This document shows positions 1 through 64,000 of a DNA stretch of 64,000 bases, one piece after another. Both the position numbers and the translations under genes were made by a program. The notes under the pieces are model-generated. The model worked only from the letters and a program-made list of their open reading frames with translations. It did no database searches and was not told the DNA's origin. Origin of the DNA: Acidimicrobiales bacterium (GTDB taxonomy: Bacteria; Actinomycetota; Acidimicrobiia; Acidimicrobiales; DATDAH01); NCBI GenBank assembly GCA_036525535.1, contig DATDAH010000199.1, positions 582 to 64,581 on the forward strand, written 5' to 3'. Position 1 is the stretch's first letter; each line of letters starts with the position of its first letter.

Positions 1-1083
1 ATCAACGCCTACTCCCAGCTGCCGTCGGACTGGGAGGCCGCCGGGGCGTCGCGCACCCGCTGGCTGGTCCTGCTCACCCTGTTCGGTTTCGTGACCGCGC
101 CCTTCTACATCCTCGGCCCCAAGCGACGGATGGCCGACTCGCTGTCCGCCGCCCGGGCCAATCGCCCGGTGATCGAGGCCACCGTGCTGGCCGGCGTCGA
201 CGGCCGTCCCGGTGTCCCCAAGCCCGATCCCATCCTGGTGGTGGACGGCGTTCGCCGCCGCTTCGGCGGCCTCACCGCGGTCGACGTCGACCACCTGGAG
301 ATCCAGCGGGGGCTCATCACCGGGCTCATCGGGCCCAACGGCGCCGGCAAGACGACCCTGTTCAACCTCCTGACCGGCTTCGACACGCCCGACGACGGGA
401 GCTGGCAGTTCAACGGGGCGGACATGGGGGGCTCGGTGGCCCACATGCTGTCGAGCCGGGGCATGGTCCGGACCTTCCAGCTGACCAAGGCCCTGTCCAA
501 GATGACCGTCCTCGACAACATGATGCTGGGCGGCATCGACCAGCGAGGCGAGCACTTCGCCTCCGCCTTCCTCCGCCCAGCTTGGCGGGACGAGGAAGAT
601 GTGCTGCGGGAACGGGCCCTCGTCCTGCTCGACCGCTTCGGCATGGCCCACATGACCAACGAGTACGCCGGGACCCTCTCGGGCGGCCAGCGGAAGTTGC
701 TGGAGATGGCCCGGGCGCTCATGACCGAGCCCGCCCTGGTCATGCTCGACGAGCCCATGGCCGGCGTGAACCCGGCGCTCACGCAGTCCCTGCTGGGCCA
801 CGTGAAGTCCCTCCGGGAGGAGGGCATGTCGGTCATCTTCGTCGAGCACGACATGGACGTCGTGCGGGACATCAGCGACTGGGTCGTGGTCATGGCCGAG
901 GGATCGATCATCGCCGAGGGCCCCCACGACGACGTCACCGGCAACGCCGCGGTCATCGACGCCTATCTGGGCACCGACCACGGCGAGTCGGTGACCGAGG
1001 GTCCGGTCACCCACGCCCACCAGGAGAGCCACATCGTGGAAGAACGGGAAGAAGCCCTCGAGGAAGGGATCCCCGATGTCTGA
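1..1083 (+). CDS. livG: Branched-chain amino acid ABC transporter ATP-binding protein (LivG-like); 5' end may lie outside the window (possible permease-ATPase fusion)
   Basis: Walker A 'GPNGAGKTTLFN', ABC signature 'LSGGQRKLLEMARAL', Walker B 'LVMLDEP'. Frame 1 is open and strongly GC3-biased from base 1. Alternative internal starts are GTG 91 and ATG 130. Confidence 0.85.
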   Translation: MNAYSQLPSDWEAAGASRTRWLVLLTLFGFVTAPFYILGPKRRMADSLSAARANRPVIEATVLAGVDGRPGVPKPDPILVVDGVRRRFGGLTAVDVDHLEIQRGLITGLIGPNGAGKTTLFNLLTGFDTPDDGSWQFNGADMGGSVAHMLSSRGMVRTFQLTKALSKMTVLDNMMLGGIDQRGEHFASAFLRPAWRDEEDVLRERALVLLDRFGMAHMTNEYAGTLSGGQRKLLEMARALMTEPALVMLDEPMAGVNPALTQSLLGHVKSLREEGMSVIFVEHDMDVVRDISDWVVVMAEGSIIAEGPHDDVTGNAAVIDAYLGTDHGESVTEGPVTHAHQESHIVEEREEALEEGIPDV

Positions 1084-1807
1084 ACCCGAGTTCCTGCTGG
1101 AGGTCCGCGGCCTGGTGGCCGGGTACGTCCCCGAGGTCAACATCCTCAACGGCTGCGATCTGGAGCTGCGGGAGGGTGAGCTGGTGGGCATCATCGGCCC
1201 CAACGGGGCGGGGAAGTCCACCCTGATCAAGGCGCTGTTCGGACTGCTCCCGGTGCGGGAGGGCACGGTCGCCCTGCGGGGCGAGGACGTCACGGGCAAG
1301 CCGGCCCACGAGCTGGTCCGGGCGGGCATCGGCTACGTCCCCCAGCGGGACAACGTGTTCTCCCGGCTGACCATCGCCGAGAACCTGGAGATGGGCGTCT
1401 ACCAGGCCCCCAAGACCTACGCCGCCCAGCGGGATCGCGTGTACGGGATGTTCCCCCGTCTGGCCGAACGGTCCGACCAGCGGGCCGGGCTGCTGTCGGG
1501 GGGTGAGCGTCAGATGCTGGCCATGGGCCGGGCCCTGATGATGGAGCCGTCGGTCCTCCTGCTGGACGAGCCCTCCGCCGGTCTCAGCCCGGTCCTGCAG
1601 ACCGAGGTGTTCGAGCGGGCCGACCAGATCAACGAAGCCGGCGTGTCGATCGTCATGGTCGAGCAGAACGCGCGCCGGTGCCTGCAGGTGTGTGACCGGG
1701 GCTACGTCCTCGACCAGGGCCAGAACGCCTACACCGACTCGGGCGACGCCCTCCTCCACGACCCCAAGGTCATCGAGCTCTACCTCGGCACCCTGGCCAA
1801 GGCCTGA
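1076..1807 (+). CDS. livF: Branched-chain amino acid ABC transporter ATP-binding protein (LivF-like)
   Basis: 'GPNGAGKSTLIKALFG', 'LSGGERQMLAMGRAL', 'LLLLDEPSAGLSP'. Its start overlaps the livG stop by 8 nt. Confidence 0.9.
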   Translation: MSEPEFLLEVRGLVAGYVPEVNILNGCDLELREGELVGIIGPNGAGKSTLIKALFGLLPVREGTVALRGEDVTGKPAHELVRAGIGYVPQRDNVFSRLTIAENLEMGVYQAPKTYAAQRDRVYGMFPRLAERSDQRAGLLSGGERQMLAMGRALMMEPSVLLLDEPSAGLSPVLQTEVFERADQINEAGVSIVMVEQNARRCLQVCDRGYVLDQGQNAYTDSGDALLHDPKVIELYLGTLAKA

Positions 1808-1830
1808 CGCCCGGGGCGGGTCAACCGATG

Positions 1831-1888
1831 TTCCGTTCTGGCGCCTGATTGCGGGGCTGGGGCACCACAATCAGGCGCCAGAACGGGA
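1831..1888. terminator. Bidirectional hairpin between convergent genes (perfect 19-bp stem, 16-nt loop)
   Basis: 'CCGTTCTGGCGCCTGATTG' at 1833-1851 is the exact reverse complement of 1868-1886. It lies between the livF stop (1807) and the decarboxylase stop (2015). No clear U-tract, so this would be an I-shaped terminator. Confidence 0.55.
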
Positions 1889-2014
1889 CGACCGGGCTTG
1901 GCGGTCCGATTTGGCCAGCGGAGCGGGGGATTGTGGCGGACCATCGCCGACGGGCGTGCCCCGATGACCGGTAGCCCGACCCCACGCCCCCTTCGGTGCC
2001 TCGGTTCCGGTCCC

Positions 2015-3391
2015 TCAGCTGATCAGGTCGGCGAGCCGGGTGAGGGTTTCATCGAGGTCTGCTTCGGTCGTCCGCGGGTTGATGGTGCACAGGCGGAGCA
2101 CGGCCCTGCCCCGCAGCGTGGTGGTGGAGACGGCGGCGAACCCGTCCTCGGTGAGATCGGCGGCGGCGCGGACGTGCTGCTCGTCGGAGGCCCCCACCCG
2201 AGCGAACGTGACGATCCCGAGCTGGGCCGGGGTGACGATCTCCCAACCGTCGTCGGCCTCCAGGAGCGACTCGACGTGCTCCGCTGAGGCGATGCCCCGC
2301 TCGACGGCCTCGCCGATGCGCTCGCTGCCGTAGGTCCGGAAGGTCAGCCAGAGCTTGAGGGCCCGGGCTCGCCGGCTCAGCTCCAGTGACCGGCTGCGCA
2401 GGTCGACCTCGTCGGTGTCGGCGACGATGTCGGCCAGGTACTCCGGGTTCATGGTGAAGGCCCGTTCCAGGGCGCCCGGCCGTCGGACCAGGAGCACCCC
2501 GATGTCGTAGGGCTGGAAGAGCCACTTGTGGGGGTCCAGTACGACCGAGTCGGCCCGTTCCAGCCCGGCCAGCACCGAGCGCCCGGACGGCGCCAGGGCG
2601 GCGGGGGCCCCATAGGCGCCGTCGACATGGAGCCAGAGGCCCTCGGCGGCGCAGAGATCGGCGAGCTCGGGGAGCGGGTCGACGGCCCCGGTGTTGGTGG
2701 TCCCCGCGGTGGCCACGACGATCGTCGGCCGGTGCCCGGCGGCGCGGTCGTCGGCCACGGCCCGGTGGACGGCGTCGACGCCCAGCCGGAGGCGATCGTC
2801 GGTCGGGAGCAGTCGGATCTCGGCGAACCCGGTCGCGGCCAGGCCTCGGCCGATGGACGAGTGCGTCTGGTCGGACAGGTAGACGACCCCGTCGCCCCCC
2901 TCGTGGCGGGCGGCCATGAGGCCGGTCAGATTGGCCATCGATCCCCCGGACAGCAGGATGCCCTCGGTGCCGTCCGGGAGGCGGAGGAGGGTGCGCAGCC
3001 AGTCCAGCACGACCAGCTCGACCGTCGTGGGCCCTGCCCCACCGCCCCAGGAGGCGGCGATGGCCTGGAACCCGGTGCCCAGCCACTCGCCGAGCACCGC
3101 GGGGTACGACGACGGCCCGGGGACGCGGGTGAAGAAGCGGGGATGATCGGTGTGCTGCATGGTGGCGAGGGCCACCTGGACCAACGTGGCCATGGCCGCT
3201 TGCGGGTCTCCGGGCTCGGTGGGGACCGGCCCGCCCAGGAGGGCCAGGAGGCGGCCGGGCGAGTCGGTGCGCAGCGCGGGATCGTCGCTGATCTCGGTGA
3301 TGTGGTCGACCACCTGGTCGACGACCCAGTAGCCGAGCCGCCGCATCTCCTCGGGACCGAGGCCGAGCGGGTCCGGATCGGCGTCAGACAA
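2015..3391 (-). CDS. PLP-dependent group II amino-acid decarboxylase
   Basis: PLP-lysine motif 'SVVLDPHKWLFQPYDIGVLLV' and an overall DDC/GAD-type layout. TTG 3391 overlaps the upstream stop; the alternative start is ATG 3346. The N-terminal part of the 539-aa track ORF is rejected. Confidence 0.8.
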   Translation of the reverse strand: MSDADPDPLGLGPEEMRRLGYWVVDQVVDHITEISDDPALRTDSPGRLLALLGGPVPTEPGDPQAAMATLVQVALATMQHTDHPRFFTRVPGPSSYPAVLGEWLGTGFQAIAASWGGGAGPTTVELVVLDWLRTLLRLPDGTEGILLSGGSMANLTGLMAARHEGGDGVVYLSDQTHSSIGRGLAATGFAEIRLLPTDDRLRLGVDAVHRAVADDRAAGHRPTIVVATAGTTNTGAVDPLPELADLCAAEGLWLHVDGAYGAPAALAPSGRSVLAGLERADSVVLDPHKWLFQPYDIGVLLVRRPGALERAFTMNPEYLADIVADTDEVDLRSRSLELSRRARALKLWLTFRTYGSERIGEAVERGIASAEHVESLLEADDGWEIVTPAQLGIVTFARVGASDEQHVRAAADLTEDGFAAVSTTTLRGRAVLRLCTINPRTTEADLDETLTRLADLIS

Positions 3392-4559
3392 TGTGGTGCT
3401 CCGGTCGGACGGTGCCGACGGCGAACCGCTCGGCGGACAGCGGGCTGACGTCCACGAACGGCTCCCGCCCCAGCCACAGGTCCCGGAGCACCTCGCCCAC
3501 CGCCGGTCCCTGGAGGAAGCCGTGGCCGGAGAACCCCGTGGCGTAGAAGAACCCAGGCCGGTCGGTCGCTGCTCCGATGAGCCCGTTGTGGTCGGGGGAG
3601 ACCTCGTAGAGCCCGGCCCACCGGTGGGCCACACCCAGGTCGGCCAGGGCGGGGGCCCGGGCCTCGACGGCGGCGAGGAGGGTGGGGAGCCAGGCGTCGT
3701 CGGTCGAGAGGTCGAAGCCGGGCACCTCGTCCTCGTAGGAGAGGCCCATGAGCATGCCCGGCCCCTCCCGGTGGAAGTAGAAGGTGGAGGCGGCGTCGAT
3801 GGTCATGGGGGTGCTGCGGGGCGCCAGGGCCTGCCGTCGCTCGTCCAAGGCCTCGGTGACCACGATCTGCCGGCGGAGCGGGGTGACGGGCAGGTGGACC
3901 CCGGCCGTGGCGGCCAGGGCCTCGGACCAGGCCCCGGCGACGCAGATGACCGAGCCGGTCGTGACCCGGCCGGCGCCGGTCACGACCGCCGCGACCCCGG
4001 CGGCGTCGGCCTCGATGGAGGTGACCTCGACCCCCGTGAGGAGCGTGGCGCCGAGGCGCCGGGCCGCGGCCGCGTAGCCCTGGACCACGCCGTCGGGCGA
4101 GCAGATGCCGTCCCGGGCGTGGTACGCCGCAGCCAGGAGGTCGTCGGTGCGCAGTATCGGGGCCAGGGCGGCTGCCTCGGTCGGGGGCAGCAGGCGGGTG
4201 GCCACGCCCATCGAGTTCTGCAGGGCCACCGCGGCCTCGAAGGTGGCCAGGTCCTCGGCCGTGGTCAGGCAGAACAGGTACCCGACCTGGTCCAGGTCGA
4301 TGGCCCCGCCCGGCCGCTCGGCGAAGCCCTCGAAGGCCTCCAGGCCCCGGGCCCCGAGGGCGATGTTGACCGCGTCGGAGAACTGGGCCCGGACCCCGCC
4401 CGCCGCCTTCGCCGTGGAGCCCGCCCCCAGCGCGTCCCGTTCGAGGAGGAGGACGTCGGCCACCCCCGCTTCGGCCAGGTGGAAGGCGACGGACGTGCCC
4501 ATGACCCCGCCACCGACGATCACCACCTCAGCCGAGGTCGGCAGGGCCGCCCCGCTCAC
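3384..4559 (-). CDS. FAD-dependent oxidoreductase (sarcosine oxidase beta / L-pipecolate oxidase-like, DAO family)
   Basis: N-terminal dinucleotide fold 'VVIVGGGVMGTSVAFHLAEAG'. GTG 4559 forms a GTGA overlap with the upstream ALDH stop. The Arg-rich N-terminal 310 aa of the 704-aa track ORF is an artefact. Confidence 0.8.
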   Translation of the reverse strand: MSGAALPTSAEVVIVGGGVMGTSVAFHLAEAGVADVLLLERDALGAGSTAKAAGGVRAQFSDAVNIALGARGLEAFEGFAERPGGAIDLDQVGYLFCLTTAEDLATFEAAVALQNSMGVATRLLPPTEAAALAPILRTDDLLAAAYHARDGICSPDGVVQGYAAAARRLGATLLTGVEVTSIEADAAGVAAVVTGAGRVTTGSVICVAGAWSEALAATAGVHLPVTPLRRQIVVTEALDERRQALAPRSTPMTIDAASTFYFHREGPGMLMGLSYEDEVPGFDLSTDDAWLPTLLAAVEARAPALADLGVAHRWAGLYEVSPDHNGLIGAATDRPGFFYATGFSGHGFLQGPAVGEVLRDLWLGREPFVDVSPLSAERFAVGTVRPEHHIV

Positions 4560-6094
4560 GTGAAGGTGACCCCCTGGGCCAGTGGCAGCTCGTCGGAGTA
4601 GTTGACGGTGTTGGTGGCCCGGCGCATGTAGCCCCGCCAGGCGTCGGAGCCCGACTCCCGTCCGCCGCCGGTGTTCTTCTCGCCGCCGAAGGCGCCCCCG
4701 ATCTCGGCGCCCGAGGTCCCGATGTTGACGTTGACGATGCCGCAGTCGGAGCCGTCGGCGGCCAGGAAACGCTCGGCCTCCCGCTGGTCCGTGGTGAAGA
4801 TGGACGAGGACAGGCCCTGAGGGACGTCGTTGTGGAGGGCCACCGCCTCCTCCAGGCTGCGGTAGGTGAGGACGTAGAGCAGCGGGGCGAACGTCTCCCG
4901 CCGGACGACGTCGGTCTGGGCCGGCATCCGCACCAGGGCGGGCCGGACGTAGACGGCGTCGGGCGCCTCGTCGGCCGTCAGCGGCTCTCCGCCGGCCACG
5001 ACCTCGCCCCCCTCGGCCACCGCCTGATCGAGGGCGGCCCGCATGGCATCGGCTGCCCTCGGCGCGATCAGCGGCCCGACCATGGTCCCGTCGGCGAAGG
5101 GGTCGCCGACCGGGAGCCGTCCGAACACCTCGGCCAGCCGGCCGACCAGGTCGTCGACCAGCGACTCGTGGGCGATGACCCGGCGCAGGGTCGTGCAGCG
5201 CTGACCCGCCGTGCCCGCGGCGGCGAACACGATGCCCCGCACGGCCAGGTCGAGGTCGGCCGAGGGCGTGACCACGGCGGCGTTGTTGCCGCCGAGCTCG
5301 AGCAGGCAGCGGCCGAAGCGGGCCGCCACACGGGGGGCGACCAGGGCCCCCATGCGCTCCGAGCCGGTGGCGCTGACCAGGGCCACCCGGGGGTCGTCGA
5401 GCAGCGGGGCGGCGTCGTCGGGACCGGCGACGGCGAGCACGTTCAGGTCGCCCGGCGCGTCGACGTCGGCGGCCGCCCGGTCCAAGAGGGCGGAACACGC
5501 CATGGCGGTCAACGGCGTGGACTCCGACGGCTTCCAGACCACCGTGTCACCGCAGACGAGGGCCAGGGCCGCGTTCCACGACCAGACGGCGACCGGGAAG
5601 TTGAAGGCGCTGATGACGGCCACCACGCCCAGGGGGTGCCAGGTCTCCATCAGCCGGTGCCCCGGCCGCTCCGAGGGCATGGTGCGACCGTCGAGCTGGC
5701 GGGAGAGACCGACGGCGAAGTCGCAGATGTCGATCATCTCCTGGACCTCGCCCCGGGCCTCGGCTCCGATCTTGCCGACCTCGATGGCCACCAGGTCGGC
5801 GAGGTCCTGATGGTGCTCGTCCAGCAGGACCCCGAAGCGCTTCACCAGGGCACCCCGCACGGGAGCGGGGACGGTGCGCCATTCGAGGAAGGCGGCGTGG
5901 GCCCGACCGATGGCGGCGTCCATGCCGTCCCGGTCGACGCCCGGCACGGCGAAGAGCTCCTCGCCGGTGACCGGCGTCCGGGCCGTGATCGTCGGTCCGT
6001 CGCCGATCGCCGGATCCACCCCGCACCGCTCCAGGGCGCCTTGGGCTGACCGGGCCAGATCCTCAGTCGTGTGCTGGAGGTCGATCGTGGTCAC
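4556..6094 (-). CDS. ALDH7-type aldehyde dehydrogenase (L-piperideine-6-carboxylate / alpha-aminoadipic semialdehyde dehydrogenase)
   Basis: Antiquitin-type hallmarks 'GEVQEMIDICDFAVGLSR', 'ISAFNFPVAVWSWNAALA', 'ELGGNNA', 'GQRCTTLRR' and 'GIVNVNIGTSGAEIGGAFGGEKNTGGGRESGSDAWRGYMRR'. Confidence 0.88.
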   Translation of the reverse strand: MTTIDLQHTTEDLARSAQGALERCGVDPAIGDGPTITARTPVTGEELFAVPGVDRDGMDAAIGRAHAAFLEWRTVPAPVRGALVKRFGVLLDEHHQDLADLVAIEVGKIGAEARGEVQEMIDICDFAVGLSRQLDGRTMPSERPGHRLMETWHPLGVVAVISAFNFPVAVWSWNAALALVCGDTVVWKPSESTPLTAMACSALLDRAAADVDAPGDLNVLAVAGPDDAAPLLDDPRVALVSATGSERMGALVAPRVAARFGRCLLELGGNNAAVVTPSADLDLAVRGIVFAAAGTAGQRCTTLRRVIAHESLVDDLVGRLAEVFGRLPVGDPFADGTMVGPLIAPRAADAMRAALDQAVAEGGEVVAGGEPLTADEAPDAVYVRPALVRMPAQTDVVRRETFAPLLYVLTYRSLEEAVALHNDVPQGLSSSIFTTDQREAERFLAADGSDCGIVNVNIGTSGAEIGGAFGGEKNTGGGRESGSDAWRGYMRRATNTVNYSDELPLAQGVTFT

Positions 6095-6170
6095 GGCCCT
6101 CGTCTACCACGCGAACGAGCCGCCCCTCTCGGGGCGGCTCGCACGCTGTTGTCCGGTTGTACCGAGGGGT

Positions 6171-7487
6171 CTATTCCTCGATCGCCGCGAACTGGTACTC
6201 GGTCAGGCTGTCATCGATCTGGTTGTCGGGGCCGTACTGGAGGATCGCGAAGCTCGCCTCCGTGGGCTCACCGGCATCACCGAAGGTGTAAGGACCACCC
6301 GCACCGTCGTAATCGATGTCCTCGCCGTCCGCCACGAGATCACGGCACTCCGCGAAGGTGGTGCACGTGGTGCCGTCGCGGGTCACCCCGTTGATCTCAG
6401 CTGCAATGGCGACTGGATCGTCGGTCCCGGCCACCTCAGCGGCCAGGGCGGTGATGACGACGGCGTCGTAGGTCTCGGGGCCGTAGGAGAAGTCCTCCAG
6501 CTCCGGGTCCACCTCGAGGAGGCGGCCACGCAGGTCCTCGGAGAGCTCGGCCGACGGCAGGGTGCCCCGCACGCCTTCCAGGATCCCCGGGTTGTCGGCG
6601 AAGTTCTCGCCGAGTGCGTTACCGACGTTGCCGTCGACCAGGTAGATGTCCTTGTCGCCCTGCGTGTAGCCCGCCTCGAACAGCGAGGTCAGGATCTGCG
6701 CGGACTCCTCGAAACCGATCATGACGAAGGCGTCAGGGTCGGCGGCGACGATCTCGCCCACCTCGGCGTCGAAGTTCTCGGCCGCGGGGTCATAGACGAT
6801 CCCGCCGTCGTTGGTGACTTCGGCCCCGGCCTCGGTCAGAGGCCCTGCCGTGTACTGCAGCAGACCCTCACCGTAGGGATCCTGGCGAGCCATGATCCCG
6901 ACCGTGGCGTTGCCGTCAGCGACGATCAGGTCGGAGAGGACCCGGCCCTGGAGCACGTCGGACGGGGCGGTACGGAAGTACAGCCCGTTGTCGTCGTACT
7001 CCGTGAAGTCCGGCGACGTGTTCGCCGGCGAGAACTGGATGACGTTCGCGCCGGTGATCTTGTCGATGACCGTGAAGGACACGCCCGACGAGGCGGCGCC
7101 GACGATCACGTCGACACCCTCGGAGAGGAGCCGATCCGTCGTCTGGTTGGCGATGTCGGTGTTGGTGTCACCGGAGTCGCCCGGCGAGTACTCGACATCT
7201 GCGCCGAGCACACCACCTTCGTCGTTGATCTCGTTGATGGCCAGCTGGGCCCCCGCGAACTCAGGTGGCCCGAGGAACGCAAGGTCGCCCGTCTCGGGCA
7301 GGATCGTCCCGACCTTCAGGACCCCGTCGGCGGTACCGCCATCGGGTGCCGTGGTGTCGGAACTGGCTTCGGTCGTGTCGCTACTGGCGGAGTCATCGCC
7401 ACCACTGTCGTCACCGCATGCGGCGACGATCATGGTGAAACCGAAGAACAAGGCCAGCAGACGCCACAGACGTCCGTTGAATCGCAT
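6171..7487 (-). CDS. ABC transporter substrate-binding lipoprotein (LivJ/amino-acid type)
   Basis: Lipobox 'FTMIVAACGDDSGG', then a periplasmic-binding-protein type I pattern ('GVDVIVGAASSGVS'). SD 'GGGGAGAG' lies 5 nt upstream of the ATG. Confidence 0.8.
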   Translation of the reverse strand: MRFNGRLWRLLALFFGFTMIVAACGDDSGGDDSASSDTTEASSDTTAPDGGTADGVLKVGTILPETGDLAFLGPPEFAGAQLAINEINDEGGVLGADVEYSPGDSGDTNTDIANQTTDRLLSEGVDVIVGAASSGVSFTVIDKITGANVIQFSPANTSPDFTEYDDNGLYFRTAPSDVLQGRVLSDLIVADGNATVGIMARQDPYGEGLLQYTAGPLTEAGAEVTNDGGIVYDPAAENFDAEVGEIVAADPDAFVMIGFEESAQILTSLFEAGYTQGDKDIYLVDGNVGNALGENFADNPGILEGVRGTLPSAELSEDLRGRLLEVDPELEDFSYGPETYDAVVITALAAEVAGTDDPVAIAAEINGVTRDGTTCTTFAECRDLVADGEDIDYDGAGGPYTFGDAGEPTEASFAILQYGPDNQIDDSLTEYQFAAIEE

Positions 7488-7630
7488 TTCTCTCCCCTCG
7501 GAAAGCAGCTTGCCGTGGCGTCATCGCCACGGCGAGAGGGAGCATAGGCCACGGTTCGCCGCAGTGTTCATCGCGCAACGGACCTGTAACAGAGGCACAA
7601 TCCTGCGGACACGAGGAGGTCCGGGCCAGG

Positions 7631-8347
7631 GTGACCACCGAACTGCTGTACCTGAGGGACGCGTACCTCCGGGCTTTCGAGGGCACGGTGGCCGAGGTCG
7701 ACGGAAGCCGTCTCCGTCTCGACCGCACCGCGTTCTACCCCACCGGTGGTGGTCAGCCTCACGACACGGGCACCCTGTCCTGGCCGGGCGACCGCGCCGC
7801 TGTCACCGAGGTCACGAAGCAGGGCCCGGAGGCCTGGCACGCCCTCGACGGAGCGGTCCCCGACCTCGGCACGGTCGTGGCCGGCGAGGTCGACTGGGTG
7901 CGGCGCCACGACCTGATGCGGACCCACACCGCCCTGCACATCCTCTGCGGGGTCATCTGGAACGAGTGGGGCACGGCGGTCACCGGCGGCAACATGACGC
8001 CCCTGGCCGCCCGCATGGACTTCGAGTTCGACCCCCTACCCGAGGGCTTCGGGAACCGCGTCGAGGAACTGGTCAACGCCGAGATCGCCGCCGACCGGCC
8101 GATCGAGGTGGCCTTCCTGCCCCGGGACACCGCCATCACCGACGAGGACCTGATCCGGACGAAGGTGAACATGATCCCCGAGTCGGTCACCGAGATCCGG
8201 GTGGTGGACATCGTGGGCCTGGACAAGCAGGCCGACGGCGGGACGCATGTGGCCTCGACGGGCGAGGTCGGGGGCATCCGGGTGGTCAAGACCGAGTCCA
8301 AGGGCAAGGCCAACAAGCGCATCCGCCTCGAGGTCGTCGATGGCTGA
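7631..8347 (+). CDS. Alanyl-tRNA editing protein (AlaX-M-like, tRNA_SAD domain)
   Basis: 'HTALHILCG' HxxxH motif and a 'GGTHV' motif, at AlaX-M-like length (238 aa). Confidence 0.75.
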   Translation: MTTELLYLRDAYLRAFEGTVAEVDGSRLRLDRTAFYPTGGGQPHDTGTLSWPGDRAAVTEVTKQGPEAWHALDGAVPDLGTVVAGEVDWVRRHDLMRTHTALHILCGVIWNEWGTAVTGGNMTPLAARMDFEFDPLPEGFGNRVEELVNAEIAADRPIEVAFLPRDTAITDEDLIRTKVNMIPESVTEIRVVDIVGLDKQADGGTHVASTGEVGGIRVVKTESKGKANKRIRLEVVDG

Positions 8348-9170
8348 GGACGGCGCGACGGCCACCGTCGACCGCCTGCGCCGAGCCCTGGGCGGCCACG
8401 ACCGCGCGGTCGTGGCCTTCAGCGGGGGGGTCGACTCCTCGCTGCTGGCCTACGTCGCCACCGAGACCCTCGGGGCCGATCGGGTCCTGTGCGCCACCGC
8501 CGTCTCCCCGTCTCTCGCCGCCGCCGAGCGGGCAGCCTGCCGGGACCTGGCCGCCGACTGGGGGCTGCGCTGGCAGGAGGTGCGGACCGAGGAGATGACC
8601 CGGGCCGCGTACCGGACCAACGACGGTGACCGCTGCTTCTGGTGCAAGGACGCCCTGATGGACGCGCTCATGCCGCTGGCCGACGAGGTGGACGCCACGG
8701 TGCTGCTCGGGGTCAACGTGGACGATCTGGGCGACCACCGACCGGGCCAGGAGGCGGCCCGCCGACGGGGCGCTCGTTTCCCGCTGGTCGACGCCGGCCT
8801 GCGCAAGGACGAGATCCGCGCCGCCGCCCGGGACCTGGGCCTGGCCGTGTGGGACAAGCCCGCGGCCCCCTGCCTGGCGTCGCGGGTGCCCTACGGCACC
8901 GAGGTCTCGGTGGGCGTGCTCGGCCAGGTCGAACGGGCGGAGGCCGGCCTGCGGGCCCTCGGCCTGGGCGACCTGCGGGTCCGCCACTACGACGACCTGG
9001 CCCGCCTCGAGGTCCCGGTCGCCGCCCTCGAGGTCGTACTGGCCCGTCGCCCCGAGGTGGTGGCGGTGGTCCGGGCGGCCGGCTACCGGTACGTCACCCT
9101 CGACCTCGAGGGGTTGCGCTCGGGGAACCTGAACGCCGCCCTCGACCTCGGGGGTGAGGCGCTGGCGTGA
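8340..9170 (+). CDS. PP-loop ATP-utilising enzyme, LarE-like sulfur transferase family (TIGR00268-like)
   Basis: PP-loop 'VAFSGGVDSSLL' and 'APCLASRVPYG'. ATG 8340 overlaps the alaX stop (ATGGCTGA). Confidence 0.75.
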   Translation: MAEDGATATVDRLRRALGGHDRAVVAFSGGVDSSLLAYVATETLGADRVLCATAVSPSLAAAERAACRDLAADWGLRWQEVRTEEMTRAAYRTNDGDRCFWCKDALMDALMPLADEVDATVLLGVNVDDLGDHRPGQEAARRRGARFPLVDAGLRKDEIRAAARDLGLAVWDKPAAPCLASRVPYGTEVSVGVLGQVERAEAGLRALGLGDLRVRHYDDLARLEVPVAALEVVLARRPEVVAVVRAAGYRYVTLDLEGLRSGNLNAALDLGGEALA

Positions 9171-9814
9171 GGCGCCTCCTGGTCACAGTCGGCGTGCTCG
9201 TGGCCTTCCTGCTGCTCTATCTCGTTCTCGACGTGGTGGCCAAGGGCTTCGTCGAGGGTCGGGTGGAGGACGAGTTCGTGAACGGCGACCGCGTCGACGT
9301 GGAGGACGCCACGTTCGTCATCGATTCCTTCCCCTTCCTCGGCCGTCTCGGTGCCTACGGCGAGGTCAGCGCCACCCTCGAGCTGCAAGGGGTGCGCGAG
9401 CGGGGCGTGACCGTCGACCAGTTCCGGCTCGAGGTGGACGGTCTGGTCTTCGACCGGGTGTCGGCCTTCAACGGCCAGGTCGAGGTGACCGACATCGACG
9501 AGGCGACCACCTCCATCTCCCTCAGCGAGAGCACCATCGCCGCGCTCGTGGGCGTGTCGGTGGACATCGCCGCCGACGGCACGGTCACGGCGGGTGGCGT
9601 CACGGTGCAGGCCACCATGACCGGCGACGACCTCGTGCTCGAGGGCGGCGGCAGCGGACCGGTGGTCGTTCCGCTGCGCCTCGGACGCTTCGTGCCCTGC
9701 GCCCCGACCGTCGAGGTCGCCGACCAGCTCGTCACCCTGACCTGTGTCACCGACACCCTGCCGCCGATCGTCAACCGTGTCATCGGCGACGCCTCGGCCC
9801 GGGCGCGGGGCTGA
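9167..9814 (+). CDS. DUF2993 (LmeA-like) membrane-anchored protein
   Basis: N-terminal TM 'LLVTVGVLVAFLLLYLVL', then a repeat-like beta-rich domain typical of DUF2993. GTGA overlap with the upstream stop. Confidence 0.55.
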   Translation: MRRLLVTVGVLVAFLLLYLVLDVVAKGFVEGRVEDEFVNGDRVDVEDATFVIDSFPFLGRLGAYGEVSATLELQGVRERGVTVDQFRLEVDGLVFDRVSAFNGQVEVTDIDEATTSISLSESTIAALVGVSVDIAADGTVTAGGVTVQATMTGDDLVLEGGGSGPVVVPLRLGRFVPCAPTVEVADQLVTLTCVTDTLPPIVNRVIGDASARARG

Positions 9815-9815
9815 A

Positions 9816-10316
9816 CTACCAGTGACCCGTGCCGGGGGCGCCCTTGAAGGGGCCGACCACCGCGGAGGTGATCCAGCCACCGTAGAAGTCGCCGTCGTTG
9901 CTCTCGACCCGCTCGTCGTCGACGAAGCAGCCGTCCATGGCTCGCGGGTAGAAGGCCAGGTGGTCGGCGATGGCGGCGAAGGCCGGGTTCGGGGCCGGGT
10001 AGGACCAGGCCGCGTCGCGGGCGACCCGGTCGCCCACGGTCACCGTCCAGTAGTCGGCGTGGCCCTTCCACTCACAGAAGCTGTGCTTGTCCGTGCGCTC
10101 GAGGTGCTCCCGAGCCACGTCCTCGGGCGGGAGGTAGAAGGCAGGCGGCTGGCTCGTCTCGAGGACCCGGAGCGCCCGGGTGGTGTCGGCGATCACCACC
10201 CCGCCGAGCTCGACTCGGACGCGGCGGTCGGTGGGCTCGACCCGAGGGGGTCGGGGGTAGTCCCAGACCGACTCCTGGCCGGGGCCGGGCGGGATGCGGG
10301 TGGGGCGGAGGGCCAT
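9816..10316 (-). CDS. DUF427 domain-containing protein
   Basis: 'SVWDYPRPPRVEP', 'SFCEWKGHADYW' and 'AFYP' motifs typical of DUF427. Start ATG 10316; the upstream part of the 320-aa track ORF is rejected. Confidence 0.7.
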   Translation of the reverse strand: MALRPTRIPPGPGQESVWDYPRPPRVEPTDRRVRVELGGVVIADTTRALRVLETSQPPAFYLPPEDVAREHLERTDKHSFCEWKGHADYWTVTVGDRVARDAAWSYPAPNPAFAAIADHLAFYPRAMDGCFVDDERVESNDGDFYGGWITSAVVGPFKGAPGTGHW

Positions 10317-10346
10317 GCCCGACAGGATGGCGCCGTGGAGGAGGAC

Positions 10347-10811
10347 ATGGACCGCGCCCTGGCCGAGAAGGCGGCCGCGCTCGCCGACGCCATCGACGCC
10401 GCGGTGACCCCGTGGCTGATCGGCGCCGTCCGGCGGGTCGCCGCTTCCCAACGCCTGCCCGGTGGGGACCGTTTCGTCCTGGCCGCCGAGACGGCGGCCA
10501 GGCAGGCCAAGGCCGAGGTCATGCCCCGGATCCGGGACCTGCTGACCACCGACATCGACGCGCAGACGACCACTCCGCTGGCCGTCCTCCGGGAGGGGAC
10601 GGGGCCGGCGACAGCCGTCCTGGCGGCGTTCGGCGCCCGACCGGTCGAGCGAGACGAGTTCGCGGTACGAGCCTTCCCGGATGACGTCTACGCCTTGGCT
10701 CCGGCCGCCTTCGAGGACGTCGCGCCGGAGCTGCGGGACCCGGGGATCGAGTGGGGGGCGGCCAAGGCCTTCGTCCATCTCCGCCGCCGCCGAGCCGAAG
10801 GCGTCGTCTAG
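10347..10811 (+). CDS. Hypothetical protein
   Basis: GC3-biased ORF starting at ATG 10347, divergent from the DUF427 gene. No recognisable domain. Confidence 0.45.
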   Translation: MDRALAEKAAALADAIDAAVTPWLIGAVRRVAASQRLPGGDRFVLAAETAARQAKAEVMPRIRDLLTTDIDAQTTTPLAVLREGTGPATAVLAAFGARPVERDEFAVRAFPDDVYALAPAAFEDVAPELRDPGIEWGAAKAFVHLRRRRAEGVV

Positions 10812-11323
10812 TCGGCCTCGGGGTCGGGCAGGGAGCCGGTGAGGGCGCCGACGGTGGCTTCGAGGAGCCAGCCGAGGTACTCGTAGGCGGCCTGGGCCGG
10901 CGCCTCGGGATCGTCGGGGTCGATGGGGCCGAGGTCGTCTTCGGAGACGTCGAGGCGGGTGCCCAGGACCAGGCGAAGGTCGTTGAAGGTCCGCAGCCAG
11001 GTACCGAGCTGCTCCTCGTCGAGCGACGGGAGCACGATCGTGGACTCGATCTCGTCGATGTTGGCCAACCGCCGGGCCAGGAGGTCGTCGTGGACCATGG
11101 CCTGGTACTCGGCCTCGAGGTCGTCGCGGCCGGCGTAGGCGGTGGGGAAGAGGCGGCGGACCCCGGACTCGTCGGTGATCTCGCTCCCGCCCTCCAGCTT
11201 CAGCAGCGTCCGGAGCTGGGCCAGCAGGGACTTCAGCAGGATCTGCTCGGGCTCGCTCAGGCGGATGGTGAAGGTCCCGTCCCGTTCCCGCCGGATCGGC
11301 CCGCCTCCGAAGCCGAACACCAT
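10808..11323 (-). CDS. DUF2017 domain-containing protein (ClpS-associated)
   Basis: An acidic 171-aa protein directly downstream of clpS with an ATGA overlap, which is the conserved actinobacterial clpS-DUF2017 arrangement. Confidence 0.65.
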   Translation of the reverse strand: MVFGFGGGPIRRERDGTFTIRLSEPEQILLKSLLAQLRTLLKLEGGSEITDESGVRRLFPTAYAGRDDLEAEYQAMVHDDLLARRLANIDEIESTIVLPSLDEEQLGTWLRTFNDLRLVLGTRLDVSEDDLGPIDPDDPEAPAQAAYEYLGWLLEATVGALTGSLPDPEAD

Positions 11324-11619
11324 CAGGTTGCGTCCTCCTGCTGCATCGTGGCCCAGAGGCCGTGCTCGTGGAGGCGGAACACGTCCAGCTCGGCCTTCTC
11401 CCGGGTCCCGTTCGAGACCACGGCCCGCCCCTTCTCGTGCACGTCCAGCATCAGGCTGGTGGCCTTCTCCAGCGAGTAGCCGAACAGCTTCTGGAACACG
11501 TAGGTCACATACGACATCAGGTTGATGGGGTCGTTCCACACGAGGACGATCCAGGGGCGGTCGGGGTCGACGACGTCGTCGACGTCGGGGACGTCGACCT
11601 CGGCCGGGGTGGTGCTCAC
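11323..11619 (-). CDS. clpS: ATP-dependent Clp protease adaptor ClpS
   Basis: '[44 protein letters not shown]'. GTG 11619 forms a GTGA overlap with the ctaA stop. Confidence 0.88.
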
Positions 11620-12551
11620 GCCGGCACCGGTTCGGCCGTCGAGGCGGGGGCGACCGGTGCGGGGTCGACCGTCCAGAGAGAGAGGTGGAGCTGGAGCACG
11701 GTGATCCACACCAGGGTGGCGCCGAGGACGTGGAGGGCGACCAGCCCCTCGGGCACACCGTTGAAGTACTGGAGGTAGCCGATGGTGATCTGGGCGGCGA
11801 CGGCGGCGAGCACGGGCCAGCCCCGACGGGTTCGGAGCATGAGGCCGAGAAGCAGGGCGGTGAGCAGCCAGGCGAAGGCGCCGTGCACGCGGGCCACCTC
11901 ACGGATGGCGAAGGGGAGGCGTTCGACATCGGGGTCGCCGCCGTGCGGCCCTGTCCCGGTGACCATCGTCCCGACGAAGATGACGATGGCGGTCACGGTC
12001 ACGGTGGCCCAGCCCAACCAGAGCGTCGTCGGCGTCACGTCCGGTCGCCGGACGCCGACGTCGGGCTCGCCGGCGCGGTGGTGCAGGATCACGGCGTCGG
12101 CCACCAGGGCCATCGAGAGCAGGAAGTGGGCCATCACCGCAGGCGGCGTCAGCTCCAGCAGGACGGTGACCCCGCCCAGCACGATCTGGGCCACGACGCC
12201 GGCCACCAGGCCCCAGGAAAGCAACGTGAGGTCCCGCCGGCGGGGCGTCCGCCGCAACGAGCCGAGCACGGCGGCGGCCACCGCGACCGACACCAGGCCG
12301 GTGATCATGCGGTTGACGAACTCGATGATCTCCGGTGTCTCCCGGAACTCCGAGACGATCTGGGCGCCGTCGCAGGTGGGCCAGTCCGGACAACCCAGCC
12401 CCGATCCGGTGAGGCGGACCGCGGCGCCGGTGACCACGATGAACACCAGGGCCACGAGGGCCAGGGCCGTCACCCGGCGGTACGCCGCAGGGGTCAGTTC
12501 GAGCCGCGTCACCCGCCAAAGGCTAGGGACGCGTCGCAGCGTCCTCCGCAT
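11616..12551 (-). CDS. ctaA: Heme A synthase (COX15/CtaA)
   Basis: '[15 protein letters not shown]' and multiple TM helices containing His ('MAHFLLS', '[10 protein letters not shown]', 'LVALHVLGA'). Start ATG 12551; the track ORF extends spuriously to 13595. Confidence 0.85.
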
Positions 12552-12590
12552 TGGGGACCGGGGGAAGTTGCCCCGTAGAGTCGGGCTCGC

Positions 12591-13478
12591 ATGGCGGTCA
12601 CGACCCTCACGTCGACGCGGTCCCGGCTCGGGGCCTATGTCGCCCTCACCAAGCCGAGGATCATCGAGCTCCTGCTCGTGACGACGGTGCCGGTCATGTT
12701 CGTGGCCGAGCAGGGCGTTCCTCCCCTGGGCCTGGTCCTGGTCACCGTCCTGGGCGGCTCCCTGGCCGCCGGCGGGGCCAACGCCATCAACATGGTCGTC
12801 GATCGCGACATCGACGCGCTCATGGAGCGGACCCGCAACCGCCCGCTGGTCACCGGTGAGCTGACACCGCGGGCGGCCCTCACCTTCGCCCTGGGCCTCG
12901 AGGTCGCCGCCTTCGCCCTGCTGTGGTGGCAGGTCAACCTGCTGAGCGCGGTGCTCGCCGTCTCGGCCTGCCTGTTCTACGTGTTCGTGTACACGCTCTG
13001 GCTGAAGCGGACCTCCCGCCAGAACATCGTCATCGGGGGCGCCGCTGGGGCCGTGCCCACCCTGATCGGCTGGACCGCGGTGACCGGCCAGCTGGCCTGG
13101 GCCCCCGTGGTGCTCTTCGCGGTCATCTTCTTCTGGACCCCACCCCACTTCTGGGCGCTGGCCATCCGCTACCGCGAGGACTACTCGGCGGCCTCGGTCC
13201 CCATGCTGCCCTCGGTCGCCGACGACGCCACCGTGGGCCGCCAGATCGTGGCCTACACGGTGATCGTCTGGGCCCTCACCCTGCTGTTCATCCCGGTCGC
13301 CGACATGGGCCTGCTCTACTCGGCCGCCGCCGTCGTGCTGGGGGCCGTGTTCACGGTCCAGAGCGTCCGCCTGCGGGACGATCCCACGCCGGAGCGGGCC
13401 ATGGCCCTGTTCCACTGGTCCATCACCTATGTGAGCGTCCTCTTCGGGGTGATGGCGGTGGATGCGTTGCTGTCGTGA
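12591..13478 (+). CDS. ctaB: Protoheme IX farnesyltransferase (heme O synthase)
   Basis: UbiA-family motifs 'NMVVDRDIDALMERTRNRPL' and 'FFWTPPHFWALA'. Divergent from ctaA. Confidence 0.92.
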   Translation: MAVTTLTSTRSRLGAYVALTKPRIIELLLVTTVPVMFVAEQGVPPLGLVLVTVLGGSLAAGGANAINMVVDRDIDALMERTRNRPLVTGELTPRAALTFALGLEVAAFALLWWQVNLLSAVLAVSACLFYVFVYTLWLKRTSRQNIVIGGAAGAVPTLIGWTAVTGQLAWAPVVLFAVIFFWTPPHFWALAIRYREDYSAASVPMLPSVADDATVGRQIVAYTVIVWALTLLFIPVADMGLLYSAAAVVLGAVFTVQSVRLRDDPTPERAMALFHWSITYVSVLFGVMAVDALLS

Positions 13479-13521
13479 TTCCCTCCGCTCCGGACCCCCT
13501 GTGTAAAGTCCCGAACCGGCC

Positions 13522-15141
13522 ATGACCGTGACCGAGACCCCATCGTCCGCGCCCCCCGAGACGACCTCCGACCGCGATCCGGCCGACGACGGCACTCACC
13601 GCGAGCTGCGGGGGCTGCCTGCGGTCCTCGGCACAGGCGACCACAAGACCGTCGGCCGCGTGTGGATCGGCGCGTCGGGACTCTTCCTGCTGCTCATCGC
13701 CGTGGCCGGGGTCCTGCTGAGCGTCGAGCGGATCACGGTCGACGAGCTCGAGGTCCTCGGCAACGACCACGTCCTGCAGTTCTTCTCGCTCTACCGCGTC
13801 GGCATCACGTTCCTGGTCGTCCTGCCCCTCTTCATCGGCTTGGCCACTGCGATCGTGCCCCTGCAGGTCGGCGCGTCGACCATCGCCTTCCCCCGGGCCG
13901 CGGCCGCCGCGCTCTGGACGTGGGGCGGCGGCGCCGTCCTCCTACTGCTCAGCTACGCCATCGACGGCGGGGTCGCCGCCACGGAGAGCCTCGAGCCCGA
14001 CGCCATCGCCCTCGGCCTGTTGGGCCTCGGCCTGGTCATTGCCGGCCTGCTCCTGGCCTCGGTCTGCGTGGTCACCACCGTCATCGCCCTACGCCCGCGA
14101 CACATGTCACTGCTGCAGGTGCCGCCCTTCGCCTGGTCGATGCTGGTGGCGGGGGTGGTGTGGCTGCTCTCCCTGCCGGTCCTGATGGGCGGGCTCCTCC
14201 TGGCCTACCTGGACCTGCGCTACGGCCAGGTCCTCTTCGGCCAGCCCGCGGAGCTCTTCTCCCGCCTCGAGTGGGCTTTCGCCCAGCCGCAGGTCTACGC
14301 CATGGCCATCCCCGTCCTCGGCGTGGTGGCCGAGATCGTGCCCGTCTCCGCCGCCGCGGTCCAGCGTCACCGCGGGACCGTCTGGGCCGGCATCGGCGGC
14401 TTCGGCATCCTGGCCTTCGGGGCGTGGGCCCAGCCCCGCTACTACCCGGATCTGCTCACCGAGGCGCTCTACATAGGCATGGCCTTCGCCATCGGCCTGC
14501 CCGTCCTGCTCGTGTTCGGCGGCATGGCCGACAGCGCCCGTCACAACCGGCCCAAGCTGCATCCCGCGTTCCTCCTGTCGATGCTCGGCCTGTTGCTGCT
14601 GCTGGTTGCGGTCGGGGCCGGGGCCGCCGCCGTCGTCGAGCCCTTCCACCTCCTGGGCACCACCTGGGTGGTCGGGCAGATGAACTTCGTCTTCACCGCC
14701 TCGCTCGTGGCCGCCGTCGCCGCCATCTGCTGGTGGGCCCCCAAGATCTGGGGCCGGCACGTCCCCTCCGTCCTGGCCATCGCCGCCGGGCTCCTGGTCG
14801 CCGGTGGTGGGGTCGTGCTCGCCGCCGCCGAATGCGTCGCCGGCATGCTCGACGAGCCGGCCAACTCCTTCGAGGGCTTCGACCCTCGCGACGGCGTCGA
14901 CACCTTCAACCTGATCGCCGCCATCGGTTCGATCGTGCTCGCGGTGGGTGCGCTCGTCGCCGTCCTCGCCCTGCTGCGGGTGATCGCCGGTCGCCGCCCC
15001 GCCGCCGACGCCGCCGATCCCTGGGGCGGCCAGACCCTCGAGTGGTCGGCTCCTTCCCCCCCGCCGACGGGCAACTTCCCCGAGCCCGTGCCCGAGGTGA
15101 CGTCGGCCACGCCGCTGGTCGCCGCCGAGGACGAGGCGTAG
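13522..15141 (+). CDS. Cytochrome c oxidase subunit I-like membrane protein lacking all canonical heme/CuB histidine ligands
   Basis: It aligns by eye along its whole length to the true CtaD at 17731-19746 ('GDHKTVG', 'PLQVGASTIAFPR', 'QPQVYAMAIPVLGVVAEIVPV', 'DPWGGQTLEWSAPSPPPTGNF'). However 'MHG' becomes 'LYR', 'GHPEVY' becomes 'AQPQVY', 'AHHMF' becomes 'AQPRY' and 'HFHYV' becomes 'QMNFV'. Confidence 0.8.
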   Translation: MTVTETPSSAPPETTSDRDPADDGTHRELRGLPAVLGTGDHKTVGRVWIGASGLFLLLIAVAGVLLSVERITVDELEVLGNDHVLQFFSLYRVGITFLVVLPLFIGLATAIVPLQVGASTIAFPRAAAAALWTWGGGAVLLLLSYAIDGGVAATESLEPDAIALGLLGLGLVIAGLLLASVCVVTTVIALRPRHMSLLQVPPFAWSMLVAGVVWLLSLPVLMGGLLLAYLDLRYGQVLFGQPAELFSRLEWAFAQPQVYAMAIPVLGVVAEIVPVSAAAVQRHRGTVWAGIGGFGILAFGAWAQPRYYPDLLTEALYIGMAFAIGLPVLLVFGGMADSARHNRPKLHPAFLLSMLGLLLLLVAVGAGAAAVVEPFHLLGTTWVVGQMNFVFTASLVAAVAAICWWAPKIWGRHVPSVLAIAAGLLVAGGGVVLAAAECVAGMLDEPANSFEGFDPRDGVDTFNLIAAIGSIVLAVGALVAVLALLRVIAGRRPAADAADPWGGQTLEWSAPSPPPTGNFPEPVPEVTSATPLVAAEDEA

Positions 15142-15756
15142 ATGGCCACCACTGCTGAGCCCGCCGGGCCCGAGCCGATGTACCCCGCGCTCGCCTCCCC
15201 GCCCGCCCCCGCCCGCCCCCGCGTGCTGCTGGTGGCCACGGTGCTGGGGTCCTCAGCCGTGGTCATGGCCTTCGCTGCCCTCATCGGGGCCTATGTCGCC
15301 CTCCGGGCCGGCACCGACGGGGCCTGGCTGCCGGAGGGCGTGGTCATCCCGCTCTCGCCGCCCAACATGGGTGCGGTCACCCTCCTGATGTCGGCGATCG
15401 CCCTGCAGTGGGCCCGCTACTCGATCGCCAACGACGACCGGCCCAACGCCTACGTGGCCCTCGGCCTGACCCTGGTCCTCGGCCTGGCCTACGTCAACTC
15501 GGCGGTCTACCTGTTCACCCAGATGGGGGCGGCGATCGGCCGCAGCATCCCCGAGCTGATGCTCTACGTCATCGGCGGCTTCCACATCGCCACCATCATC
15601 GCCGCGATGGTGTTCGTGGCCCTGATGGCGTTCCGCACCCTCGGGGGCCAGTACTCCGGGCGGGACAGCGAAGGCATCGCCGCCGCCGCCATCTTCTGGA
15701 ACGCCTCGGTCGCGATCTACATCGTGATCTGGTACGCCGTCTACGTGACCAAGTAG
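15142..15756 (+). CDS. Cytochrome c oxidase subunit III-like membrane protein (divergent paralog)
   Basis: 5-TM protein aligning to CtaE ('GGFHIATIIAAMV' against 'TGFHGVHVTVGIL'; 'IFWNASVAIYIVIWYAVYV' against 'LYWHFVDIIWIVIFTVVYL'). It starts 1 nt after the upstream stop. Confidence 0.7.
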   Translation: MATTAEPAGPEPMYPALASPPAPARPRVLLVATVLGSSAVVMAFAALIGAYVALRAGTDGAWLPEGVVIPLSPPNMGAVTLLMSAIALQWARYSIANDDRPNAYVALGLTLVLGLAYVNSAVYLFTQMGAAIGRSIPELMLYVIGGFHIATIIAAMVFVALMAFRTLGGQYSGRDSEGIAAAAIFWNASVAIYIVIWYAVYVTK

Positions 15757-15762
15757 GAGCTC

Positions 15763-16530
15763 ATGGTTGGTACCGGCTCTCGCCTGTTCTTCGCCTACAC
15801 CGTCCTCGCCCTTCTCGGGGCGGCGGTGTACGGCCTCGCCAGCGGTGGCGATGTCGTGGGCGTCCTCACCCTCGGCTACAAGGGCGGGGTCGGTGAGCAC
15901 TTCGGGTACGCCGTGCTCGTCCTCCTCGGGGCCTCGACCCTGGTCCTCGGCCTGTTCAGCGTCGCCCTGCGAGACGCCGATCCGGACGCCACCGCGGCCC
16001 TCCAGTCCAGCGACGTCCTGCCCGAGGTGGCGCCGCCCGCCTCGGCCAGCCCCTGGCCGTTGGTCGGGGCCTTCGGCCTCGTGGTCGCCGCCCTCGGCCT
16101 GGTCGTCGGGCCCGGCCTCTTCGTCCTCGGTCTGGTCCTGCTCGCCGTCACCGCCGTCGAGTGGGCCGTTCAGGTGTGGGCCGATCGGGCCACGGGTGAC
16201 CCCGAGGTGAACCGGGCGATCCGCAACCGGCTGATGGCGCCGATCGAGATCCCCGTGGGCGCGGTCCTGGTCATCCTCTTCGTCGTCCTCGGCATCTCCC
16301 GGGTGCTGCTCGCCGTCTCGCCCCTGACCGCGGTGGTCGTCGCTTCGGCCGCCGCCAGCCTGATCATGGTCGGGGCGATCATCGTGTTCATCCGCCCCCG
16401 GCACAGCGGAACGCTGGCCACCGCGTTCCTCCTCCTGGGCGCACTGGCCATCATCGGCGGCGGCATCGCCGGCGTGGCCGCGGGCGAGCGCGACTTCCAC
16501 GAAGAGCCGGCGCACGAGGCCGGTGAGTAG
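15763..16530 (+). CDS. Hypothetical polytopic membrane protein (about 6 TM)
   Basis: Hydrophobic GC3-biased ORF lying 6 nt after the CoxIII-like gene and 5 nt before ctaC. No recognisable family. Confidence 0.6.
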   Translation: MVGTGSRLFFAYTVLALLGAAVYGLASGGDVVGVLTLGYKGGVGEHFGYAVLVLLGASTLVLGLFSVALRDADPDATAALQSSDVLPEVAPPASASPWPLVGAFGLVVAALGLVVGPGLFVLGLVLLAVTAVEWAVQVWADRATGDPEVNRAIRNRLMAPIEIPVGAVLVILFVVLGISRVLLAVSPLTAVVVASAAASLIMVGAIIVFIRPRHSGTLATAFLLLGALAIIGGGIAGVAAGERDFHEEPAHEAGE

Positions 16531-16535
16531 GGGCG

Positions 16536-17723
16536 ATGACCGACTTGGAGGCCCCCGATCCGGTGGGTCACACTCGGCCGGTGAGGTCCTCCCGCCTGCG
16601 CACCCTGGCCCTCGGCCTCCTCCTGGTGGTGGTCGCCGCCGGCTGCGCCAGCGACGCGCCCCTGGACACGCTGGACCCGAAGGGCCCCGAGGCCCAGTCG
16701 ATCGACAACCTGCTCCTGCCGGTCATGCTCATCGCCGGGGTCGTGTTCCTGTTCGTCGAGCTGGGCATCGTCTACCTCGTCGTCCGCTTCCGGAGGCGCA
16801 AGCGCGACGACGACTCGGAGCTGCCCAGCCAGACCCACGGCAACCTCGTGCTCGAGCTGGGCTGGACGATCCTGCCCGCGGTCATCCTGGCCTTCGTGGC
16901 CGTGGGCACCCTGACCACCCTGTTCGACATCGACGATGAGCCCGAGGACGCCCTGGAGATCGACGTCGTGGGCCAACAATGGTGGTGGGACTTCCAGTAC
17001 GACGTCGACGGTGACGGGACCTACGACTTCCGCACTGCGAACGAGATGATCATCCCCGCCGGGGAACCGGTCAACCTCGACATCACCTCGATGGACGTGA
17101 TCCACAGCTTCTGGATCCCCGCCCTGAACGGCAAGAAGGACGCCGTGCCCGGCCGGCACCACCCGCTGACGTTGGAGGCCGACGAGCCCGGGACCTACTG
17201 GGGCCAGTGCACCGAGTTCTGCGGGTTGTCTCACGCCAACATGCGCATCCGGGTCATCGCCCTGCCCCAGGACGAGTACGACGCGTGGCTGGAGAACCAG
17301 GTGCGGCCGGCCGAGGCCGCCACCGGTGACGCGGTGGACGGCGAAGCGCTGTTCTCGTCGACCTGCACCTCCTGCCACCAGATCCGCGGCCTCAACGACG
17401 ACTACACCGGGGCAGCGACCGTCTCGGGCACCGCGCCGGAGCTGACCCACCTCATGACGCGGTCGACCTTCGCCGGCTCCATCTTCCGCCTCTACGCGCA
17501 GGCCGATGACGCGGACCTGCACGACTTCTACACCCACCTGGCCGAGGAGGGCACGTTCAACCGGGTGCAGCTCGAGGCCTGGTTGCGCGATCCGCCCGCC
17601 GAGAAACCCATGTACGCCGACACCGCCACCCTGAACGGCGCGCTGCCCCGTGGCATGCCCGACCTCGAGCTCGGCGAGGAGCAGATCGATCAGCTCGTGG
17701 CCTACCTACAGACCCTGGACTGA
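16536..17723 (+). CDS. ctaC: Cytochrome c oxidase subunit II with fused C-terminal cytochrome c domain (caa3-type)
   Basis: Lipobox 'VVVAAGCAS'. CuA motif 'HSFWIPALNGKKD...GQCTEFCGLSHANM'. Heme c motif 'CTSCHQIRG'. Confidence 0.92.
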   Translation: MTDLEAPDPVGHTRPVRSSRLRTLALGLLLVVVAAGCASDAPLDTLDPKGPEAQSIDNLLLPVMLIAGVVFLFVELGIVYLVVRFRRRKRDDDSELPSQTHGNLVLELGWTILPAVILAFVAVGTLTTLFDIDDEPEDALEIDVVGQQWWWDFQYDVDGDGTYDFRTANEMIIPAGEPVNLDITSMDVIHSFWIPALNGKKDAVPGRHHPLTLEADEPGTYWGQCTEFCGLSHANMRIRVIALPQDEYDAWLENQVRPAEAATGDAVDGEALFSSTCTSCHQIRGLNDDYTGAATVSGTAPELTHLMTRSTFAGSIFRLYAQADDADLHDFYTHLAEEGTFNRVQLEAWLRDPPAEKPMYADTATLNGALPRGMPDLELGEEQIDQLVAYLQTLD

Positions 17724-17730
17724 GGCACCC

Positions 17731-19746
17731 GTGGCACTCACCGAAGAACGCCCACTCGCTCTGCCCGCCGCCGCTGACGGCGACGACGACTTCCAGCCGC
17801 TGGGTGTGTTCCGTCGCCCGGCGACGACCACCGGCTGGCGGAGCTGGGTCACCACCGTCGACCACAAGCGCATCGGCATCATGTATGGCGTCGCCGCCTT
17901 CTTCTTCTTCTGCGTCGGCGGCAGCGAGGCCCTGCTCATCCGCACGCAGCTGGCCCGCCCGGGCAGCGACCTGCTCTCGGCCAACACCTACAACCAGGTG
18001 TTCACCATGCACGGCGTCACCATGGTGTTCCTGGTGATCATGCCCATGGCTGCGGCGTTCGCCAACTACCTGCTGCCCCTCCAGATCGGGGCCAGGGACG
18101 TCGCCTTCCCCCGGATGAACGCCTTCAGCCTGTGGTGCTTCCTGGCCGCCGGCATCTTCGTCAACACCAGCTGGTTCCTCGGCGGTGGCCCCGACGGGGG
18201 CTGGTTCGCCTACGCCCCGAACACCGGCGTCGTCTTCTCGCCGTCCCACGGCCTCGACTTCTTCAGCCTCGGCCTGCTCATCGCCGGCATCGCCTCGCTG
18301 GCCAGCGCCGTCAACCTGACCGTCACCGTGCTCAACATGCGGGCGCCGGGGATGGACCTGATGAAGATGCCGGTGTTCACCTGGATGATCCTGGTCGTCC
18401 AGGTGCTCCTGGTGCTGGCCCTGCCGGTGATCACCGTGGCTCTGGTCCTGCTGACCCTGGACCGGCTCTTCGGCGCCAACTTCTTCAACGTCTCCCAGGG
18501 CGCCGACCCGCTCCTCTGGCAGCACCTGTTCTGGATCTTCGGCCACCCCGAGGTCTACATCCTGATCCTGCCCAGCTTCGGCATCGTGTCCGAGGTCATC
18601 CCGGTCTTCAGCCGCAAGCCCATCTTCGGGTACCCGTTCATGGTCGCCTCGGGCATCGCCATCGGCTTCATGGGCTGGGGCGTGTGGGCCCACCACATGT
18701 TCGTCTCCGGGCTCGGGCCCATCTCGGTGGCGGCCTTCGCCCTGTCGACCATGTTCATCGCCGTGCCCACCGGGGTGAAGATCCTCAACTGGATGGCCAC
18801 CATGTGGGGGGGCAAGCTCGAGTTCACCACGGCGATGCTCTTCGCCATCGGGTTGGTGGGCATGTTCACCATCGGTGGGCTTTCGGGCGTGACCCACGCC
18901 GTGGCCCCGGCCGACACCCAGCAGACCGACACCTACTACATCGTCGCCCACTTCCACTACGTCCTCTTCGGCGGAGCCATGATGGGCCTCTTCTCCGGCT
19001 TCTACTTCTGGTGGCCCAAGATCTTCGGCCACGTCCTCAACGAGAGGTTGGGCAAGGTCCACTTCTGGCTGATGTTCATCGGCTTCAACCTGACGTTCGG
19101 GCCCATGCACATCCTCGGCCTGCAGGGCATGTCCCGCCGGATCTACACGTACGAAGAGGGCCTCGGCTTCGACCTCTGGAACATGGTCTCCTCGATCGGG
19201 GCCTTCACGATCGCCGTGTCCATCCTGGTCTTCCTGGCCAACGTGGTCCGCAGCCGGCTCAACGCCGCCAGCGCCCCGCCGCCGGGCCCCGACCCGTGGG
19301 ACGCCCGCAGCCTCGAGTGGATGCTCCCGTCGCCCACCCCGGCCCACAACTTCGACGAGATCCCGACGGTCACCCGGCTCGACGAGTTCTGGCACCGCAA
19401 GTACGGCACCGACGAGAACGGGCGCACCGTGCGCATCGCCGAGACCGAGGAGGTGGCCCAGAAGGGTGACGCCACTGGCGTCCACCTGCCGTCACCGTCC
19501 TACTGGCCCCTGGTCGTGGCGCTGGGCCTCCCCCTGATCGGCTACGGCCTGATCTTCAACCTGGCCTGGGCCGTCCCCGGCGTGCTCCTGGTGCTGGGTG
19601 GGATCTACGGCTGGGGTCTCGAGCCCGCCGACGACGACGAGAACCCGCCGCACCACCACGCTCCGGCCGACGCCGTCGCCGCCGGCGACGACCCCGCGGC
19701 CGAGTTGGCGGCTGCGCCCGAGACCGAGGAGGTCGCCGGTGGCTGA
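17731..19746 (+). CDS. ctaD: Cytochrome c oxidase subunit I, with a C-terminal 2-TM extension
   Basis: All canonical motifs are present: 'FTMHG', 'FGHPEVYILILP', 'WAHHMF', 'VAHFHYVLFGG'. Start GTG 17731. The extra tail is 'SPSYWPLVVALGLPLIGYGLIF...GGIYGWGLEP...PPHHHAP'. Confidence 0.92.
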   Translation: MALTEERPLALPAAADGDDDFQPLGVFRRPATTTGWRSWVTTVDHKRIGIMYGVAAFFFFCVGGSEALLIRTQLARPGSDLLSANTYNQVFTMHGVTMVFLVIMPMAAAFANYLLPLQIGARDVAFPRMNAFSLWCFLAAGIFVNTSWFLGGGPDGGWFAYAPNTGVVFSPSHGLDFFSLGLLIAGIASLASAVNLTVTVLNMRAPGMDLMKMPVFTWMILVVQVLLVLALPVITVALVLLTLDRLFGANFFNVSQGADPLLWQHLFWIFGHPEVYILILPSFGIVSEVIPVFSRKPIFGYPFMVASGIAIGFMGWGVWAHHMFVSGLGPISVAAFALSTMFIAVPTGVKILNWMATMWGGKLEFTTAMLFAIGLVGMFTIGGLSGVTHAVAPADTQQTDTYYIVAHFHYVLFGGAMMGLFSGFYFWWPKIFGHVLNERLGKVHFWLMFIGFNLTFGPMHILGLQGMSRRIYTYEEGLGFDLWNMVSSIGAFTIAVSILVFLANVVRSRLNAASAPPPGPDPWDARSLEWMLPSPTPAHNFDEIPTVTRLDEFWHRKYGTDENGRTVRIAETEEVAQKGDATGVHLPSPSYWPLVVALGLPLIGYGLIFNLAWAVPGVLLVLGGIYGWGLEPADDDENPPHHHAPADAVAAGDDPAAELAAAPETEEVAGG

Positions 19747-20350
19747 CGCCACGATCGCCGCCCCGGGCGAGCCCCATGCCGGGGGCCACGCCACCAGCAC
19801 GGGCCTCTCCAACGAGAAGCTGGGGATGTGGGTGTTCCTGTCCTCGGAGTGCCTGCTGTTCGGTGGGCTCATCTCCACCTACCTGCTGCTGCACGACCGG
19901 TCGGTCGAGGGGCCGACGCCCCAGGACGTCTACGACATCCCCTTCACGTCGGTCTCCTCGTTCGTCCTCCTCATGAGCTCGCTGACCATGGTGCTGGCCG
20001 TGTCGGCCCTGACCCGGGGCGACATGCGTCGGAATCGGCTGTGGCTGCTGACCACCGCCCTGCTGGGCACGATCTTCATCGGTGGCCAGGTCTACGAGTT
20101 CACCACGTTCGTGCGGGAGGGCCTCGGGTTCACCACCAACATCTTCGGCTCGGCCTTCTACACGCTGACCGGGTTCCACGGGGTCCACGTGACCGTGGGC
20201 ATACTCATGCTCCTGTCGCTGGTCGGTCTGTCCCTCCGGGGGACCCTCAGCCAGGAACGGGCCGAGACGGTCGAGATCATCGGCCTCTACTGGCACTTCG
20301 TGGACATCATCTGGATCGTCATCTTCACCGTCGTCTACCTGGCAGCCTGA
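19739..20350 (+). CDS. ctaE: Cytochrome c oxidase subunit III (short 5-TM type)
   Basis: 'LGMWVFLSSECLLFGGL', 'FYTLTGFHGVHVTVG', 'LYWHFVDIIW'. GTG 19739 overlaps the ctaD stop (GTGGCTGA). Confidence 0.9.
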   Translation: MADATIAAPGEPHAGGHATSTGLSNEKLGMWVFLSSECLLFGGLISTYLLLHDRSVEGPTPQDVYDIPFTSVSSFVLLMSSLTMVLAVSALTRGDMRRNRLWLLTTALLGTIFIGGQVYEFTTFVREGLGFTTNIFGSAFYTLTGFHGVHVTVGILMLLSLVGLSLRGTLSQERAETVEIIGLYWHFVDIIWIVIFTVVYLAA

Positions 20351-20357
20351 GGTCACG

Positions 20358-20705
20358 ATGAGCAGCACCGACGCCCTGACCGACGAGGAATACGAGGCGC
20401 TGCCGACCGAGCCGGACCAGACCGGGGCCCACCACCCGACCGAGCTGCTGTACGTAAAGGTCGCCGCTCTCCTCGCCGCCATCACCCTGGCCGAGATCAG
20501 CACCTACTGGTTCGACTTCGGTGACTTCCTCCTCCCGGCCCTGATCACGATGATGGTCGTGAAGTTCGCTCTGGTCATCGGGTACTTCATGCACCTGCGC
20601 TTCGACAACCGGATCTTCACCCGGGTGTTCCTGTCCGGGCTGTTCATCGCTATTGCGGTGTACATCGTCATGCTCACCACCTTCCACTACTGGCAGAACC
20701 CGTAG
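20358..20705 (+). CDS. ctaF: Cytochrome c oxidase subunit IV (prokaryotic COX4_pro / Bacillus CtaF type)
   Basis: 115 aa with 3 TM and 'KFALVIGYFMHLRFD', typical of the CyoD/CtaF family. Confidence 0.8.
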   Translation: MSSTDALTDEEYEALPTEPDQTGAHHPTELLYVKVAALLAAITLAEISTYWFDFGDFLLPALITMMVVKFALVIGYFMHLRFDNRIFTRVFLSGLFIAIAVYIVMLTTFHYWQNP

Positions 20706-20711
20706 GTCCCC

Positions 20712-21638
20712 GTGCTGGCCGCCAACGAAGCCGCCTGGCGCTGGCAGCCGCACCCCGAGGTCTGGCTCCTGGTCCTCGGGGTCGTCGCCCTCTCGCTCTA
20801 CGTGACCCGGGTCATCGGCCCCAAGGTCGTGCCCGCCGGCCAGCCGGTCCTGAGGCGCCGGCAGGCGGTCTGCCTGGTCGCCGGGATCCTGACCCTGTGG
20901 CTGGCCTCGGACTGGCCCCTGCACGACCTCGGCGAGGAGTACCTGTTCTCGCTGCACATGACCCAGCACCTGTTGCTGAGCTACGTGATGCCGCTGCTCT
21001 TCCTGCTGGCCACGCCGCCCTGGCTGGCCCGCCTGGTCGTCCCCGAGGGGTCGGCGTCCTACCGGTGGCTGCACCGGTTCTCCCGGCCCCTGGTCGCAGG
21101 CCTCCTGTTCAACGCCGTGGTCGTCTTCACCCATTGGCCCGCGCTGGTCAACAAGGTCGTGACCAACGGTCCCATGCACTACGGGATCCACGTGCTGGTG
21201 GTGGCCAGCGCCGTGCTCATGTGGATGCCGGTGTTCGGCCCCTTCGCCGAGTGGCGCATGTCCAGCCCGCCCGCCATGGCCTACCTCTTCGCCATGTCCC
21301 TGCTGCCGACGGTGCCGGCCTCGTGGCTGATCTTCGCCGACGGGTCGGTCTACAACGTGTACGACACGCCGTTCCGCCTGTGGGGCGTGTCGGTCACGTC
21401 CGACCAGCAGGCCGCCGGCGTGATCATGAAGCTGGTCGGTGGCTCCTATCTCTGGATGTTGATCGGTGTGGTGTTCTTCCGCTGGGCCTACGCCCAGCAG
21501 AGCAACGACCCGGTCCGCATCGCCCACACCCGGACCCCGCGCTGGGACCCCTCCGACGACGCGCTCACCTTCGACGCCGTCCAGGCCGCCTTCGACGCCG
21601 CGGGCTCGGCCCCGGCCGAACAGGACACGTCCGCATGA
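20712..21638 (+). CDS. ctaG: Cytochrome c oxidase assembly factor CtaG (caa3_CtaG family)
   Basis: 'FSLHMTQHLLLSYVMPLLFLLATP' and 'HYGIHVLVVASAVLMW', in a polytopic protein at the end of the cta operon. Confidence 0.8.
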   Translation: MLAANEAAWRWQPHPEVWLLVLGVVALSLYVTRVIGPKVVPAGQPVLRRRQAVCLVAGILTLWLASDWPLHDLGEEYLFSLHMTQHLLLSYVMPLLFLLATPPWLARLVVPEGSASYRWLHRFSRPLVAGLLFNAVVVFTHWPALVNKVVTNGPMHYGIHVLVVASAVLMWMPVFGPFAEWRMSSPPAMAYLFAMSLLPTVPASWLIFADGSVYNVYDTPFRLWGVSVTSDQQAAGVIMKLVGGSYLWMLIGVVFFRWAYAQQSNDPVRIAHTRTPRWDPSDDALTFDAVQAAFDAAGSAPAEQDTSA

Positions 21639-22420
21639 TCCTCGAAGGCAAGACCGTCATCGTCTCCGGCGTGGGCCCTGGCCTCGGCGGGGAGGTGGCC
21701 CGGCTCGCCGTGCGCGACGGGGCCAACGTCGTCATGGCCGCCCGGTCGGCGGAGAAGCTGGCGGCGGCGGCGACCGAGCTGGACCCCTCGGGGGACCGCG
21801 TCCTGGCCGTACCCACCGACATCGGGGACCTGGCTGCCTGCACGGCCCTCGTCACCGCCGCCACCGACCGCTTCGGCGCCGTGCACGCGGTGGCCCAGGT
21901 GGCCGCGGTCGACACCGCCCTCGGCAACCTGGCGGCCTCGTCCGACGACGACTGGCGCCGCTGCTTCGACACCAACGTGGTCGGGTCGATGAACGTGGTC
22001 CGGGCCGTGACCCCCGCCTTGCGGGACGCGGGGGGCGGGGCCGTGGTCCTGATCGGCTCCCAGTCCGCGGTCCTGCCGCCGACGCTCATGCCCCAGATCG
22101 CCTACGCCGCCTCCAAGGGCGCGCTCCTCTCGGCCATGTACCACCTCGCCGACGAGCTGGGCCCCGACCGCATCCGGGTGAACGTCGTCATCCCCACGTG
22201 GATGTGGGGCCCGCCGGTCCAGATGTACGTGGACTGGCAGTCCGGTGAGCGCCAGGTGTCGCCCGAGGCGGTCATGGGGGAGATCACGGCCAACATGTCG
22301 ATCCCCGAGATCCCGGCCGACGAAGACGTGGCCGAAGCGGTGATCTGGCTCTGCTCGGACCGGGCTCGCATGGTCACGGGCCAGTCCCTCATGGTGAACG
22401 CGGGCGAGCTCAAAGGCTGA
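21635..22420 (+). CDS. SDR family oxidoreductase
   Basis: 'GKTVIVSGVGPGLGGEVA' Rossmann motif and catalytic 'YAASKGAL'. ATGA overlap with the ctaG stop. Confidence 0.85.
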   Translation: MILEGKTVIVSGVGPGLGGEVARLAVRDGANVVMAARSAEKLAAAATELDPSGDRVLAVPTDIGDLAACTALVTAATDRFGAVHAVAQVAAVDTALGNLAASSDDDWRRCFDTNVVGSMNVVRAVTPALRDAGGGAVVLIGSQSAVLPPTLMPQIAYAASKGALLSAMYHLADELGPDRIRVNVVIPTWMWGPPVQMYVDWQSGERQVSPEAVMGEITANMSIPEIPADEDVAEAVIWLCSDRARMVTGQSLMVNAGELKG

Positions 22421-22465
22421 CCCGGAGGCCTCAAGACCGGAGGCCCCACAGCCGACGGGTGAACC

Positions 22466-22963
22466 GTGCTCGAGTCCGCTCCCCCTGACGCCTCGCGGGT
22501 CACCGCATTCGACCCGGACGCGGCGCGCACCTTGTCGGGCCGCCCCGTGGTCGACGGGACGGCCACCCGGCCGGCCACGCGGGTCGGTCGCGGCACGGTG
22601 GTGTTCGCGGTGACCCTGGCCGTGGCCCTGGTCGTCGGGGTCAGCCTGGTATTGCTGCGCCGAGGCCCCGAGGGCACCGACGTCCGGGCGATGGCGCCGG
22701 GCGACTGCTACGTCGAGACCGACGTGGTGGAGGAGGACGGTCGGTCGGTGCCCTACGGGACCGACACCCCCTGCCTGTCCATCTCCCCCCGGATCGTGGC
22801 CGTGGTCGCGCTACCCATCGGGCCCTATCCCGGCGAGGCCGGCTTCGACCAGGTGGTGGCCGATCGCTGCGGGGGGGAGGCCGACATCATCGTGGCCCCG
22901 ACGTCGAACACCTGGCCCGCGGGCGATCGCACCGTGGTCTGCATCGCCCTCCCCGAGGTCTGA
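22466..22963 (+). CDS. Hypothetical membrane-anchored protein (septum-formation-like Cys-containing ectodomain)
   Basis: A single TM 'VVFAVTLAVALVVGVSLVLL', then a small domain with 4 Cys. Assignment is weak. Confidence 0.45.
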   Translation: MLESAPPDASRVTAFDPDAARTLSGRPVVDGTATRPATRVGRGTVVFAVTLAVALVVGVSLVLLRRGPEGTDVRAMAPGDCYVETDVVEEDGRSVPYGTDTPCLSISPRIVAVVALPIGPYPGEAGFDQVVADRCGGEADIIVAPTSNTWPAGDRTVVCIALPEV

Positions 22964-22972
22964 TCCGGGGGC

Positions 22973-24364
22973 TCAGCCCCGGGCGCAGGACGCGCCGAAG
23001 CTGCGGTCCGCCGCCGTCCAGCCGGGCCGGTCGCCTTGGGGCCAGAAGTCGCCGGTGTGGGGGTCCTGGTCGTAGGCCACCGGGGCCGGTTCGCCCGCCG
23101 CGATGCGGGTGACGGCGGCCACCAGGCGGTCGACGTCATCGACCGAGGTGGACAACCCGGCGCTGGCCCGGACTGCGCCGGGGATCTCCCGCTTGTCGCC
23201 CCGGAGCACCGCACCCCGGTACGCGGCGACCTCGTCGGCGTCGAGTCCGAGCAGGCGGAGCAGGTAGGGGTGGGCACAGAAGCAACCGTGGCGGACCCCG
23301 ATGCCGAACTCCGCGCTCAGGCGGGCGGCGACCAGGGCGTGGGACAGCCCGTCGACCGTGAACGTGGCCGTGGGCAGCGTCGCCGTGGCCAGCCCCGGAC
23401 CGAGCAGGTGGACCCCGGGCACGGCGGCCAGATCGGTGCGCAACCGTTCGGCCACCTCGTCGTCGTGGGCCGCCACCGCGTCCCAGCCGATGGCGGTCAG
23501 CTCGTCCATGGCCGCGTGCAGCGCCACGGCACCGATCACGTTCGGCGAGCCCGCCTCCTCCCGCTCGGGGGGATCGGTCCAGACGACCTCGTCCAGGTCG
23601 ACCAGATCCACCGCGCCGCCCCCGGCCAGGAAGGGATCGCCGTCGGCGAAGGCGGACCGGGGCCCGACGAGCACGCCGGTGCCGAAGGGGGCGTAGAGCT
23701 TGTGCCCGCTCCAGGCCAGGAAGTCGGCGGCGGCCGGCAGGGGGCCGTGGGGAGCCAACTGCGCGGCGTCGACGAGCACGGGCACGCCCCGGTCGTGGGC
23801 GGCGACGATGATCTCGTCGAGGGCGGGGCGCCAGCCGGTGACGTTGGAGGCCGCGGTCAGCGCGAGGAGGGCGGGCGGGGGGCCGTCGTCGAGCTGGGCC
23901 GTGACCTCGGCCACGGTGAAGGTCCCGGTCGTCCCGCACTCGACGAATCGGCGTCGGCAGGCCCGGGCCCACGGCAGCAGGTTGGCGTGGTGCTCGACCA
24001 CGGTGGTCACGACCACGTCATCCGGGCGCAGACGGAGGCGGTACGCGAGGTGGTTGATGGCCTCGGTCGTGTTGCGGCAGAGGATGGCCACGTCGTCGCC
24101 GTCGGGGGAGCGACCGGCGAAGCGCAGGGCGGCGTCCCGAGCCCGTTCGTAGGCCGTCGTCGCCTCCCGGGAGCGGTACCCCGCACCCCGGTGGACGCTG
24201 GAGTACCGGGGCAGGAACTCGGTGACCCGCTGGGCCACGATGGGCAGGGCCGGGGTCGAGGCGCCGGCGTCCAGGTTCAGGTACGGGCGGTCGACGCCGT
24301 CGACGCAGGGCACGGGCTCGTCGTCGCCGACCAGGGTGACGGGCAGGCGGGGGGCGTTGTTCAC
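22973..24364 (-). CDS. Aminotransferase class V-fold PLP-dependent enzyme (cysteine desulfurase-like)
   Basis: 'DFLAWSGHKLYAPFGTGVLVG' PLP-lysine region and 'RHGCFCAHPY' near the C-terminus. Confidence 0.8.
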   Translation of the reverse strand: MNNAPRLPVTLVGDDEPVPCVDGVDRPYLNLDAGASTPALPIVAQRVTEFLPRYSSVHRGAGYRSREATTAYERARDAALRFAGRSPDGDDVAILCRNTTEAINHLAYRLRLRPDDVVVTTVVEHHANLLPWARACRRRFVECGTTGTFTVAEVTAQLDDGPPPALLALTAASNVTGWRPALDEIIVAAHDRGVPVLVDAAQLAPHGPLPAAADFLAWSGHKLYAPFGTGVLVGPRSAFADGDPFLAGGGAVDLVDLDEVVWTDPPEREEAGSPNVIGAVALHAAMDELTAIGWDAVAAHDDEVAERLRTDLAAVPGVHLLGPGLATATLPTATFTVDGLSHALVAARLSAEFGIGVRHGCFCAHPYLLRLLGLDADEVAAYRGAVLRGDKREIPGAVRASAGLSTSVDDVDRLVAAVTRIAAGEPAPVAYDQDPHTGDFWPQGDRPGWTAADRSFGASCARG

Positions 24365-24371
24365 GGCGGTC

Positions 24372-25106
24372 TCACTCCCATCGGAACCAGCGGACGGCCG
24401 CCGCCGGGGCGGCGACGGCCCACACGACGAGCACCAGCCAGGACCGGGCGGCGATGTCGCCCCCGGGGGTGAGCGCCCCGGTCGTGATGTCGGCCAGGGC
24501 GGCGGCGGGCAGCAGCTCGGCGAACGTCCGCACGGCGGTGGGCAGCTCCTCGAGAGGGATGACCATGCCGCCCAACAGGAGCAGGGCCAGATAGAGGCCG
24601 TTGGCCAAGGCCAGGGTCATCTCGCCCCGCAGCGTGCCGGCCATCCAGAGGCCGATCCCGGCGAAGGCCACGGTGGCGAGGACGGTGCCGGCGAACGCCA
24701 GAGGGATGCCGGCGACGTCGGGGTCCCAGCCCAGGAGGAGGGCCACCACGGTCAGGACCACCACCTGCACGACGAGGACCAGGCCGATGGCGATGGTCTT
24801 GCCGCCGAGCAGGCGCCCTCGGCCCAGAGGGGTGGCCCCCAGGCGCTTGAGGACGAGGTACTGGCGTTCGAACCCGGTGGCGATGGCCAGGTTGACCATG
24901 GCGGTGGACATGACGGCGAGGGCCAACACCCCTGGGGCGAGGAAGGCCACCGGGTCGTCGCCGTCGATGGGCAGTACGTCGACGACGCAGAAGAACACGA
25001 GCAGGCCGACCGGGATGCCCAGGGTGAGCAGCAGCGACTCGCCCCGCCGCAGGGACAGCGTGGTCTCGATGCGGGCCTGGGCGGCCAGCGCGCTCCCGCC
25101 GCTCAC
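24372..25106 (-). CDS. ABC-2 type transporter permease
   Basis: 6-TM 244-aa protein. GTG 25106 forms a GTGA overlap with the upstream ATPase stop. The remainder of the 910-aa track ORF is antisense to serS and rejected. Confidence 0.8.
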   Translation of the reverse strand: MSGGSALAAQARIETTLSLRRGESLLLTLGIPVGLLVFFCVVDVLPIDGDDPVAFLAPGVLALAVMSTAMVNLAIATGFERQYLVLKRLGATPLGRGRLLGGKTIAIGLVLVVQVVVLTVVALLLGWDPDVAGIPLAFAGTVLATVAFAGIGLWMAGTLRGEMTLALANGLYLALLLLGGMVIPLEELPTAVRTFAELLPAAALADITTGALTPGGDIAARSWLVLVVWAVAAPAAAVRWFRWE

Positions 25107-26017
25107 GGTGCCTTCTCCCGGGTGAGCCGGAGGAAGACATCCTCGAGGTGCTGGCGGCCGGCCCGGAGGTCGCCCAGGGCCAGGTTGCGCTCGGCCAGCC
25201 AGGCCGTGAGCGCGGCCACGGTGCGGGGGGAGGGCTCGGTCGCCACCCGGTACTCGCCGTCGGTCTCCTCGGTGACCGGGGCGCCGAGCGCGGTGGCCAG
25301 GCTGTGCACGTCCAGCCCGGCGGGGGCACCGAAGCGGATCTCGGCGGCCGGGGCGCTCATCAGCTCCGCCGGCGTGCCGTCGGCGACCACGCGGCCCCGG
25401 TCGACGATCACGACCCGGTCGGCCACCTTCTCGGCCTCGGCCAGGTCGTGGGTGGCCAGCAGGACGCAGACCCCGGCGTCCCGTTGCTCCCTGACCACGT
25501 CCCGCACCAACAGGCGGCCGTCCACGTCGAGACCGGCGGTGGGCTCGTCCAGGAACGCCACCTGGGGCCGACCGACGAGGGCCAGGGCGAGGGACAGGCG
25601 TTGCTGCTGGCCCCCCGACAGGCGGCGGGCCGTGGCCTTGCCCTGGTCCTCCAGCCCCACCCGCCGGAGCAGGGCGGCGGGGTCGGCCGGCTCGTCGTAG
25701 AAGGCCGCGAAGAGATCGAGGACCTCGGCGGTGCGGATGCCGGGGTAGAGGCCACCCTCCTGGAGCATCACGCCGATGCGACCGACCACGGCGGCGTGGT
25801 CGGCCAGGGGGTCGTGACCCAGGACCCGGACGGCGCCGGCCGCCGGCCGGCGGAAGCCTTCGAGGGCCTCGATGGTGGAGGTCTTGCCTGCCCCGTTCGG
25901 CCCCAGGAGGGCGACCACTTCGCCCGCTTCGGCGGCGAACGACACCCCGTCCACGGCCACCACGTCGCCGTAGGCGATGCGCAGGTCCCGGACCTCGACG
26001 GCCGACGGTTGGCTCAC
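25103..26017 (-). CDS. ABC transporter ATP-binding protein (DrrA/ABC-2 exporter type)
   Basis: 'GPNGAGKTSTIEAL', 'LSGGQQQRLSLALAL', 'VAFLDEPTAGLD'. Confidence 0.9.
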   Translation of the reverse strand: MSQPSAVEVRDLRIAYGDVVAVDGVSFAAEAGEVVALLGPNGAGKTSTIEALEGFRRPAAGAVRVLGHDPLADHAAVVGRIGVMLQEGGLYPGIRTAEVLDLFAAFYDEPADPAALLRRVGLEDQGKATARRLSGGQQQRLSLALALVGRPQVAFLDEPTAGLDVDGRLLVRDVVREQRDAGVCVLLATHDLAEAEKVADRVVIVDRGRVVADGTPAELMSAPAAEIRFGAPAGLDVHSLATALGAPVTEETDGEYRVATEPSPRTVAALTAWLAERNLALGDLRAGRQHLEDVFLRLTREKAP

Positions 26018-26102
26018 GACCGGACGCTACCGACTGGCCCCGGGGCGGACGCAGGCCGAAAGGCCCCGGGTTCGAGGGGTGGGCGGCGGTACCTTCCCTG
26101 CG

Positions 26103-27392
26103 GTGATCGACGTCCGCCTGATCCGCAGTGACCCCGATGCGGTCAAGTCCGCCCTCGGGCGCCGGGGCGAGGACCTCACGCCGATCGAACGGGTCATCGA
26201 GCTGGACCGCCGGCAGCGGGACCTGACCCGGGAGCGGGACGAGATCCGCCACCAGGTGAAGGCCCTGTCGAAGGAGGTCGGTGGGCTCCGGAAGGCGGGC
26301 GAGACCGAGCGGGCCGAAGCGCTCCAGGCCGAGAGCCGGGCTCTCGGTGAGCGGGAGGCGGCCCTGGCCGCCGAGGCCGACGCCCGGGCCGAGGAGGTCC
26401 GCCAGATCCTCCTCTTCGTCCCCAACCTGCCGTCGCCCGACGCCCCCGACGGAGCGAGTGAAGGAGACAACCCGGTTCTGCGCCAGGGCGGTCCGGATCC
26501 TGACAACTACGCCGAGCACCAGCAGGTGCCCCATTGGGAGACGGGGGAGACCCTCGGCATCCTCGACTTCGAGCGGGGGGTGAAGCTGGCCGGGTCCATG
26601 TTCGTCGCCTACCGCGGCATGGGTGCGACGGTCGCCCGCGCGCTCTGCCAGCTGGCCCTCGACCGCAACGCCGACCTGTACGAGGAGGTGCGGCCCCCCT
26701 CGCTGGTGCGGACCGAGATCATGGTCGGCACCGGTCAGCTCCCGAAGTTCCAGGAGGACGCCTACCACCTCGAGCGGGACGACCTGTGGGCGGTCCCCAC
26801 CGCCGAGGTCCCACTCACCTCGCTCTACCGGGACGAGATCCTGGACGAGGCCGACCTGCCCATGCGCTTCATGGCCTACTCGCCCTGCTTCCGGCGGGAG
26901 GCGGGCTCGGCCGGCCGGGACACGCGGGGCCTGCTGCGGGTCCACGAGTTCGACAAGGTCGAGCTCCTGGCTCTGACCACGCCGGTCCAGGCCCCGGACC
27001 TGCAGGCCGAGATCATGGACCGGGCCGAGGCCCTGGTCGGGGAGCTGGGCCTGAGCCACCGGGTCATCGACATCTGCACCGGCGACATGGGCATCGCCCA
27101 TCACCGCTCGTGGGACCTCGAGGTCTGGTCACCGGGCGTCGGCCAGTGGCTCGAGGCCTCGTCGGTCTCGTGGCTGAGCGACTACCAGGCCCGCCGGGCC
27201 AACCTCCGCTACCGCCCCGCGGGGGCCAAGGGGACCGAGCTGCTGCACACCCTCAACGGCTCGGGCCTGGCCGTCCCCCGCGTCCTCGCCGCCCTCCTCG
27301 AGGTCCATCGCCGCGAGGACGGAAGCGTCGCCCTCCCCGAACCGCTCCACCCTTACCTCCGCGGCGCCACCGAGATCGCCCTCCCCGCTTAG
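26103..27392 (+). CDS. serS: Serine--tRNA ligase
   Basis: N-terminal coiled coil 'IDVRLIRSDPDAV...' and class II motifs 'FRREAGSAGRDTRGLLRVHEF' and 'TLNGSGLAVPR'. Start GTG 26103. Confidence 0.92.
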   Translation: MIDVRLIRSDPDAVKSALGRRGEDLTPIERVIELDRRQRDLTRERDEIRHQVKALSKEVGGLRKAGETERAEALQAESRALGEREAALAAEADARAEEVRQILLFVPNLPSPDAPDGASEGDNPVLRQGGPDPDNYAEHQQVPHWETGETLGILDFERGVKLAGSMFVAYRGMGATVARALCQLALDRNADLYEEVRPPSLVRTEIMVGTGQLPKFQEDAYHLERDDLWAVPTAEVPLTSLYRDEILDEADLPMRFMAYSPCFRREAGSAGRDTRGLLRVHEFDKVELLALTTPVQAPDLQAEIMDRAEALVGELGLSHRVIDICTGDMGIAHHRSWDLEVWSPGVGQWLEASSVSWLSDYQARRANLRYRPAGAKGTELLHTLNGSGLAVPRVLAALLEVHRREDGSVALPEPLHPYLRGATEIALPA

Positions 27393-27425
27393 GAGGGGGT
27401 TTCCGGCCTCGGGTATCGTCGCCCC

Positions 27426-27563
27426 GTGCTCGCTCTGACCACGGCGCAGGTGCTGTTCAGCATCGCCCTGGGCCTCGTCGCCCTGCTCATCACCGGCTTC
27501 GGCCTCTACGTGGCCCGGACCACGTTCTGGGGCGACCGCTGGTACCCGAAAGCCTCTCGATGA
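27426..27563 (+). CDS. Possible 45-aa single-TM mini-protein translationally coupled to sdhC
   Basis: GTG start, strongly GC3-biased codons, peptide 'VLALTTAQVLFSIALGLVALLITGFGLYVARTTFWGDRWYPKASR'. Its stop overlaps the sdhC ATG (ATGA). No good SD. It is not in the ORF track because it is under 60 aa. Confidence 0.3.
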   Translation: MLALTTAQVLFSIALGLVALLITGFGLYVARTTFWGDRWYPKASR

Positions 27564-27943
27564 GAGCAGGCAACAGCACCATCTACAAGGGGCGCAGCGG
27601 CCAGTGGGCCTTCGTGACCCATCGGGTTTCGGGGTTCCTGGTCTTCATGTTCCTGCTGCTGCACATCGTCGACGTGTCGCTGGTCAACGCCGACGTCGAT
27701 CTCTACGACGAGGTCCACGCTCTCTACGGCAACATCCTCCTGCGCCTGTTCGAGTGCGGGCTGCTGCTGGCCCTGCTCTTCCACTCGCTGAACGGCCTCC
27801 GGATCGTCATCGTGGACTTCTTCCCGAGGGCAGTGGCCAACGAGCAGAGGTTGACCACCGGTGTGGTCGCCCTGACCCTGCTCGCCGGCATCCCCGGCTC
27901 GTTGATCATCCTCTGGCCCTTCATCGACGGCACGATCCTCTGA
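27560..27943 (+). CDS. sdhC: Succinate dehydrogenase cytochrome b subunit
   Basis: 'YKGRSGQWAFVTHRVSGFLVFMFLLLHI' and 'LFHSLNGLRIVIVDF' resemble actinobacterial Sdh2 SdhC. Confidence 0.8.
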   Translation: MRAGNSTIYKGRSGQWAFVTHRVSGFLVFMFLLLHIVDVSLVNADVDLYDEVHALYGNILLRLFECGLLLALLFHSLNGLRIVIVDFFPRAVANEQRLTTGVVALTLLAGIPGSLIILWPFIDGTIL

Positions 27944-28347
27944 TGGCCGCTCCCGCCACCACCCGCCGGGCCCGGGCCTCCACCCGCGGCGCCCTTGCGC
28001 GCAAACCCAAGTCCAACTTCGAGACCTGGTCCTGGTACTTCATGCGGGTCTCGGGCCTGATCCTGATCTTCCTGGCCCTGACCCACTTCGCCATCACCCA
28101 CATCCTCAACGACGTGGTCGACACCGACGCCGAGTTCGTGGCCGAACGCTGGGACAACCCGCTGTGGCGCCTGTTCGACTGGGCCCTGCTGGCGCTGGCC
28201 CTGCTCCACGGCGTCAACGGCGTGCGCTGGAGCCTCGACGACTACGTCACCCGCCCCGGTCGTCGGGCCGCCCTGAAGGCGTTGCTGTACTCGGTGACCG
28301 GCGGGCTCTTCGCCTACGGCACCCTCGTCGTCGTCAGCTACGGCTGA
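27943..28347 (+). CDS. sdhD: Succinate dehydrogenase hydrophobic membrane anchor subunit
   Basis: 'NFETWSWYFMRVSGLILIFLALTHF' and 'LLHGVNGVRWSLDDY' resemble mycobacterial SdhD. TGATG overlap with sdhC. Confidence 0.78.
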   Translation: MAAPATTRRARASTRGALARKPKSNFETWSWYFMRVSGLILIFLALTHFAITHILNDVVDTDAEFVAERWDNPLWRLFDWALLALALLHGVNGVRWSLDDYVTRPGRRAALKALLYSVTGGLFAYGTLVVVSYG

Positions 28348-28356
28348 GCCCCGCCG

Positions 28357-28998
28357 ATGGGGCTGAAGCACCTGCCCGTCATCGTCCCGGTCCGCCACGA
28401 GCGGGAGGCCGGGGCCAACGCCGACCACCCCATGCGCAAGGTGACCCGGCAGGTCGCCTTCGATCCGGACGGCTGGACCGCCGAGCGCCGGACCACTGTG
28501 GCCGAGCTCTTCGACGGCCTCGCCCCCGAATGGCACACCCGGGAGGTCCCCGGCCGCTACGACGCCCTGAACGACGCTCTCGAGCGCGGCGACGTCCCCG
28601 CCGACGGCCCCACGCTCGAGCTCGGCTCGGGCACCGGCCTGTCCACCCCCCTCCTGGCCGAGCACTTCCCCGGGCTCGTCGCCGCGGACCTGTCCATCGA
28701 GATGCTCCGCCTGGCCCCGGTCGACGCCGCCCCCCGACTCCAGGCCGACAGCTCCCAGCTGCCCTTCCCCGACGGCAGCCTGCAGGTGCTCGTGGTCATC
28801 AACATGCTGCTGTTCCCCACGGAGATGGCCCGGGTCCTCGCCCTCCACGGCGTGCTGGTCTGGGTCAACACCAGCGGCGACCGCACACCCATCTACCTCC
28901 CTGCCGATGACGTGGTCGCGGCCCTCCCTGGCGACTGGACCGGCAAGGCCGGTGAAGCCGGCACCGGCACCTGGTGCGCCGTCCGCCGAACCCTCTAG
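28357..28998 (+). CDS. Class I SAM-dependent methyltransferase
   Basis: Motif I 'LELGSGTGLST' and motif II/III 'LPFPDGSLQVLVVINMLLF'. Confidence 0.8.
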   Translation: MGLKHLPVIVPVRHEREAGANADHPMRKVTRQVAFDPDGWTAERRTTVAELFDGLAPEWHTREVPGRYDALNDALERGDVPADGPTLELGSGTGLSTPLLAEHFPGLVAADLSIEMLRLAPVDAAPRLQADSSQLPFPDGSLQVLVVINMLLFPTEMARVLALHGVLVWVNTSGDRTPIYLPADDVVAALPGDWTGKAGEAGTGTWCAVRRTL

Positions 28999-29031
28999 GA
29001 AACGAACAGGTGTTCGTCTAGGCTGTGGGGC

Positions 29032-30075
29032 ATGGCGACGGCCGAACCTCAGCTGCGATGGGAGCTGGAGGACGCGCCACGGCCGCAGCAGTCGTTGTTC
29101 GGCGACCTGGTCGAGCGGCAGATCGGGCGGGGCGAGTTCCGGGGCCTGGAGTTCTCGCTCGTGCGGGCCCGGTCGATCATCAACAAGGTGGACGTGCCAT
29201 GGCTGGCCTTCGGCCACAGCATCAACGTGTACCGAGGCTGCAGCCACGCGTGCGTCTACTGCTTCGCCCGCCCGACGCACTCGTACCTCGGCCTCGACAT
29301 CGGGGAGGACTTCGACCGGCGGATCGTCGTCAAGATCAACGCGCCCGACGTCCTGCGGGCCGAGCTCTCGCCCCGGCGGTGGGCGGGGGAGCCCATCGCC
29401 ATGGGGACCAACACCGATCCGTACCAGCGCTGTGAGGGCAAGTTCCACCTGACCCGTCAGGTGCTGGAGGTGCTGGTCGAGTTCGCCAATCCCTTCTCGA
29501 TCCTGACCAAGTCGACCCTTGCCCGGCGCGACCTCGATCTGATCGCGGAGGCGGCGCAGCGGACCGAGGTCCGCATCGACTTCTCCGTCGGCACCCTCGA
29601 CGAGGACGTCTGGCGCCTCACCGAGCCGGGTACGCCGCACCCCCGGCGCCGGCTCCGGGCCGTCGAGCAGTTCCGGGAGGCGGGTGTCCCGTGCGGCGTG
29701 CTCATGGCGCCGGTCCTGCCCGGCCTCTCCGACGGTCCCGAGCAGCTGGCCGAGGTGGCTGACGCCTGCAAGGCCATCGGCGTCCGCCCGGCCGGCCCGG
29801 TGCCGCTGCACCTGCGCCCCGGGGTCAAGGAGCATGTCCTGACCTGGATCCGGGAGCACCGGCCCGATCTGGCCGAGCAGTACGAGCGCTCCTACCGCAC
29901 CGCCTACCTGCCCCCGCCTCAGCGCAAGCAGCTGGCGGCCCGGTTCCGCGCCGCCCTGGGTCCCGACGCCCCGCCCAAGGCCCCGGTCCGTTCGCTCTAC
30001 GGCAAAGGCGCCCAGCCCACCCCGCCCGAGGCGCCCAAGGTCGCCCCCACCCGCCAACTCGACCTCGGCCTCTGA
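29032..30075 (+). CDS. Radical SAM protein (Rv2578c / SPL-like family)
   Basis: 'YRGCSHACVYCFARPTH' CxxxCxxC cluster motif at about 350 aa. Confidence 0.8.
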   Translation: MATAEPQLRWELEDAPRPQQSLFGDLVERQIGRGEFRGLEFSLVRARSIINKVDVPWLAFGHSINVYRGCSHACVYCFARPTHSYLGLDIGEDFDRRIVVKINAPDVLRAELSPRRWAGEPIAMGTNTDPYQRCEGKFHLTRQVLEVLVEFANPFSILTKSTLARRDLDLIAEAAQRTEVRIDFSVGTLDEDVWRLTEPGTPHPRRRLRAVEQFREAGVPCGVLMAPVLPGLSDGPEQLAEVADACKAIGVRPAGPVPLHLRPGVKEHVLTWIREHRPDLAEQYERSYRTAYLPPPQRKQLAARFRAALGPDAPPKAPVRSLYGKGAQPTPPEAPKVAPTRQLDLGL

Positions 30076-30096
30076 CCCCCTGCGAGACTCGGGGCG

Positions 30097-30738
30097 ATGG
30101 CTGATCTGGATCTCGTGCGGGCGGAGCATCTCGCCCAGGGCCTCGAGCTCGGCGACCTGGACCCCGATCCGGTCGTCCAGTGCCGGACCTGGTGGGACCG
30201 GGCCGTCGCCGTGGGGGTGCACCAGCCCGAGGCCGTGGCCCTGGCCACAGCCGACGCCGATGGCCGATCCTCCGTCCGTTACGTCCTCCTGCGGGGACTG
30301 GACGCGGACGGCCTCCGCTTCTACACGAACTACGACTCGCCCAAGGGCCGGGACCTGACCGTCAACCCCTACGCCGCGCTCGATCTGGCGTGGGTCGAGA
30401 TCGGTCGACAGATCCGCGCCGAAGGGCCCGTGCAGCCGACGTCCGGCGACGACTCCGATGCCTACTGGGCCACCCGCCCGCGGCCCAGCCAGCTGGCGGC
30501 CCGTGCGTCCCGGCAGAGCCGACCGGTGGCGGACCGTTCCTCCATGGTCGAGGCGGTGGCCGCGGAAGCCGCCCGCTGGGACGGCCAGGCGGTGCCCCGT
30601 CCCGACAACTGGGGCGGCTTCGCGCTCCGGCCCGAACGGTGGGAGTTCTGGAACGGTCGCCCCGACCGCCTTCACGATCGCTTCGCCTACGAGCCCGACG
30701 GCGCCGGCGGTTGGGTGATCACCCGTCGCTGGCCGTGA
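30097..30738 (+). CDS. pdxH: Pyridoxamine 5'-phosphate oxidase
   Basis: 'VRYVLLRGLDADGLRFYTNYDSPKG', 'YWATRPRPSQL' and 'WGGFALRPERWEFWNGRPDRLHDR'. Confidence 0.9.
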   Translation: MADLDLVRAEHLAQGLELGDLDPDPVVQCRTWWDRAVAVGVHQPEAVALATADADGRSSVRYVLLRGLDADGLRFYTNYDSPKGRDLTVNPYAALDLAWVEIGRQIRAEGPVQPTSGDDSDAYWATRPRPSQLAARASRQSRPVADRSSMVEAVAAEAARWDGQAVPRPDNWGGFALRPERWEFWNGRPDRLHDRFAYEPDGAGGWVITRRWP

Positions 30739-31303
30739 GGGCCGAGGAGGCGGCGGCGAGGCCGGCGACCAGAGCCTGACGGGCGACGGGGTCGGCGTTG
30801 GGGCCCTGCAGGCGGATGCGCGGCGGGAGCTCGATCTGCACCCCGCCGCCGCGGGAGCGGTTGACGGGGTTGTCGGGATGCAGGCCCCGCAGGGCCTTGG
30901 GGATGTCGGCCAGGTCGGCCGCGACCGTGTAGCCCGGCAGGGCCGCCCGCAGGTGACCGGCGACGTGGCCGGCGAGCGCACGGTCCCCGCCGCCCAGGAG
31001 CAGCGTGGTGAACAGGCCGTCCCGCCCGTAGCCGTGGACCGACAGCACGACGTCGACGTGGCCGAGGAACCGTCCCAGGGCGGGGCTCTCGGCGGGATCC
31101 ATCTGCACGGACGGGACGTGCCACCGCAGGTCATCGGGCTGGCAGAGGGCGTAGAGCGACGCCCCCGACCGTTCGGCCGCCTCGGCGGCGATGTCGTCGG
31201 TCTCCCGTTCCAGTGATCCGCCGTGCAGCGCCAGGAAGCCGACGGTCGAGCGCAGCTCGAGGTGCTCCTCGACGCCGTCGTGGGCCAGGAGCTCAGCCAG
31301 CAC
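30719..31303 (-). CDS. Poly-gamma-glutamate hydrolase family protein (UPF0714/YjqB-like)
   Basis: 'GFLALHGGSLERETD', 'VLSVHGY' and 'GGVQIELP' motifs. The GTG start overlaps the ccdA 3' end by 11 nt. Confidence 0.65.
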   Translation of the reverse strand: MLAELLAHDGVEEHLELRSTVGFLALHGGSLERETDDIAAEAAERSGASLYALCQPDDLRWHVPSVQMDPAESPALGRFLGHVDVVLSVHGYGRDGLFTTLLLGGGDRALAGHVAGHLRAALPGYTVAADLADIPKALRGLHPDNPVNRSRGGGVQIELPPRIRLQGPNADPVARQALVAGLAAASSALTASDG

Positions 31304-32198
31304 GGGCGGGCTCGTCGTCCTCGTCGTCCTTGCTGTGGGGCGCCCGCTCCGGCGGGGCCGGACGGGCCAGGACGAAGAGCAGGGCGGCGCAGACCACGAT
31401 GCCCAGGACCAGGCCCAGCCGCTCCGCCCCGAGATCCTGGATCCAGGTGGAGATGTCCGAGCTCCAGCCCGTGACCGTGTCGACCGGGCCCGCCGCGGTC
31501 CGGGGGTCGTCGCGGATGCGCAGCTCGTAGATGCCGTACCAGGTGAAATAGGCCCCGGCCACGACCAGGAACCCGCCGGCGACCCGGTTGACGAACGGCA
31601 GGGCCGAGCGCAACCGGTGGACCAGCGACTGGCGGGCCAGCGCGAGGGCCAGGGTGAGAACGGTCAGGACCAGGCCCATGCCCAGGGCGAAGCAGACGTA
31701 CATGGCGATGCCCGACGCCGTGTTCGAGCGGCTGAACGTGCCCGCCACCACGCTCAGGAAGACGGGCAAGGTGCACGACAGCGAAGCCACCGCGTAGGAC
31801 ACGCCGAACACGAACATCGAGGGCAGGGTCCGTTCCCGTCCGCCCCGCTCCAGGTGGGGGAGAGCCAGGCGCAGCTCGAAGCCGCCGAGCAGGGCGATGC
31901 CCAGAGACAGGACGGCGAGGCCGACCACGATGGTCATCCACGGGAACCACTCGTCGACGGCCAGGGACAAGTGGGAGATCAGGGCGCCGATCGTGGTGAA
32001 CACGGCCACGAAGCCCAGGGTCACGACGGCACCGACGGCCAGGGCCCGGGCCACGCCGGCGCGGGCGTCCGCGTCGGCCGCCCCGGCGTCCAGGCCCAGG
32101 AAGAAGGTCAGATAGGCCGGGAGCATGGCGAAGCCGCACGGGTTCACCGTGGCCACCATCCCGGCCGTGAAGGCGAGGGCCAGCGGGGCGTCGATCAC
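31293..32198 (-). CDS. ccdA: Cytochrome c biogenesis protein CcdA (DsbD-family thiol-disulfide transporter)
   Basis: 'FTAGMVATVNPCGFAMLPAYL' and a second Cys TM 'AVASLSCTLPVFLS'. Confidence 0.85.
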   Translation of the reverse strand: MIDAPLALAFTAGMVATVNPCGFAMLPAYLTFFLGLDAGAADADARAGVARALAVGAVVTLGFVAVFTTIGALISHLSLAVDEWFPWMTIVVGLAVLSLGIALLGGFELRLALPHLERGGRERTLPSMFVFGVSYAVASLSCTLPVFLSVVAGTFSRSNTASGIAMYVCFALGMGLVLTVLTLALALARQSLVHRLRSALPFVNRVAGGFLVVAGAYFTWYGIYELRIRDDPRTAAGPVDTVTGWSSDISTWIQDLGAERLGLVLGIVVCAALLFVLARPAPPERAPHSKDDEDDEPARAG

Positions 32199-32788
32199 GC
32201 CAGCAAGCCGTTCAGCTCGTCCCGGAGCTCGTCGGGGTGGATCTGGGACAGGTGGGACGTCGTGATCGTGCCGTCGGCGGCGATGAAGACCGTGGTCGGA
32301 TAGCCCCCACCGGCGAAGGCGGTGATGATGTCGCCGTCGGGGTCACGCCCGATGTCGTAGGTCACGCCCGTGCGCTCGACCAGCTCGCGTCCGGCCCGGA
32401 CGGACTCGGCGGAGGAGAGGCCGAGGAAGGCGACCTGGTCGCCGTAGGTCTCGAACGCGTCCTCGAGGTCCGGCATCTCCACCACGCAGGGGACGCAGCC
32501 GTTGTAGAAGAAGTTGATCAGCGCCGGTCGTCCGGCCCGGAACGTCTCGAAGTCGATGTCGGCGCCGCCCGTCAGGGGCTCGAAGGTGAAGTCCGGCGCC
32601 GGCTCACCCTCGAGCTCCCCCGGCGGGATGGTCCCGTCGCCGGCGCCTGGGGCCAGGGTGAGAGCGGGAGGGCCGGCCGTCTCGTCGTCGTCCAGCACGA
32701 AGCTCAAGACCAGGGCCGTGATGAGGCCGGCCAGCACCATGGCGACCAGCGTCACGCCGAGGGGGCTGCCCACGCGCTTGCCGGCCAT
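32195..32788 (-). CDS. TlpA/ResA-family thiol-disulfide oxidoreductase (membrane-anchored thioredoxin-like)
   Basis: N-terminal TM and 'FFYNGCVPCVVEMPDLE' CxxC motif. 4-nt overlap with ccdA. Confidence 0.85.
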   Translation of the reverse strand: MAGKRVGSPLGVTLVAMVLAGLITALVLSFVLDDDETAGPPALTLAPGAGDGTIPPGELEGEPAPDFTFEPLTGGADIDFETFRAGRPALINFFYNGCVPCVVEMPDLEDAFETYGDQVAFLGLSSAESVRAGRELVERTGVTYDIGRDPDGDIITAFAGGGYPTTVFIAADGTITTSHLSQIHPDELRDELNGLLA

Positions 32789-32845
32789 GGCCCGGGACGG
32801 TACCCGTGGTCACCGGCGGGCGACTCGCGCCCGCCGCCCGTCGCC

Positions 32846-34105
32846 TCAGTCGAGGAAGCCGTCGCACTCCCCGGTGCTGAGCGACTCGACGATGTCGACC
32901 GAACCACCGAGGAGCGTGCTGACCGCATCGTCGTCGAACGCCTCCGGCCCGGCGTCGACCATGGTGTTGAGATCGGCCAGGAACTGCTCGGCGGTCGCCT
33001 GGGAGGCCTCATCGAACAGCCCGAAGTCCGGCTGTCCGGCGCTGACCACCCCCAGCATGGAGACGGCGTCGTCGTAGGTCGCCGGAGGCGCCGTGCCGTC
33101 GTACTCCGGCGGGTCGTCGGTGGACGTCATGTCCCGGGTCAGCGCCTCGGCGGTCAGGATCTGCTGGTCCAGCTTGTCGAAGTCGAGGTTGGACAGGTCG
33201 TCCTGGGACGTGTGGTAGCAGGGCGTGTTGGCGTCGGTGAAGAAGACGATGGGCACGCCGGCGTTCGCGAAGTTGGCGTGGTCGCTGCGGCCCTGCCCGA
33301 AGAGGAGGCTGAGGGCGAGGGTGTCCAGCGACGAGGCTTCGGTGGCCGCGGTCGTGGCCGCGACGAGGTTCGGCCCCCCGGTCTCGGCCCCGACGACGAC
33401 GGTGGTGTCGGCCAGGGCCGGGCTCAGGTTCGAGCCCTGGATGTCCCAGTTCAAGTAGGCGACGGTGTCGTCCAGCGGGACGGCCGGATCGGCGATGTAG
33501 GCCGCCGAACCGAGCAGGCCGTCCTCCTCGGCGTCCCACAGGGCCAGGATCACCGTGCGGGGCGGCGGCTCGGGCTCCGCCGCCAGCAGGCGGCCCACCT
33601 CGAGGACGGTGGCCACGCCGGACGCGTCGTCGCCGGCGCCGTTGCAGATGTCGTCGCCGGGGGTGTCGCTCGGGCAGTCCGAGCCGAGGTGGTCGTAGTG
33701 GGCGCCCAGGACGACGTACTCGTCGGCCCGGTCGCCACCGAGGATCTGTCCGATGAGGTTGGTGCCCTCGGCGAACGGGTAGCCGTACCCGTCGAGGGTG
33801 TCGCCGTCCACCGGCTCGGTGAACTGGCCCAGCTGCTCGACGAGGAAGTCTTGGGCGAGGACCGATCCGTCGGTCTGGTTGTCCCGACCTCCCATCTCGT
33901 CGCCGGCCAGAGCCTCGACGATGCCCTGGACCCGCTCGGCGTCGACGCCCGCCGCGGCCGTCGTGGTGGTGGTGGTGTCATCCGCGGCCGTCGTCTCGTC
34001 GGCGGGGGCGGCGTCGTCACCGCTGTCGTCCGAGCTGCAGGCCGCCCCCGCCAGCAGCACCGTCACCAGCAGTGCCGCCGTCCGCGTCCGCCGGATCCTC
34101 GTCAT
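32846..34105 (-). CDS. M28 family metallopeptidase lipoprotein
   Basis: Lipobox 'LLAGAACSSD', plus 'VVLGAHYDHLG', 'GAGDDASGVATVLE', 'LWDAEEDGLLGS' and 'SDHANF'. Confidence 0.85.
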   Translation of the reverse strand: MTRIRRTRTAALLVTVLLAGAACSSDDSGDDAAPADETTAADDTTTTTTAAAGVDAERVQGIVEALAGDEMGGRDNQTDGSVLAQDFLVEQLGQFTEPVDGDTLDGYGYPFAEGTNLIGQILGGDRADEYVVLGAHYDHLGSDCPSDTPGDDICNGAGDDASGVATVLEVGRLLAAEPEPPPRTVILALWDAEEDGLLGSAAYIADPAVPLDDTVAYLNWDIQGSNLSPALADTTVVVGAETGGPNLVAATTAATEASSLDTLALSLLFGQGRSDHANFANAGVPIVFFTDANTPCYHTSQDDLSNLDFDKLDQQILTAEALTRDMTSTDDPPEYDGTAPPATYDDAVSMLGVVSAGQPDFGLFDEASQATAEQFLADLNTMVDAGPEAFDDDAVSTLLGGSVDIVESLSTGECDGFLD

Positions 34106-34145
34106 GGCGTGAACCTAGGCCACCGGGCAGACGGGGGTTCGCAGT

Positions 34146-34174
34146 CCGTCGTGGTGGGGGGATCCCCACGACGG
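34146..34174 (-). terminator. Hairpin downstream of the whiB7-like gene
   Basis: 'CCGTCGTGG' pairs with 'CCACGACGG' (9 bp), with 2 further inner bp around a GGATCC core. It lies 33 nt after the whiB stop and has no U-tract. Confidence 0.4.
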
Positions 34175-34206
34175 CCACGTCACCCCCGTCCGCCGGCAGG
34201 TGGCGA

Positions 34207-34572
34207 TCAGGCGGCCCCGACGGCGGCGCCGACGGTCTCCCGCAGCGCCTCCGGGATCGGGATCACCGGGAGCTGGTCCTCGGGCCGCGGATGCTTGGGC
34301 GGACGACCCCGGCGCCGCTTGTTGGCCAGGATCCGACCGTTGAGGATCAGCTGCCCGCCCCAGACGCCCCACGGCTCGCGCCGCTCGAGCGCGCCGGACA
34401 GGCACGGCTCGATCACCGGGCACTCGGCGCAGATGCGCTTGGCCCGGGCGATGTCCTGGAGCTCCTCGGAGAAGAAGAGGTGGGTCAGGGCGCCACTGCC
34501 GTCACGGCAGCGGGCCTTGGCCTCCCAGCTCTTCGGCTCCTCGTCGATGACTGTGGGTAAGGCGGCGAGCAT
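34207..34572 (-). CDS. whiB7: WhiB-family transcriptional regulator with C-terminal AT-hook (WhiB7/WblC-like)
   Basis: Four Cys ('ARC...ICAECPVIEPC'), 'EPWGVWGG' turn and AT-hook 'KRRRGRPPKHPRP'. SD 'GAAGGGG' lies upstream of the ATG. Confidence 0.85.
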   Translation of the reverse strand: MLAALPTVIDEEPKSWEAKARCRDGSGALTHLFFSEELQDIARAKRICAECPVIEPCLSGALERREPWGVWGGQLILNGRILANKRRRGRPPKHPRPEDQLPVIPIPEALRETVGAAVGAA

Positions 34573-34645
34573 CGGATTCCCCTTCTCGTGATGTTCGTCT
34601 TTGGTGGATGGGCGGTCGCTGGTGGATGGGGGTCTCGGGGCGGCC

Positions 34646-34681
34646 GAAAAACCAAGAAAGCCGCCGGGATCTTCCCGACGG
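34646..34681 (-). terminator. Rho-independent attenuator in the whiB7-like leader
   Basis: The minus strand reads 'CCGUCGGGA-AGA-UCCCGGCGG' (9 bp including one G-U), then 'CUUUCUUGGUUUUUC'. It sits between the uORF stop (34711) and the whiB start (34572). Confidence 0.6.
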
Positions 34682-34710
34682 CTTCTGGAGTTCGATCCTC
34701 GATGTCCCTG

Positions 34711-34908
34711 TCAGGGGGAGGAGCGCTCCTTCAGCCGGCGGGCGGTGAGAAAGCCGTTGCCGTCGTGCATCCGAACTCGAATCGCCTGCTTGGCGGCGAG
34801 AGCGGAATACACGGTGGTGCACGGCTGCCAGGTCGACACGGACGCAGACGAGCGCGCGCCGACGGCGGCAGCGGGGCTGCTCACCTGGTTCGTCGCGTAG
34901 TCACTCAT
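34711..34908 (-). CDS. Leader uORF (65 codons) of the whiB7-like gene
   Basis: ATG preceded by SD 'GAAGGA' at 8-nt spacing, Ala/Ser-rich peptide, ending 29 nt before the attenuator hairpin. The region is lower in GC than its surroundings. Confidence 0.5.
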   Translation of the reverse strand: MSDYATNQVSSPAAAVGARSSASVSTWQPCTTVYSALAAKQAIRVRMHDGNGFLTARRLKERSSP

Positions 34909-34969
34909 CGGGATTGTCCTTCATGCCTGGTCTTCGGGCTGGGCCAGCAAAGCACGGTGTGCTCGGGGC

Positions 34970-34985
34970 CGTCAACGTATTTATC
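34970..34985 (-). promoter_or_regulatory. Putative whiB7-type promoter: AT-rich element abutting a -35 'TTGACG'
   Basis: The minus strand reads 'GATAAATACG-TTGACG', with a weak extended -10 'TGCTTTGCT' 18 nt downstream. This is the arrangement known for WhiB7 autoregulation. Confidence 0.3.
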
Positions 34986-35019
34986 GGCAACGGTTTCCGT
35001 AAGCGTACGTTTCCGGTCT

Positions 35020-35757
35020 GTGCGCTTCCTGCCTCCGCCGTCCGAGAGCCGGGCCTTCACCCACGACGCGCGGGTCCGGCTGGGCGACGTCAGCCCGAAG
35101 GGTCGGCTCCGCCTGGACGGGATCGCGAAGGCCATGCAGGACGTGGCCACTGATGACGCCCTCGACGGCTCGCCGGGGGAGGACGCGGGCTGGGTGGTGC
35201 GGCGCACGACCATGGAGGTCGGGGCGTGGCCCCGGTACCGGGAGGATCTCGCGGTGACCACCTGGTGCTCCGGGTACGGCCGTCGCTGGGCCGTGCGGAG
35301 GACGACACTGGCCGGGGCCGACGGCGGTCAGGTGGAGACCGAGGCGCTCTGGATCCATGTCGACCCGGCGACCGGTCGCCCCACGCCGATGACGCCGGCC
35401 TTCTTCGCGGTCTGGGGCCGCGGGGTGACCGACACCTCGGTCCGGGCCAAGCTCCGCCTGCCCGACCGCCCCGAGGGTGAGGCGTCGCCCTGGCCTCTCC
35501 GCTTCAGTGACTTCGACGGTCTGGCCCACGTCAACAACGCCGCCTACTGGCTGCCCGCCGAGGAGCACCTGGCCGGGCGAACGGACCTGCAGGCGCCCCT
35601 CCGAGCCGAGATCGAGTACCGGGAGGGTGTCGTCCGGGGCGAGGACGTCACCCTGGTCACGGCCGATGACGACGAAGGGTTCCTGCAGTGGTGGCTGGTC
35701 GACGGCCTGGTCCGGTCGTCGATCCGGGTGGGCCAGGTCGGTCAGTCGACGGTGTAG
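35020..35757 (+). CDS. Acyl-ACP thioesterase-like (hotdog fold) protein
   Basis: Two hotdog halves: 'VRLGDVSPKGRLRLDGIAKAMQDVA' and 'LRFSDFDGLAHVNNAAYW'. GTG 35020 is the first plausible start. The upstream part of the 389-aa track ORF overlaps the whiB leader and is rejected. Confidence 0.65.
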   Translation: MRFLPPPSESRAFTHDARVRLGDVSPKGRLRLDGIAKAMQDVATDDALDGSPGEDAGWVVRRTTMEVGAWPRYREDLAVTTWCSGYGRRWAVRRTTLAGADGGQVETEALWIHVDPATGRPTPMTPAFFAVWGRGVTDTSVRAKLRLPDRPEGEASPWPLRFSDFDGLAHVNNAAYWLPAEEHLAGRTDLQAPLRAEIEYREGVVRGEDVTLVTADDDEGFLQWWLVDGLVRSSIRVGQVGQSTV

Positions 35758-36803
35758 TGCAGGAGGCCGTCGTCCCAGCGGCTCTCGGCCTGGCCCGCCA
35801 GGCGAAGGTGCTCGAGGTGGGCGTAGGTCTCGGCCTCGGCCATGTGGCCCCAGGCCCGCTCGCTGAAGAGCTCCTTCGTCAAGACCTCCACGTTGGCCTC
35901 GCCGACGGCGTGGGAGATCTCGGTCAGCTTCGCCAGTCGCTCCTCGTGGTGGCCCTTGATCGCGCCCACCCGCTCCTGGAGGTTGGTGAACGGGTGGCCG
36001 TGGGCGGGCAGCGAGGTGCCGACGCCGTCGAGCGCGGCGACCTTGTCCAACGAGTGCACGAAGTCGGCCAGGGGGTCCGCGGTCACCGATCCGAGGCCGG
36101 AGATGTGGGGGGTGATGCTGGGCAGGACGTGGTCACCGGTCAGGAGGACGCCGTCGTCGGGGTCGAAAAGGCAGAGGTGGTCGGCGGTGTGGCCCGGTGT
36201 GTGCACGGCGACGAACTCGCGGGAGCCGAGGCGGATCGGCTCGCCGTCGGCCAGTCGCCGGTTGGGGCGGGGGGCCATGAAGTAGCGCCGGGCCATGCGC
36301 CGCTTGACCTTCCCGACGGGCCCGACACCGGGGAGCGGGGGCCGGGGCATCTCACCGCCCCACGGGTTGGTCATGTCGAAGCGGTCCCGGAGGCGGTCGA
36401 TGGCGGCGGCGTCGTTCGCCGCGCTGCGGTCGTCGGGGGACTCGACCAGGTCGGGCTCGAGGATGTCGAAGAAGGTGCGGAAGTCGGTGGCGGCCACCAT
36501 CTCAGCGTCGGCCTCGCGGCGCAGCTTCTCGGCGCTGCCGAAGTGGTCCGGGTGGGAGTGGGTGACCACGACGGTGTGGACATCGGACACCTTGGCCCCG
36601 GCCTGACGCAGGCGGTCCTTGATCGCCTTCCAGGTGGACGGCCCCGGGAGGCCGGGATCCATGGCGGTCCAGCCCTGATCGTCTTCCAGCAGGTACATGT
36701 TCACGTGGCCCAGCCCCGTGAAGTTGATCGGGATCTGGGCCCGCAGGATCCCGGGGGCGACCTCGGTCACCTCGGGCTGGGCCTCCTCCTGCTCCTGGCG
36801 CAT
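35742..36803 (-). CDS. MBL-fold metallo-hydrolase
   Basis: 'VVVTHSHPDHFGSA' HxHxDH motif and 'HTPGHTADHLCL'. Start ATG 36803. Confidence 0.85.
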   Translation of the reverse strand: MRQEQEEAQPEVTEVAPGILRAQIPINFTGLGHVNMYLLEDDQGWTAMDPGLPGPSTWKAIKDRLRQAGAKVSDVHTVVVTHSHPDHFGSAEKLRREADAEMVAATDFRTFFDILEPDLVESPDDRSAANDAAAIDRLRDRFDMTNPWGGEMPRPPLPGVGPVGKVKRRMARRYFMAPRPNRRLADGEPIRLGSREFVAVHTPGHTADHLCLFDPDDGVLLTGDHVLPSITPHISGLGSVTADPLADFVHSLDKVAALDGVGTSLPAHGHPFTNLQERVGAIKGHHEERLAKLTEISHAVGEANVEVLTKELFSERAWGHMAEAETYAHLEHLRLAGQAESRWDDGLLHYTVD

Positions 36804-36846
36804 CAACGGGCGACCGTACTTGACCGTGCGGTCAAGTACGCGCGGG

Positions 36847-37386
36847 TCACGAGGGAGAGCGGAAGACGGCCTCGCGGTAGTAGCGCAGCTCGGCGATGGA
36901 CTCCCGGATGTCGTCCAGGGCCCGGTGGGTCCCGTGCTTGCCCGGGGCCTTGGCCACCGACTCCGGGTACCAGCGCTTGGCCAACTCCTTGACCGAGGAG
37001 ACGTCGACGCTCCGGTAGTGCAGGTACTCCTCGATCTCGGGTAGCCAGCGGGCCAGGAAGCGCCGGTCGGTGCCGATCGAGTTGCCGCACAGGGGCACGG
37101 TGCGGGGCTCCGGGACGTGCTCCCGGATGAAGGCCAGCGTCTGGGCTCCGGCCTCGGCGAGGTCCACGGTCGAGGCCCGGATCTGGTCGAGCAGGCCACT
37201 GGAGGTGTGCATGGCGCGGACCACGTCGCCCATGCGGGTCAAAGCGTCCTCGTCGACGTGCACGACCAGGTCCGGCCCCTCGGCCACGATGGCCAGCTCG
37301 TCGTCGGTGACGATGGTGGCGATCTCGACGATGACGTCGCGGTCGTGGTCGAGACCGGTCATCTCGAGATCCATCCACACCAGCAT
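36847..37386 (-). CDS. orn: Oligoribonuclease
   Basis: 'LVWMDLEMTGLD', 'LCGNSIGTDRRFL' and 'HRALDDIRESIAEL' DEDDh exonuclease motifs. Confidence 0.92.
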   Translation of the reverse strand: MLVWMDLEMTGLDHDRDVIVEIATIVTDDELAIVAEGPDLVVHVDEDALTRMGDVVRAMHTSSGLLDQIRASTVDLAEAGAQTLAFIREHVPEPRTVPLCGNSIGTDRRFLARWLPEIEEYLHYRSVDVSSVKELAKRWYPESVAKAPGKHGTHRALDDIRESIAELRYYREAVFRSPS

Positions 37387-37421
37387 CGGAGGGACTGTAC
37401 GGGCGGCTTACGCTGCGCGCC

Positions 37422-37856
37422 GTGCTCGAGGTCCCGCTCGTCCGTCTCGACCCCGACCTCGCCGCTCCCGCGTACGCCCGGGAGGGTGACGCCGGGGCCG
37501 ACCTCGTCGCCCGCGACGACCACGACCTGGCGCCGGGCGGGGGCCGGGCCCGGGTGTCGACCGGGGTGTCCGTCGCCATCCCGGTGGGCTACGCCGGCTT
37601 CGTCCTCCCGCGCAGCGGCCTGGCCCTGCGCCACGGGGTCACCTGCCTGAACACCCCGGGCTTGATCGACGCCGGCTACCGGGGCGAGCTCCAGGTCCTC
37701 CTCGTCAACACGGACCCGAACGAAGCGTTCACCGTCCGCCGGGGCGAGCGCATCGCCCAGTTGGTGATCATGAAGGTCGAGCAGGCCGCCTTCGCTGTGG
37801 TCGACGCCCACGAGGCCACGCCCCGGGGCGCGGGCGGCTGGGGCTCGACCGGCTAA
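37422..37856 (+). CDS. dut: dUTP diphosphatase
   Basis: 'GDAGADL', 'PRSGLALRHG', 'GLIDAGYRGEL' and 'RGAGGWGSTG' motifs. Confidence 0.92.
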   Translation: MLEVPLVRLDPDLAAPAYAREGDAGADLVARDDHDLAPGGGRARVSTGVSVAIPVGYAGFVLPRSGLALRHGVTCLNTPGLIDAGYRGELQVLLVNTDPNEAFTVRRGERIAQLVIMKVEQAAFAVVDAHEATPRGAGGWGSTG

Positions 37857-38209
37857 ACGACGTGCTTCTTGGTGAGGCGGACCCGGCCGGCGGTGAGGTC
37901 GAGATCGGCGCGGTCGACCAGAGCGGTGACAAGGGTGTGGAAGCGGCTGACCGCCTCGGGCGGCCGGTCGGAGGCGCCGTCGACGACGATGGTGACCTCG
38001 CCGTCGTCGATGCGGTAGTGCAGGTCGACGGCGGCGTCGGGATCGTCGTCGTCGATCAGGGCGATGATCGCCTCGTCGATGGCCAGACGCAGGTCCTCCA
38101 CCTCGCGGTAGGTGAAACCGTGGCGCCGGGCGATGGCCGCGGTGGTCACCCGCGCGACCCGGCCGTAGCCGGTGCCGGCGGGGAGACGGAGCCGGACCGC
38201 GTCAGCCAT
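37853..38209 (-). CDS. Small anti-sigma regulatory factor-like protein (RsbW/HATPase-like fold, tentative)
   Basis: 118 aa, with 'VARVTTAAIARRHGFTYREVEDLRLAIDEAIIALI' resembling the N-terminal helix pair of RsbW-type kinases. No clear ATP-lid motifs. Confidence 0.4.
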   Translation of the reverse strand: MADAVRLRLPAGTGYGRVARVTTAAIARRHGFTYREVEDLRLAIDEAIIALIDDDDPDAAVDLHYRIDDGEVTIVVDGASDRPPEAVSRFHTLVTALVDRADLDLTAGRVRLTKKHVV

Positions 38210-38231
38210 CAGCCGCAGTGTCGCACGGGTG

Positions 38232-39167
38232 TCACGGCTCCCGGACGACGTCGGCGGGGTCCTTGTCCTCCCGCTCGTGCAGGTACGCGGGGTGGCGGAG
38301 GCGGCCGTCGACGGTCCACTCACCGAACTCGACCTGGACGACCAGGTCGGGGCGGACGAAGCGGGCCTGGCGCCGGGCCGGCGTGGGCAGCTCGTCGACG
38401 AAGGGCGACGTGTCGATGGCCCGATCGTCCAGCCGAGGCTGGAGGCGACGGAGCTCGGCCCCGGTGAAGCCGGTGCCGACACGGCCGGCGTAGCGCAGGC
38501 CCTCGCCGTCCCGGTAGCCCACGAGGAGGGCTCCCAGCGAGCCCGCCCGGTTGCCCTCGCCCGGCAGCCAACCGCCCACGACGAACTCCTGCGCCCGCCG
38601 GATCTTGACCTTGCGCCAGGCGGGGGAGCGCTTGCCCGACAGGTAGGGGCTGTCGACCCGCTTGGCGACCAGCCCCTCGAGCCCGTTGGCCCTGGCCTGC
38701 TCGAAGAGGACGGCGCCGTCCCCCACGAGGTGGGTGGGGACCAGCCAACCCTCGCCGTCCTCGACCAGGTCGGCCAGCAGGCGCCTTCGGTCGAGGTAGG
38801 CGAGGGCCGTGACATCGTTGCCGTCGAGCCACAGGAGGTCGAAGACGATGAACGTGACGGCGTCCTCGTGCCGCTGCAGGCGACCGAAGTCGGAGCGGCC
38901 GTTCTCATCGAGCACGACCACCTCGCCGTCGAGCACGGCGGGGCGCCCCACGGCGTCGGCCAGGCCGGCGAGCTCCGGGTACCGGGGGACCGCGTCGTGG
39001 CCCCTGGTCGTCTGCAGGCGCAGGGGAGTGGCCGCACCGGGGTCGACGTAGGCCAGCAGGCGCATGCCGTCCCACTTGATCTCGAAGGCCCATCCCCCGT
39101 CGTCCTCGGGCAGCAGGGTGCCGTTGACCGCCTTCATGGGCAGGAGGCCCGACGGGAAGGTCGTCAT
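38232..39167 (-). CDS. ATP-dependent DNA ligase (LigC / LigD ligase-domain type)
   Basis: Motif I 'EIKWDGMR', 'LDGEVVV', 'FIVFDLLWLDG', 'EGLVAKR' and 'WRKVK'. ATGA overlap with the ROK gene stop. Confidence 0.88.
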   Translation of the reverse strand: MTTFPSGLLPMKAVNGTLLPEDDGGWAFEIKWDGMRLLAYVDPGAATPLRLQTTRGHDAVPRYPELAGLADAVGRPAVLDGEVVVLDENGRSDFGRLQRHEDAVTFIVFDLLWLDGNDVTALAYLDRRRLLADLVEDGEGWLVPTHLVGDGAVLFEQARANGLEGLVAKRVDSPYLSGKRSPAWRKVKIRRAQEFVVGGWLPGEGNRAGSLGALLVGYRDGEGLRYAGRVGTGFTGAELRRLQPRLDDRAIDTSPFVDELPTPARRQARFVRPDLVVQVEFGEWTVDGRLRHPAYLHEREDKDPADVVREP

Positions 39168-40045
39168 CCCGGGATGCGGCCGAGGGCCCGCCAGCCCACG
39201 GCGGCGGCGCCGAGCAGGGGACCGTCGGCGCCCAACCCACCCGGGCGGATGACGGTGTTCCGGCTGAACTCGAGCCGGCACCGGTCGTCGATCTCGGCCT
39301 GCGCCGCGCCGAAGAAGTCCTCGCCGTAGCCCAGGGCGACCGAGCCGGCCACGACCACGAGCGGCAGGTCGAGGAGGTTGGCCACCGAGGCCACGGCCCG
39401 GCCCACCAGCCGGCCGGTGCGCCGGCGCACGGTGAGATCGGCTTCGGCGGGGGGGCGGCCGGTCGCCCGGGCGATGGCCGTGCCGGACGCCTCCGCCTCG
39501 AGGCAGCCCCGGGCCCCGCAGCCGCACAGGGCGCCGTCGGGCTCGACCATGACGTGGCCGATGTGGCCGGCGTTGCCGTCGGCTCCGTCGAGGAGGCGGC
39601 CGTCCAGTACGACCCCGCCCCCTACGCCGGTCGACACCACCATGGCCAGGTAGTCCCGGGCTCCGGCGGCGGCACCCAGCCAGCCCTCCCCGAGGGCGAG
39701 GGCCTTCGCGTCGCCGTCGATGGTGGTGGCCAGGCCGGTGTGGGCCCGCAACCGGTCGAGGAGCGGGAAGTCCCGCCAGGCCTCGATGTTCAGCGGGGAG
39801 ACGCTGGCGCCACCACCGGTCATCGGCCCGCCGGAGCCGACGCCACAAGCGACGAGGGCGTCGGTCGGCTGGGCGCCGGCCACCACCTCGTCGATCAGGC
39901 CGGCCAGAGTGGCGAACAGTGCGTCACCGTGGGTCTCGTCGCCGGTGGGTCGGGTGGCGCGGGCCGCGACGGTCCCGTACTCGTCGACCAGCCCACAGGC
40001 CAGCTTCGTTCCGCCGATGTCGATGGCCAGCACCCGGTCGCCCAC
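39164..40045 (-). CDS. ROK family sugar kinase (glucokinase-like)
   Basis: 'LAIDIGGTKLACGLVD', 'GVGGGVVLDGRL', and the zinc motif 'GHIGHVMVEPDGALCGCGARGCLE'. Confidence 0.88.
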   Translation of the reverse strand: MGDRVLAIDIGGTKLACGLVDEYGTVAARATRPTGDETHGDALFATLAGLIDEVVAGAQPTDALVACGVGSGGPMTGGGASVSPLNIEAWRDFPLLDRLRAHTGLATTIDGDAKALALGEGWLGAAAGARDYLAMVVSTGVGGGVVLDGRLLDGADGNAGHIGHVMVEPDGALCGCGARGCLEAEASGTAIARATGRPPAEADLTVRRRTGRLVGRAVASVANLLDLPLVVVAGSVALGYGEDFFGAAQAEIDDRCRLEFSRNTVIRPGGLGADGPLLGAAAVGWRALGRIPG

Positions 40046-40071
40046 GGCTCAAGTGTGGGCGATTTCGGCCG

Positions 40072-40947
40072 CTAGCGGTCCGATCCGGCCTCCACCGCCG
40101 CCAGAGCGGCGATGGCGACCTCGATCTGCTCGTCGTCCGGGGGCCGGGTGGTCATGGCCTGCAGGGCCAGCCCGGGGGCGGTGAGGACGGCGACGACCTT
40201 GCTGTCGGGCCGGCGCTTGGCCAGCTTCAGCACCTCGTAGGCCAGGCCGGCGACCAGGGGCAGACCGAGCAGACGGGACGCGATCAGGACCGGCCACGAG
40301 GCGTCCCCGACGAAGCTGAACACCACGATGGCCACGACGACCACGAGAAGCAGGAAGTCCGTTCCGCAGCGGGCGTGACGGACGCTGAACGGGCGGACGC
40401 CCTCGACGGTCAGGTCGGCGCCGTGCTCGTGGGCCGAGATGACCATGTGCTCGGCGCCGTGATAGGCGAAGGTGCGGGCGATGCCGGGCGAGCGACCGAT
40501 GAGCAGGAGGTAGCCGCCGAACAAGGCGAGCCGCAGCGCGGCCTCGACCGTGGTGAAGACGGCGCCCTCGAAGCCCAGGGCCCGGGACATGGCCGCGGGG
40601 ACCACGGCGAAGATGGTGGCGAAGATCAGCAGGGCGGTGGCCGTGGTGATGGCCAGCGAGCGGTTGGTGATCTCGGCGTCCTCGTCCGGGTCGGCCACCT
40701 GTGCCGACCACTTCAGGGCCCGGAGCCCGACCATGATCGTCTCGACCATGGCCACGGCCCCCCGGACGATCGGCACGTTGTCGGTGCGCCGGGCCCAGGT
40801 GGGTACCGCGGCGCCCGTGGTGACGATCTCACCGTCGGGGCGACGAGCCGCGGCCCCCCAGCGCGTGCCGGCCCGCATCATCACCCCTTCGATCAGGGCC
40901 TGACCGCCCACGCTGAGCTCGATCGACTGGTCCGCTCCGGGCATCAT
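40072..40947 (-). CDS. DUF1385 domain-containing membrane protein
   Basis: 'VGGQALIEGVMMR', 'YHGAEHMVI' and 'RCGTDFLL' motifs typical of DUF1385/YqhQ. Confidence 0.75.
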   Translation of the reverse strand: MMPGADQSIELSVGGQALIEGVMMRAGTRWGAAARRPDGEIVTTGAAVPTWARRTDNVPIVRGAVAMVETIMVGLRALKWSAQVADPDEDAEITNRSLAITTATALLIFATIFAVVPAAMSRALGFEGAVFTTVEAALRLALFGGYLLLIGRSPGIARTFAYHGAEHMVISAHEHGADLTVEGVRPFSVRHARCGTDFLLLVVVVAIVVFSFVGDASWPVLIASRLLGLPLVAGLAYEVLKLAKRRPDSKVVAVLTAPGLALQAMTTRPPDDEQIEVAIAALAAVEAGSDR

Positions 40948-41001
40948 CCCCCCGTCGGCGGGGAGGGGGCCGGCCTTGAGGGGCCCGGTAGGTTCCCGCC
41001 C

Positions 41002-41451
41002 GTGAACCGTCGCTCCCGGTCCCGCGTGGTGGCGGTCCTGCTGGCGGGGACGCTGGTCCTGACCCTGGTCGGCGGCCTGCTGTCGGCCACGGGCAACCAG
41101 ACACCCACGGGCGACGACGCGACAACACCGAGCACCGTGTCCGCCCCCCCGGTCACCCAGGCCAGCGACCTGCCGCCGATCGCGTACAGCGAGCTGCCGA
41201 CAGAGGGCCAGAACACCCTGCAGCTGATCGGGGCAGGCGGGCCCTACCCGTATGACCGGGACGGGGTGGTCTTCGAGAACCGCGAAGGCCTGCTCCCGGA
41301 AGAGCCCCAGGGCTATTACCAGGAGTACACCGTGCCCACGCCTGGTGAGAGTGGCCGAGGTGCTCGTCGTATCATCGTGGGGGGTGACCGGGTGGTGGCG
41401 TACTACACCGACGACCACTACGAGAGCTTCCGCGAAGTCGTCAGTGGCTGA
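41002..41451 (+). CDS. Secreted guanyl-specific ribonuclease (RNase Sa / barnase family)
   Basis: N-terminal TM/signal, then 'GGPYPYDRDGVVFENREGLLP...YYQEYTVPTPGESGRGARRII...YYTDDHYESF', very close to RNase Sa. Confidence 0.88.
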   Translation: MNRRSRSRVVAVLLAGTLVLTLVGGLLSATGNQTPTGDDATTPSTVSAPPVTQASDLPPIAYSELPTEGQNTLQLIGAGGPYPYDRDGVVFENREGLLPEEPQGYYQEYTVPTPGESGRGARRIIVGGDRVVAYYTDDHYESFREVVSG

Positions 41452-41848
41452 CCTGCACGAGGTGTTCAGCGGTGCGGTGGAGCCGGGCCTGCATCCCCTC
41501 GAGCAGACCGTGACGGCCGAGGAGCTGGCCGAGATGGCCGCCGGCCACGGCTGGACCCCGATCGTGGTCGACCTGGCCGGCGTCGCCGATAAGGCCGGCC
41601 TGCTGGACCGGGTGGCCGAGGGCGCCCGGTTCCCCGAGTACGCCGGCCGCAACTGGGACGCCCTGCAGGACGCCCTGGGCGATCTCGCCTGGCTGGGCCC
41701 GACCGACGGCTACCTCGTGGTGCTCGACGGCTGGACCGGGTTCGCCGGCGCGGCCCCGGGGGACGCGGCGGTGCTGGAGTCGGTGGTGACGCGGGCGGGA
41801 ACCGAATGGTCGTCGCGGGGCACGCCGTTGGTGGCCGTCACGCTCTAG
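41444..41848 (+). CDS. Barstar-family ribonuclease inhibitor
   Basis: 'FPEYAGRNWDALQDAL' matches the barstar core 'LPEYYGENLDALWDCL'. GTG 41444 overlaps the RNase stop (GTGGCTGA). Confidence 0.8.
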   Translation: MADLHEVFSGAVEPGLHPLEQTVTAEELAEMAAGHGWTPIVVDLAGVADKAGLLDRVAEGARFPEYAGRNWDALQDALGDLAWLGPTDGYLVVLDGWTGFAGAAPGDAAVLESVVTRAGTEWSSRGTPLVAVTL

Positions 41849-41872
41849 GGGTGGCGGACCTACGCTCGGAGG

Positions 41873-41947
41873 GCCCCCGTAGCCCAGCCTGGTCAGGGCA
41901 ACGGACTTTTAATCCGGAGATCGTGGGTTCGAATCCCACCGGGGGCA
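41873..41947 (+). tRNA. tRNA-Lys (anticodon UUU)
   Basis: Acceptor GCCCCCG/CGGGGGC, D-stem GCCC/GGGC, anticodon loop CTTTTAA, T-arm GTGGG-TTCGAAT-CCCAC, discriminator A. CCA is not encoded. Confidence 0.9.
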
Positions 41948-41954
41948 CGCAGGC

Positions 41955-42647
41955 TCAGCAGGGGACCACGGGCTCGAGGGCGTCGGGGTCGGCCAGGACG
42001 TCCTCCAGGCGGTCGCGGGGGATGGCGAGGGAGTTCAGGGTGGCCGTCTCGTAGGCGAAGACGACGCCGACGACCTCGCCGTCGGCGTTCAGCAGGGGAC
42101 CACCGGAGTTGCCGGGCCGGACGCTCGCGCTCATCCGCATGACCCGGGCGGGCTCTTCGAAGCGGCGCCCGCGGGGTCGGTCGAGGAACTGGCCCTGGGT
42201 GCTGACCGCCGGGCCCGCCATGGCGTAGCCCAGGGCCGTGAGCCGGGCCCCGACGGGTGTCGGTTCGGCGGCCAGGGCCAGCGGCTCGAGCCGGCGGGCG
42301 CTGCGGGCGGGCAGGTCGATGACGCCGAGGTCGGTGTCCACGGCCTGATGGGCGTCGCCCACGGCCACCCGCCGGCCGTCCCACGTCTCCACCTGCAGCC
42401 GGCTGGCGCCGGCGACGACATGCCGGTTGGTGACGAGATGCCGGCCGTCGACGACGAAACCCGAGCCGATGGCCACGCCGCAGGCCCCGACCGCGCGGAT
42501 GCGCAGCACCGACTCCCGCGCGATCGTGACCGGGTCGTCGCCCTCGGTGGCGCCGGCGATGTCCTCGGGCGGCCCCGGGACACAGGCCGTGGTCAGCGCA
42601 GCCAGGACGGCGAGCGCGCCGACCGTGGCCCGGAGCCGGTGGGTCAC
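41955..42647 (-). CDS. Trypsin-like serine protease lipoprotein (S1 family)
   Basis: Lipobox 'LAALTTACVP', plus 'GSGFVVDGRHLVTNRHVV' and 'RPGNSGGPLLN'. Confidence 0.85.
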   Translation of the reverse strand: MTHRLRATVGALAVLAALTTACVPGPPEDIAGATEGDDPVTIARESVLRIRAVGACGVAIGSGFVVDGRHLVTNRHVVAGASRLQVETWDGRRVAVGDAHQAVDTDLGVIDLPARSARRLEPLALAAEPTPVGARLTALGYAMAGPAVSTQGQFLDRPRGRRFEEPARVMRMSASVRPGNSGGPLLNADGEVVGVVFAYETATLNSLAIPRDRLEDVLADPDALEPVVPC

Positions 42648-43411
42648 GAGCCGGCGACCTCGTCCAGCACCCGGATGAGCGTCTCGCCGTTGAGCGAGGC
42701 CTCCTCACAGCTCCGGTTGGCCTGTTCGATGGGGATGCTCGGGTCGTCGCCCAGCTGCAGGGCGATCATGACGTGGTTGAGATCGAGGGCGCAGGCCCGC
42801 ACCTGGTCGACGGTGGTGACGGCGGCGTCCCGCAGTTCGGCGAAGGACTGCTGGCCGTCCCGGGCCTGGGCACCGCGACTGGCCGACTGGCTCAGGGCCT
42901 CCTCGAGGGCATCGGTGTTCGAGGCGCGGGTGACCAACTCCTCCTGCAGCGCCTCACCCCGGTCGCGCCACTCGCTGGCCGTGCGGTGGTTCTGCAGGCC
43001 CCACAGGAACGAGGCCGTGGCGGCGAGGATCCCGACGATGCCGAGGGCGAGGACCCCCCGCCCGTGGGCCTCCCGCTGGGCCGCGCCGGTGGATGCCCGC
43101 TCGGCCGGCGGTCGGCGCCCGACCCCGGTGTGGCCGAGGGGGACCGGCGGCTCCGGGTGGGCCTGGGTCTCGCTCTCCGCCGGGGCCGCCGAGCTGTGGG
43201 CCTCGATGGCGCCCCGGGCGACGCCCGTCGTCAGTTCGGGCACCACCGGCTGGGACCGGACCGGCGGATCCGAGGCCTCTTGGTCGCCGTCGGCCACCCG
43301 GTCGGTCCAGTGCTCGCCGTCCCACCAGCGTCGTTCGTGGCGCTCGGAGGGATCGCGGTACCAGGCGGCAGGTAGCGCGCCCGTCGGCGACGTCGTCTCG
43401 GTGCTGCTCAC
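42644..43411 (-). CDS. DUF2510 domain-containing membrane protein
   Basis: N-terminal 'PAAWYRDPSERHERRWWDGEHWTD', a central TM 'VLALGIVGILAATASFLW' and a C-terminal helical domain. Confidence 0.7.
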   Translation of the reverse strand: MSSTETTSPTGALPAAWYRDPSERHERRWWDGEHWTDRVADGDQEASDPPVRSQPVVPELTTGVARGAIEAHSSAAPAESETQAHPEPPVPLGHTGVGRRPPAERASTGAAQREAHGRGVLALGIVGILAATASFLWGLQNHRTASEWRDRGEALQEELVTRASNTDALEEALSQSASRGAQARDGQQSFAELRDAAVTTVDQVRACALDLNHVMIALQLGDDPSIPIEQANRSCEEASLNGETLIRVLDEVAGS

Positions 43412-43477
43412 GGTCCGCTCCTGGTCCGCCGGTCGTTGCCATCTCTGATCGGCCAGAGGAGGGCGGGTGCTGAGCCG

Positions 43478-44290
43478 TCAGGCGTTGGCGCGGAGGTCGC
43501 GGATCAGGACCTCCTGCGTGACGGTGGCCACGTGGACGCCGTCGGTGGTGAGGACCCGACCGTAGGACATGCCCCGGCCGCCCCGGATGCCCTCGGAGGC
43601 CATGTCGTAGAGGTGCCAGGCGTCGCCCTGCACCGGGCGGTGGAACCAGATGGCGTGGTCGAGGCTGGCGGTCATGAAGCGCCCGAAGTCCTCCTCACGG
43701 CCCGACCACCTCGGGTGGTGGGTGAGGGCGGCCTCCATGGGGGCGTCGTCGGAGGCGAAGGCCAGAGCGCACTGGTGCAGGATCGGGTCCTCCCCCAAGG
43801 GGCCCCGCACCCGCAGCCAGGTCCGGGCGACCCCCGGGTCCGGGCGCTGGCCCCACTGCCGCTCGATGAGCGGGCCCCACGAGTCGTCCTCCCGCGCCGC
43901 TCGGGGCAGGTCCACGTCCGGCAGGCCGCCGACCTGGACGTCGGCCTCGTCCTCGTCGACCTGGAACGAGCACGACAGGTCGAGGATGGCCCCACCCGCC
44001 TGCCGGGCCACGACCTCCCGGGTGACGAAGCTGCGCCCGTTGCGGAGACGGTCCACCTCGAACCGGATGGGCTCGTCGGCGTCACCGGGGCGGATGAAGT
44101 AGGCGTGCAGGGAATGGGCCCGGTAGGGGCCGTCGACGGTCGATGCCGCCGCTCGCAGGGCCTGGGCCACGACCTGGCCGCCGTACACGCGCTTGCCCCA
44201 GGGGTACTCCGGGCCGGTCCCGACGAAGGTGTCCGGGCCGTGGGGCTCCAGGGTCAACAGGCTGGTGATGTCGGGGTGGTCGTAGGCCAT
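43478..44290 (-). CDS. tesB: Acyl-CoA thioesterase II
   Basis: 'RVYGGQVVAQAL', 'HSLHAYFIRPGD' and 'NGRSF' double-hotdog TesB motifs. Confidence 0.88.
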   Translation of the reverse strand: MAYDHPDITSLLTLEPHGPDTFVGTGPEYPWGKRVYGGQVVAQALRAAASTVDGPYRAHSLHAYFIRPGDADEPIRFEVDRLRNGRSFVTREVVARQAGGAILDLSCSFQVDEDEADVQVGGLPDVDLPRAAREDDSWGPLIERQWGQRPDPGVARTWLRVRGPLGEDPILHQCALAFASDDAPMEAALTHHPRWSGREEDFGRFMTASLDHAIWFHRPVQGDAWHLYDMASEGIRGGRGMSYGRVLTTDGVHVATVTQEVLIRDLRANA

Positions 44291-44302
44291 CGCGTCAGCT
44301 CC

Positions 44303-44917
44303 TCACTCGACTCCGGGGACCGTGAACTCGTCGGGGTCGACGAGCACGACCCGGTCACCGAGGCACCAGGCGTCGCCGTCGTCGGACACGACCCAGCGCC
44401 CGCCGAGGTTCGGCAGGGGCTCGAAGTCGACGCCGAGCACCGCCTCCGTCTGGTAGACGACGCCGGCGTGGGCGACGACGAGGACGTCGCCGACGGGGAC
44501 GGCCTCCCGCACCCGGTCGAGGGCGGCGAAGATCCGGGCCTGGAAGTCGTCGTCGGGCTCGAAGGCAGGCGGGCGGCGGCGGTCCTGGAGGTACCCGGGC
44601 CAACCCTCGGCGATCTCCGCCTTGGTCAGGCCCTGCCACTCGCCGGCGTCGCGCTCCCGGAAGCCCTCGTCGACCAGAACGGGCCCGATGCCGATGAGCT
44701 CGGCGATGATGGCCGCCGTGGTCAGGGACCGCTCGAGGTCGCTGGCCACCACGGCGTCGACGGCGCCGACGTGCTGGGCGGCGTGGGCCGCCTGGTGGAG
44801 GCCGAGCTCGGTCAGGGGTGGGTCGGCCTGACCCTGCCACCGGCCCACGGCGTTCCACTCCGACTGGCCGTGGCGGACGACGAGGACTCGGAGCACGGTC
44901 GGGGACCGTAGGCGCAC
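44303..44917 (-). CDS. Histidine phosphatase family protein (phosphoglycerate mutase-like)
   Basis: 'VVRHGQSEWNAVGRWQG' RHG motif and 'VVAHAGV'. Start is GTG 44917 or GTG 44896. Confidence 0.85.
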   Translation of the reverse strand: MRLRSPTVLRVLVVRHGQSEWNAVGRWQGQADPPLTELGLHQAAHAAQHVGAVDAVVASDLERSLTTAAIIAELIGIGPVLVDEGFRERDAGEWQGLTKAEIAEGWPGYLQDRRRPPAFEPDDDFQARIFAALDRVREAVPVGDVLVVAHAGVVYQTEAVLGVDFEPLPNLGGRWVVSDDGDAWCLGDRVVLVDPDEFTVPGVE

Positions 44918-44964
44918 GGCGGCTTAACTCCTTGGTCGAGCGGCCGGTTGCGTACCCTGCCTGG

Positions 44965-45201
44965 ATGGCCCAGGTGCGACTTTTCGCGTCCATGCGGGAG
45001 TCGGCGGGCCGTTCCCACGACGAGCTGCCGGGCACGACGGTGGCCGCCGTCCTCGACGCGGCGGTGGAGCGCTACGGCGCCGACTTCGCCGCCCGGCTCC
45101 AACAGTGCCGCGTGTGGGTCAACGGGGAGCCGGTTAGCCCGGACAGCCCTGTCGGCGACGAGGACGAGGTGGCCGTGCTGCCTCCGGTGTCCGGTGGCTG
45201 A
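44965..45201 (+). CDS. MoaD/ThiS-family ubiquitin-like sulfur carrier
   Basis: 78 aa ending '...VAVLPPVSGG' with a C-terminal Gly-Gly. Start ATG 44965. Confidence 0.75.
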   Translation: MAQVRLFASMRESAGRSHDELPGTTVAAVLDAAVERYGADFAARLQQCRVWVNGEPVSPDSPVGDEDEVAVLPPVSGG

Positions 45202-46054
45202 GATCTCGGTGCGCGACGACACCCGAGCGGACGCCGAGGGAGCGAAACCCCGGGGGAGGGTGAAGCGCCTGGCCAAGGTCCAGTCCCGCCGACCCCGTCG
45301 CTTCGCCGTCACCTACGACGTCAACGGTCCCCACGTCCGCCTCGGGTTCCTCTGGTTCGTGGCCCTCGCCGGCGCCCTCGCCGTGGGGGTGGGCACCCTT
45401 GCCGTCCTCTACTCGGCGACCGCGGCGCTGGCCGGCTACCAGGCGGCCCGCTGCTGGCAGCCGCTGGGTCGGGCTCCCAACCAGTACGTCGCCGCCGGCA
45501 TCGGCGGAGTCATCGGCCTCGCCGCGCTGGGCGGGCCGTCGGCTGTGGGCGCCGTGGTGCTGGCGTCGGCCGTGGCGGCGGTGATCGCCGGGTTCGTGAC
45601 CCCGGAGGCCCGTGAGGCCCCGTTGTCCGCGATGGGGTACACGCTCCAGTGCGGCCTGTTCGTCGGCCTGGCCGCAGCCGCGCCCACCCTCGCCTACCGG
45701 GTCGACATCGGCGCCGCCGCCGCCCTCATCATCTTCGTGTCCGTCTACGAGATGGGCGACTACCTCGTCGGCTCCGGCTCGAAGAACGCCATCGAGGGGC
45801 CCCTGGCCGGCTTCGCCGCCATCGCCGTCTTCACCTTCGCCCTCTGGGTCGTCACCTTCGTGCCGTTCCGGGACAACGCGCTGCTGACCTTCGGGGCGCT
45901 GGCCGCCGGGCTCTGTCCCCTCGGCCAGCTGATGGGATCGGCCGTCCTGCCCCGCTCCGACGCCCCCGCGTCGGCCCTGCGCCGCCTGGATTCTCTGCTC
46001 GTCCTGGGCCCCGCGTGGGTCGTCGCCATCTGGTCCTACACGGAGATCATCTGA
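45194..46054 (+). CDS. Divergent CdsA-family (CTP_transf_1-like) polytopic membrane protein
   Basis: 'EMGDYLVGSGSKNAIEGPLAG' and 'RRLDSLLVLGP' resemble CdsA motifs, but the PGHGG element is missing. GTG 45194 overlaps the moaD-like stop (GTGGCTGA); the alternative start is GTG 45209. Confidence 0.5.
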   Translation: MAEISVRDDTRADAEGAKPRGRVKRLAKVQSRRPRRFAVTYDVNGPHVRLGFLWFVALAGALAVGVGTLAVLYSATAALAGYQAARCWQPLGRAPNQYVAAGIGGVIGLAALGGPSAVGAVVLASAVAAVIAGFVTPEAREAPLSAMGYTLQCGLFVGLAAAAPTLAYRVDIGAAAALIIFVSVYEMGDYLVGSGSKNAIEGPLAGFAAIAVFTFALWVVTFVPFRDNALLTFGALAAGLCPLGQLMGSAVLPRSDAPASALRRLDSLLVLGPAWVVAIWSYTEII

Positions 46055-46070
46055 ACTAGTCTCCGCGGCG

Positions 46071-46829
46071 ATGGAGATCTTCAGCAACTTCATGGACCCG
46101 GCCGGTGGCGGCGAGATGCTCGGTCGCTACGTCCACTTCCTGGCCGGTATCACCTGGATCGGGATGCTCTACTACTTCAACTTCGTCCAGACCCCGGCGT
46201 TCGCCGAGGTCAGCGACGCCACCCGCTCCGAGGCCATGCGCACGATCACGTGGCGGGCCCTGTGGTGGTTCCGCTTCGGCGCCCTGCTCACCTTCCTGTC
46301 GGGCGTCTGGATCCTCGGTGCCCAACACCTGCTCGGGGACCGCTTCGACGACTTCTGGACCACATCGAGCGGCTTGTCGATCCTCATCGGTGCCCTGTTC
46401 GCCACCACCATGTTCCTCAACGTGTGGCTGGTCATCTGGCCGGCCCAGCAGGTCATCATCGGCTCGGCCCGCAAGGTGGCCGAAGGCGGTGAGGCCGATC
46501 CCGAGGCCGCCGCCCGGGCCAAGCCCGCGGCCCGGGCCTCCCGGGCCAACACGCTGATGTCGATCCCCATGCTGTGGTTCATGGGCTTCACCAGCCACTA
46601 CTCCTTCAACTACGGGGAGACCGACGACAGCTCGTTCATCGTCGTGCTCGTCCTGTTCCTCATCATCCTGGCCGTGATCGAGCTGACCGCCTTGGGCAAG
46701 ATCGGCGGCTACGACAGCGAGCTGGCCAAGACGCTCTTCGACAAGCACAAGAACACGATCATCGCCGGGTTCGTGGTGTGGTTCGTGCTGTTCGTCATCG
46801 GCTACGAGCTCATCATCGGCGCCTCCTAG
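46071..46829 (+). CDS. Hypothetical polytopic membrane protein (resembles the PuuD N-terminal membrane domain)
   Basis: 'VHFLAGITWIGMLYYFNFVQ' resembles the urate hydroxylase PuuD membrane region. No heme c motif is present, so the function is uncertain. Confidence 0.5.
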   Translation: MEIFSNFMDPAGGGEMLGRYVHFLAGITWIGMLYYFNFVQTPAFAEVSDATRSEAMRTITWRALWWFRFGALLTFLSGVWILGAQHLLGDRFDDFWTTSSGLSILIGALFATTMFLNVWLVIWPAQQVIIGSARKVAEGGEADPEAAARAKPAARASRANTLMSIPMLWFMGFTSHYSFNYGETDDSSFIVVLVLFLIILAVIELTALGKIGGYDSELAKTLFDKHKNTIIAGFVVWFVLFVIGYELIIGAS

Positions 46830-46854
46830 GAATCGGCGCCGTACGCTCGACCCC

Positions 46855-47391
46855 GTGTCTGCGTCGCTCGACGACTTCTCCGATCCCCACCTGCTCGACG
46901 GCCTGACCGGCTGGCCCCTGGACCGCGTCCGGGCCTTCCGTGACGAGGCCCAAGCGGCCGAGGGGGGGCTGTCCTACGTCCGCCGCGTGGTGCAGGGCCG
47001 CCTCGACATCGTCGGGGCCGAGCTCCAGCGCCGCCGGGAGGGCGGTGACCCGGGCGACCTCAGTGGCCTGATCGCCCAGCTGCCCGACCTCCTGGCCGAC
47101 CCCGATCGCCCGCCCGGCGCGGGGGCCCGGTCACCCCGCCGCCTCGACCTGGCCGAGGTCCCCGACGACCTGGCCGTCGAGTTGGACCAGATCGTGGACA
47201 CCGACGCGCTGGCCGACCTCCCCGGCTTCGACACGGAGGCCCTCGACAAGATGGCCCAGCGGCTGGTCGACTTCGAACGCTGGATCTCCGAGCGCCGTCA
47301 CGTCGTCCAGGGCGTCGTGGACACGCTCCAGGCCGAGATCGCCCGTCGGTACCGCGACGGCGAGGCCACCGTCGACGGGCTCCTGGACTGA
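46855..47391 (+). CDS. rsiG: RsiG-like anti-sigma factor with two c-di-GMP-binding signature motifs
   Basis: 'EGGLSYVRRVVQGRLD' (aa 36-51) and 'ERWISERRHVVQGVVD' (aa 141-156) both fit E(X)3S(X)2R(X)3Q(X)3D exactly. The two predicted helical arms are separated by a Pro/Asp-rich linker. Confidence 0.65.
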   Translation: MSASLDDFSDPHLLDGLTGWPLDRVRAFRDEAQAAEGGLSYVRRVVQGRLDIVGAELQRRREGGDPGDLSGLIAQLPDLLADPDRPPGAGARSPRRLDLAEVPDDLAVELDQIVDTDALADLPGFDTEALDKMAQRLVDFERWISERRHVVQGVVDTLQAEIARRYRDGEATVDGLLD

Positions 47392-47393
47392 CC

Positions 47394-47789
47394 GTGCCCT
47401 CGGGTGACGAGCTGAAAGGCGAGATCGAGACCCGCTGGCGCGACCTCGGGGAATTCATCCGGGAGCAGCGCAACCTCGGTCAGCTCTCGCTGCGCAAGCT
47501 CTCGGAGAAGGCCGAGGTCTCCAATCCGTACCTGAGCCAGATCGAGCGGGGCCTGCGCCACCCGTCAGCGGAGATCCTGCGCCAGATCGCGCGCGCCCTC
47601 GAGATCTCCTCCGAAGAGCTCTACGTGCGGGCCGGCATCCTCGAGGAGCGGGACGACCGCCCGGACCTGATCGCGGAGATCCGCCGGGAGAGCGACCTCA
47701 CCGAAGACCAGAAGAAGCACCTCATCTACATGTACGAGTCCTTCCGCAGCGCGAACGCCGGAGCGGTCGAGGCCGAGGCAGCCGAGTAG
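47394..47789 (+). CDS. XRE-family helix-turn-helix transcriptional regulator (Rv0474-like)
   Basis: 'LSLRKLSEKAEVSNPYLSQIERGLRHPSAEILRQIARAL'. It starts 2 nt after the rsiG-like stop. Confidence 0.85.
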   Translation: MPSGDELKGEIETRWRDLGEFIREQRNLGQLSLRKLSEKAEVSNPYLSQIERGLRHPSAEILRQIARALEISSEELYVRAGILEERDDRPDLIAEIRRESDLTEDQKKHLIYMYESFRSANAGAVEAEAAE

Positions 47790-47807
47790 GGAATCGGGGA
47801 CCTGCCC

Positions 47808-49031
47808 GTGACGTTGTCCAACGGCGTGACCCGCGCCGCCGTGCTCTCCCTGCACACGTCCCCCCTGGCCCAGCCGGGCACGGGCGACAGCGGCGGGATG
47901 AACGTGTACGTGCGGGAGCTGGTTGCGGCCCTCAGCCAAGCCGGCGTCGAGTGCTGCGTGTTCGTGCGCCGCAGCGACACCGAGTCCCCCGACGTGGTCG
48001 ACGTCGAGCCCGGGTTCCGGGTGGTCCACGTCGACGCCGGCCCCGTCGACCTGGCCAAGGAGGACCTGCCCGGGATCCTCCCGGCCTACATCGCCGCCGT
48101 GGAGGAGTGGCTGCGGCGCGAACCGGTCGACGTGATCCACGCCAACTACTGGCTGTCAGGGCTGGCCGGCCACGAGCTGAAGCACCGCCTCGACCTGCCC
48201 CTGGTGTCGACCTTCCACACCCTGGCCCGGGTGAAGGCCGAGAACGGCGATCCGGAGCCCGAGCGCCGGGCCGAGGCCGAGGCCTCGATCATCGGCTGCT
48301 CGGACGTCATCTGCGCCTCCAGCACCACCGAGGAGAGCCAGCTGGCCGTCCTCTACGACGCACCGGCCGACCGCATCGAGATCGTGCCGCCGGGTGTGGA
48401 CCACGCCTTCTTCTCGCCCGGTGACCAGCGGGGGGCCCGCAGCGCCCTCGGGCTGGGCGGGGAGCCGGTGCTGCTCTTCGTCGGCCGGGTCCAGCCCCTC
48501 AAGCGCCTCGGGATGGCGGTCGACGTGTTGGCCCGCATCGAGCGCCAGGACGCCACACTGGTCGTCGTCGGGGGCCCGTCGGGCACGCAGGGCGAGGTCG
48601 AGCTGATCCGGGTCCGGGACCAGGCCGCGAGCCTCGGTGTCGCGGATCGCATCCGCTGGGTCGCGCCCGTGCCCCACCACCTGCTGTCCACCTACTACCG
48701 GGCCGCGGACGTGTGCCTGGTCCCGAGCCGCTCGGAGTCCTTCGGCCTGGTGGCCCTCGAGGCCGCGGCCTGCGGCATCCCCGTGGTCGCCGCCGCCGTC
48801 GGGGGCCTGCGTTCCATCGTGGAGCACGGCCGCACCGGCTTCCTGGTCGAGGGGGGCGATCCCGCGTACTTCGGGGCCTACGTGGACGAGGTCCTGGGCA
48901 GTCCGCGGCTTGCCGCCGAGCTGGGGCGGGCCGCGGCCGAGCGGGGGCGCACGTTCACCTGGTCGACCACGGCGGCCCGGCTCCGCCGCCTCTACGCCGA
49001 CCTGGCCACCCGGGCCCCGGTCAGCTGCTGA
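47808..49031 (+). CDS. mshA: D-inositol-3-phosphate glycosyltransferase (mycothiol biosynthesis)
   Basis: 'LSLHTSPLAQPGTGDSGGMNVYVRELV', 'ANYWLSG' and a GT4 C-terminal 'PSRSESFGLVALEAAACGIPVVA'. Confidence 0.9.
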   Translation: MTLSNGVTRAAVLSLHTSPLAQPGTGDSGGMNVYVRELVAALSQAGVECCVFVRRSDTESPDVVDVEPGFRVVHVDAGPVDLAKEDLPGILPAYIAAVEEWLRREPVDVIHANYWLSGLAGHELKHRLDLPLVSTFHTLARVKAENGDPEPERRAEAEASIIGCSDVICASSTTEESQLAVLYDAPADRIEIVPPGVDHAFFSPGDQRGARSALGLGGEPVLLFVGRVQPLKRLGMAVDVLARIERQDATLVVVGGPSGTQGEVELIRVRDQAASLGVADRIRWVAPVPHHLLSTYYRAADVCLVPSRSESFGLVALEAAACGIPVVAAAVGGLRSIVEHGRTGFLVEGGDPAYFGAYVDEVLGSPRLAAELGRAAAERGRTFTWSTTAARLRRLYADLATRAPVSC

Positions 49032-49520
49032 GTGTCCGGTCCCGGACCCGCCGGAGTGCTGTCGGCAGACGCCCTCGACGCCCTCGAGGACCGCATCGAC
49101 GCCTGGTTCGCCCGGGAAGCGGCCGCCAACCCCATGATCGCCGCCGTCGACCGGGGTGAGCCGGGAGAGCGTCGGTGGTACGTCCGGGTCCGGGGCGAGC
49201 AGAAGGACACCTTCACGCTGTGGTTCACGCTGGGCCAGCGCACCCTGCGCTACGAGACCTACGTGATGCCGGCGCCCGAGGAGAACCGCGCCGCCTTCTA
49301 CGAGCACCTGTTGGCGCGCAACCTCGGTCTCTACGGCTGGGGCTTCGCCATCGGCGAGGAGTCGGCGGTGTTCCTGCGCGGTGCCCTGGGCGTCGAGGGC
49401 CTCGCCGGCGACGAGGCGCTGGCCCGCGAGCTGGACCGGGTCCTCGGCTCGGGCTGGGAGTACGTGGAGCGGTGCTTCCGTCCCGCCCTGCGGATCGGCT
49501 TCGCCAGCAAGGTTCAGTAA
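49032..49520 (+). CDS. YbjN domain-containing protein
   Basis: 162 aa immediately after mshA, which is the same pairing as Rv0486/Rv0487. 'FTLWFTLGQRTLRYETYVMP' is typical of the family. Confidence 0.7.
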   Translation: MSGPGPAGVLSADALDALEDRIDAWFAREAAANPMIAAVDRGEPGERRWYVRVRGEQKDTFTLWFTLGQRTLRYETYVMPAPEENRAAFYEHLLARNLGLYGWGFAIGEESAVFLRGALGVEGLAGDEALARELDRVLGSGWEYVERCFRPALRIGFASKVQ

Positions 49521-49753
49521 GTTTCAGTCATTTATATTGTGTTTAATGTCTAAGTGGCTCTAGAGTCGGCTACGACCCGGTGTGCCCGGCGTCGCCCCGT
49601 CGGGGAAGCGGGGGTGGTCGTGAGCGGCACACCGGGTCGCATTACGGTCCTGTTACAGTCGGGCCGACCCGGTCCTCCTCCGGAGCGGTCCCGGCGGACT
49701 ACTCTCCGGAACCGGACGGGTCGACCGGTCCGACACCCCAGTCCAGAGGATTC
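49521..49753 (+). promoter_or_regulatory. AT-rich promoter island plus a highly structured 5' leader of the M23 peptidase gene
   Basis: 49521-49570 is AT-rich ('TTTCAGTCATTTATATTGTGTTTAATGTCTAAG') in a genome of about 70% GC. A 14-bp perfect stem pairs 49573-49586 with 49626-49639. A second long imperfect stem pairs 49659-49676 with 49715-49735 and encloses 'CCGGAG...CTCCGG'. Confidence 0.45.
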
Positions 49754-50866
49754 ATGCCCGCACGCGTACAACGAGGAGCCGCCGTCCTGCTGGCGACGCT
49801 CGCCCTCGCGGTGGCGGCCCCCGTGTGGGCCCAGTCCGCTGACGACCTCGACGAGAACCAGCAGCAGCAGGACGAGCTCGACTCCCAGCTCGAGATCCTG
49901 GAGGCGGACCACGCCGAGCTGGAAGCGGCCCTGGAGGCCACCAGTGCCCGGGTCCGCCAGCAGGAGGCGGCCAAGCGGGCGGCCGAGCAGCGCCTCGAGG
50001 CCGCTCGGGCCGAGGTCCGCGCCGCCCAGGCCGCGGTGGCCGAGATGCAGGCCGAGATCGTCGAACTGGGTCACCAGGCCGACGAAGACGCGGTCGACCT
50101 CTACATGAACCCCGAACCGACGTTGACGGTGATGGACACCGACGACCTGACCCAGGCCACCCGCCGGGATGCCCTGCTGTCGACCATCGCCTCCCGCCAC
50201 AGCGACGTGCTCGACCGGCTCGGCGGCCTCGAGATCGACCTGGTCGACGCCGAGGCCCGGACCCGTGACGCCGCTGCCGCGGTCGAGGCCGAGCGGGCCG
50301 AGGTCGCGGCCCTCCTGTCCGAGTACCAGGCCACGCTCAACGAGCAGCAGCGACTGGAGTCGGCGCTGACCGCCCGGATCGACGCCGTCCAAGCCGAGGC
50401 CGCGGCCCTGGCCGAGGAGGAGGCCTCCATCCGGGCCGCCCTGGCCCAGGCGTCCCAGGCGCCGGTCGGCCCCGGTGGCTCCATCGACACCCCGCCCAGT
50501 GCGGCCGGCCTGGTCTGGCCCGCCCAGGGCACGATCACCGGGGTGTTCGGCGAGGACCGTGGCGACCACATGCACGCCGGCATCGACATCGCCAACAGCA
50601 CCAACACGCCGATCTACGCCGCCAACGAGGGCACGGTCATCGGGGGCTGCGGCGGGGGCTACGGCAACTGCATCCTCATCGACCACGGCGACGGCATGGT
50701 CACGCTCTACGCCCACCAGAACTCGATCATCGTGGGGACCGGCGCGCACGTCAGCCGCGGCCAGCAGGTCGGCTACATGGGCTGCACGGGCAGCTGCACC
50801 GGCACCCACCTGCACTTCGAGGTCCGCATCAACGGCACGCCCTACGACCCCCAGGCCTACCTGTAG
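49754..50866 (+). CDS. M23 family metallopeptidase with N-terminal signal peptide and coiled coil
   Basis: Signal 'AVLLATLALAVAAPVWAQS', long coiled coil, then LytM motifs 'HMHAGIDIA', 'LIDHGDGMVTLYAH' and 'GTHLHFEVR'. SD 'AGAGGA' upstream. Start ATG 49754. Confidence 0.88.
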   Translation: MPARVQRGAAVLLATLALAVAAPVWAQSADDLDENQQQQDELDSQLEILEADHAELEAALEATSARVRQQEAAKRAAEQRLEAARAEVRAAQAAVAEMQAEIVELGHQADEDAVDLYMNPEPTLTVMDTDDLTQATRRDALLSTIASRHSDVLDRLGGLEIDLVDAEARTRDAAAAVEAERAEVAALLSEYQATLNEQQRLESALTARIDAVQAEAAALAEEEASIRAALAQASQAPVGPGGSIDTPPSAAGLVWPAQGTITGVFGEDRGDHMHAGIDIANSTNTPIYAANEGTVIGGCGGGYGNCILIDHGDGMVTLYAHQNSIIVGTGAHVSRGQQVGYMGCTGSCTGTHLHFEVRINGTPYDPQAYL

Positions 50867-50872
50867 GACTTC

Positions 50873-51658
50873 ATGCGCCTGCAACTGGTCGGAGGCGGGC
50901 GAATGGGTGAAGCCCTCCTGGCCGGCCTGCTCGCCGCCGACTGGGCCCCCGCCGGCGAGGTCCGAGTCGTCGAGGCCCTGGCGCCTCGCCGGGCGGAGCT
51001 GACGAAGCGGTTCCCCGACATCGAGGTGACCGACACCGTCGGCCCGGCCGAGGGCACCGTCCTGGCCACCAAGCCCGGCGACATCGCCACGGCCTGCGCC
51101 GCGCTCGGCGCTGACGCCGGTCGGGTCCTGTCCATCGCCGCCGGGGTCCGCCTGGCCGATCTCGAGGGAGCACTGCCGAACGGCACCGCGGTGGTGCGGG
51201 CCATGCCCAACACCCCGGCCCTGGTCGGGACCGGAGCGGCGGCCATTGCCGCGGGCACGGCGGCCACCGACGACGACCTGGCCTGGGCGGAGTCGATCCT
51301 GTCGGCGGTCGGCATCGTGGTCCGGGTGGCCGAGCCTCTGCTCGACGCCGTCACCGGCCTGTCCGGCTCCGGCCCGGCCTACGTCTTCCTGGTGGCCGAA
51401 GCGCTGATCGAGGCCGGCGTCCTGGTCGGCCTGCCGCGGCCCGTCGCGGCCGAGCTGGCCGGGCAGACCCTGCTCGGCTCGGCCCGGCTGCTGGTCGAGG
51501 GCGACGACGGTCCCGAGGCCCTGCGCGCCGCGGTCACCTCACCGGGCGGCACGACGGCTGCGGGCCTGAGGGCGCTGGAGCAGGCCGGCGTCCGGGCGGC
51601 GTTCCTGGACGCCGTGGTCGCCGCCACCGAGCGCTCCCGCGAGCTGGGCGGGGTCTGA
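50873..51658 (+). CDS. proC: Pyrroline-5-carboxylate reductase
   Basis: 'LVGGGRMGEALLAGL', 'RAMPNTPALVG', 'GSGPAYVFLVAEAL' and 'VTSPGGTTAAGL'. Confidence 0.92.
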   Translation: MRLQLVGGGRMGEALLAGLLAADWAPAGEVRVVEALAPRRAELTKRFPDIEVTDTVGPAEGTVLATKPGDIATACAALGADAGRVLSIAAGVRLADLEGALPNGTAVVRAMPNTPALVGTGAAAIAAGTAATDDDLAWAESILSAVGIVVRVAEPLLDAVTGLSGSGPAYVFLVAEALIEAGVLVGLPRPVAAELAGQTLLGSARLLVEGDDGPEALRAAVTSPGGTTAAGLRALEQAGVRAAFLDAVVAATERSRELGGV

Positions 51659-51695
51659 CCGCCTGGTTTAGGCTGAACCCAGCGGAGTTAGGGGA

Positions 51696-51893
51696 ATGCA
51701 CAACGTGGCTGAGGAGCGCGCCCGGTTCTTGACCGTGGCGGAGGTCGCCGATCTCCTTCGGGTGTCGAGCATGACGGTGTATCGCCTCATCGAGGCGGGG
51801 GATCTGCGCGCCCTGCGGGTGGGCAAGTCGTACCGCATCAACGCCGACGACCTCGAGTCCTTCCTCGGTCCCCGGTACACCCAGACCGGGTGA
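51696..51893 (+). CDS. Excisionase-family helix-turn-helix DNA-binding protein (Rv0500A-like)
   Basis: 'FLTVAEVADLLRVSSMTVYRLIEAGDLRALRVGKSYRI'. It follows proC, as in mycobacteria. Confidence 0.8.
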   Translation: MHNVAEERARFLTVAEVADLLRVSSMTVYRLIEAGDLRALRVGKSYRINADDLESFLGPRYTQTG

Positions 51894-52753
51894 CTCGCTA
51901 CTCGACCGTCTCCTTCCTCTCGGACTACGGCACCGGCGACGAGTTCGTCGGCGTGGTCAAGTCCGTCATCCGTTCGATCGAGCCCGCCGCCGCGGTCATC
52001 GACATCACCCACGAGATCCCGCCCCACGACGTCCGGGCCGGGGGGCTGGCCTTGGCCCGGGCCGCCCAATACCTGGTGCCCGGTGTGGTGCTGGCGGTCG
52101 TCGACCCCGGCGTCGGCACCACCCGCCGGGCCGTCGCCGTCGAGGTCGGCAACGGCCAGTCGGTCCTGGTCGGGCCCGACAACGGCCTGCTGGCCGCCGC
52201 GGTGGGCATGGTGGGCGGCGCTGACCGGGTGATCGAGCTCACCAACCCCGACTACCACCTGCCCTCGCCGGGGGCGACCTTCGACGGGCGGGACCTCTTC
52301 GCGCCGGTCGCCGCCCACCTGTGTGCCGGCGTGGACCTGGAGGAGTTCGGCGACCCGATCGACGCCACCAGCCTGCAGCCGGGGATGATCCCCCTGCCCT
52401 TCGCCGAGGGGGAGGCGGTGGCCGCCCAGGTCCTGTGGATCGACCGCTTCGGCAACGCCCAGCTCAACGTGGGCCCCGACGACGTCGAGCACCTGGGTGA
52501 CCGGGTCCGGCTGGTGTTCGGCGAACGGTCCCGGCTGGCCCGTCGGGCGACCTCGTTCGCGGAGCTGGGCGGTGACGTGGGTCTGGTCCTGGACTCCTAC
52601 GGGCTGCTGGCGGTGGCCCTGGACCGCCATCCGGCGGCGGTCGAGCTGGCGCTGGCGACGGGGGACGAGGTCAAGATCGAGCGGGCCGACGGTGACGGAC
52701 GGGGCAACGGCGCCGGCCCGGTGCCGGTCGACATCGCCCCTGCGCCCCGGTGA
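51890..52753 (+). CDS. SAM hydroxide adenosyltransferase family protein (DUF62)
   Basis: 'SFLSDYGTGDEFVGVVKSVI', 'VVDPGVGTTRR', 'GPDNGLL' and 'TFDGRDLFAPVAAHL'. GTGA overlap with the HTH gene. Confidence 0.85.
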   Translation: MTRYSTVSFLSDYGTGDEFVGVVKSVIRSIEPAAAVIDITHEIPPHDVRAGGLALARAAQYLVPGVVLAVVDPGVGTTRRAVAVEVGNGQSVLVGPDNGLLAAAVGMVGGADRVIELTNPDYHLPSPGATFDGRDLFAPVAAHLCAGVDLEEFGDPIDATSLQPGMIPLPFAEGEAVAAQVLWIDRFGNAQLNVGPDDVEHLGDRVRLVFGERSRLARRATSFAELGGDVGLVLDSYGLLAVALDRHPAAVELALATGDEVKIERADGDGRGNGAGPVPVDIAPAPR

Positions 52754-52835
52754 GGCCGGCCACGCTGGCCGCTCTGGCCGCGCTCCTCCTCGCCATCTTC
52801 GTGGCCGCCGCCTTCCAGCTCTTCTTCCTGGCTCG

Positions 52836-53687
52836 TTAGCCGCTGAGGCGGTCGCGGGTGAAGCGCGTGGCCCCTCGCGCGATGAGCCAGCCGGCGATCA
52901 GCCAGACGCCGGCTCCGATGCCGATGGCCACCGGGAGGTCGACGAGCAGCAGCCCGGTGGCCTGACCCATGGCCAGGAAGATCAGGGGCAGGATCACCGC
53001 CCCGCCCAGCTGGTTGGCCTCCTGGGCGGTGTGGGCCCTCGCCGACACCCGCAACATGACGCCCAGGCCCAGGGCGGCCACGGCGGGGGCCACCCAGAGG
53101 ATCATCACCATCCAGAGCTGGGTGGGCACGAAGATCCGGTGCACCACCGACCACCCCACGCCGTTGGCCACGACGGCGAAGCAGATGAACCCGATCCAGG
53201 AGACGGCCAGGGCGGGCACGAAGGCGACCAGGAGCTTGGCCAGGAACAGGTCCCGGTCCGACACGGGGAGGTGGAGGAGCGACTCGAGGGTCCTCCGTTC
53301 CTTCTCACCGGCGAAGGCGTCGGCGGCGAGGACGGCCGAGACCATCAGCGGGACGATCAGGAACAGGGGCGCCAGCAGGTAGCCATTGACGAGCAGGATC
53401 ATCTGCTCGGCGGGGGGCTGGGTGGTGATGGGCTGGGCCAGGTGGGCGGGGAGCCGGTCGAGGAAGGGGGAGACGTCGACGGAGCCCGCGCCGCGAGCCG
53501 CCAGCCCGATGACGAGGGGCAGGACGATGAGGAGCAGGACCGGGACGAAGATCATGGGCAGGAACACGGCCTTGGCCCGGCGCACGGCGGTCAGGTCCCG
53601 GACGACGATGGCCCGGATGGCGCCCCACGCAAAGGGCGCGCGGGAGGAGTCGGTCGGGCGGGAGGTCTCCACGGAGGTGGCGGTCAC
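52836..53687 (-). CDS. ABC-2 type transporter permease
   Basis: 6-TM protein containing 'AGEKERRTLESLL'. GTG 53687 forms a GTGA overlap with the ATPase stop. The rest of the 1198-aa track ORF is antisense to fadD and rejected. Confidence 0.8.
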   Translation of the reverse strand: MTATSVETSRPTDSSRAPFAWGAIRAIVVRDLTAVRRAKAVFLPMIFVPVLLLIVLPLVIGLAARGAGSVDVSPFLDRLPAHLAQPITTQPPAEQMILLVNGYLLAPLFLIVPLMVSAVLAADAFAGEKERRTLESLLHLPVSDRDLFLAKLLVAFVPALAVSWIGFICFAVVANGVGWSVVHRIFVPTQLWMVMILWVAPAVAALGLGVMLRVSARAHTAQEANQLGGAVILPLIFLAMGQATGLLLVDLPVAIGIGAGVWLIAGWLIARGATRFTRDRLSG

Positions 53688-54664
53688 GGTGTGTCCCCGA
53701 CGCCCGCCTCGATGGCGAAGTAGATGTCCTCCAGGGTCGGCGGCCGTGGCGTCACCCCGTAGAGGCCGATGCCCCGGCCGGCCAGAGCGGCGGACACCGT
53801 GGGCACCACCTGGCGGTCCTCGACGACCACGCGCAGCCCCGGATCCGAAGGTCGGGCGTCGAGCACGCCGGGTAGGGCCCTGACCGCGGCCACCACGTCC
53901 GGAAGGGCGGGGCCGCCGAGATCGACGTCGACCTCGAGCCCCGGCCAGAGGTCGGCGGCGATGGCCTCGGGGCGGCCGAAGACCACGAGGCGACCCCGGT
54001 GGAGGACGGCCATGCGGTCGGCCAGGCGACCGGCCTCGCCCAGGAAGTGGGTGCAGAGCACGACCGTGCGGCCCTCCTCGGAGGCGAGTCGGGCGATGAG
54101 GCCGATGACCTCGCGGGTGGCGCTGGGATCGAGCCCGGAAGTGGGCTCGTCCAGGAACAGGATCTCGGGGTCGTGGAGGAGAGACCGGGCCAGGGCGACC
54201 CGCTTGCGCTCGCCGGTGGAGAACCCGTGGACCCGGGTGTCGGCCAGGTCGGCCATGGCGAACTGATCGAGCACCTCCGCGGTCCGGAACTGGGCCTGGT
54301 CGATCCCCATGCCCCGGATGCGGGCGGTGAAGACGAGGTTCTCGCGGGCGGTCAGCCGGTCGTCCAGGCCGGCGTTCTCGGTGAGGACCCCGGTCCGACG
54401 CCGGACCTCGTCTCCGTCGACGGCCGGGTCCATGCCCAGGACCTGGGCGGCGCCGGCGTCCGGGGCCAGCACGCCGTTCAGCAGGCGGACGGTCGTGGTC
54501 TTCCCCGCCCCGTTGGGCCCCAGCAGGGCCAGCACCTCCCCGGGAGCCACGTCGAGGGTGAGGCCGTCCACGGCCCGATGCTCCCCGAAGGCCTTGGTCA
54601 GGCCGTCGGTCCGGATGGCCGTCACCGGGGGCGCGGCGCGCGGAGGAGATGCGGTCAGAGCCAC
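53684..54664 (-). CDS. ABC transporter ATP-binding protein
   Basis: 'GPNGAGKTTTVRLL', 'FSTGERKRVALARSL' and 'ILFLDEPTSGLD'. Start uncertain: GTG 54664 preferred, GTG 54625 or ATG 54745 possible. Confidence 0.85.
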   Translation of the reverse strand: MALTASPPRAAPPVTAIRTDGLTKAFGEHRAVDGLTLDVAPGEVLALLGPNGAGKTTTVRLLNGVLAPDAGAAQVLGMDPAVDGDEVRRRTGVLTENAGLDDRLTARENLVFTARIRGMGIDQAQFRTAEVLDQFAMADLADTRVHGFSTGERKRVALARSLLHDPEILFLDEPTSGLDPSATREVIGLIARLASEEGRTVVLCTHFLGEAGRLADRMAVLHRGRLVVFGRPEAIAADLWPGLEVDVDLGGPALPDVVAAVRALPGVLDARPSDPGLRVVVEDRQVVPTVSAALAGRGIGLYGVTPRPPTLEDIYFAIEAGVGDTP

Positions 54665-54725
54665 GTCTCCCCATCGGAGGGGTGACGGGTCGCCTTGAGG
54701 GAGCCGGCCGGGGCAGACTGACCCG

Positions 54726-56198
54726 GTGAACGTGGCGGGCATCATCGACGGCCATCCCGATGACGCCGTGGCCCTGGTCGTGGGCGACCGGACCGTGAGC
54801 TACGGCGAGCTGCGCCGAGAGGTCGCCGGCCTGCAGGGGGGACTGACCGAGCTGGGCCTCGACGTCGGCGACCGGGTGGGGCTCATGGCGGGCAACACCG
54901 TCGAGTTCGTGCTGACCTGGCTGGCCGCGGCCCGGGGCGGCTTCGTGGCCGTCCCGCTCAATCCCGGGAGCCCGGTGCCTGAGGCGGCCCGGGAGCTGGC
55001 CGCCGTCGGCGCCCGAGCCGTGGTCTGCGGCCCCGAGGGCTCGACGGTCGTGGCGGACCTGGACCGGGCCGCGCTGCCGGTGCTCGAGCATGTCATCGTG
55101 GGCGACGACCTGGCCGACCTGGTCGCCCACGCCCCGGCCGAGACCGTCGAACGCGAGGCGGCCGACCTGGCCGTGCTCATGTTCACCAGCGGCACGGCCG
55201 GCGCCCCGCGGGCGGCGATGCTGACCCACGGCAACCTCGTGGCCAATCTCGAGCAGGTACAGGCGTCCGAAGGCCGACGCCGGGGCCCCGATGACGTCGC
55301 GCTCGGCGTCATCCCCCTGTTCCACATCTTCGGCTTGAACGTGGTGCTGGGCGGCGGCTTGGTGGCTGGGTCCCGCATCGTCCTCCTCGACCGCTTCGAC
55401 GCCGAGGAGGCGCTCCGGGCCATCGTCACCCACGGCGTCACCGACCTGACGGGCCCGCCCGCCATGTGGCACGGCCTCGCCGCAGCCGAGAGCGCGAGCC
55501 CCGACGCCGTGGCGACCGTCGAGCGGGCGGCCTCCGGCGCCGCCGCCCTGGGCCCGGCGATCCGCAAGTCCGTCCAGGAGCGCCTGGGCCTGGCCCTGGC
55601 CGAGGGGTACGGCTTGACCGAGACCTCCCCCGTGGTGGCCACGGGCGTCGGCCAGGACGCCCCGGTGGGTTCGGTCGGGCGTCCGCTGCCGGGCGTCGAG
55701 GTCCGCATCGTCGACGCTGACGGCGAGGACACGTTCATCGGCGACGCCGGGGAGATCCTGGTCCGGGGCGACAACGTCTTCGTCGGCTACTGGAACGACC
55801 CGGAGGCGACGACGGCCGTGCTCACCGGCGACGGCTGGCTGCACACCGGCGACATCGGCTTTGCCGACGAGTCCGGCTTCCTCTTCCTTTCCGACCGGGC
55901 CAAGGACCTCATCATCGTGTCCGGCTTCAACGTCTTCCCGGCCGAGGTCGAGGACGTGCTGGTCAGCCACCCTGGTGTGGCCGAGGCCGCCGTGGTCGGC
56001 GTCCCCAACGCCCGCACCGGCGAGGCGGTCAAGGCCTTCGTGGTGTTGGAGGAGGGGGCCGGCATCGGCCTCGAGGACCTGCGGGAGCACACCCACGGCC
56101 ACCTGGCCCGCTACAAGTGCCCGGCCGAGATCGAGCTCGTCGACGAGCTCCCCCACGGTCCTGGCGGCAAGCTCCTCCGTCGCACCCTGCGGGGGTAG
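54726..56198 (+). CDS. fadD: AMP-dependent acyl-CoA synthetase (long-chain fatty acid--CoA ligase-like)
   Basis: 'LMFTSGTAGAPRAAMLTH', 'GYGLTETSP', 'WLHTGDIGFADESGFLFLSDRAKDLII' and 'PGGKLLRR'. Confidence 0.9.
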   Translation: MNVAGIIDGHPDDAVALVVGDRTVSYGELRREVAGLQGGLTELGLDVGDRVGLMAGNTVEFVLTWLAAARGGFVAVPLNPGSPVPEAARELAAVGARAVVCGPEGSTVVADLDRAALPVLEHVIVGDDLADLVAHAPAETVEREAADLAVLMFTSGTAGAPRAAMLTHGNLVANLEQVQASEGRRRGPDDVALGVIPLFHIFGLNVVLGGGLVAGSRIVLLDRFDAEEALRAIVTHGVTDLTGPPAMWHGLAAAESASPDAVATVERAASGAAALGPAIRKSVQERLGLALAEGYGLTETSPVVATGVGQDAPVGSVGRPLPGVEVRIVDADGEDTFIGDAGEILVRGDNVFVGYWNDPEATTAVLTGDGWLHTGDIGFADESGFLFLSDRAKDLIIVSGFNVFPAEVEDVLVSHPGVAEAAVVGVPNARTGEAVKAFVVLEEGAGIGLEDLREHTHGHLARYKCPAEIELVDELPHGPGGKLLRRTLRG

Positions 56199-56245
56199 CC
56201 CTCCGCAGGGGGAGGCCGGCACCCTCGCTCCGGCGGCACGGTTCC

Positions 56246-56468
56246 GTGACGCTCCGGCCACCGGACACGGTGGTGGCCACCATCCCGGTCGGAGCGGGCA
56301 GCTCGAGTGGTGGCGACATCGCCGTCGGCGGTGGCTACGTCTGGGCCCGACACCGTTGTCGCCCGCTACGGCCCGCCGAGCGGCAGCGGGAGCGTGGCGG
56401 CCGACGAGGACGCCGTCTGGGTGTCGGCCCACGACGTCACCACGGTCTGGCGCCTGCCGTTCGACTGA
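56246..56468 (+). pseudogene. Frameshifted remnant of a beta-propeller-repeat protein
   Basis: One frame reads 'DTVVATIPVGAGSSSGGDIAVGGGYVWA'. The +1 frame continues 'DTVVARYGPPSGSGSVAADEDAVWVSAHDVTTVWRLPFD*'. That makes two copies of one repeat unit split by a 1-nt frame change near 56345. No intact N-terminus. Confidence 0.35.
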
Positions 56469-56613
56469 GCCCCTGGCGCGGACGACGACGGACGCGGCTG
56501 GGGATGAGCGGCCTCACGACGCCGGCGCTTGACCGAGATCGTGCTCTTGGCCGTGTGCTGGGCCGTGCCGACCGCGGAGAACGGGAACGAGGCCGTCCGA
56601 GCCCGTCGGGACT

Positions 56614-56631
56614 TTGTGAACAAATGCACGA
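56614..56631 (+). promoter_or_regulatory. Rex operator (ROP)-like inverted repeat
   Basis: 'TTGTGAA-CAAA-TGCACGA' matches the consensus TTGTGAA-N4-TTCACAA at 12 of 14 half-site positions. It overlaps the first in-frame ATG of rex. Confidence 0.6.
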
Positions 56632-57310
56632 GGAGGGTACTTTGGAGACAGTGCCGGACGAGCAGCGTCGCATCCCTGAGGCCACGGTCACCCGCCTCCC
56701 GCTGTACCTGCGGGCCCTCGTGACCCTGGCCGACGACCGGGAGGCCACCTGCTCGTCGGAGCGCCTGGCCGACCTCGCCGGGGTCAACGCCGCGAAGGTG
56801 CGCAAGGACCTCTCCTACCTCGGCTCCTACGGGACGCGGGGGGTGGGGTACGACGTCGAGTTCCTGCTCCACCAGGTCAGCCGGGCCCTCGGCCTCACCC
56901 ACGACTGGCCCGTCGTCATCGCCGGGGCCGGGAACCTCGGTCGGGCCCTCGCCAACTACGGCGGCTTCACCTCCCGCGGCTTCCCCGTCGTGGCCCTGGT
57001 CGACACCGACGAGTCCAAGGTCGGCGAGCTGGTGGGCACGACCCCGGTCCGCCACCTCGACGACCTCGAGGCGCTGGTCAAGGAGCACAGCGTCGCCATC
57101 GGCGTGCTGGCCACGCCGTCCGGCGCCGCCCAGGAGGTGGCCGACCGCATGGTCAGCGCCGGCATCGGCTCCGTCCTGAACTTCGCCCCCGCCGTGGTCA
57201 CCGTGCCGGAGGCGGTCTCCATCCGGAAGGTGGACCTGGCCTCCGAGCTGCTGATCCTCAGCTTCTACCAACAGCGCCAGGCCGGCGGTCTGACCGACCT
57301 GACCGGGTGA
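56624..57310 (+). CDS. rex: Redox-sensing transcriptional repressor Rex
   Basis: 'IPEATVTRLPLYLRAL', 'GYDV', Rossmann 'VVIAGAGNLGRALANY' and 'GIGSVLNFAP'. The start may be ATG 56624, or TTG 56642 (SD 'GAGGAGGG' 5 nt upstream), or GTG 56651. Confidence 0.88.
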   Translation: MHEEGTLETVPDEQRRIPEATVTRLPLYLRALVTLADDREATCSSERLADLAGVNAAKVRKDLSYLGSYGTRGVGYDVEFLLHQVSRALGLTHDWPVVIAGAGNLGRALANYGGFTSRGFPVVALVDTDESKVGELVGTTPVRHLDDLEALVKEHSVAIGVLATPSGAAQEVADRMVSAGIGSVLNFAPAVVTVPEAVSIRKVDLASELLILSFYQQRQAGGLTDLTG

Positions 57311-57314
57311 CGCC

Positions 57315-57950
57315 GTGGCCCTGCCGAGCCGCCCGTACCCGGTCAACCTCCTGGTCGCGGGCCGCTCGGTGCTCGTCGTCGGGGGCGGGACCGTCGCCCT
57401 CGAGAAGGTCGAGGGCCTCCTCGACGCCGAGGCCGACGTGACCGTGGTCGCTCCTGACATCGTCCCCGAGCTCGTCGACCGCCCCGGGGTGAGGGTCGAG
57501 CAGCGGCCGTACCGCTCCGGTGAGGCGGCCGATCACCGCCTCGTCGTCGTGGCGACCAGCGACCCCGCGGTGAACGCCGAGGTGGCGGCCGACGCCGAAG
57601 CCGCCGGGGTGTGGGTCAACGCCGCCGACGACATCGCCAACTGCACCTTCACCCTGCCGGCCCGCGTGCGCCGGGGAGACCTTCTCCTGACGGTCTCCAC
57701 CGGTGGCCGCAGCCCCGGCCTGGCCTCCTGGACCCGGCAGCGCCTGGAGGTCGAGTTCGGCCCCGAGTGGGCCACGCTGCTGGACCTGGTGGCGGAGGCC
57801 CGGGACGAGGTGCGGGCCTCGGGTCGTTCCTCGCTGGGGGTCGACTGGCACGCCGCCCTAGACTCAGGAATGCTGGAGATGGTCCGCGAGGGCCGCATAC
57901 TCGAAGCCAAGGAGCGCCTGCAGGCGTGTCTGTCGTCGTCATCGGACTGA
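57315..57950 (+). CDS. Precorrin-2 dehydrogenase / sirohydrochlorin ferrochelatase (SirC / CysG N-terminal type)
   Basis: 'VLVVGGGTVALEKV', 'VNAADDIANCTFTLPA' and 'VSTGGRSPGLA'. Confidence 0.85.
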   Translation: MALPSRPYPVNLLVAGRSVLVVGGGTVALEKVEGLLDAEADVTVVAPDIVPELVDRPGVRVEQRPYRSGEAADHRLVVVATSDPAVNAEVAADAEAAGVWVNAADDIANCTFTLPARVRRGDLLLTVSTGGRSPGLASWTRQRLEVEFGPEWATLLDLVAEARDEVRASGRSSLGVDWHAALDSGMLEMVREGRILEAKERLQACLSSSSD

Positions 57951-59185
57951 ACCACCGCACCGTCCCCCTCGACCTGCTCGAGCGGATGACGGTCAACGAG
58001 GCGAACCTGCCCAAGGCCCTCGCCGACCTGTTGGGCCGCGATCACGTGTCGGAGGCGGTTGTCCTCTCCACCTGCAACCGCACCGAGGTCTACGCCTCGG
58101 TCGAGCGCTTCCACGCCGCGTACGCCGACATCCGGGAGTTCCTCTCCGGCCTGGCCTTCCTGCCTCCCGAAGCGTTCGGCGATCACCTCTACGCCCACTA
58201 CGACGAGGCCGCAGCCCAGCACCTCTTCTCCGTGGCCGCCGGGCTCGACTCCGCGGTCCTGGGCGAGAGCGAGATCCTGGGCCAGGTCCGGACCGCCTGG
58301 GAACGGGCCCTGGCCGAGGGGGCGACGGGCGCCACCCTCAACATGCTCTTCCGCCACGCCCTCGAGGTGGGGAAGCGAGCCCGGACCGACACGGCCATCG
58401 GCGAGAAGACCACCTCGGTCTCCCAGGCCGCCGTGGCCATGGCCGGCGCGCGCCTCGGCGGCCTCGAGGGTCGCTCGGTCCTCGTCGTCGGGGCGGGCGG
58501 GATGGGCGAAGGCCTGGTCCGTTCGCTGATCGACGCCGGCGCCTCCCCCGTGCAGGTCGCCAATCGCACGTGGGACCGGGCCGCCGATCTGGCCGAGCGG
58601 GTCGGCGCCACGGCCATCCACCTGGACGACCTGCCCCGCGCCCTCACCGACGTCGACCTGCTCCTGACCTCGACCGGCGCCACCTCGATCATCGTCGAGC
58701 ACGGTGACGTCGAGCCGGTGGTCGACGCCCGGGCCGGCCGCCCGCTGCTGATCGTCGACATCGCCGTTCCCCGCGACGTGGACGCCGCCGCCGGCACCCT
58801 GCCGGGCGTGACCCTGCTCGACATGGACGACCTGCGGGCTCACGCCGAGATCGGCCTCGCCGAGCGCCGGCGCGAGGTCAACGCCGTCCGGGCCATCGTC
58901 GAGGACGAGGTCGAGCGCTTCCACGAGCAGAGCACCGCCCGCCAGGTCGCTCCGTTGGTCGCCGCGCTGCGCCAGCGGGCCGACGCCCTGCGGCAGGCCG
59001 AACTGGCCCGCCAGCAGAGCCGCCTGGCCGACCTGACCCCGGCCCAGCAGGAGGCCGTCGAAGCCGTCACCCGGGCCGCGCTGGCCAAGGTCCTGCACCA
59101 GCCCACGGTGGCCCTCAAGGCGGCCGCGGGCACCCCCAAGGGCGAGCGCCTGGCGGAAGCCCTGCGCGAGCTCTACGACCTGTAG
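57926..59185 (+). CDS. hemA: Glutamyl-tRNA reductase
   Basis: 'VIGLNHRTVPLDLLE', 'LSTCNRTEVYA', 'GESEILGQV' and 'VLVVGAGGMGE'. GTG 57926 overlaps the upstream gene by 25 nt. Confidence 0.9.
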   Translation: MSVVVIGLNHRTVPLDLLERMTVNEANLPKALADLLGRDHVSEAVVLSTCNRTEVYASVERFHAAYADIREFLSGLAFLPPEAFGDHLYAHYDEAAAQHLFSVAAGLDSAVLGESEILGQVRTAWERALAEGATGATLNMLFRHALEVGKRARTDTAIGEKTTSVSQAAVAMAGARLGGLEGRSVLVVGAGGMGEGLVRSLIDAGASPVQVANRTWDRAADLAERVGATAIHLDDLPRALTDVDLLLTSTGATSIIVEHGDVEPVVDARAGRPLLIVDIAVPRDVDAAAGTLPGVTLLDMDDLRAHAEIGLAERRREVNAVRAIVEDEVERFHEQSTARQVAPLVAALRQRADALRQAELARQQSRLADLTPAQQEAVEAVTRAALAKVLHQPTVALKAAAGTPKGERLAEALRELYDL

Positions 59186-59192
59186 TCACCGA

Positions 59193-60083
59193 ATGCGGCT
59201 CCGGGCCGCGACCCGCGGTAGCCCCCTGGCCCGGTGGCAGGCCGACCACGTCGCCGCGCTCCTCTCGGCCGTCGACCCGGCCGTCGAGCACGAGGCCGTC
59301 GTCGTCACCACCACGGGCGACCGCGACCGCACCCGCCCTCTGGCCGAGATCGGGGGCAAGGGCGTCTTCGTCAAGGAGGTCCAAGCCGCCGTCCTGGACG
59401 GGCGGGCCGACCTGGCCGTCCACTCGGCCAAGGACCTGCCGTCGACCACCCCCGACGGCCTGGTCATCGCCGCCGTGCCCGAACGGGCCGACCCCCGGGA
59501 CGCGCTGGTGGGTCGGGCACTGGCCCACCTCCCGCCCGGCTCGCGAATCGCCACCGGCTCGGCCCGGCGCCGGTCCCAGCTGGCCGCCCACCGCCCGGAC
59601 CTGACCTTCGTCGGCCTCCGGGGGAACATGGACACCCGCCTCGGCGCCGCCGCCGACCATGGCGCCGTGGTCGTGGCCATCGCCGCCCTCGACCGCCTGG
59701 GTCGCTCGGCGGAGGCGGCCGAGGTCCTGGACCCCGCGATCGTCCTGCCCCAGGCGGGCCAAGGGACCTTGGCCGTCGAGTGCCGGGCCGACGACGAGGC
59801 GACCCGGGCCCTGCTGGCCGCCATCGACCACGAGCCCAGCCACCAGACCCTGCGGGCCGAGCGGGCCTTCCTGGCCGAGCTCGGCGGCGACTGCGACATC
59901 CCGGCCGGGGCCTACGCCGTCGCCGACGGCGACGGCCTGAAGGTCGAGGGCCTGATCGCGTCGCTGGACGGCCACGTCGTCCTCCGCCACACCCGCACCG
60001 GTGCCGACCCCGAGGCCACGGGCCGCACCGTGGCCCGCTTCCTGCTCGACGAGGCCGGTGGATCGGCCATCCTTCAGCCATGA
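59193..60083 (+). CDS. hemC: Hydroxymethylbilane synthase (porphobilinogen deaminase)
   Basis: 'RGSPLARWQA', 'TTGDR', 'GGKGVFVKEV', 'HSAKDLP', 'LRGNMDTRL' and 'LGGDCDIPAGAYA'. Confidence 0.92.
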   Translation: MRLRAATRGSPLARWQADHVAALLSAVDPAVEHEAVVVTTTGDRDRTRPLAEIGGKGVFVKEVQAAVLDGRADLAVHSAKDLPSTTPDGLVIAAVPERADPRDALVGRALAHLPPGSRIATGSARRRSQLAAHRPDLTFVGLRGNMDTRLGAAADHGAVVVAIAALDRLGRSAEAAEVLDPAIVLPQAGQGTLAVECRADDEATRALLAAIDHEPSHQTLRAERAFLAELGGDCDIPAGAYAVADGDGLKVEGLIASLDGHVVLRHTRTGADPEATGRTVARFLLDEAGGSAILQP

Positions 60084-61540
60084 CCGTCTACCTGGTCGGG
60101 GCCGGGCCCGGGGACCCGGGACTGCTCACCGTGCGGGGGGCCGAGGTGCTGGCCCGGGCCGACGTGGTCGTCTACGACCGGCTGTCGGTCGCGGCACTGC
60201 TCGACCAGGCGCCGACCCACGCCGAGCGCATCAGCGTGGCCAAGCAACCCGGCGGCACGTCGACCCCGCAGGACGAGATCAACCGCCTGCTGGTCGAGCA
60301 CGGCCGGGCCGGCCGCACCGTCGTGCGCCTGAAGGGCGGCGATCCCTTCGTCTTCGCCCGTGGCGGCGAGGAGGCCCAGGCCCTGCTCGACGCCGGCGTC
60401 CCCTTCGAGGTCGTCCCCGGCATCACGTCGGCCATCGCCGCACCGGCCTACGCCGGGATCCCGGTGACCCTGCGCCACTCGTCGACCTCGTTCACCGTGG
60501 TCACGGGTCACGAGGACCCCACGTCGGGCGCCGAGGGCACGGTCAACTGGGAGGCGGTTGCCCAGGTCGGCGGCACCATCGTCATCCTCATGGGCGTGGC
60601 CCGCATGGGCCTCATCGCCGAGCGCCTCATCGCCGGTGGACGCTCGCCGGACACGCCGGCCGCCGCCGTCCAGTGGGGGACCCGGCCCGAGCAGCGCACG
60701 ATCCGGGCCACGCTGGCCACGCTCGCCGACCAGGACCTGGCGGCCCCGTCCACCATCGTCGTCGGCGAGGTGGCGGCCGAGGACCTGGCCTGGTTCGCGG
60801 CCCGCCCGCTCTTCGGGCAGACCGTCGTGGTCACCCGGCCCGAAGGCCAGGCCAGCGTCCTGGCCGAGCAGCTGCGGGCGGCCGGAGCCGAGACCGTCGT
60901 CCTCCCGGTCATCGAGATCGAGGAACCCGCCGACGGCGGAGCTGCGCTCACGGCGGCCCTGGACGACCTCGGCGCCTACGACTGGCTGGTGGTGACCTCG
61001 GCCAACGGAGCTCGGCGGGTGCTGGCCGGCCTCCCCGACGCCCGGGCGCTGGGCGGGGTGTCGGTCGCCGCCATCGGGCCGGGTACCGCCGCGGCATTGG
61101 CCGACGGCAACATCCGGGCCGACCTCGTCCCCGACCGCTATGTCGCCGAGGGCTTGCTCGAGGCCTTTCCGGCTCCTCCGGACGGAGGCGGCTTGGTCCT
61201 GCTGGCCCGCGCCGCGGTGGCCCGCGGCACCCTGCCCGAGGGGCTGCGGGCCGCGGGCTGGAGTGTCGACGTGGTCGAGGCCTACCGCACCGTTCCCGCG
61301 ACCCCCGATCCCGCGGCCCTGGACGCGGCGGCGGCCGCCGGCATCGTGACGTTCACCTCGTCCTCGACCGTGACCCGCTTCCTCGAGGTCGCCGGCCGGG
61401 ACCGGGTTCCGCCACTCGTGGCCTGCATCGGGCCCGTGACCGCGGCCACGGCCCGGGACGCCGGCCTGACGGTGGATGTCGAGGCCACCGACCACACCGT
61501 TCCCGGGCTGGTCGCCGCCCTCGTCGAGCACCTCCGGTGA
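60080..61540 (+). CDS. cobA-hemD: Bifunctional uroporphyrinogen-III C-methyltransferase / uroporphyrinogen-III synthase
   Basis: N-terminal 'VYLVGAGPGDPGLLTVRG' and 'RLKGGDPFVFARGGEE'. The C-terminal half is HemD-like ('VVVTRPEGQAS...WLVVTSANG'). ATGA overlap with hemC. Confidence 0.9.
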   Translation: MTVYLVGAGPGDPGLLTVRGAEVLARADVVVYDRLSVAALLDQAPTHAERISVAKQPGGTSTPQDEINRLLVEHGRAGRTVVRLKGGDPFVFARGGEEAQALLDAGVPFEVVPGITSAIAAPAYAGIPVTLRHSSTSFTVVTGHEDPTSGAEGTVNWEAVAQVGGTIVILMGVARMGLIAERLIAGGRSPDTPAAAVQWGTRPEQRTIRATLATLADQDLAAPSTIVVGEVAAEDLAWFAARPLFGQTVVVTRPEGQASVLAEQLRAAGAETVVLPVIEIEEPADGGAALTAALDDLGAYDWLVVTSANGARRVLAGLPDARALGGVSVAAIGPGTAAALADGNIRADLVPDRYVAEGLLEAFPAPPDGGGLVLLARAAVARGTLPEGLRAAGWSVDVVEAYRTVPATPDPAALDAAAAAGIVTFTSSSTVTRFLEVAGRDRVPPLVACIGPVTAATARDAGLTVDVEATDHTVPGLVAALVEHLR

Positions 61541-62193
61541 CGCTGCAAGCTTTGGTCTTCGACTTCGACGGCCTCATCCTCGACACCGAGTGGTCGGCCT
61601 TCTCGACCGCGGCCGAAGTCTGGACCGAGCACGGCGTCGAGCTGGACCTCGCCGTGTGGCAGGAGATCGTCGGTACCGCCGACCACGTCCACTGGAGCGA
61701 GATGCTGGAGAACGACCTCGGTCGGCCCATCGACCGCAACACCGTCGTGCCCGCCCGGCAGGCCCAGCACCACGTCGAGATCGAGGCCATGGACCTCCTG
61801 CCCGGCGTCGTCGACCTGATCGAGGCCGCGGTGACCGCCGGCCTGGCCCTGGCCGTGGCCTCCAGCTCCCCCCACGAGTGGGTCGACGGGCACCTCGAGC
61901 GTCGCGGTCTGCTGGATCGATTCGCCATCGTCGTGTGCCGGGACGACGTGGCCCGGACCAAGCCCGATCCCGCGCTCTACAGGACCGCTCTGGAGCGCCT
62001 CGGCATCGGTCCGTCCGATGCGGTCGCCCTGGAGGACTCCCACCACGGCACCGTGTCGGCGGCGGCCGCCGGCCTCACCGTTGTCGCTGTCCCCAACCGG
62101 GTCACCACCGGCCAGGACTTCCGCGCCGCCCGCCTGGTCGTCGACTCGATGACCATGCTCACGATCCCGATCCTGGCTGACCTCGTTCGCTGA
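61537..62193 (+). CDS. HAD-IA family hydrolase
   Basis: 'LVFDFDGLILDTE', 'VASSS', 'KPDPALY' and 'ALEDSHHG'. GTGA overlap with the upstream stop. Confidence 0.85.
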   Translation: MTLQALVFDFDGLILDTEWSAFSTAAEVWTEHGVELDLAVWQEIVGTADHVHWSEMLENDLGRPIDRNTVVPARQAQHHVEIEAMDLLPGVVDLIEAAVTAGLALAVASSSPHEWVDGHLERRGLLDRFAIVVCRDDVARTKPDPALYRTALERLGIGPSDAVALEDSHHGTVSAAAAGLTVVAVPNRVTTGQDFRAARLVVDSMTMLTIPILADLVR

Positions 62194-62201
62194 CGACCGG
62201 G

Positions 62202-62510
62202 TCAGTGGCCTTCGGCCTCTTCCTCGACCTCGGTGATGGGGCCGTCGCTGAAGAGGTAGGTGCGCAGCTGCTGGTCGAGCTTCGGGTCCCGGCGCCGGAG
62301 CCATTCCAGTGTCATCGCCGCGTGCTCCTTCTCCTCGTCTCGGTTGTGGGCCAGCACCGCCGCCAGGTCCTCGTCATCGGTGGCGTCGACGCGCTGGTTG
62401 TACCAGTCGACGGCCTCCAGCTCCTCCATCAGCGAGACCATCGCCCGGTGGTACTCGATGGTCTCGGCGCTCAGCTTCTCGGCTGACTCGTGCAGTCCTT
62501 CACTCGCCAT
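62202..62510 (-). CDS. Encapsulated-ferritin-like (EncFtn family) protein lacking a C-terminal targeting peptide
   Basis: 'RAMVSLMEELEAVDWYNQRVDATDDEDLAAVLAHNRDEEKEHAAMTLEWLRRRDPKLDQQLRTYLFSDGPIT' is very close to my recollection of Rhodospirillum rubrum EncFtn, including the E...ExxH ferroxidase residues. The protein ends 'EVEEEAEGH'. Confidence 0.75.
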   Translation of the reverse strand: MASEGLHESAEKLSAETIEYHRAMVSLMEELEAVDWYNQRVDATDDEDLAAVLAHNRDEEKEHAAMTLEWLRRRDPKLDQQLRTYLFSDGPITEVEEEAEGH

Positions 62511-62731
62511 GGGCCTGATTGCTAGCACCCGGTTCGAGCGAGCAGGTAGTGAGACAGGCCGAATTCCTGCGTTCGAGCCATCCAAGGTGGCCGCCGCTCC
62601 GTAGTAGGGGGAGCAAGCGCGAACTGACGCCGGGCCGGGTGGCCGCCCTCTCCCCCTAGGCCGCCCGGTTCGGCGTCGGTCGCGTCCCGGCGAGTGGCTC
62701 AAGCCGGTCCCGATCGGGGCGATGGGTAGGG

Positions 62732-63952
62732 GTGTCGACCGCCGCGCTGATGGACGCGCCCGCCTCGGTCGCCCTGGCCAGGCCCGGTGCGGTGCGCCGG
62801 GTCGTCCTCCTCGGCCTACTGCTCAACATCGGTCTGGTCGCCTTCTGCGCGGCGACTTACGGGGGCGGAGCCGAATGGTTCGTGAAGTTCGGTGAGGACG
62901 GGGCCTACACGCCCTACGCCCGAGAGGTGCTGGGCGACGACCTGCTCGTCCCCCTCGAGGACGGCCACGACGGACAGGGCTACTGGCTGCAGGCCCGGGA
63001 CCCGCTCCTGGTGGACGGCAACCGCATGGCGGCCACGTTCGACCGCCCGGCCTACCGGGCCCAGCGGATGCTCTACCCCACCCTGGCCGCGCCCTTCCGC
63101 CTCGTCGGCGAGGACGCCGTCCTCTGGGGCCTGGTCGTGGTGAACCTGGTCGCCGTCGGGTTCGGCACGCTCTGGGCCACGCGGCTGGCCCAGGCCACCG
63201 GGGCGCCTGAACGGGCCGGGTTGGCCTTCGCGCTGAACCCGTTGATCGCCATCTCCCTGGTCATGGACTTCGCCGACGCCCTGGCGCTGGCCGCCCTGGT
63301 CGGGGTCGCCTTGGCCGTGCACCGCCAGCGCTGGGGGTGGGCAGTGGCCGCCGGCGTCACCGCGGTGCTGGCCAAGGACGTGACGGGGGCCGCCCTCGCC
63401 GCGCTCGTGCTGCTGTGGCCCGTTGCCGGCGCCGTCCGGCGGCGCTGGGCGATCGTCGTCATCCCTGCGTTGGCGGCGGTGGGATGGGCGGTGTACGTCC
63501 GCTGGCGCCTGGGTTGGCCGGCCAGCGCCATCGAGGAGTTCACGCCCGTCCCCCTGTGGGGCTACGTCGACGCGTACCGGCGAGGCTGGAGCCAGCACGG
63601 CAACTGGGGCGACGCGCTGTTCTCGGTCTTCCTGCTGGCCGCGGCCGCGGTGGTGGTCGGGCGCTGGTGGCGGCGCCGAAACGTCGAGATGACGATGGCC
63701 CTGCCCTTCGCCCTGCTGGTGCCGTTCCTGACGGCCACGGTGACCGACCTGGCCATCAACTCGTTCCGGGTCATCGCCCCGGCCCTGACCTTCGTGGTCA
63801 TCGACTGGTACGCCGAGACCGCGGGCCGCGCTCAGGCGGCCAGTGACGCCACCCATTCATCGACCAGGTCGCCCAGGATGGGCAGCGTGACCGCGCCGTG
63901 GGCCAGGACAGCGTCGTGGAAGCCCTTGATGTCGAAGCGGTCGCCCAGCTGA
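62732..63952 (+). CDS. Hypothetical polytopic membrane protein (GT-C-like glycosyltransferase fold suspected)
   Basis: About 10 TM segments with a loop 'EDGHDGQGYWLQARDP'. The last roughly 40 codons overlap the convergent DUF885 gene and look non-hydrophobic and low-complexity, so the 3' end is doubtful. Confidence 0.55.
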   Translation: MSTAALMDAPASVALARPGAVRRVVLLGLLLNIGLVAFCAATYGGGAEWFVKFGEDGAYTPYAREVLGDDLLVPLEDGHDGQGYWLQARDPLLVDGNRMAATFDRPAYRAQRMLYPTLAAPFRLVGEDAVLWGLVVVNLVAVGFGTLWATRLAQATGAPERAGLAFALNPLIAISLVMDFADALALAALVGVALAVHRQRWGWAVAAGVTAVLAKDVTGAALAALVLLWPVAGAVRRRWAIVVIPALAAVGWAVYVRWRLGWPASAIEEFTPVPLWGYVDAYRRGWSQHGNWGDALFSVFLLAAAAVVVGRWWRRRNVEMTMALPFALLVPFLTATVTDLAINSFRVIAPALTFVVIDWYAETAGRAQAASDATHSSTRSPRMGSVTAPWARTASWKPLMSKRSPS

Positions 63953-64000
63953 TCCCGGGCCGCGGCCCGGAGCCGGAAGAACTCCCGCTGCCCCGCCTTG
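63832..64000 (-). CDS. DUF885 domain-containing protein (C-terminal fragment; the gene continues beyond the window)
   Basis: The minus strand reads '...ARDQLGDRFDIKGFHDAVLAHGAVTLPILGDLVDEWVASLAA*', a typical DUF885 C-terminus. Confidence 0.65.
   Translation of the reverse strand, partial: KAGQREFFRLRAAARDQLGDRFDIKGFHDAVLAHGAVTLPILGDLVDEWVASLAA

Follow-up and report, generated by a model that had tools for sequence, protein, structure and literature searches.

In hundreds of Acidimicrobiia species, the caa3 oxidase operon carries three additional genes whose products resemble the membrane core of a heme-copper oxidase (HCO), and the first of them encodes a subunit I paralog that has the COX1 fold and none of the metal ligands. 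We studied these genes in a 64,000-nucleotide stretch of an Acidimicrobiales genome (contig DATDAH010000199.1), called the window below, where they encode a dead subunit I paralog (dCoxI), a divergent subunit III paralog (dCoxIII), and a third protein. The module occupies a fixed position in the operon and evolves under purifying selection. We suggest, tentatively, that it may serve as a structural partner of the active enzyme.

The three open reading frames lie on the forward strand where they had been described, with GC3 of 0.93-0.97, and the identity of the flanking genes bears out the placement of the module, with ctaB on one side and a full set of caa3 genes on the other (Table 1). Transcription of ctaA diverges from that of ctaB, and dCoxI starts 43 nt downstream of the end of ctaB. 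The junctions that follow are tight: the stop codon of dCoxI abuts the start codon of dCoxIII (TAG/ATG, 0 nt), dCoxIII and the third gene are separated by 6 nt (TAGGAGCTCATG), and the third gene and ctaC by 5 nt (TAGGGGCGATG). SD-like sequences overlap the stop codons at the module junctions, with spacers of 0-6 nt. The module and the caa3 oxidase genes probably share a transcript, and their translation is probably coupled.

Table 1. Coordinates in the window of the module, of elements within its third protein, and of the neighbouring genes.
Feature	Position	Strand	Basis or remark
ctaA (heme A synthase)	11616-12512	-	89% identity to the gene bearing PF02628 in the related locus L084
ctaB (heme O synthase), first + strand gene of the cluster	12591-13478	+	PF01040, E 2.3e-68
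dCoxI, 539 aa	13522-15141	+	PF00115, CtaD alignment, AF2, Foldseek
dCoxIII, 204 aa	15142-15756	+	PF00510
Third protein, 255 aa, 7 predicted TM helices	15763-16530	+	AF2, CtaF-like and cupredoxin-anchor matches
SxWP hairpin (TM3-TM4) of the third protein, CtaF/DUF7541 type	16048-16179	+	
Most conserved element of the third protein, VEWxVxxWADRATGDPEVNRxIRNRLMxPxExP	16156-16254	+	
GERDFH motif and short His/Glu-rich tail, C-terminus of the third protein, predicted periplasmic	16483-16527	+	
Working caa3 oxidase genes, ctaC-ctaG	16536-21638	+	
ctaC	16536-17723	+	CuA and CTSCH heme c site
ctaD	17731-19746	+	All ligands present, C-terminal CtaF-like hairpin
ctaE	19739-20350	+	
ctaF	20358-20705	+	
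ctaG (Caa3_CtaG)	20712-21638	+	

The original prediction of a full-length CoxI paralog agrees with both searches made with dCoxI: it matches positions 2-436 of the 436 of the PF00115 profile (E 2.6e-38), and it aligns from end to end with the true CtaD of the window (27% identity, E 9e-42). Its AF2 model (pLDDT 91.5, pTM 0.92) has the 12-TM COX1 fold and superposes on Corynebacterium and Mycobacterium CtaD with TM scores of 0.83-0.85 in Foldseek. As had been claimed, every position that carries a metal ligand is substituted, and the alignment places no histidine at any of them. In the order dCoxI/true CtaD, the positions are Y91/H94 and N388/H409 for heme a, Q386/H407 for heme a3, and Q255/H272, Q304/H321, and P305/H322 for CuB, i.e., none of the six histidines required in HCO subunit I (0/6). 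The heme-propionate pair Arg469/470 is missing too, and none of the residues of the A-family proton pathways is present, whether the D-channel Asp (T120/D123), the gating Glu (Q257/E274), or the K-channel Lys (V331/K350). The tyrosine is retained (Y259/Y276), also in 109 of 120 close homologs. CuB His1 and His2 are absent from all 124 operons scored. At two CuB positions the residue is glutamine, in 113/120 and 104/120 of the close homologs and in 95/124 and 107/124 of the operons. Among the 284 positions of true CtaD conserved at 95% or more, 76 are kept in dCoxI, mostly in loops and at structural Gly, Pro, and Trp. The protein scores below the curated equivalog cut-off of TIGR02891 (CtaD; 204.7 bits vs 670.75) and below that of NF050116 (180.9 bits vs 880). 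An NJ quartet on the origin of dCoxI gave 62% vs 33%. NO reductase-type HCO families have heme ligands and a three-residue FeB/CuB site made of His or of His/Asp. We rejected the assignment of dCoxI to these or other non-O2 families (cNOR, qNOR, eNOR, bNOR, sNOR, gNOR, nNOR), since it has no His/Asp set at the ligand positions. NO reductases and other non-O2 HCO families keep an active site (PMC11214002).

The second gene had been described as divergent and subunit III-like, and dCoxIII indeed matches PF00510 over residues 52-202 (E 5.3e-12; 46.6 bits, for a Pfam gathering cut-off of 23.8), as expected of the five-helix bundle in the C-terminal part of subunit III, so that both the COX1 and the COX3 profiles recognise the module. 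It shares 24% identity with the true CtaE and differs from it at 46 positions that are invariant in true CtaE. Its best matches in the PDB are Paracoccus and mitochondrial COX3 (53 bits; E down to 3e-13), followed by Mycobacterium CtaE (37 bits), with CyoC/QoxC at about 15 bits. Searches against the named subunit III families of NCBIfam (CtaE_Actin, CyoC, QoxC) gave no orthology, the best score being 50.8 bits vs a cut-off of 190.

The third protein had been called an unrecognisable 6-TM protein, and here our results differ: its AF2 model (pLDDT 73.7) has seven long helices, and it appears to be a CtaF-like 4-TM part fused to the 3-TM anchor of a membrane-bound cupredoxin. A Pfam search places the protein in no family; the window sequence has no PF12270 match and hits only DUF7541, weakly (E 0.0026, residues 93-129). 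PF12270 matches at E<0.1 were obtained for 11 of 44 family members (best 2.8e-6), and one relative (P0275) exceeds the cut-off (31.1 bits vs 26.9). The profile match in the PDB is to "Cytochrome c oxidase polypeptide 4" (9wcx_m, E 0.01), and the top Foldseek match is 6hwh_S (139 aa), with a probability of 1.0 but an E of 0.05 and a TM score of 0.44. A hairpin of the same SxWP type is fused to the C-terminus of true CtaD. W98 is invariant across the family, as are E133, W134, T144, G145, D146, N150, R154, R156, P160, E162, and P164 among 44 sequences. The latter belong to the motif after TM4, which is also kept in the cupredoxin-bearing forms and is predicted by the positive-inside rule to be a cytoplasmic loop. 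The window protein ends 15 residues past its last helix, without a cupredoxin domain (PF13473/PF00127); relatives carry such a domain at the position of the GERDFH motif and tail. The long relatives bear PF13473, and in seven of them (P0182, P0275, P0291, P0316, P0331, P0335, P0370) the domain has type-1 Cu ligands. The C-terminal half matches a stand-alone protein, a membrane-anchored type-1 Cu protein (3TM-cupredoxin) encoded after ctaG in three loci (L150, L151, L152) of Actinomycetota without the module. The two have in common the 3-TM anchor and the GEREFH motif and, when relatives of the third protein are considered, the His/Cys/His/Met cupredoxin; unlike the stand-alone form, the window protein has no cupredoxin domain and its anchor is fused to a CtaF-like protein. 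Since this cupredoxin is encoded right after ctaG, the match links the module to the supply of electrons to caa3 from the periplasm. CtaC (PF02790 and PF00116) was rejected as the source of the C-terminal half (hhalign probability below 2% between 46 long third proteins and 51 CtaC sequences).

In a collection with one genome per species, at least 578 loci show the confirmed pattern of the module, and the third protein gave 739 clusters at E<1e-10; among the 80 matches listed, nearly all are from Acidimicrobiia. The order ctaB, dCoxI, dCoxIII, third gene, ctaCDEFG is kept in all of the approximately 140 loci with enough flanking sequence, and none of them has the module anywhere but at the cta operon. 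As had been proposed, the reading frames are intact and the selection on them is purifying: over about 19 independent pairs, the median dN/dS is 0.15 for dCoxI, 0.09 for dCoxIII, and 0.13 for the third gene, to be compared with 0.15 for ctaC and 0.08 for ctaD. The values between the window and L084 are 0.29, 0.20, and 0.15, respectively. At equal divergence, dCoxI evolves faster than true CtaD (35-47% vs 68-78% identity).

The cofactor sites form a gradient among relatives. An intact CxxHxxxM cupredoxin is found together with both low-spin heme histidines in three loci, two of them nearly identical, on which the link between type-1 Cu and bis-His sites rests (L087, L088, L097); the Arg pair is also kept in L087 and L088. 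Ligand-less cupredoxin domains, kept by about a third of the relatives, occur in 19 loci whose dCoxI lacks the low-spin heme His pair. The forms without a cupredoxin domain, including that of the window, mostly lack the heme ligands too. The order in which the cofactors were lost may be read from this gradient.

The closest known system is the A-family core of Actinomycetota (CtaD/CtaE/CtaF of the bcc-aa3 supercomplex; PDB 6hwh, 6adq, 7q21, 8hcr), which has the same folds and a comparable set of subunits (I, III, IV-like). Mycobacterial and corynebacterial CtaD are the best matches of dCoxI in both sequence and structure, and the third protein appears to resemble CtaF in its N-terminal half. 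Unlike that core, the module lacks the ligands of heme a, heme a3, and CuB as well as the proton channels, has no subunit II, has three extra helices in its IV-like protein, and has its genes within a separate caa3 operon that is itself complete. A precedent within the superfamily is subunit II of quinol oxidases (CyoA/QoxA), where the cupredoxin fold was kept after the loss of CuA, and which the ligand-less cupredoxin domains of many third-protein relatives resemble; however, quinol oxidases keep an active subunit I, whereas here subunit I itself lost the metals. Membrane-anchored cupredoxins encoded with oxidase genes, such as AcoP of Acidithiobacillus or sulfocyanin, may be comparable. Inactive paralogs are also kept as parts of complexes in the bc1 core proteins, derived from MPP, and in NifEN relative to NifDK. 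As in the module, a duplicated enzyme subunit remained under selection after the loss of catalytic residues, but these protein families are unrelated to ours, for which the partner and the role are inferred.

The explanation that we favour, to which we give nearly an even chance, is that the module forms a non-redox structural sub-complex attached to caa3 and descended from a cupredoxin-linked oxidase paralog. The products of the three genes would amount to an oxidase membrane core copied without its cofactors, i.e., a subunit I shell, a III-like protein, and a IV-like protein with a cupredoxin anchor, which would itself perform neither redox chemistry nor proton pumping. It would sit in the membrane beside the active caa3 as a scaffold, or "dead protomer", that gives order or stability to the oxidase or its supercomplex, and, in relatives, it would hold a periplasmic cupredoxin near the electron entry site. 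The ancestor was probably a second complex of the oxidase type that had a low-spin heme and received electrons from a cupredoxin, and whose O2-reducing centre would have been lost in the common ancestor of the family and the other redox centres lineage by lineage. In favour of this reading are the intact fold without the chemistry, the selection on the module, its fixed position, the link to the cupredoxin, the gradient of cofactor sites, and the apparent homology of all three proteins to structural subunits I, III, and IV and to no known assembly factor. Among the roles first proposed, heme A hand-off fares worse than the scaffold because dCoxI has neither axial ligands nor the propionate-binding Arg pair to hold heme A, and the fusion of CtaF-like and cupredoxin-anchor parts, together with the type-1 Cu and bis-His sites of relatives, also favours the scaffold over it.

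A dead I/III/IV shell could instead be a platform for biogenesis, a transient assembly scaffold or chaperone of the real oxidase that receives new subunits, or that delivers copper (through the His-rich tail or the cupredoxin-like domain) or the heme A made by CtaA/CtaB, perhaps as NifEN does for nitrogenase. We regard this main rival as rather unlikely, though it accounts for several observations. The module directly follows ctaB and is near ctaA and ctaG; since these three genes share the cluster, position alone does not tell a structural role from one in assembly. Many third proteins have periplasmic tails rich in His/Asp/Glu, after a conserved GEREFHH motif, that could bind copper and would then fit biogenesis, most cupredoxin-like domains of the family lack type-1 Cu ligands, and copper chaperones also use cupredoxin folds. 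However, searches of Pfam and NCBIfam with the three proteins gave no match to Surf1, Cox11, Caa3_CtaG, Sco, or PCuAC, the ancestral cupredoxin has the canonical His/Cys/His/Met site of electron transfer, and a chaperone made of around 1000 membrane-protein residues, as strongly selected as ctaC, would be a heavy one. Furthermore, related caa3 operons assemble without the module: other Actinomycetota run an operon of the same type without it, so the enzyme does not generally need it. That the module is an independent active membrane complex, which conducts ions or protons, acts as a sensor, or catalyses a reaction with a non-canonical cofactor bound by Gln/Tyr, seems improbable. What replaces the histidines is not random but conserved, with Gln at two of the CuB positions, and Tyr259 is conserved too, as is the predicted cytoplasmic loop motif of the third protein, but His-to-Gln is a single-base change that may be an inherited ancestral state, the channel residues and gating Glu are lost, few highly conserved CtaD positions are kept outside loops and structural residues, and the module is at the cta operon in all of the approximately 140 loci. 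By far the least probable reading, in which an oxidase operon was duplicated and the module is its decaying, functionless remnant, would explain the loss of every cofactor site and the faster evolution relative to true CtaD; it is contradicted by reading frames intact in short-read assemblies, dN/dS of 0.09-0.15, high GC3, and a gene order conserved across the entire class.

We found no published description of the module in literature searches, and no curated family claims its proteins, whose NCBIfam scores are far below the cut-offs, in line with the initial failure to map it to a described subunit. Its annotation in public databases as a second oxidase is a mislabel: dCoxI is a "cbb3-type cytochrome c oxidase subunit I" at NCBI and a "heme/copper-type oxidase subunit 1" at JGI. 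MAGs of Acidimicrobiia are abundant in soil and sea water as well as in activated sludge and mine drainage. Because of these names, their metabolic reconstructions may credit them with a non-existent second terminal oxidase; in the Bacteria section of one MAG study, caa3 is given along with cbb3, which might possibly correspond to dCoxI.

Six histidines define HCO subunit I, and a large family under selection without any of them is an unexpected pseudoenzyme, which raises the question of what an oxidase scaffold does apart from the chemistry. It is possible, at somewhat less than an even chance, that the entire class runs caa3 as an obligate pair of an active enzyme and a metal-free "pseudo-oxidase" (I'/III'/IV'-anchor). 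If so, this would be the first HCO subunit I lineage known to persist free of cofactors, its relatives would preserve the steps from type-1 Cu and low-spin heme to a ligand-less cupredoxin and then to nothing, and the path by which a respiratory enzyme became a structural protein would be directly traceable and testable. The natural intermediates (type-1 Cu with bis-His heme, ligand-less cupredoxin, and none) are open to expression and comparison. Should the module belong to the mature enzyme, the structures of actinobacterial respiratory complexes miss a whole class of architecture.

The three genes of the dead module, which encode a dead subunit I paralog (dCoxI), a divergent subunit III paralog (dCoxIII), and a third protein, lie in a run of 9-10 tightly packed genes on the + strand (12591-21638, GC3 0.93-0.97), next to the genes of the working, or true, caa3 oxidase. 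dCoxI and dCoxIII abut at their stop and start codons (TAG|ATG), the junction between dCoxIII and the third gene reads TAGGAGCTCATG, and that between the third gene and ctaC reads TAGGGGCGATG; these sequences fit translational coupling of the three genes. A consensus scan of 11500-22500, weak evidence in a genome with 70% GC, turned up nothing inside the cluster that convinces as a promoter or terminator: the single promoter-like site (on the - strand, 0.4 expected from shuffles) is uninformative in a 70% GC actinobacterium, as is the single terminator-like site (inside ctaB, 2.2 expected). The trio ctaA-ClpS-DUF2017 stands beside the cta cluster in every relative with called genes listed upstream of ctaB (loci L001-L003 and L084-L089, and the contig of protein P0109); in L089, CtaA and ClpS are called as a single 393-aa product.

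Genes of the oxidase cluster and its upstream flank (window positions)
Gene	Position	Strand	Features
DUF2017 gene	10808-11323	-	after the ClpS gene
ClpS gene	11326-11619	-	directly after ctaA, 4-nt overlap
ctaA	11616-12512	-	divergent from the + strand cluster
ctaB	12591-13478	+	UbiA family, E 2e-68
dCoxI (gene 1)	13522-15141	+	539 aa
dCoxIII (gene 2)	15142-15756	+	204 aa
Third protein (gene 3)	15763-16530	+	255 aa
ctaC	16536-17723	+	COX2_TM, COX2, C-terminal cytochrome c domain with CTSCH motif
ctaD	17731-19746	+	true subunit I
ctaE	19739-20350	+	true subunit III
ctaF	20358-20705	+	COX4_pro
ctaG	20712-21638	+	Caa3_CtaG

dCoxI covers the whole PF00115 profile (E 2.6e-38), aligns end to end with the neighbouring true CtaD at 27% identity, and has a predicted structure of 12 helices (pLDDT 91.5, pTM 0.92) that matches corynebacterial and mycobacterial CtaD with TM 0.83-0.85. 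The original prediction that this protein has lost every metal ligand is borne out at all six histidine positions: H94 (helix II) and H409 (helix X), the heme a ligands of the true CtaD, are replaced by Y91 and N388, the heme a3 ligand H407 by Q386, and the CuB ligands H272, H321, and H322 by Q255, Q304, and P305. The gating Glu (E274) has become Q257, the D-channel Asp (D123) T120, and the K-channel Lys (K350) V331; the heme-propionate Arg pair (R469/R470) is without counterpart, and the cross-link Tyr (Y276) is kept as Y259. The true CtaD of the window has all of these residues. In 61 true Acidimicrobiia CtaD sequences, 284 positions show at least 95% conservation; the dead family retains 76 of them, mainly Gly, Pro, and Trp, together with the loop motifs DH, PLQxGAxxxAFPR, RxxxMxLxxxPxxxW, WxxKxxG, and DPWxxxxLEWxxxSPxP.

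This is a large family with a fixed genetic organisation. A large protein collection contains 583 relatives of dCoxI at E<=1e-20, and two family-specific peptide patterns matched at least 599 stretches in a collection with one genome per species, at least 578 of which were upheld by tblastn. Almost all of the 80 pattern matches listed are Acidimicrobiales/Acidimicrobiia MAGs (Microthrixaceae, Iamiaceae, Aldehydirespiratoraceae, Acidimicrobiaceae, and Rhabdothermincola), and among these matches the window's nearest named relatives, with 74% identity, belong to the Microthrixaceae. At E<1e-10 the third protein has 739 clusters, each counted by its representative at 50% identity. The insertion between ctaB and ctaC that was noticed in the window recurs in every locus with enough flank: the order ctaB/dCoxI/dCoxIII/third protein/ctaC/ctaD/ctaE/ctaF/ctaG is found in 83 of 83 genome-derived and 60 of 60 metagenome loci, unchanged even where dCoxI is down to 27% identity to that of the window. 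At equal divergence the dead genes retain 35-47% identity and the real ones 68-78%, so the former change more quickly; they are nevertheless clearly constrained. In keeping with the expectation, from the sequence alone, that they are under selection, all three show purifying selection, with median dN/dS of 0.15, 0.09, and 0.13 for genes 1, 2, and 3 over about 19 independent pairs, as compared with 0.15 for ctaC, 0.08 for ctaD, and 0.11 for ctaB. Between the window and the relative locus L084 the values are 0.29, 0.20, and 0.15; in this same pair ctaF (71% amino acid identity) reaches 0.72, far above the other genes of the cluster. Four long-contig Microthrixaceae MAGs (L004, L005, L007, L017) show split tblastn matches in several cta genes, true and dead, a pattern more suggestive of frameshifts introduced by assembly than of pseudogenes.

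dCoxIII scores above the Pfam COX3 threshold (E 5e-12), shares 24% identity with the true CtaE, and is altered at 46 positions invariant in CtaE. Its nearest solved relatives are Paracoccus and mitochondrial COX3 and mycobacterial CtaE, whereas the true CtaE is nearest to CyoC/QoxC. The affinities of dCoxI run in the same direction, with 159 bits against mycobacterial CtaD and 126 against B. subtilis QoxB, the reverse of the order seen for the true CtaD (522 and 543 bits, respectively), and the third protein also points to aa3/actinobacterial types. A recent tandem copy of the adjacent ctaD and ctaE is thus unsupported. These comparisons lean towards an aa3-type enzyme of Actinomycetota as the source of the dead module, in preference to a recent copy of its neighbours. 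However, a neighbour-joining quartet (468 columns, 200 bootstraps) groups the dead with the mycobacterial protein in only 62% of replicates and with the true one in 33%.

The third protein had been described as unrecognisable, with six transmembrane helices. It is indeed a membrane protein, but its AF2 model has seven long helices (pLDDT 74), and its N-terminal ~140 residues resemble CtaF. The Pfam search found no family for the window protein itself; 11 of 44 family members match PF12270 (best 2.8e-6), one of them, P0275, above the gathering score. The family profile retrieved "cytochrome c oxidase polypeptide 4" from the PDB (E 0.01), and the sole notable Foldseek match is 6hwh_S (139 residues, probability 1.0, E 0.05, 22% identity). 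Homology of this N-terminal part to the actinobacterial subunit IV, CtaF, is therefore likely, if unproven for the window protein. The 44-member alignment shows the motifs GYKGGVGEHxGY, RDADP, and SxWP, and an outstanding VEWxVxxWADRATGDPEVNRxIRNRLMxPxExP. At its C-terminus the true CtaD is extended by two helices (SPSYWPLV..., residues ~588-635, 19492-19635) that weakly match PF12270 (actinobacterial subunit IV, E 2.9e-4) and DUF7541, a type of hairpin also present in the third protein; with ctaF counted in, the real enzyme has a CtaF-like hairpin as a fusion and COX4_pro as a subunit of its own.

The C-terminal half of the third protein is not a degenerate subunit II, as a CtaF-CtaC fusion would have it (hhalign against CtaC, probability <2%); instead, its matches lie in a distinct family of 3TM-anchored cupredoxins. 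Of the 148 best third-protein representatives, 49 (about one in three) are 330 aa or longer, and their tails look like a C-terminal cupredoxin-like domain of ~100 residues, PF13473 being matched in 6 of 10 long proteins scanned. The type-1 copper ligands His...Cys-x2-His-x3-Met are kept in seven (P0182, P0275, P0291, P0316, P0331, P0335, P0370); most cupredoxin-bearing proteins have none of them. In short proteins, including that of the window, the chain ends behind a conserved GEREFH motif, frequently bearing a repetitive tail rich in His/Asp/Glu (e.g., HADEDHADEDHADE) or Thr/Pro; such tails are possibly what is left of a lost cupredoxin domain, as metal-binding or linker segments in the periplasm. 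The positive-inside rule would place the tail in the periplasm, in agreement with a cupredoxin attached there. A stand-alone gene of ~230 aa, made of the three C-terminal helices, GEREFH, and the cupredoxin, overlaps the ctaG stop in caa3 operons of other Actinomycetota that are without the dead module (L150, L151, L152), so the third protein looks like a CtaF-like protein fused to an oxidase-associated membrane cupredoxin anchor. In L151 and L152, which represent another Actinomycetota lineage, the caa3 operon, which ends with this gene and has no dead module, is headed by a CtaA-CtaB fusion of ~590 aa (3226-5001 and 3240-5021), with genes for ResB/CcsA/CcdA and a cytochrome b/Rieske cluster in the vicinity.

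Among the dead subunit I proteins of 124 operons, none has the first or the second CuB histidine, 3 have His at the third CuB position, 6 have His at the heme a3 position, and both low-spin heme histidines survive in 9. An intact type-1 copper motif occurs in three loci (L087, L088, L097), all of them among these nine; L087 and L088, nearly identical to each other, also keep the Arg pair. In all 19 loci with ligand-less cupredoxin domains the low-spin heme pair is absent, some retaining one His. A strict link between a bis-His dCoxI and the cupredoxin is rejected by L089 and the P0109 contig, which are bis-His with a short third protein.

These intermediates would fit a start as a paralogous oxidase-like complex (subunits I', III', and IV' plus a cupredoxin) whose O2-reducing centre disappeared ahead of the family's diversification. 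Most lineages would later have lost the remaining redox centres, blue copper and low-spin heme, while the polypeptides would have stayed under selection without ever leaving the cta operon. The idea of a functionless relic runs counter to the selection data, and because no means of electron or proton transport is left in the window form, what is selected there must be a non-redox function. We tentatively regard a structural role beside the active caa3, as a dead protomer or as a scaffold that originally docked a cupredoxin donor, as the most likely reading, because all three proteins derive from structural subunits, their genes lie inside the run of structural genes with probable translational coupling, selection on them is as strong as on subunit II, and the ancestral cupredoxin ties the module to electron entry into caa3.

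The main rival, a platform for oxidase biogenesis, appears rather unlikely: the ctaA/ctaB/ctaG neighbourhood and the predicted His-rich periplasmic tails speak for it, but residues to hold heme are completely absent and related operons manage without the module. An independent transporter, sensor, or enzyme, to which only the conserved Gln replacements and a conserved cytoplasmic loop would point, seems improbable. Turning to the surroundings of the putative structural module, none of 20 further window ORFs scanned is a qcr/bc gene that would link it to a supercomplex. CcdA-like (DsbD_TM) and thioredoxin-like (AhpC-TSA/Redoxin) proteins, likely components of cytochrome c maturation or thiol reduction, are encoded ~10 kb downstream of the oxidase cluster (31293-32788, - strand). 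Unrelated to the dead module are the genes at 46071-47391, for a membrane protein with a Urate_ox_N-like region (PF06181, E 2e-16) and, next to it, an RsiG-like anti-sigma factor (PF22802, E 3e-29) as well as an HTH regulator.

In public annotation these proteins go under names that are either unspecific or incorrect: "cbb3-type cytochrome c oxidase subunit I" (the NCBI label of the dead subunit I proteins P0017, P0085, and P0096), "hypothetical protein", and, for relatives, "plastocyanin". A MAG study gives caa3 and cbb3 oxidases for MAGs in its section on Bacteria (PMC8357290), and this listing may be an annotation artefact of the dead subunit I gene. The newly described NOR-type families all keep their active site (PMC11214002). 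In the open-access literature searched we found no description of a ligand-less subunit I, not even in recent surveys that deal with the heme-copper superfamily or with oxidase assembly proteins, which does not prove novelty, and no curated model covers the three dead-module proteins. On these grounds we rate the dead module as a pseudoenzyme branch of the heme-copper oxidase core whose set of intermediates is unusual and informative.
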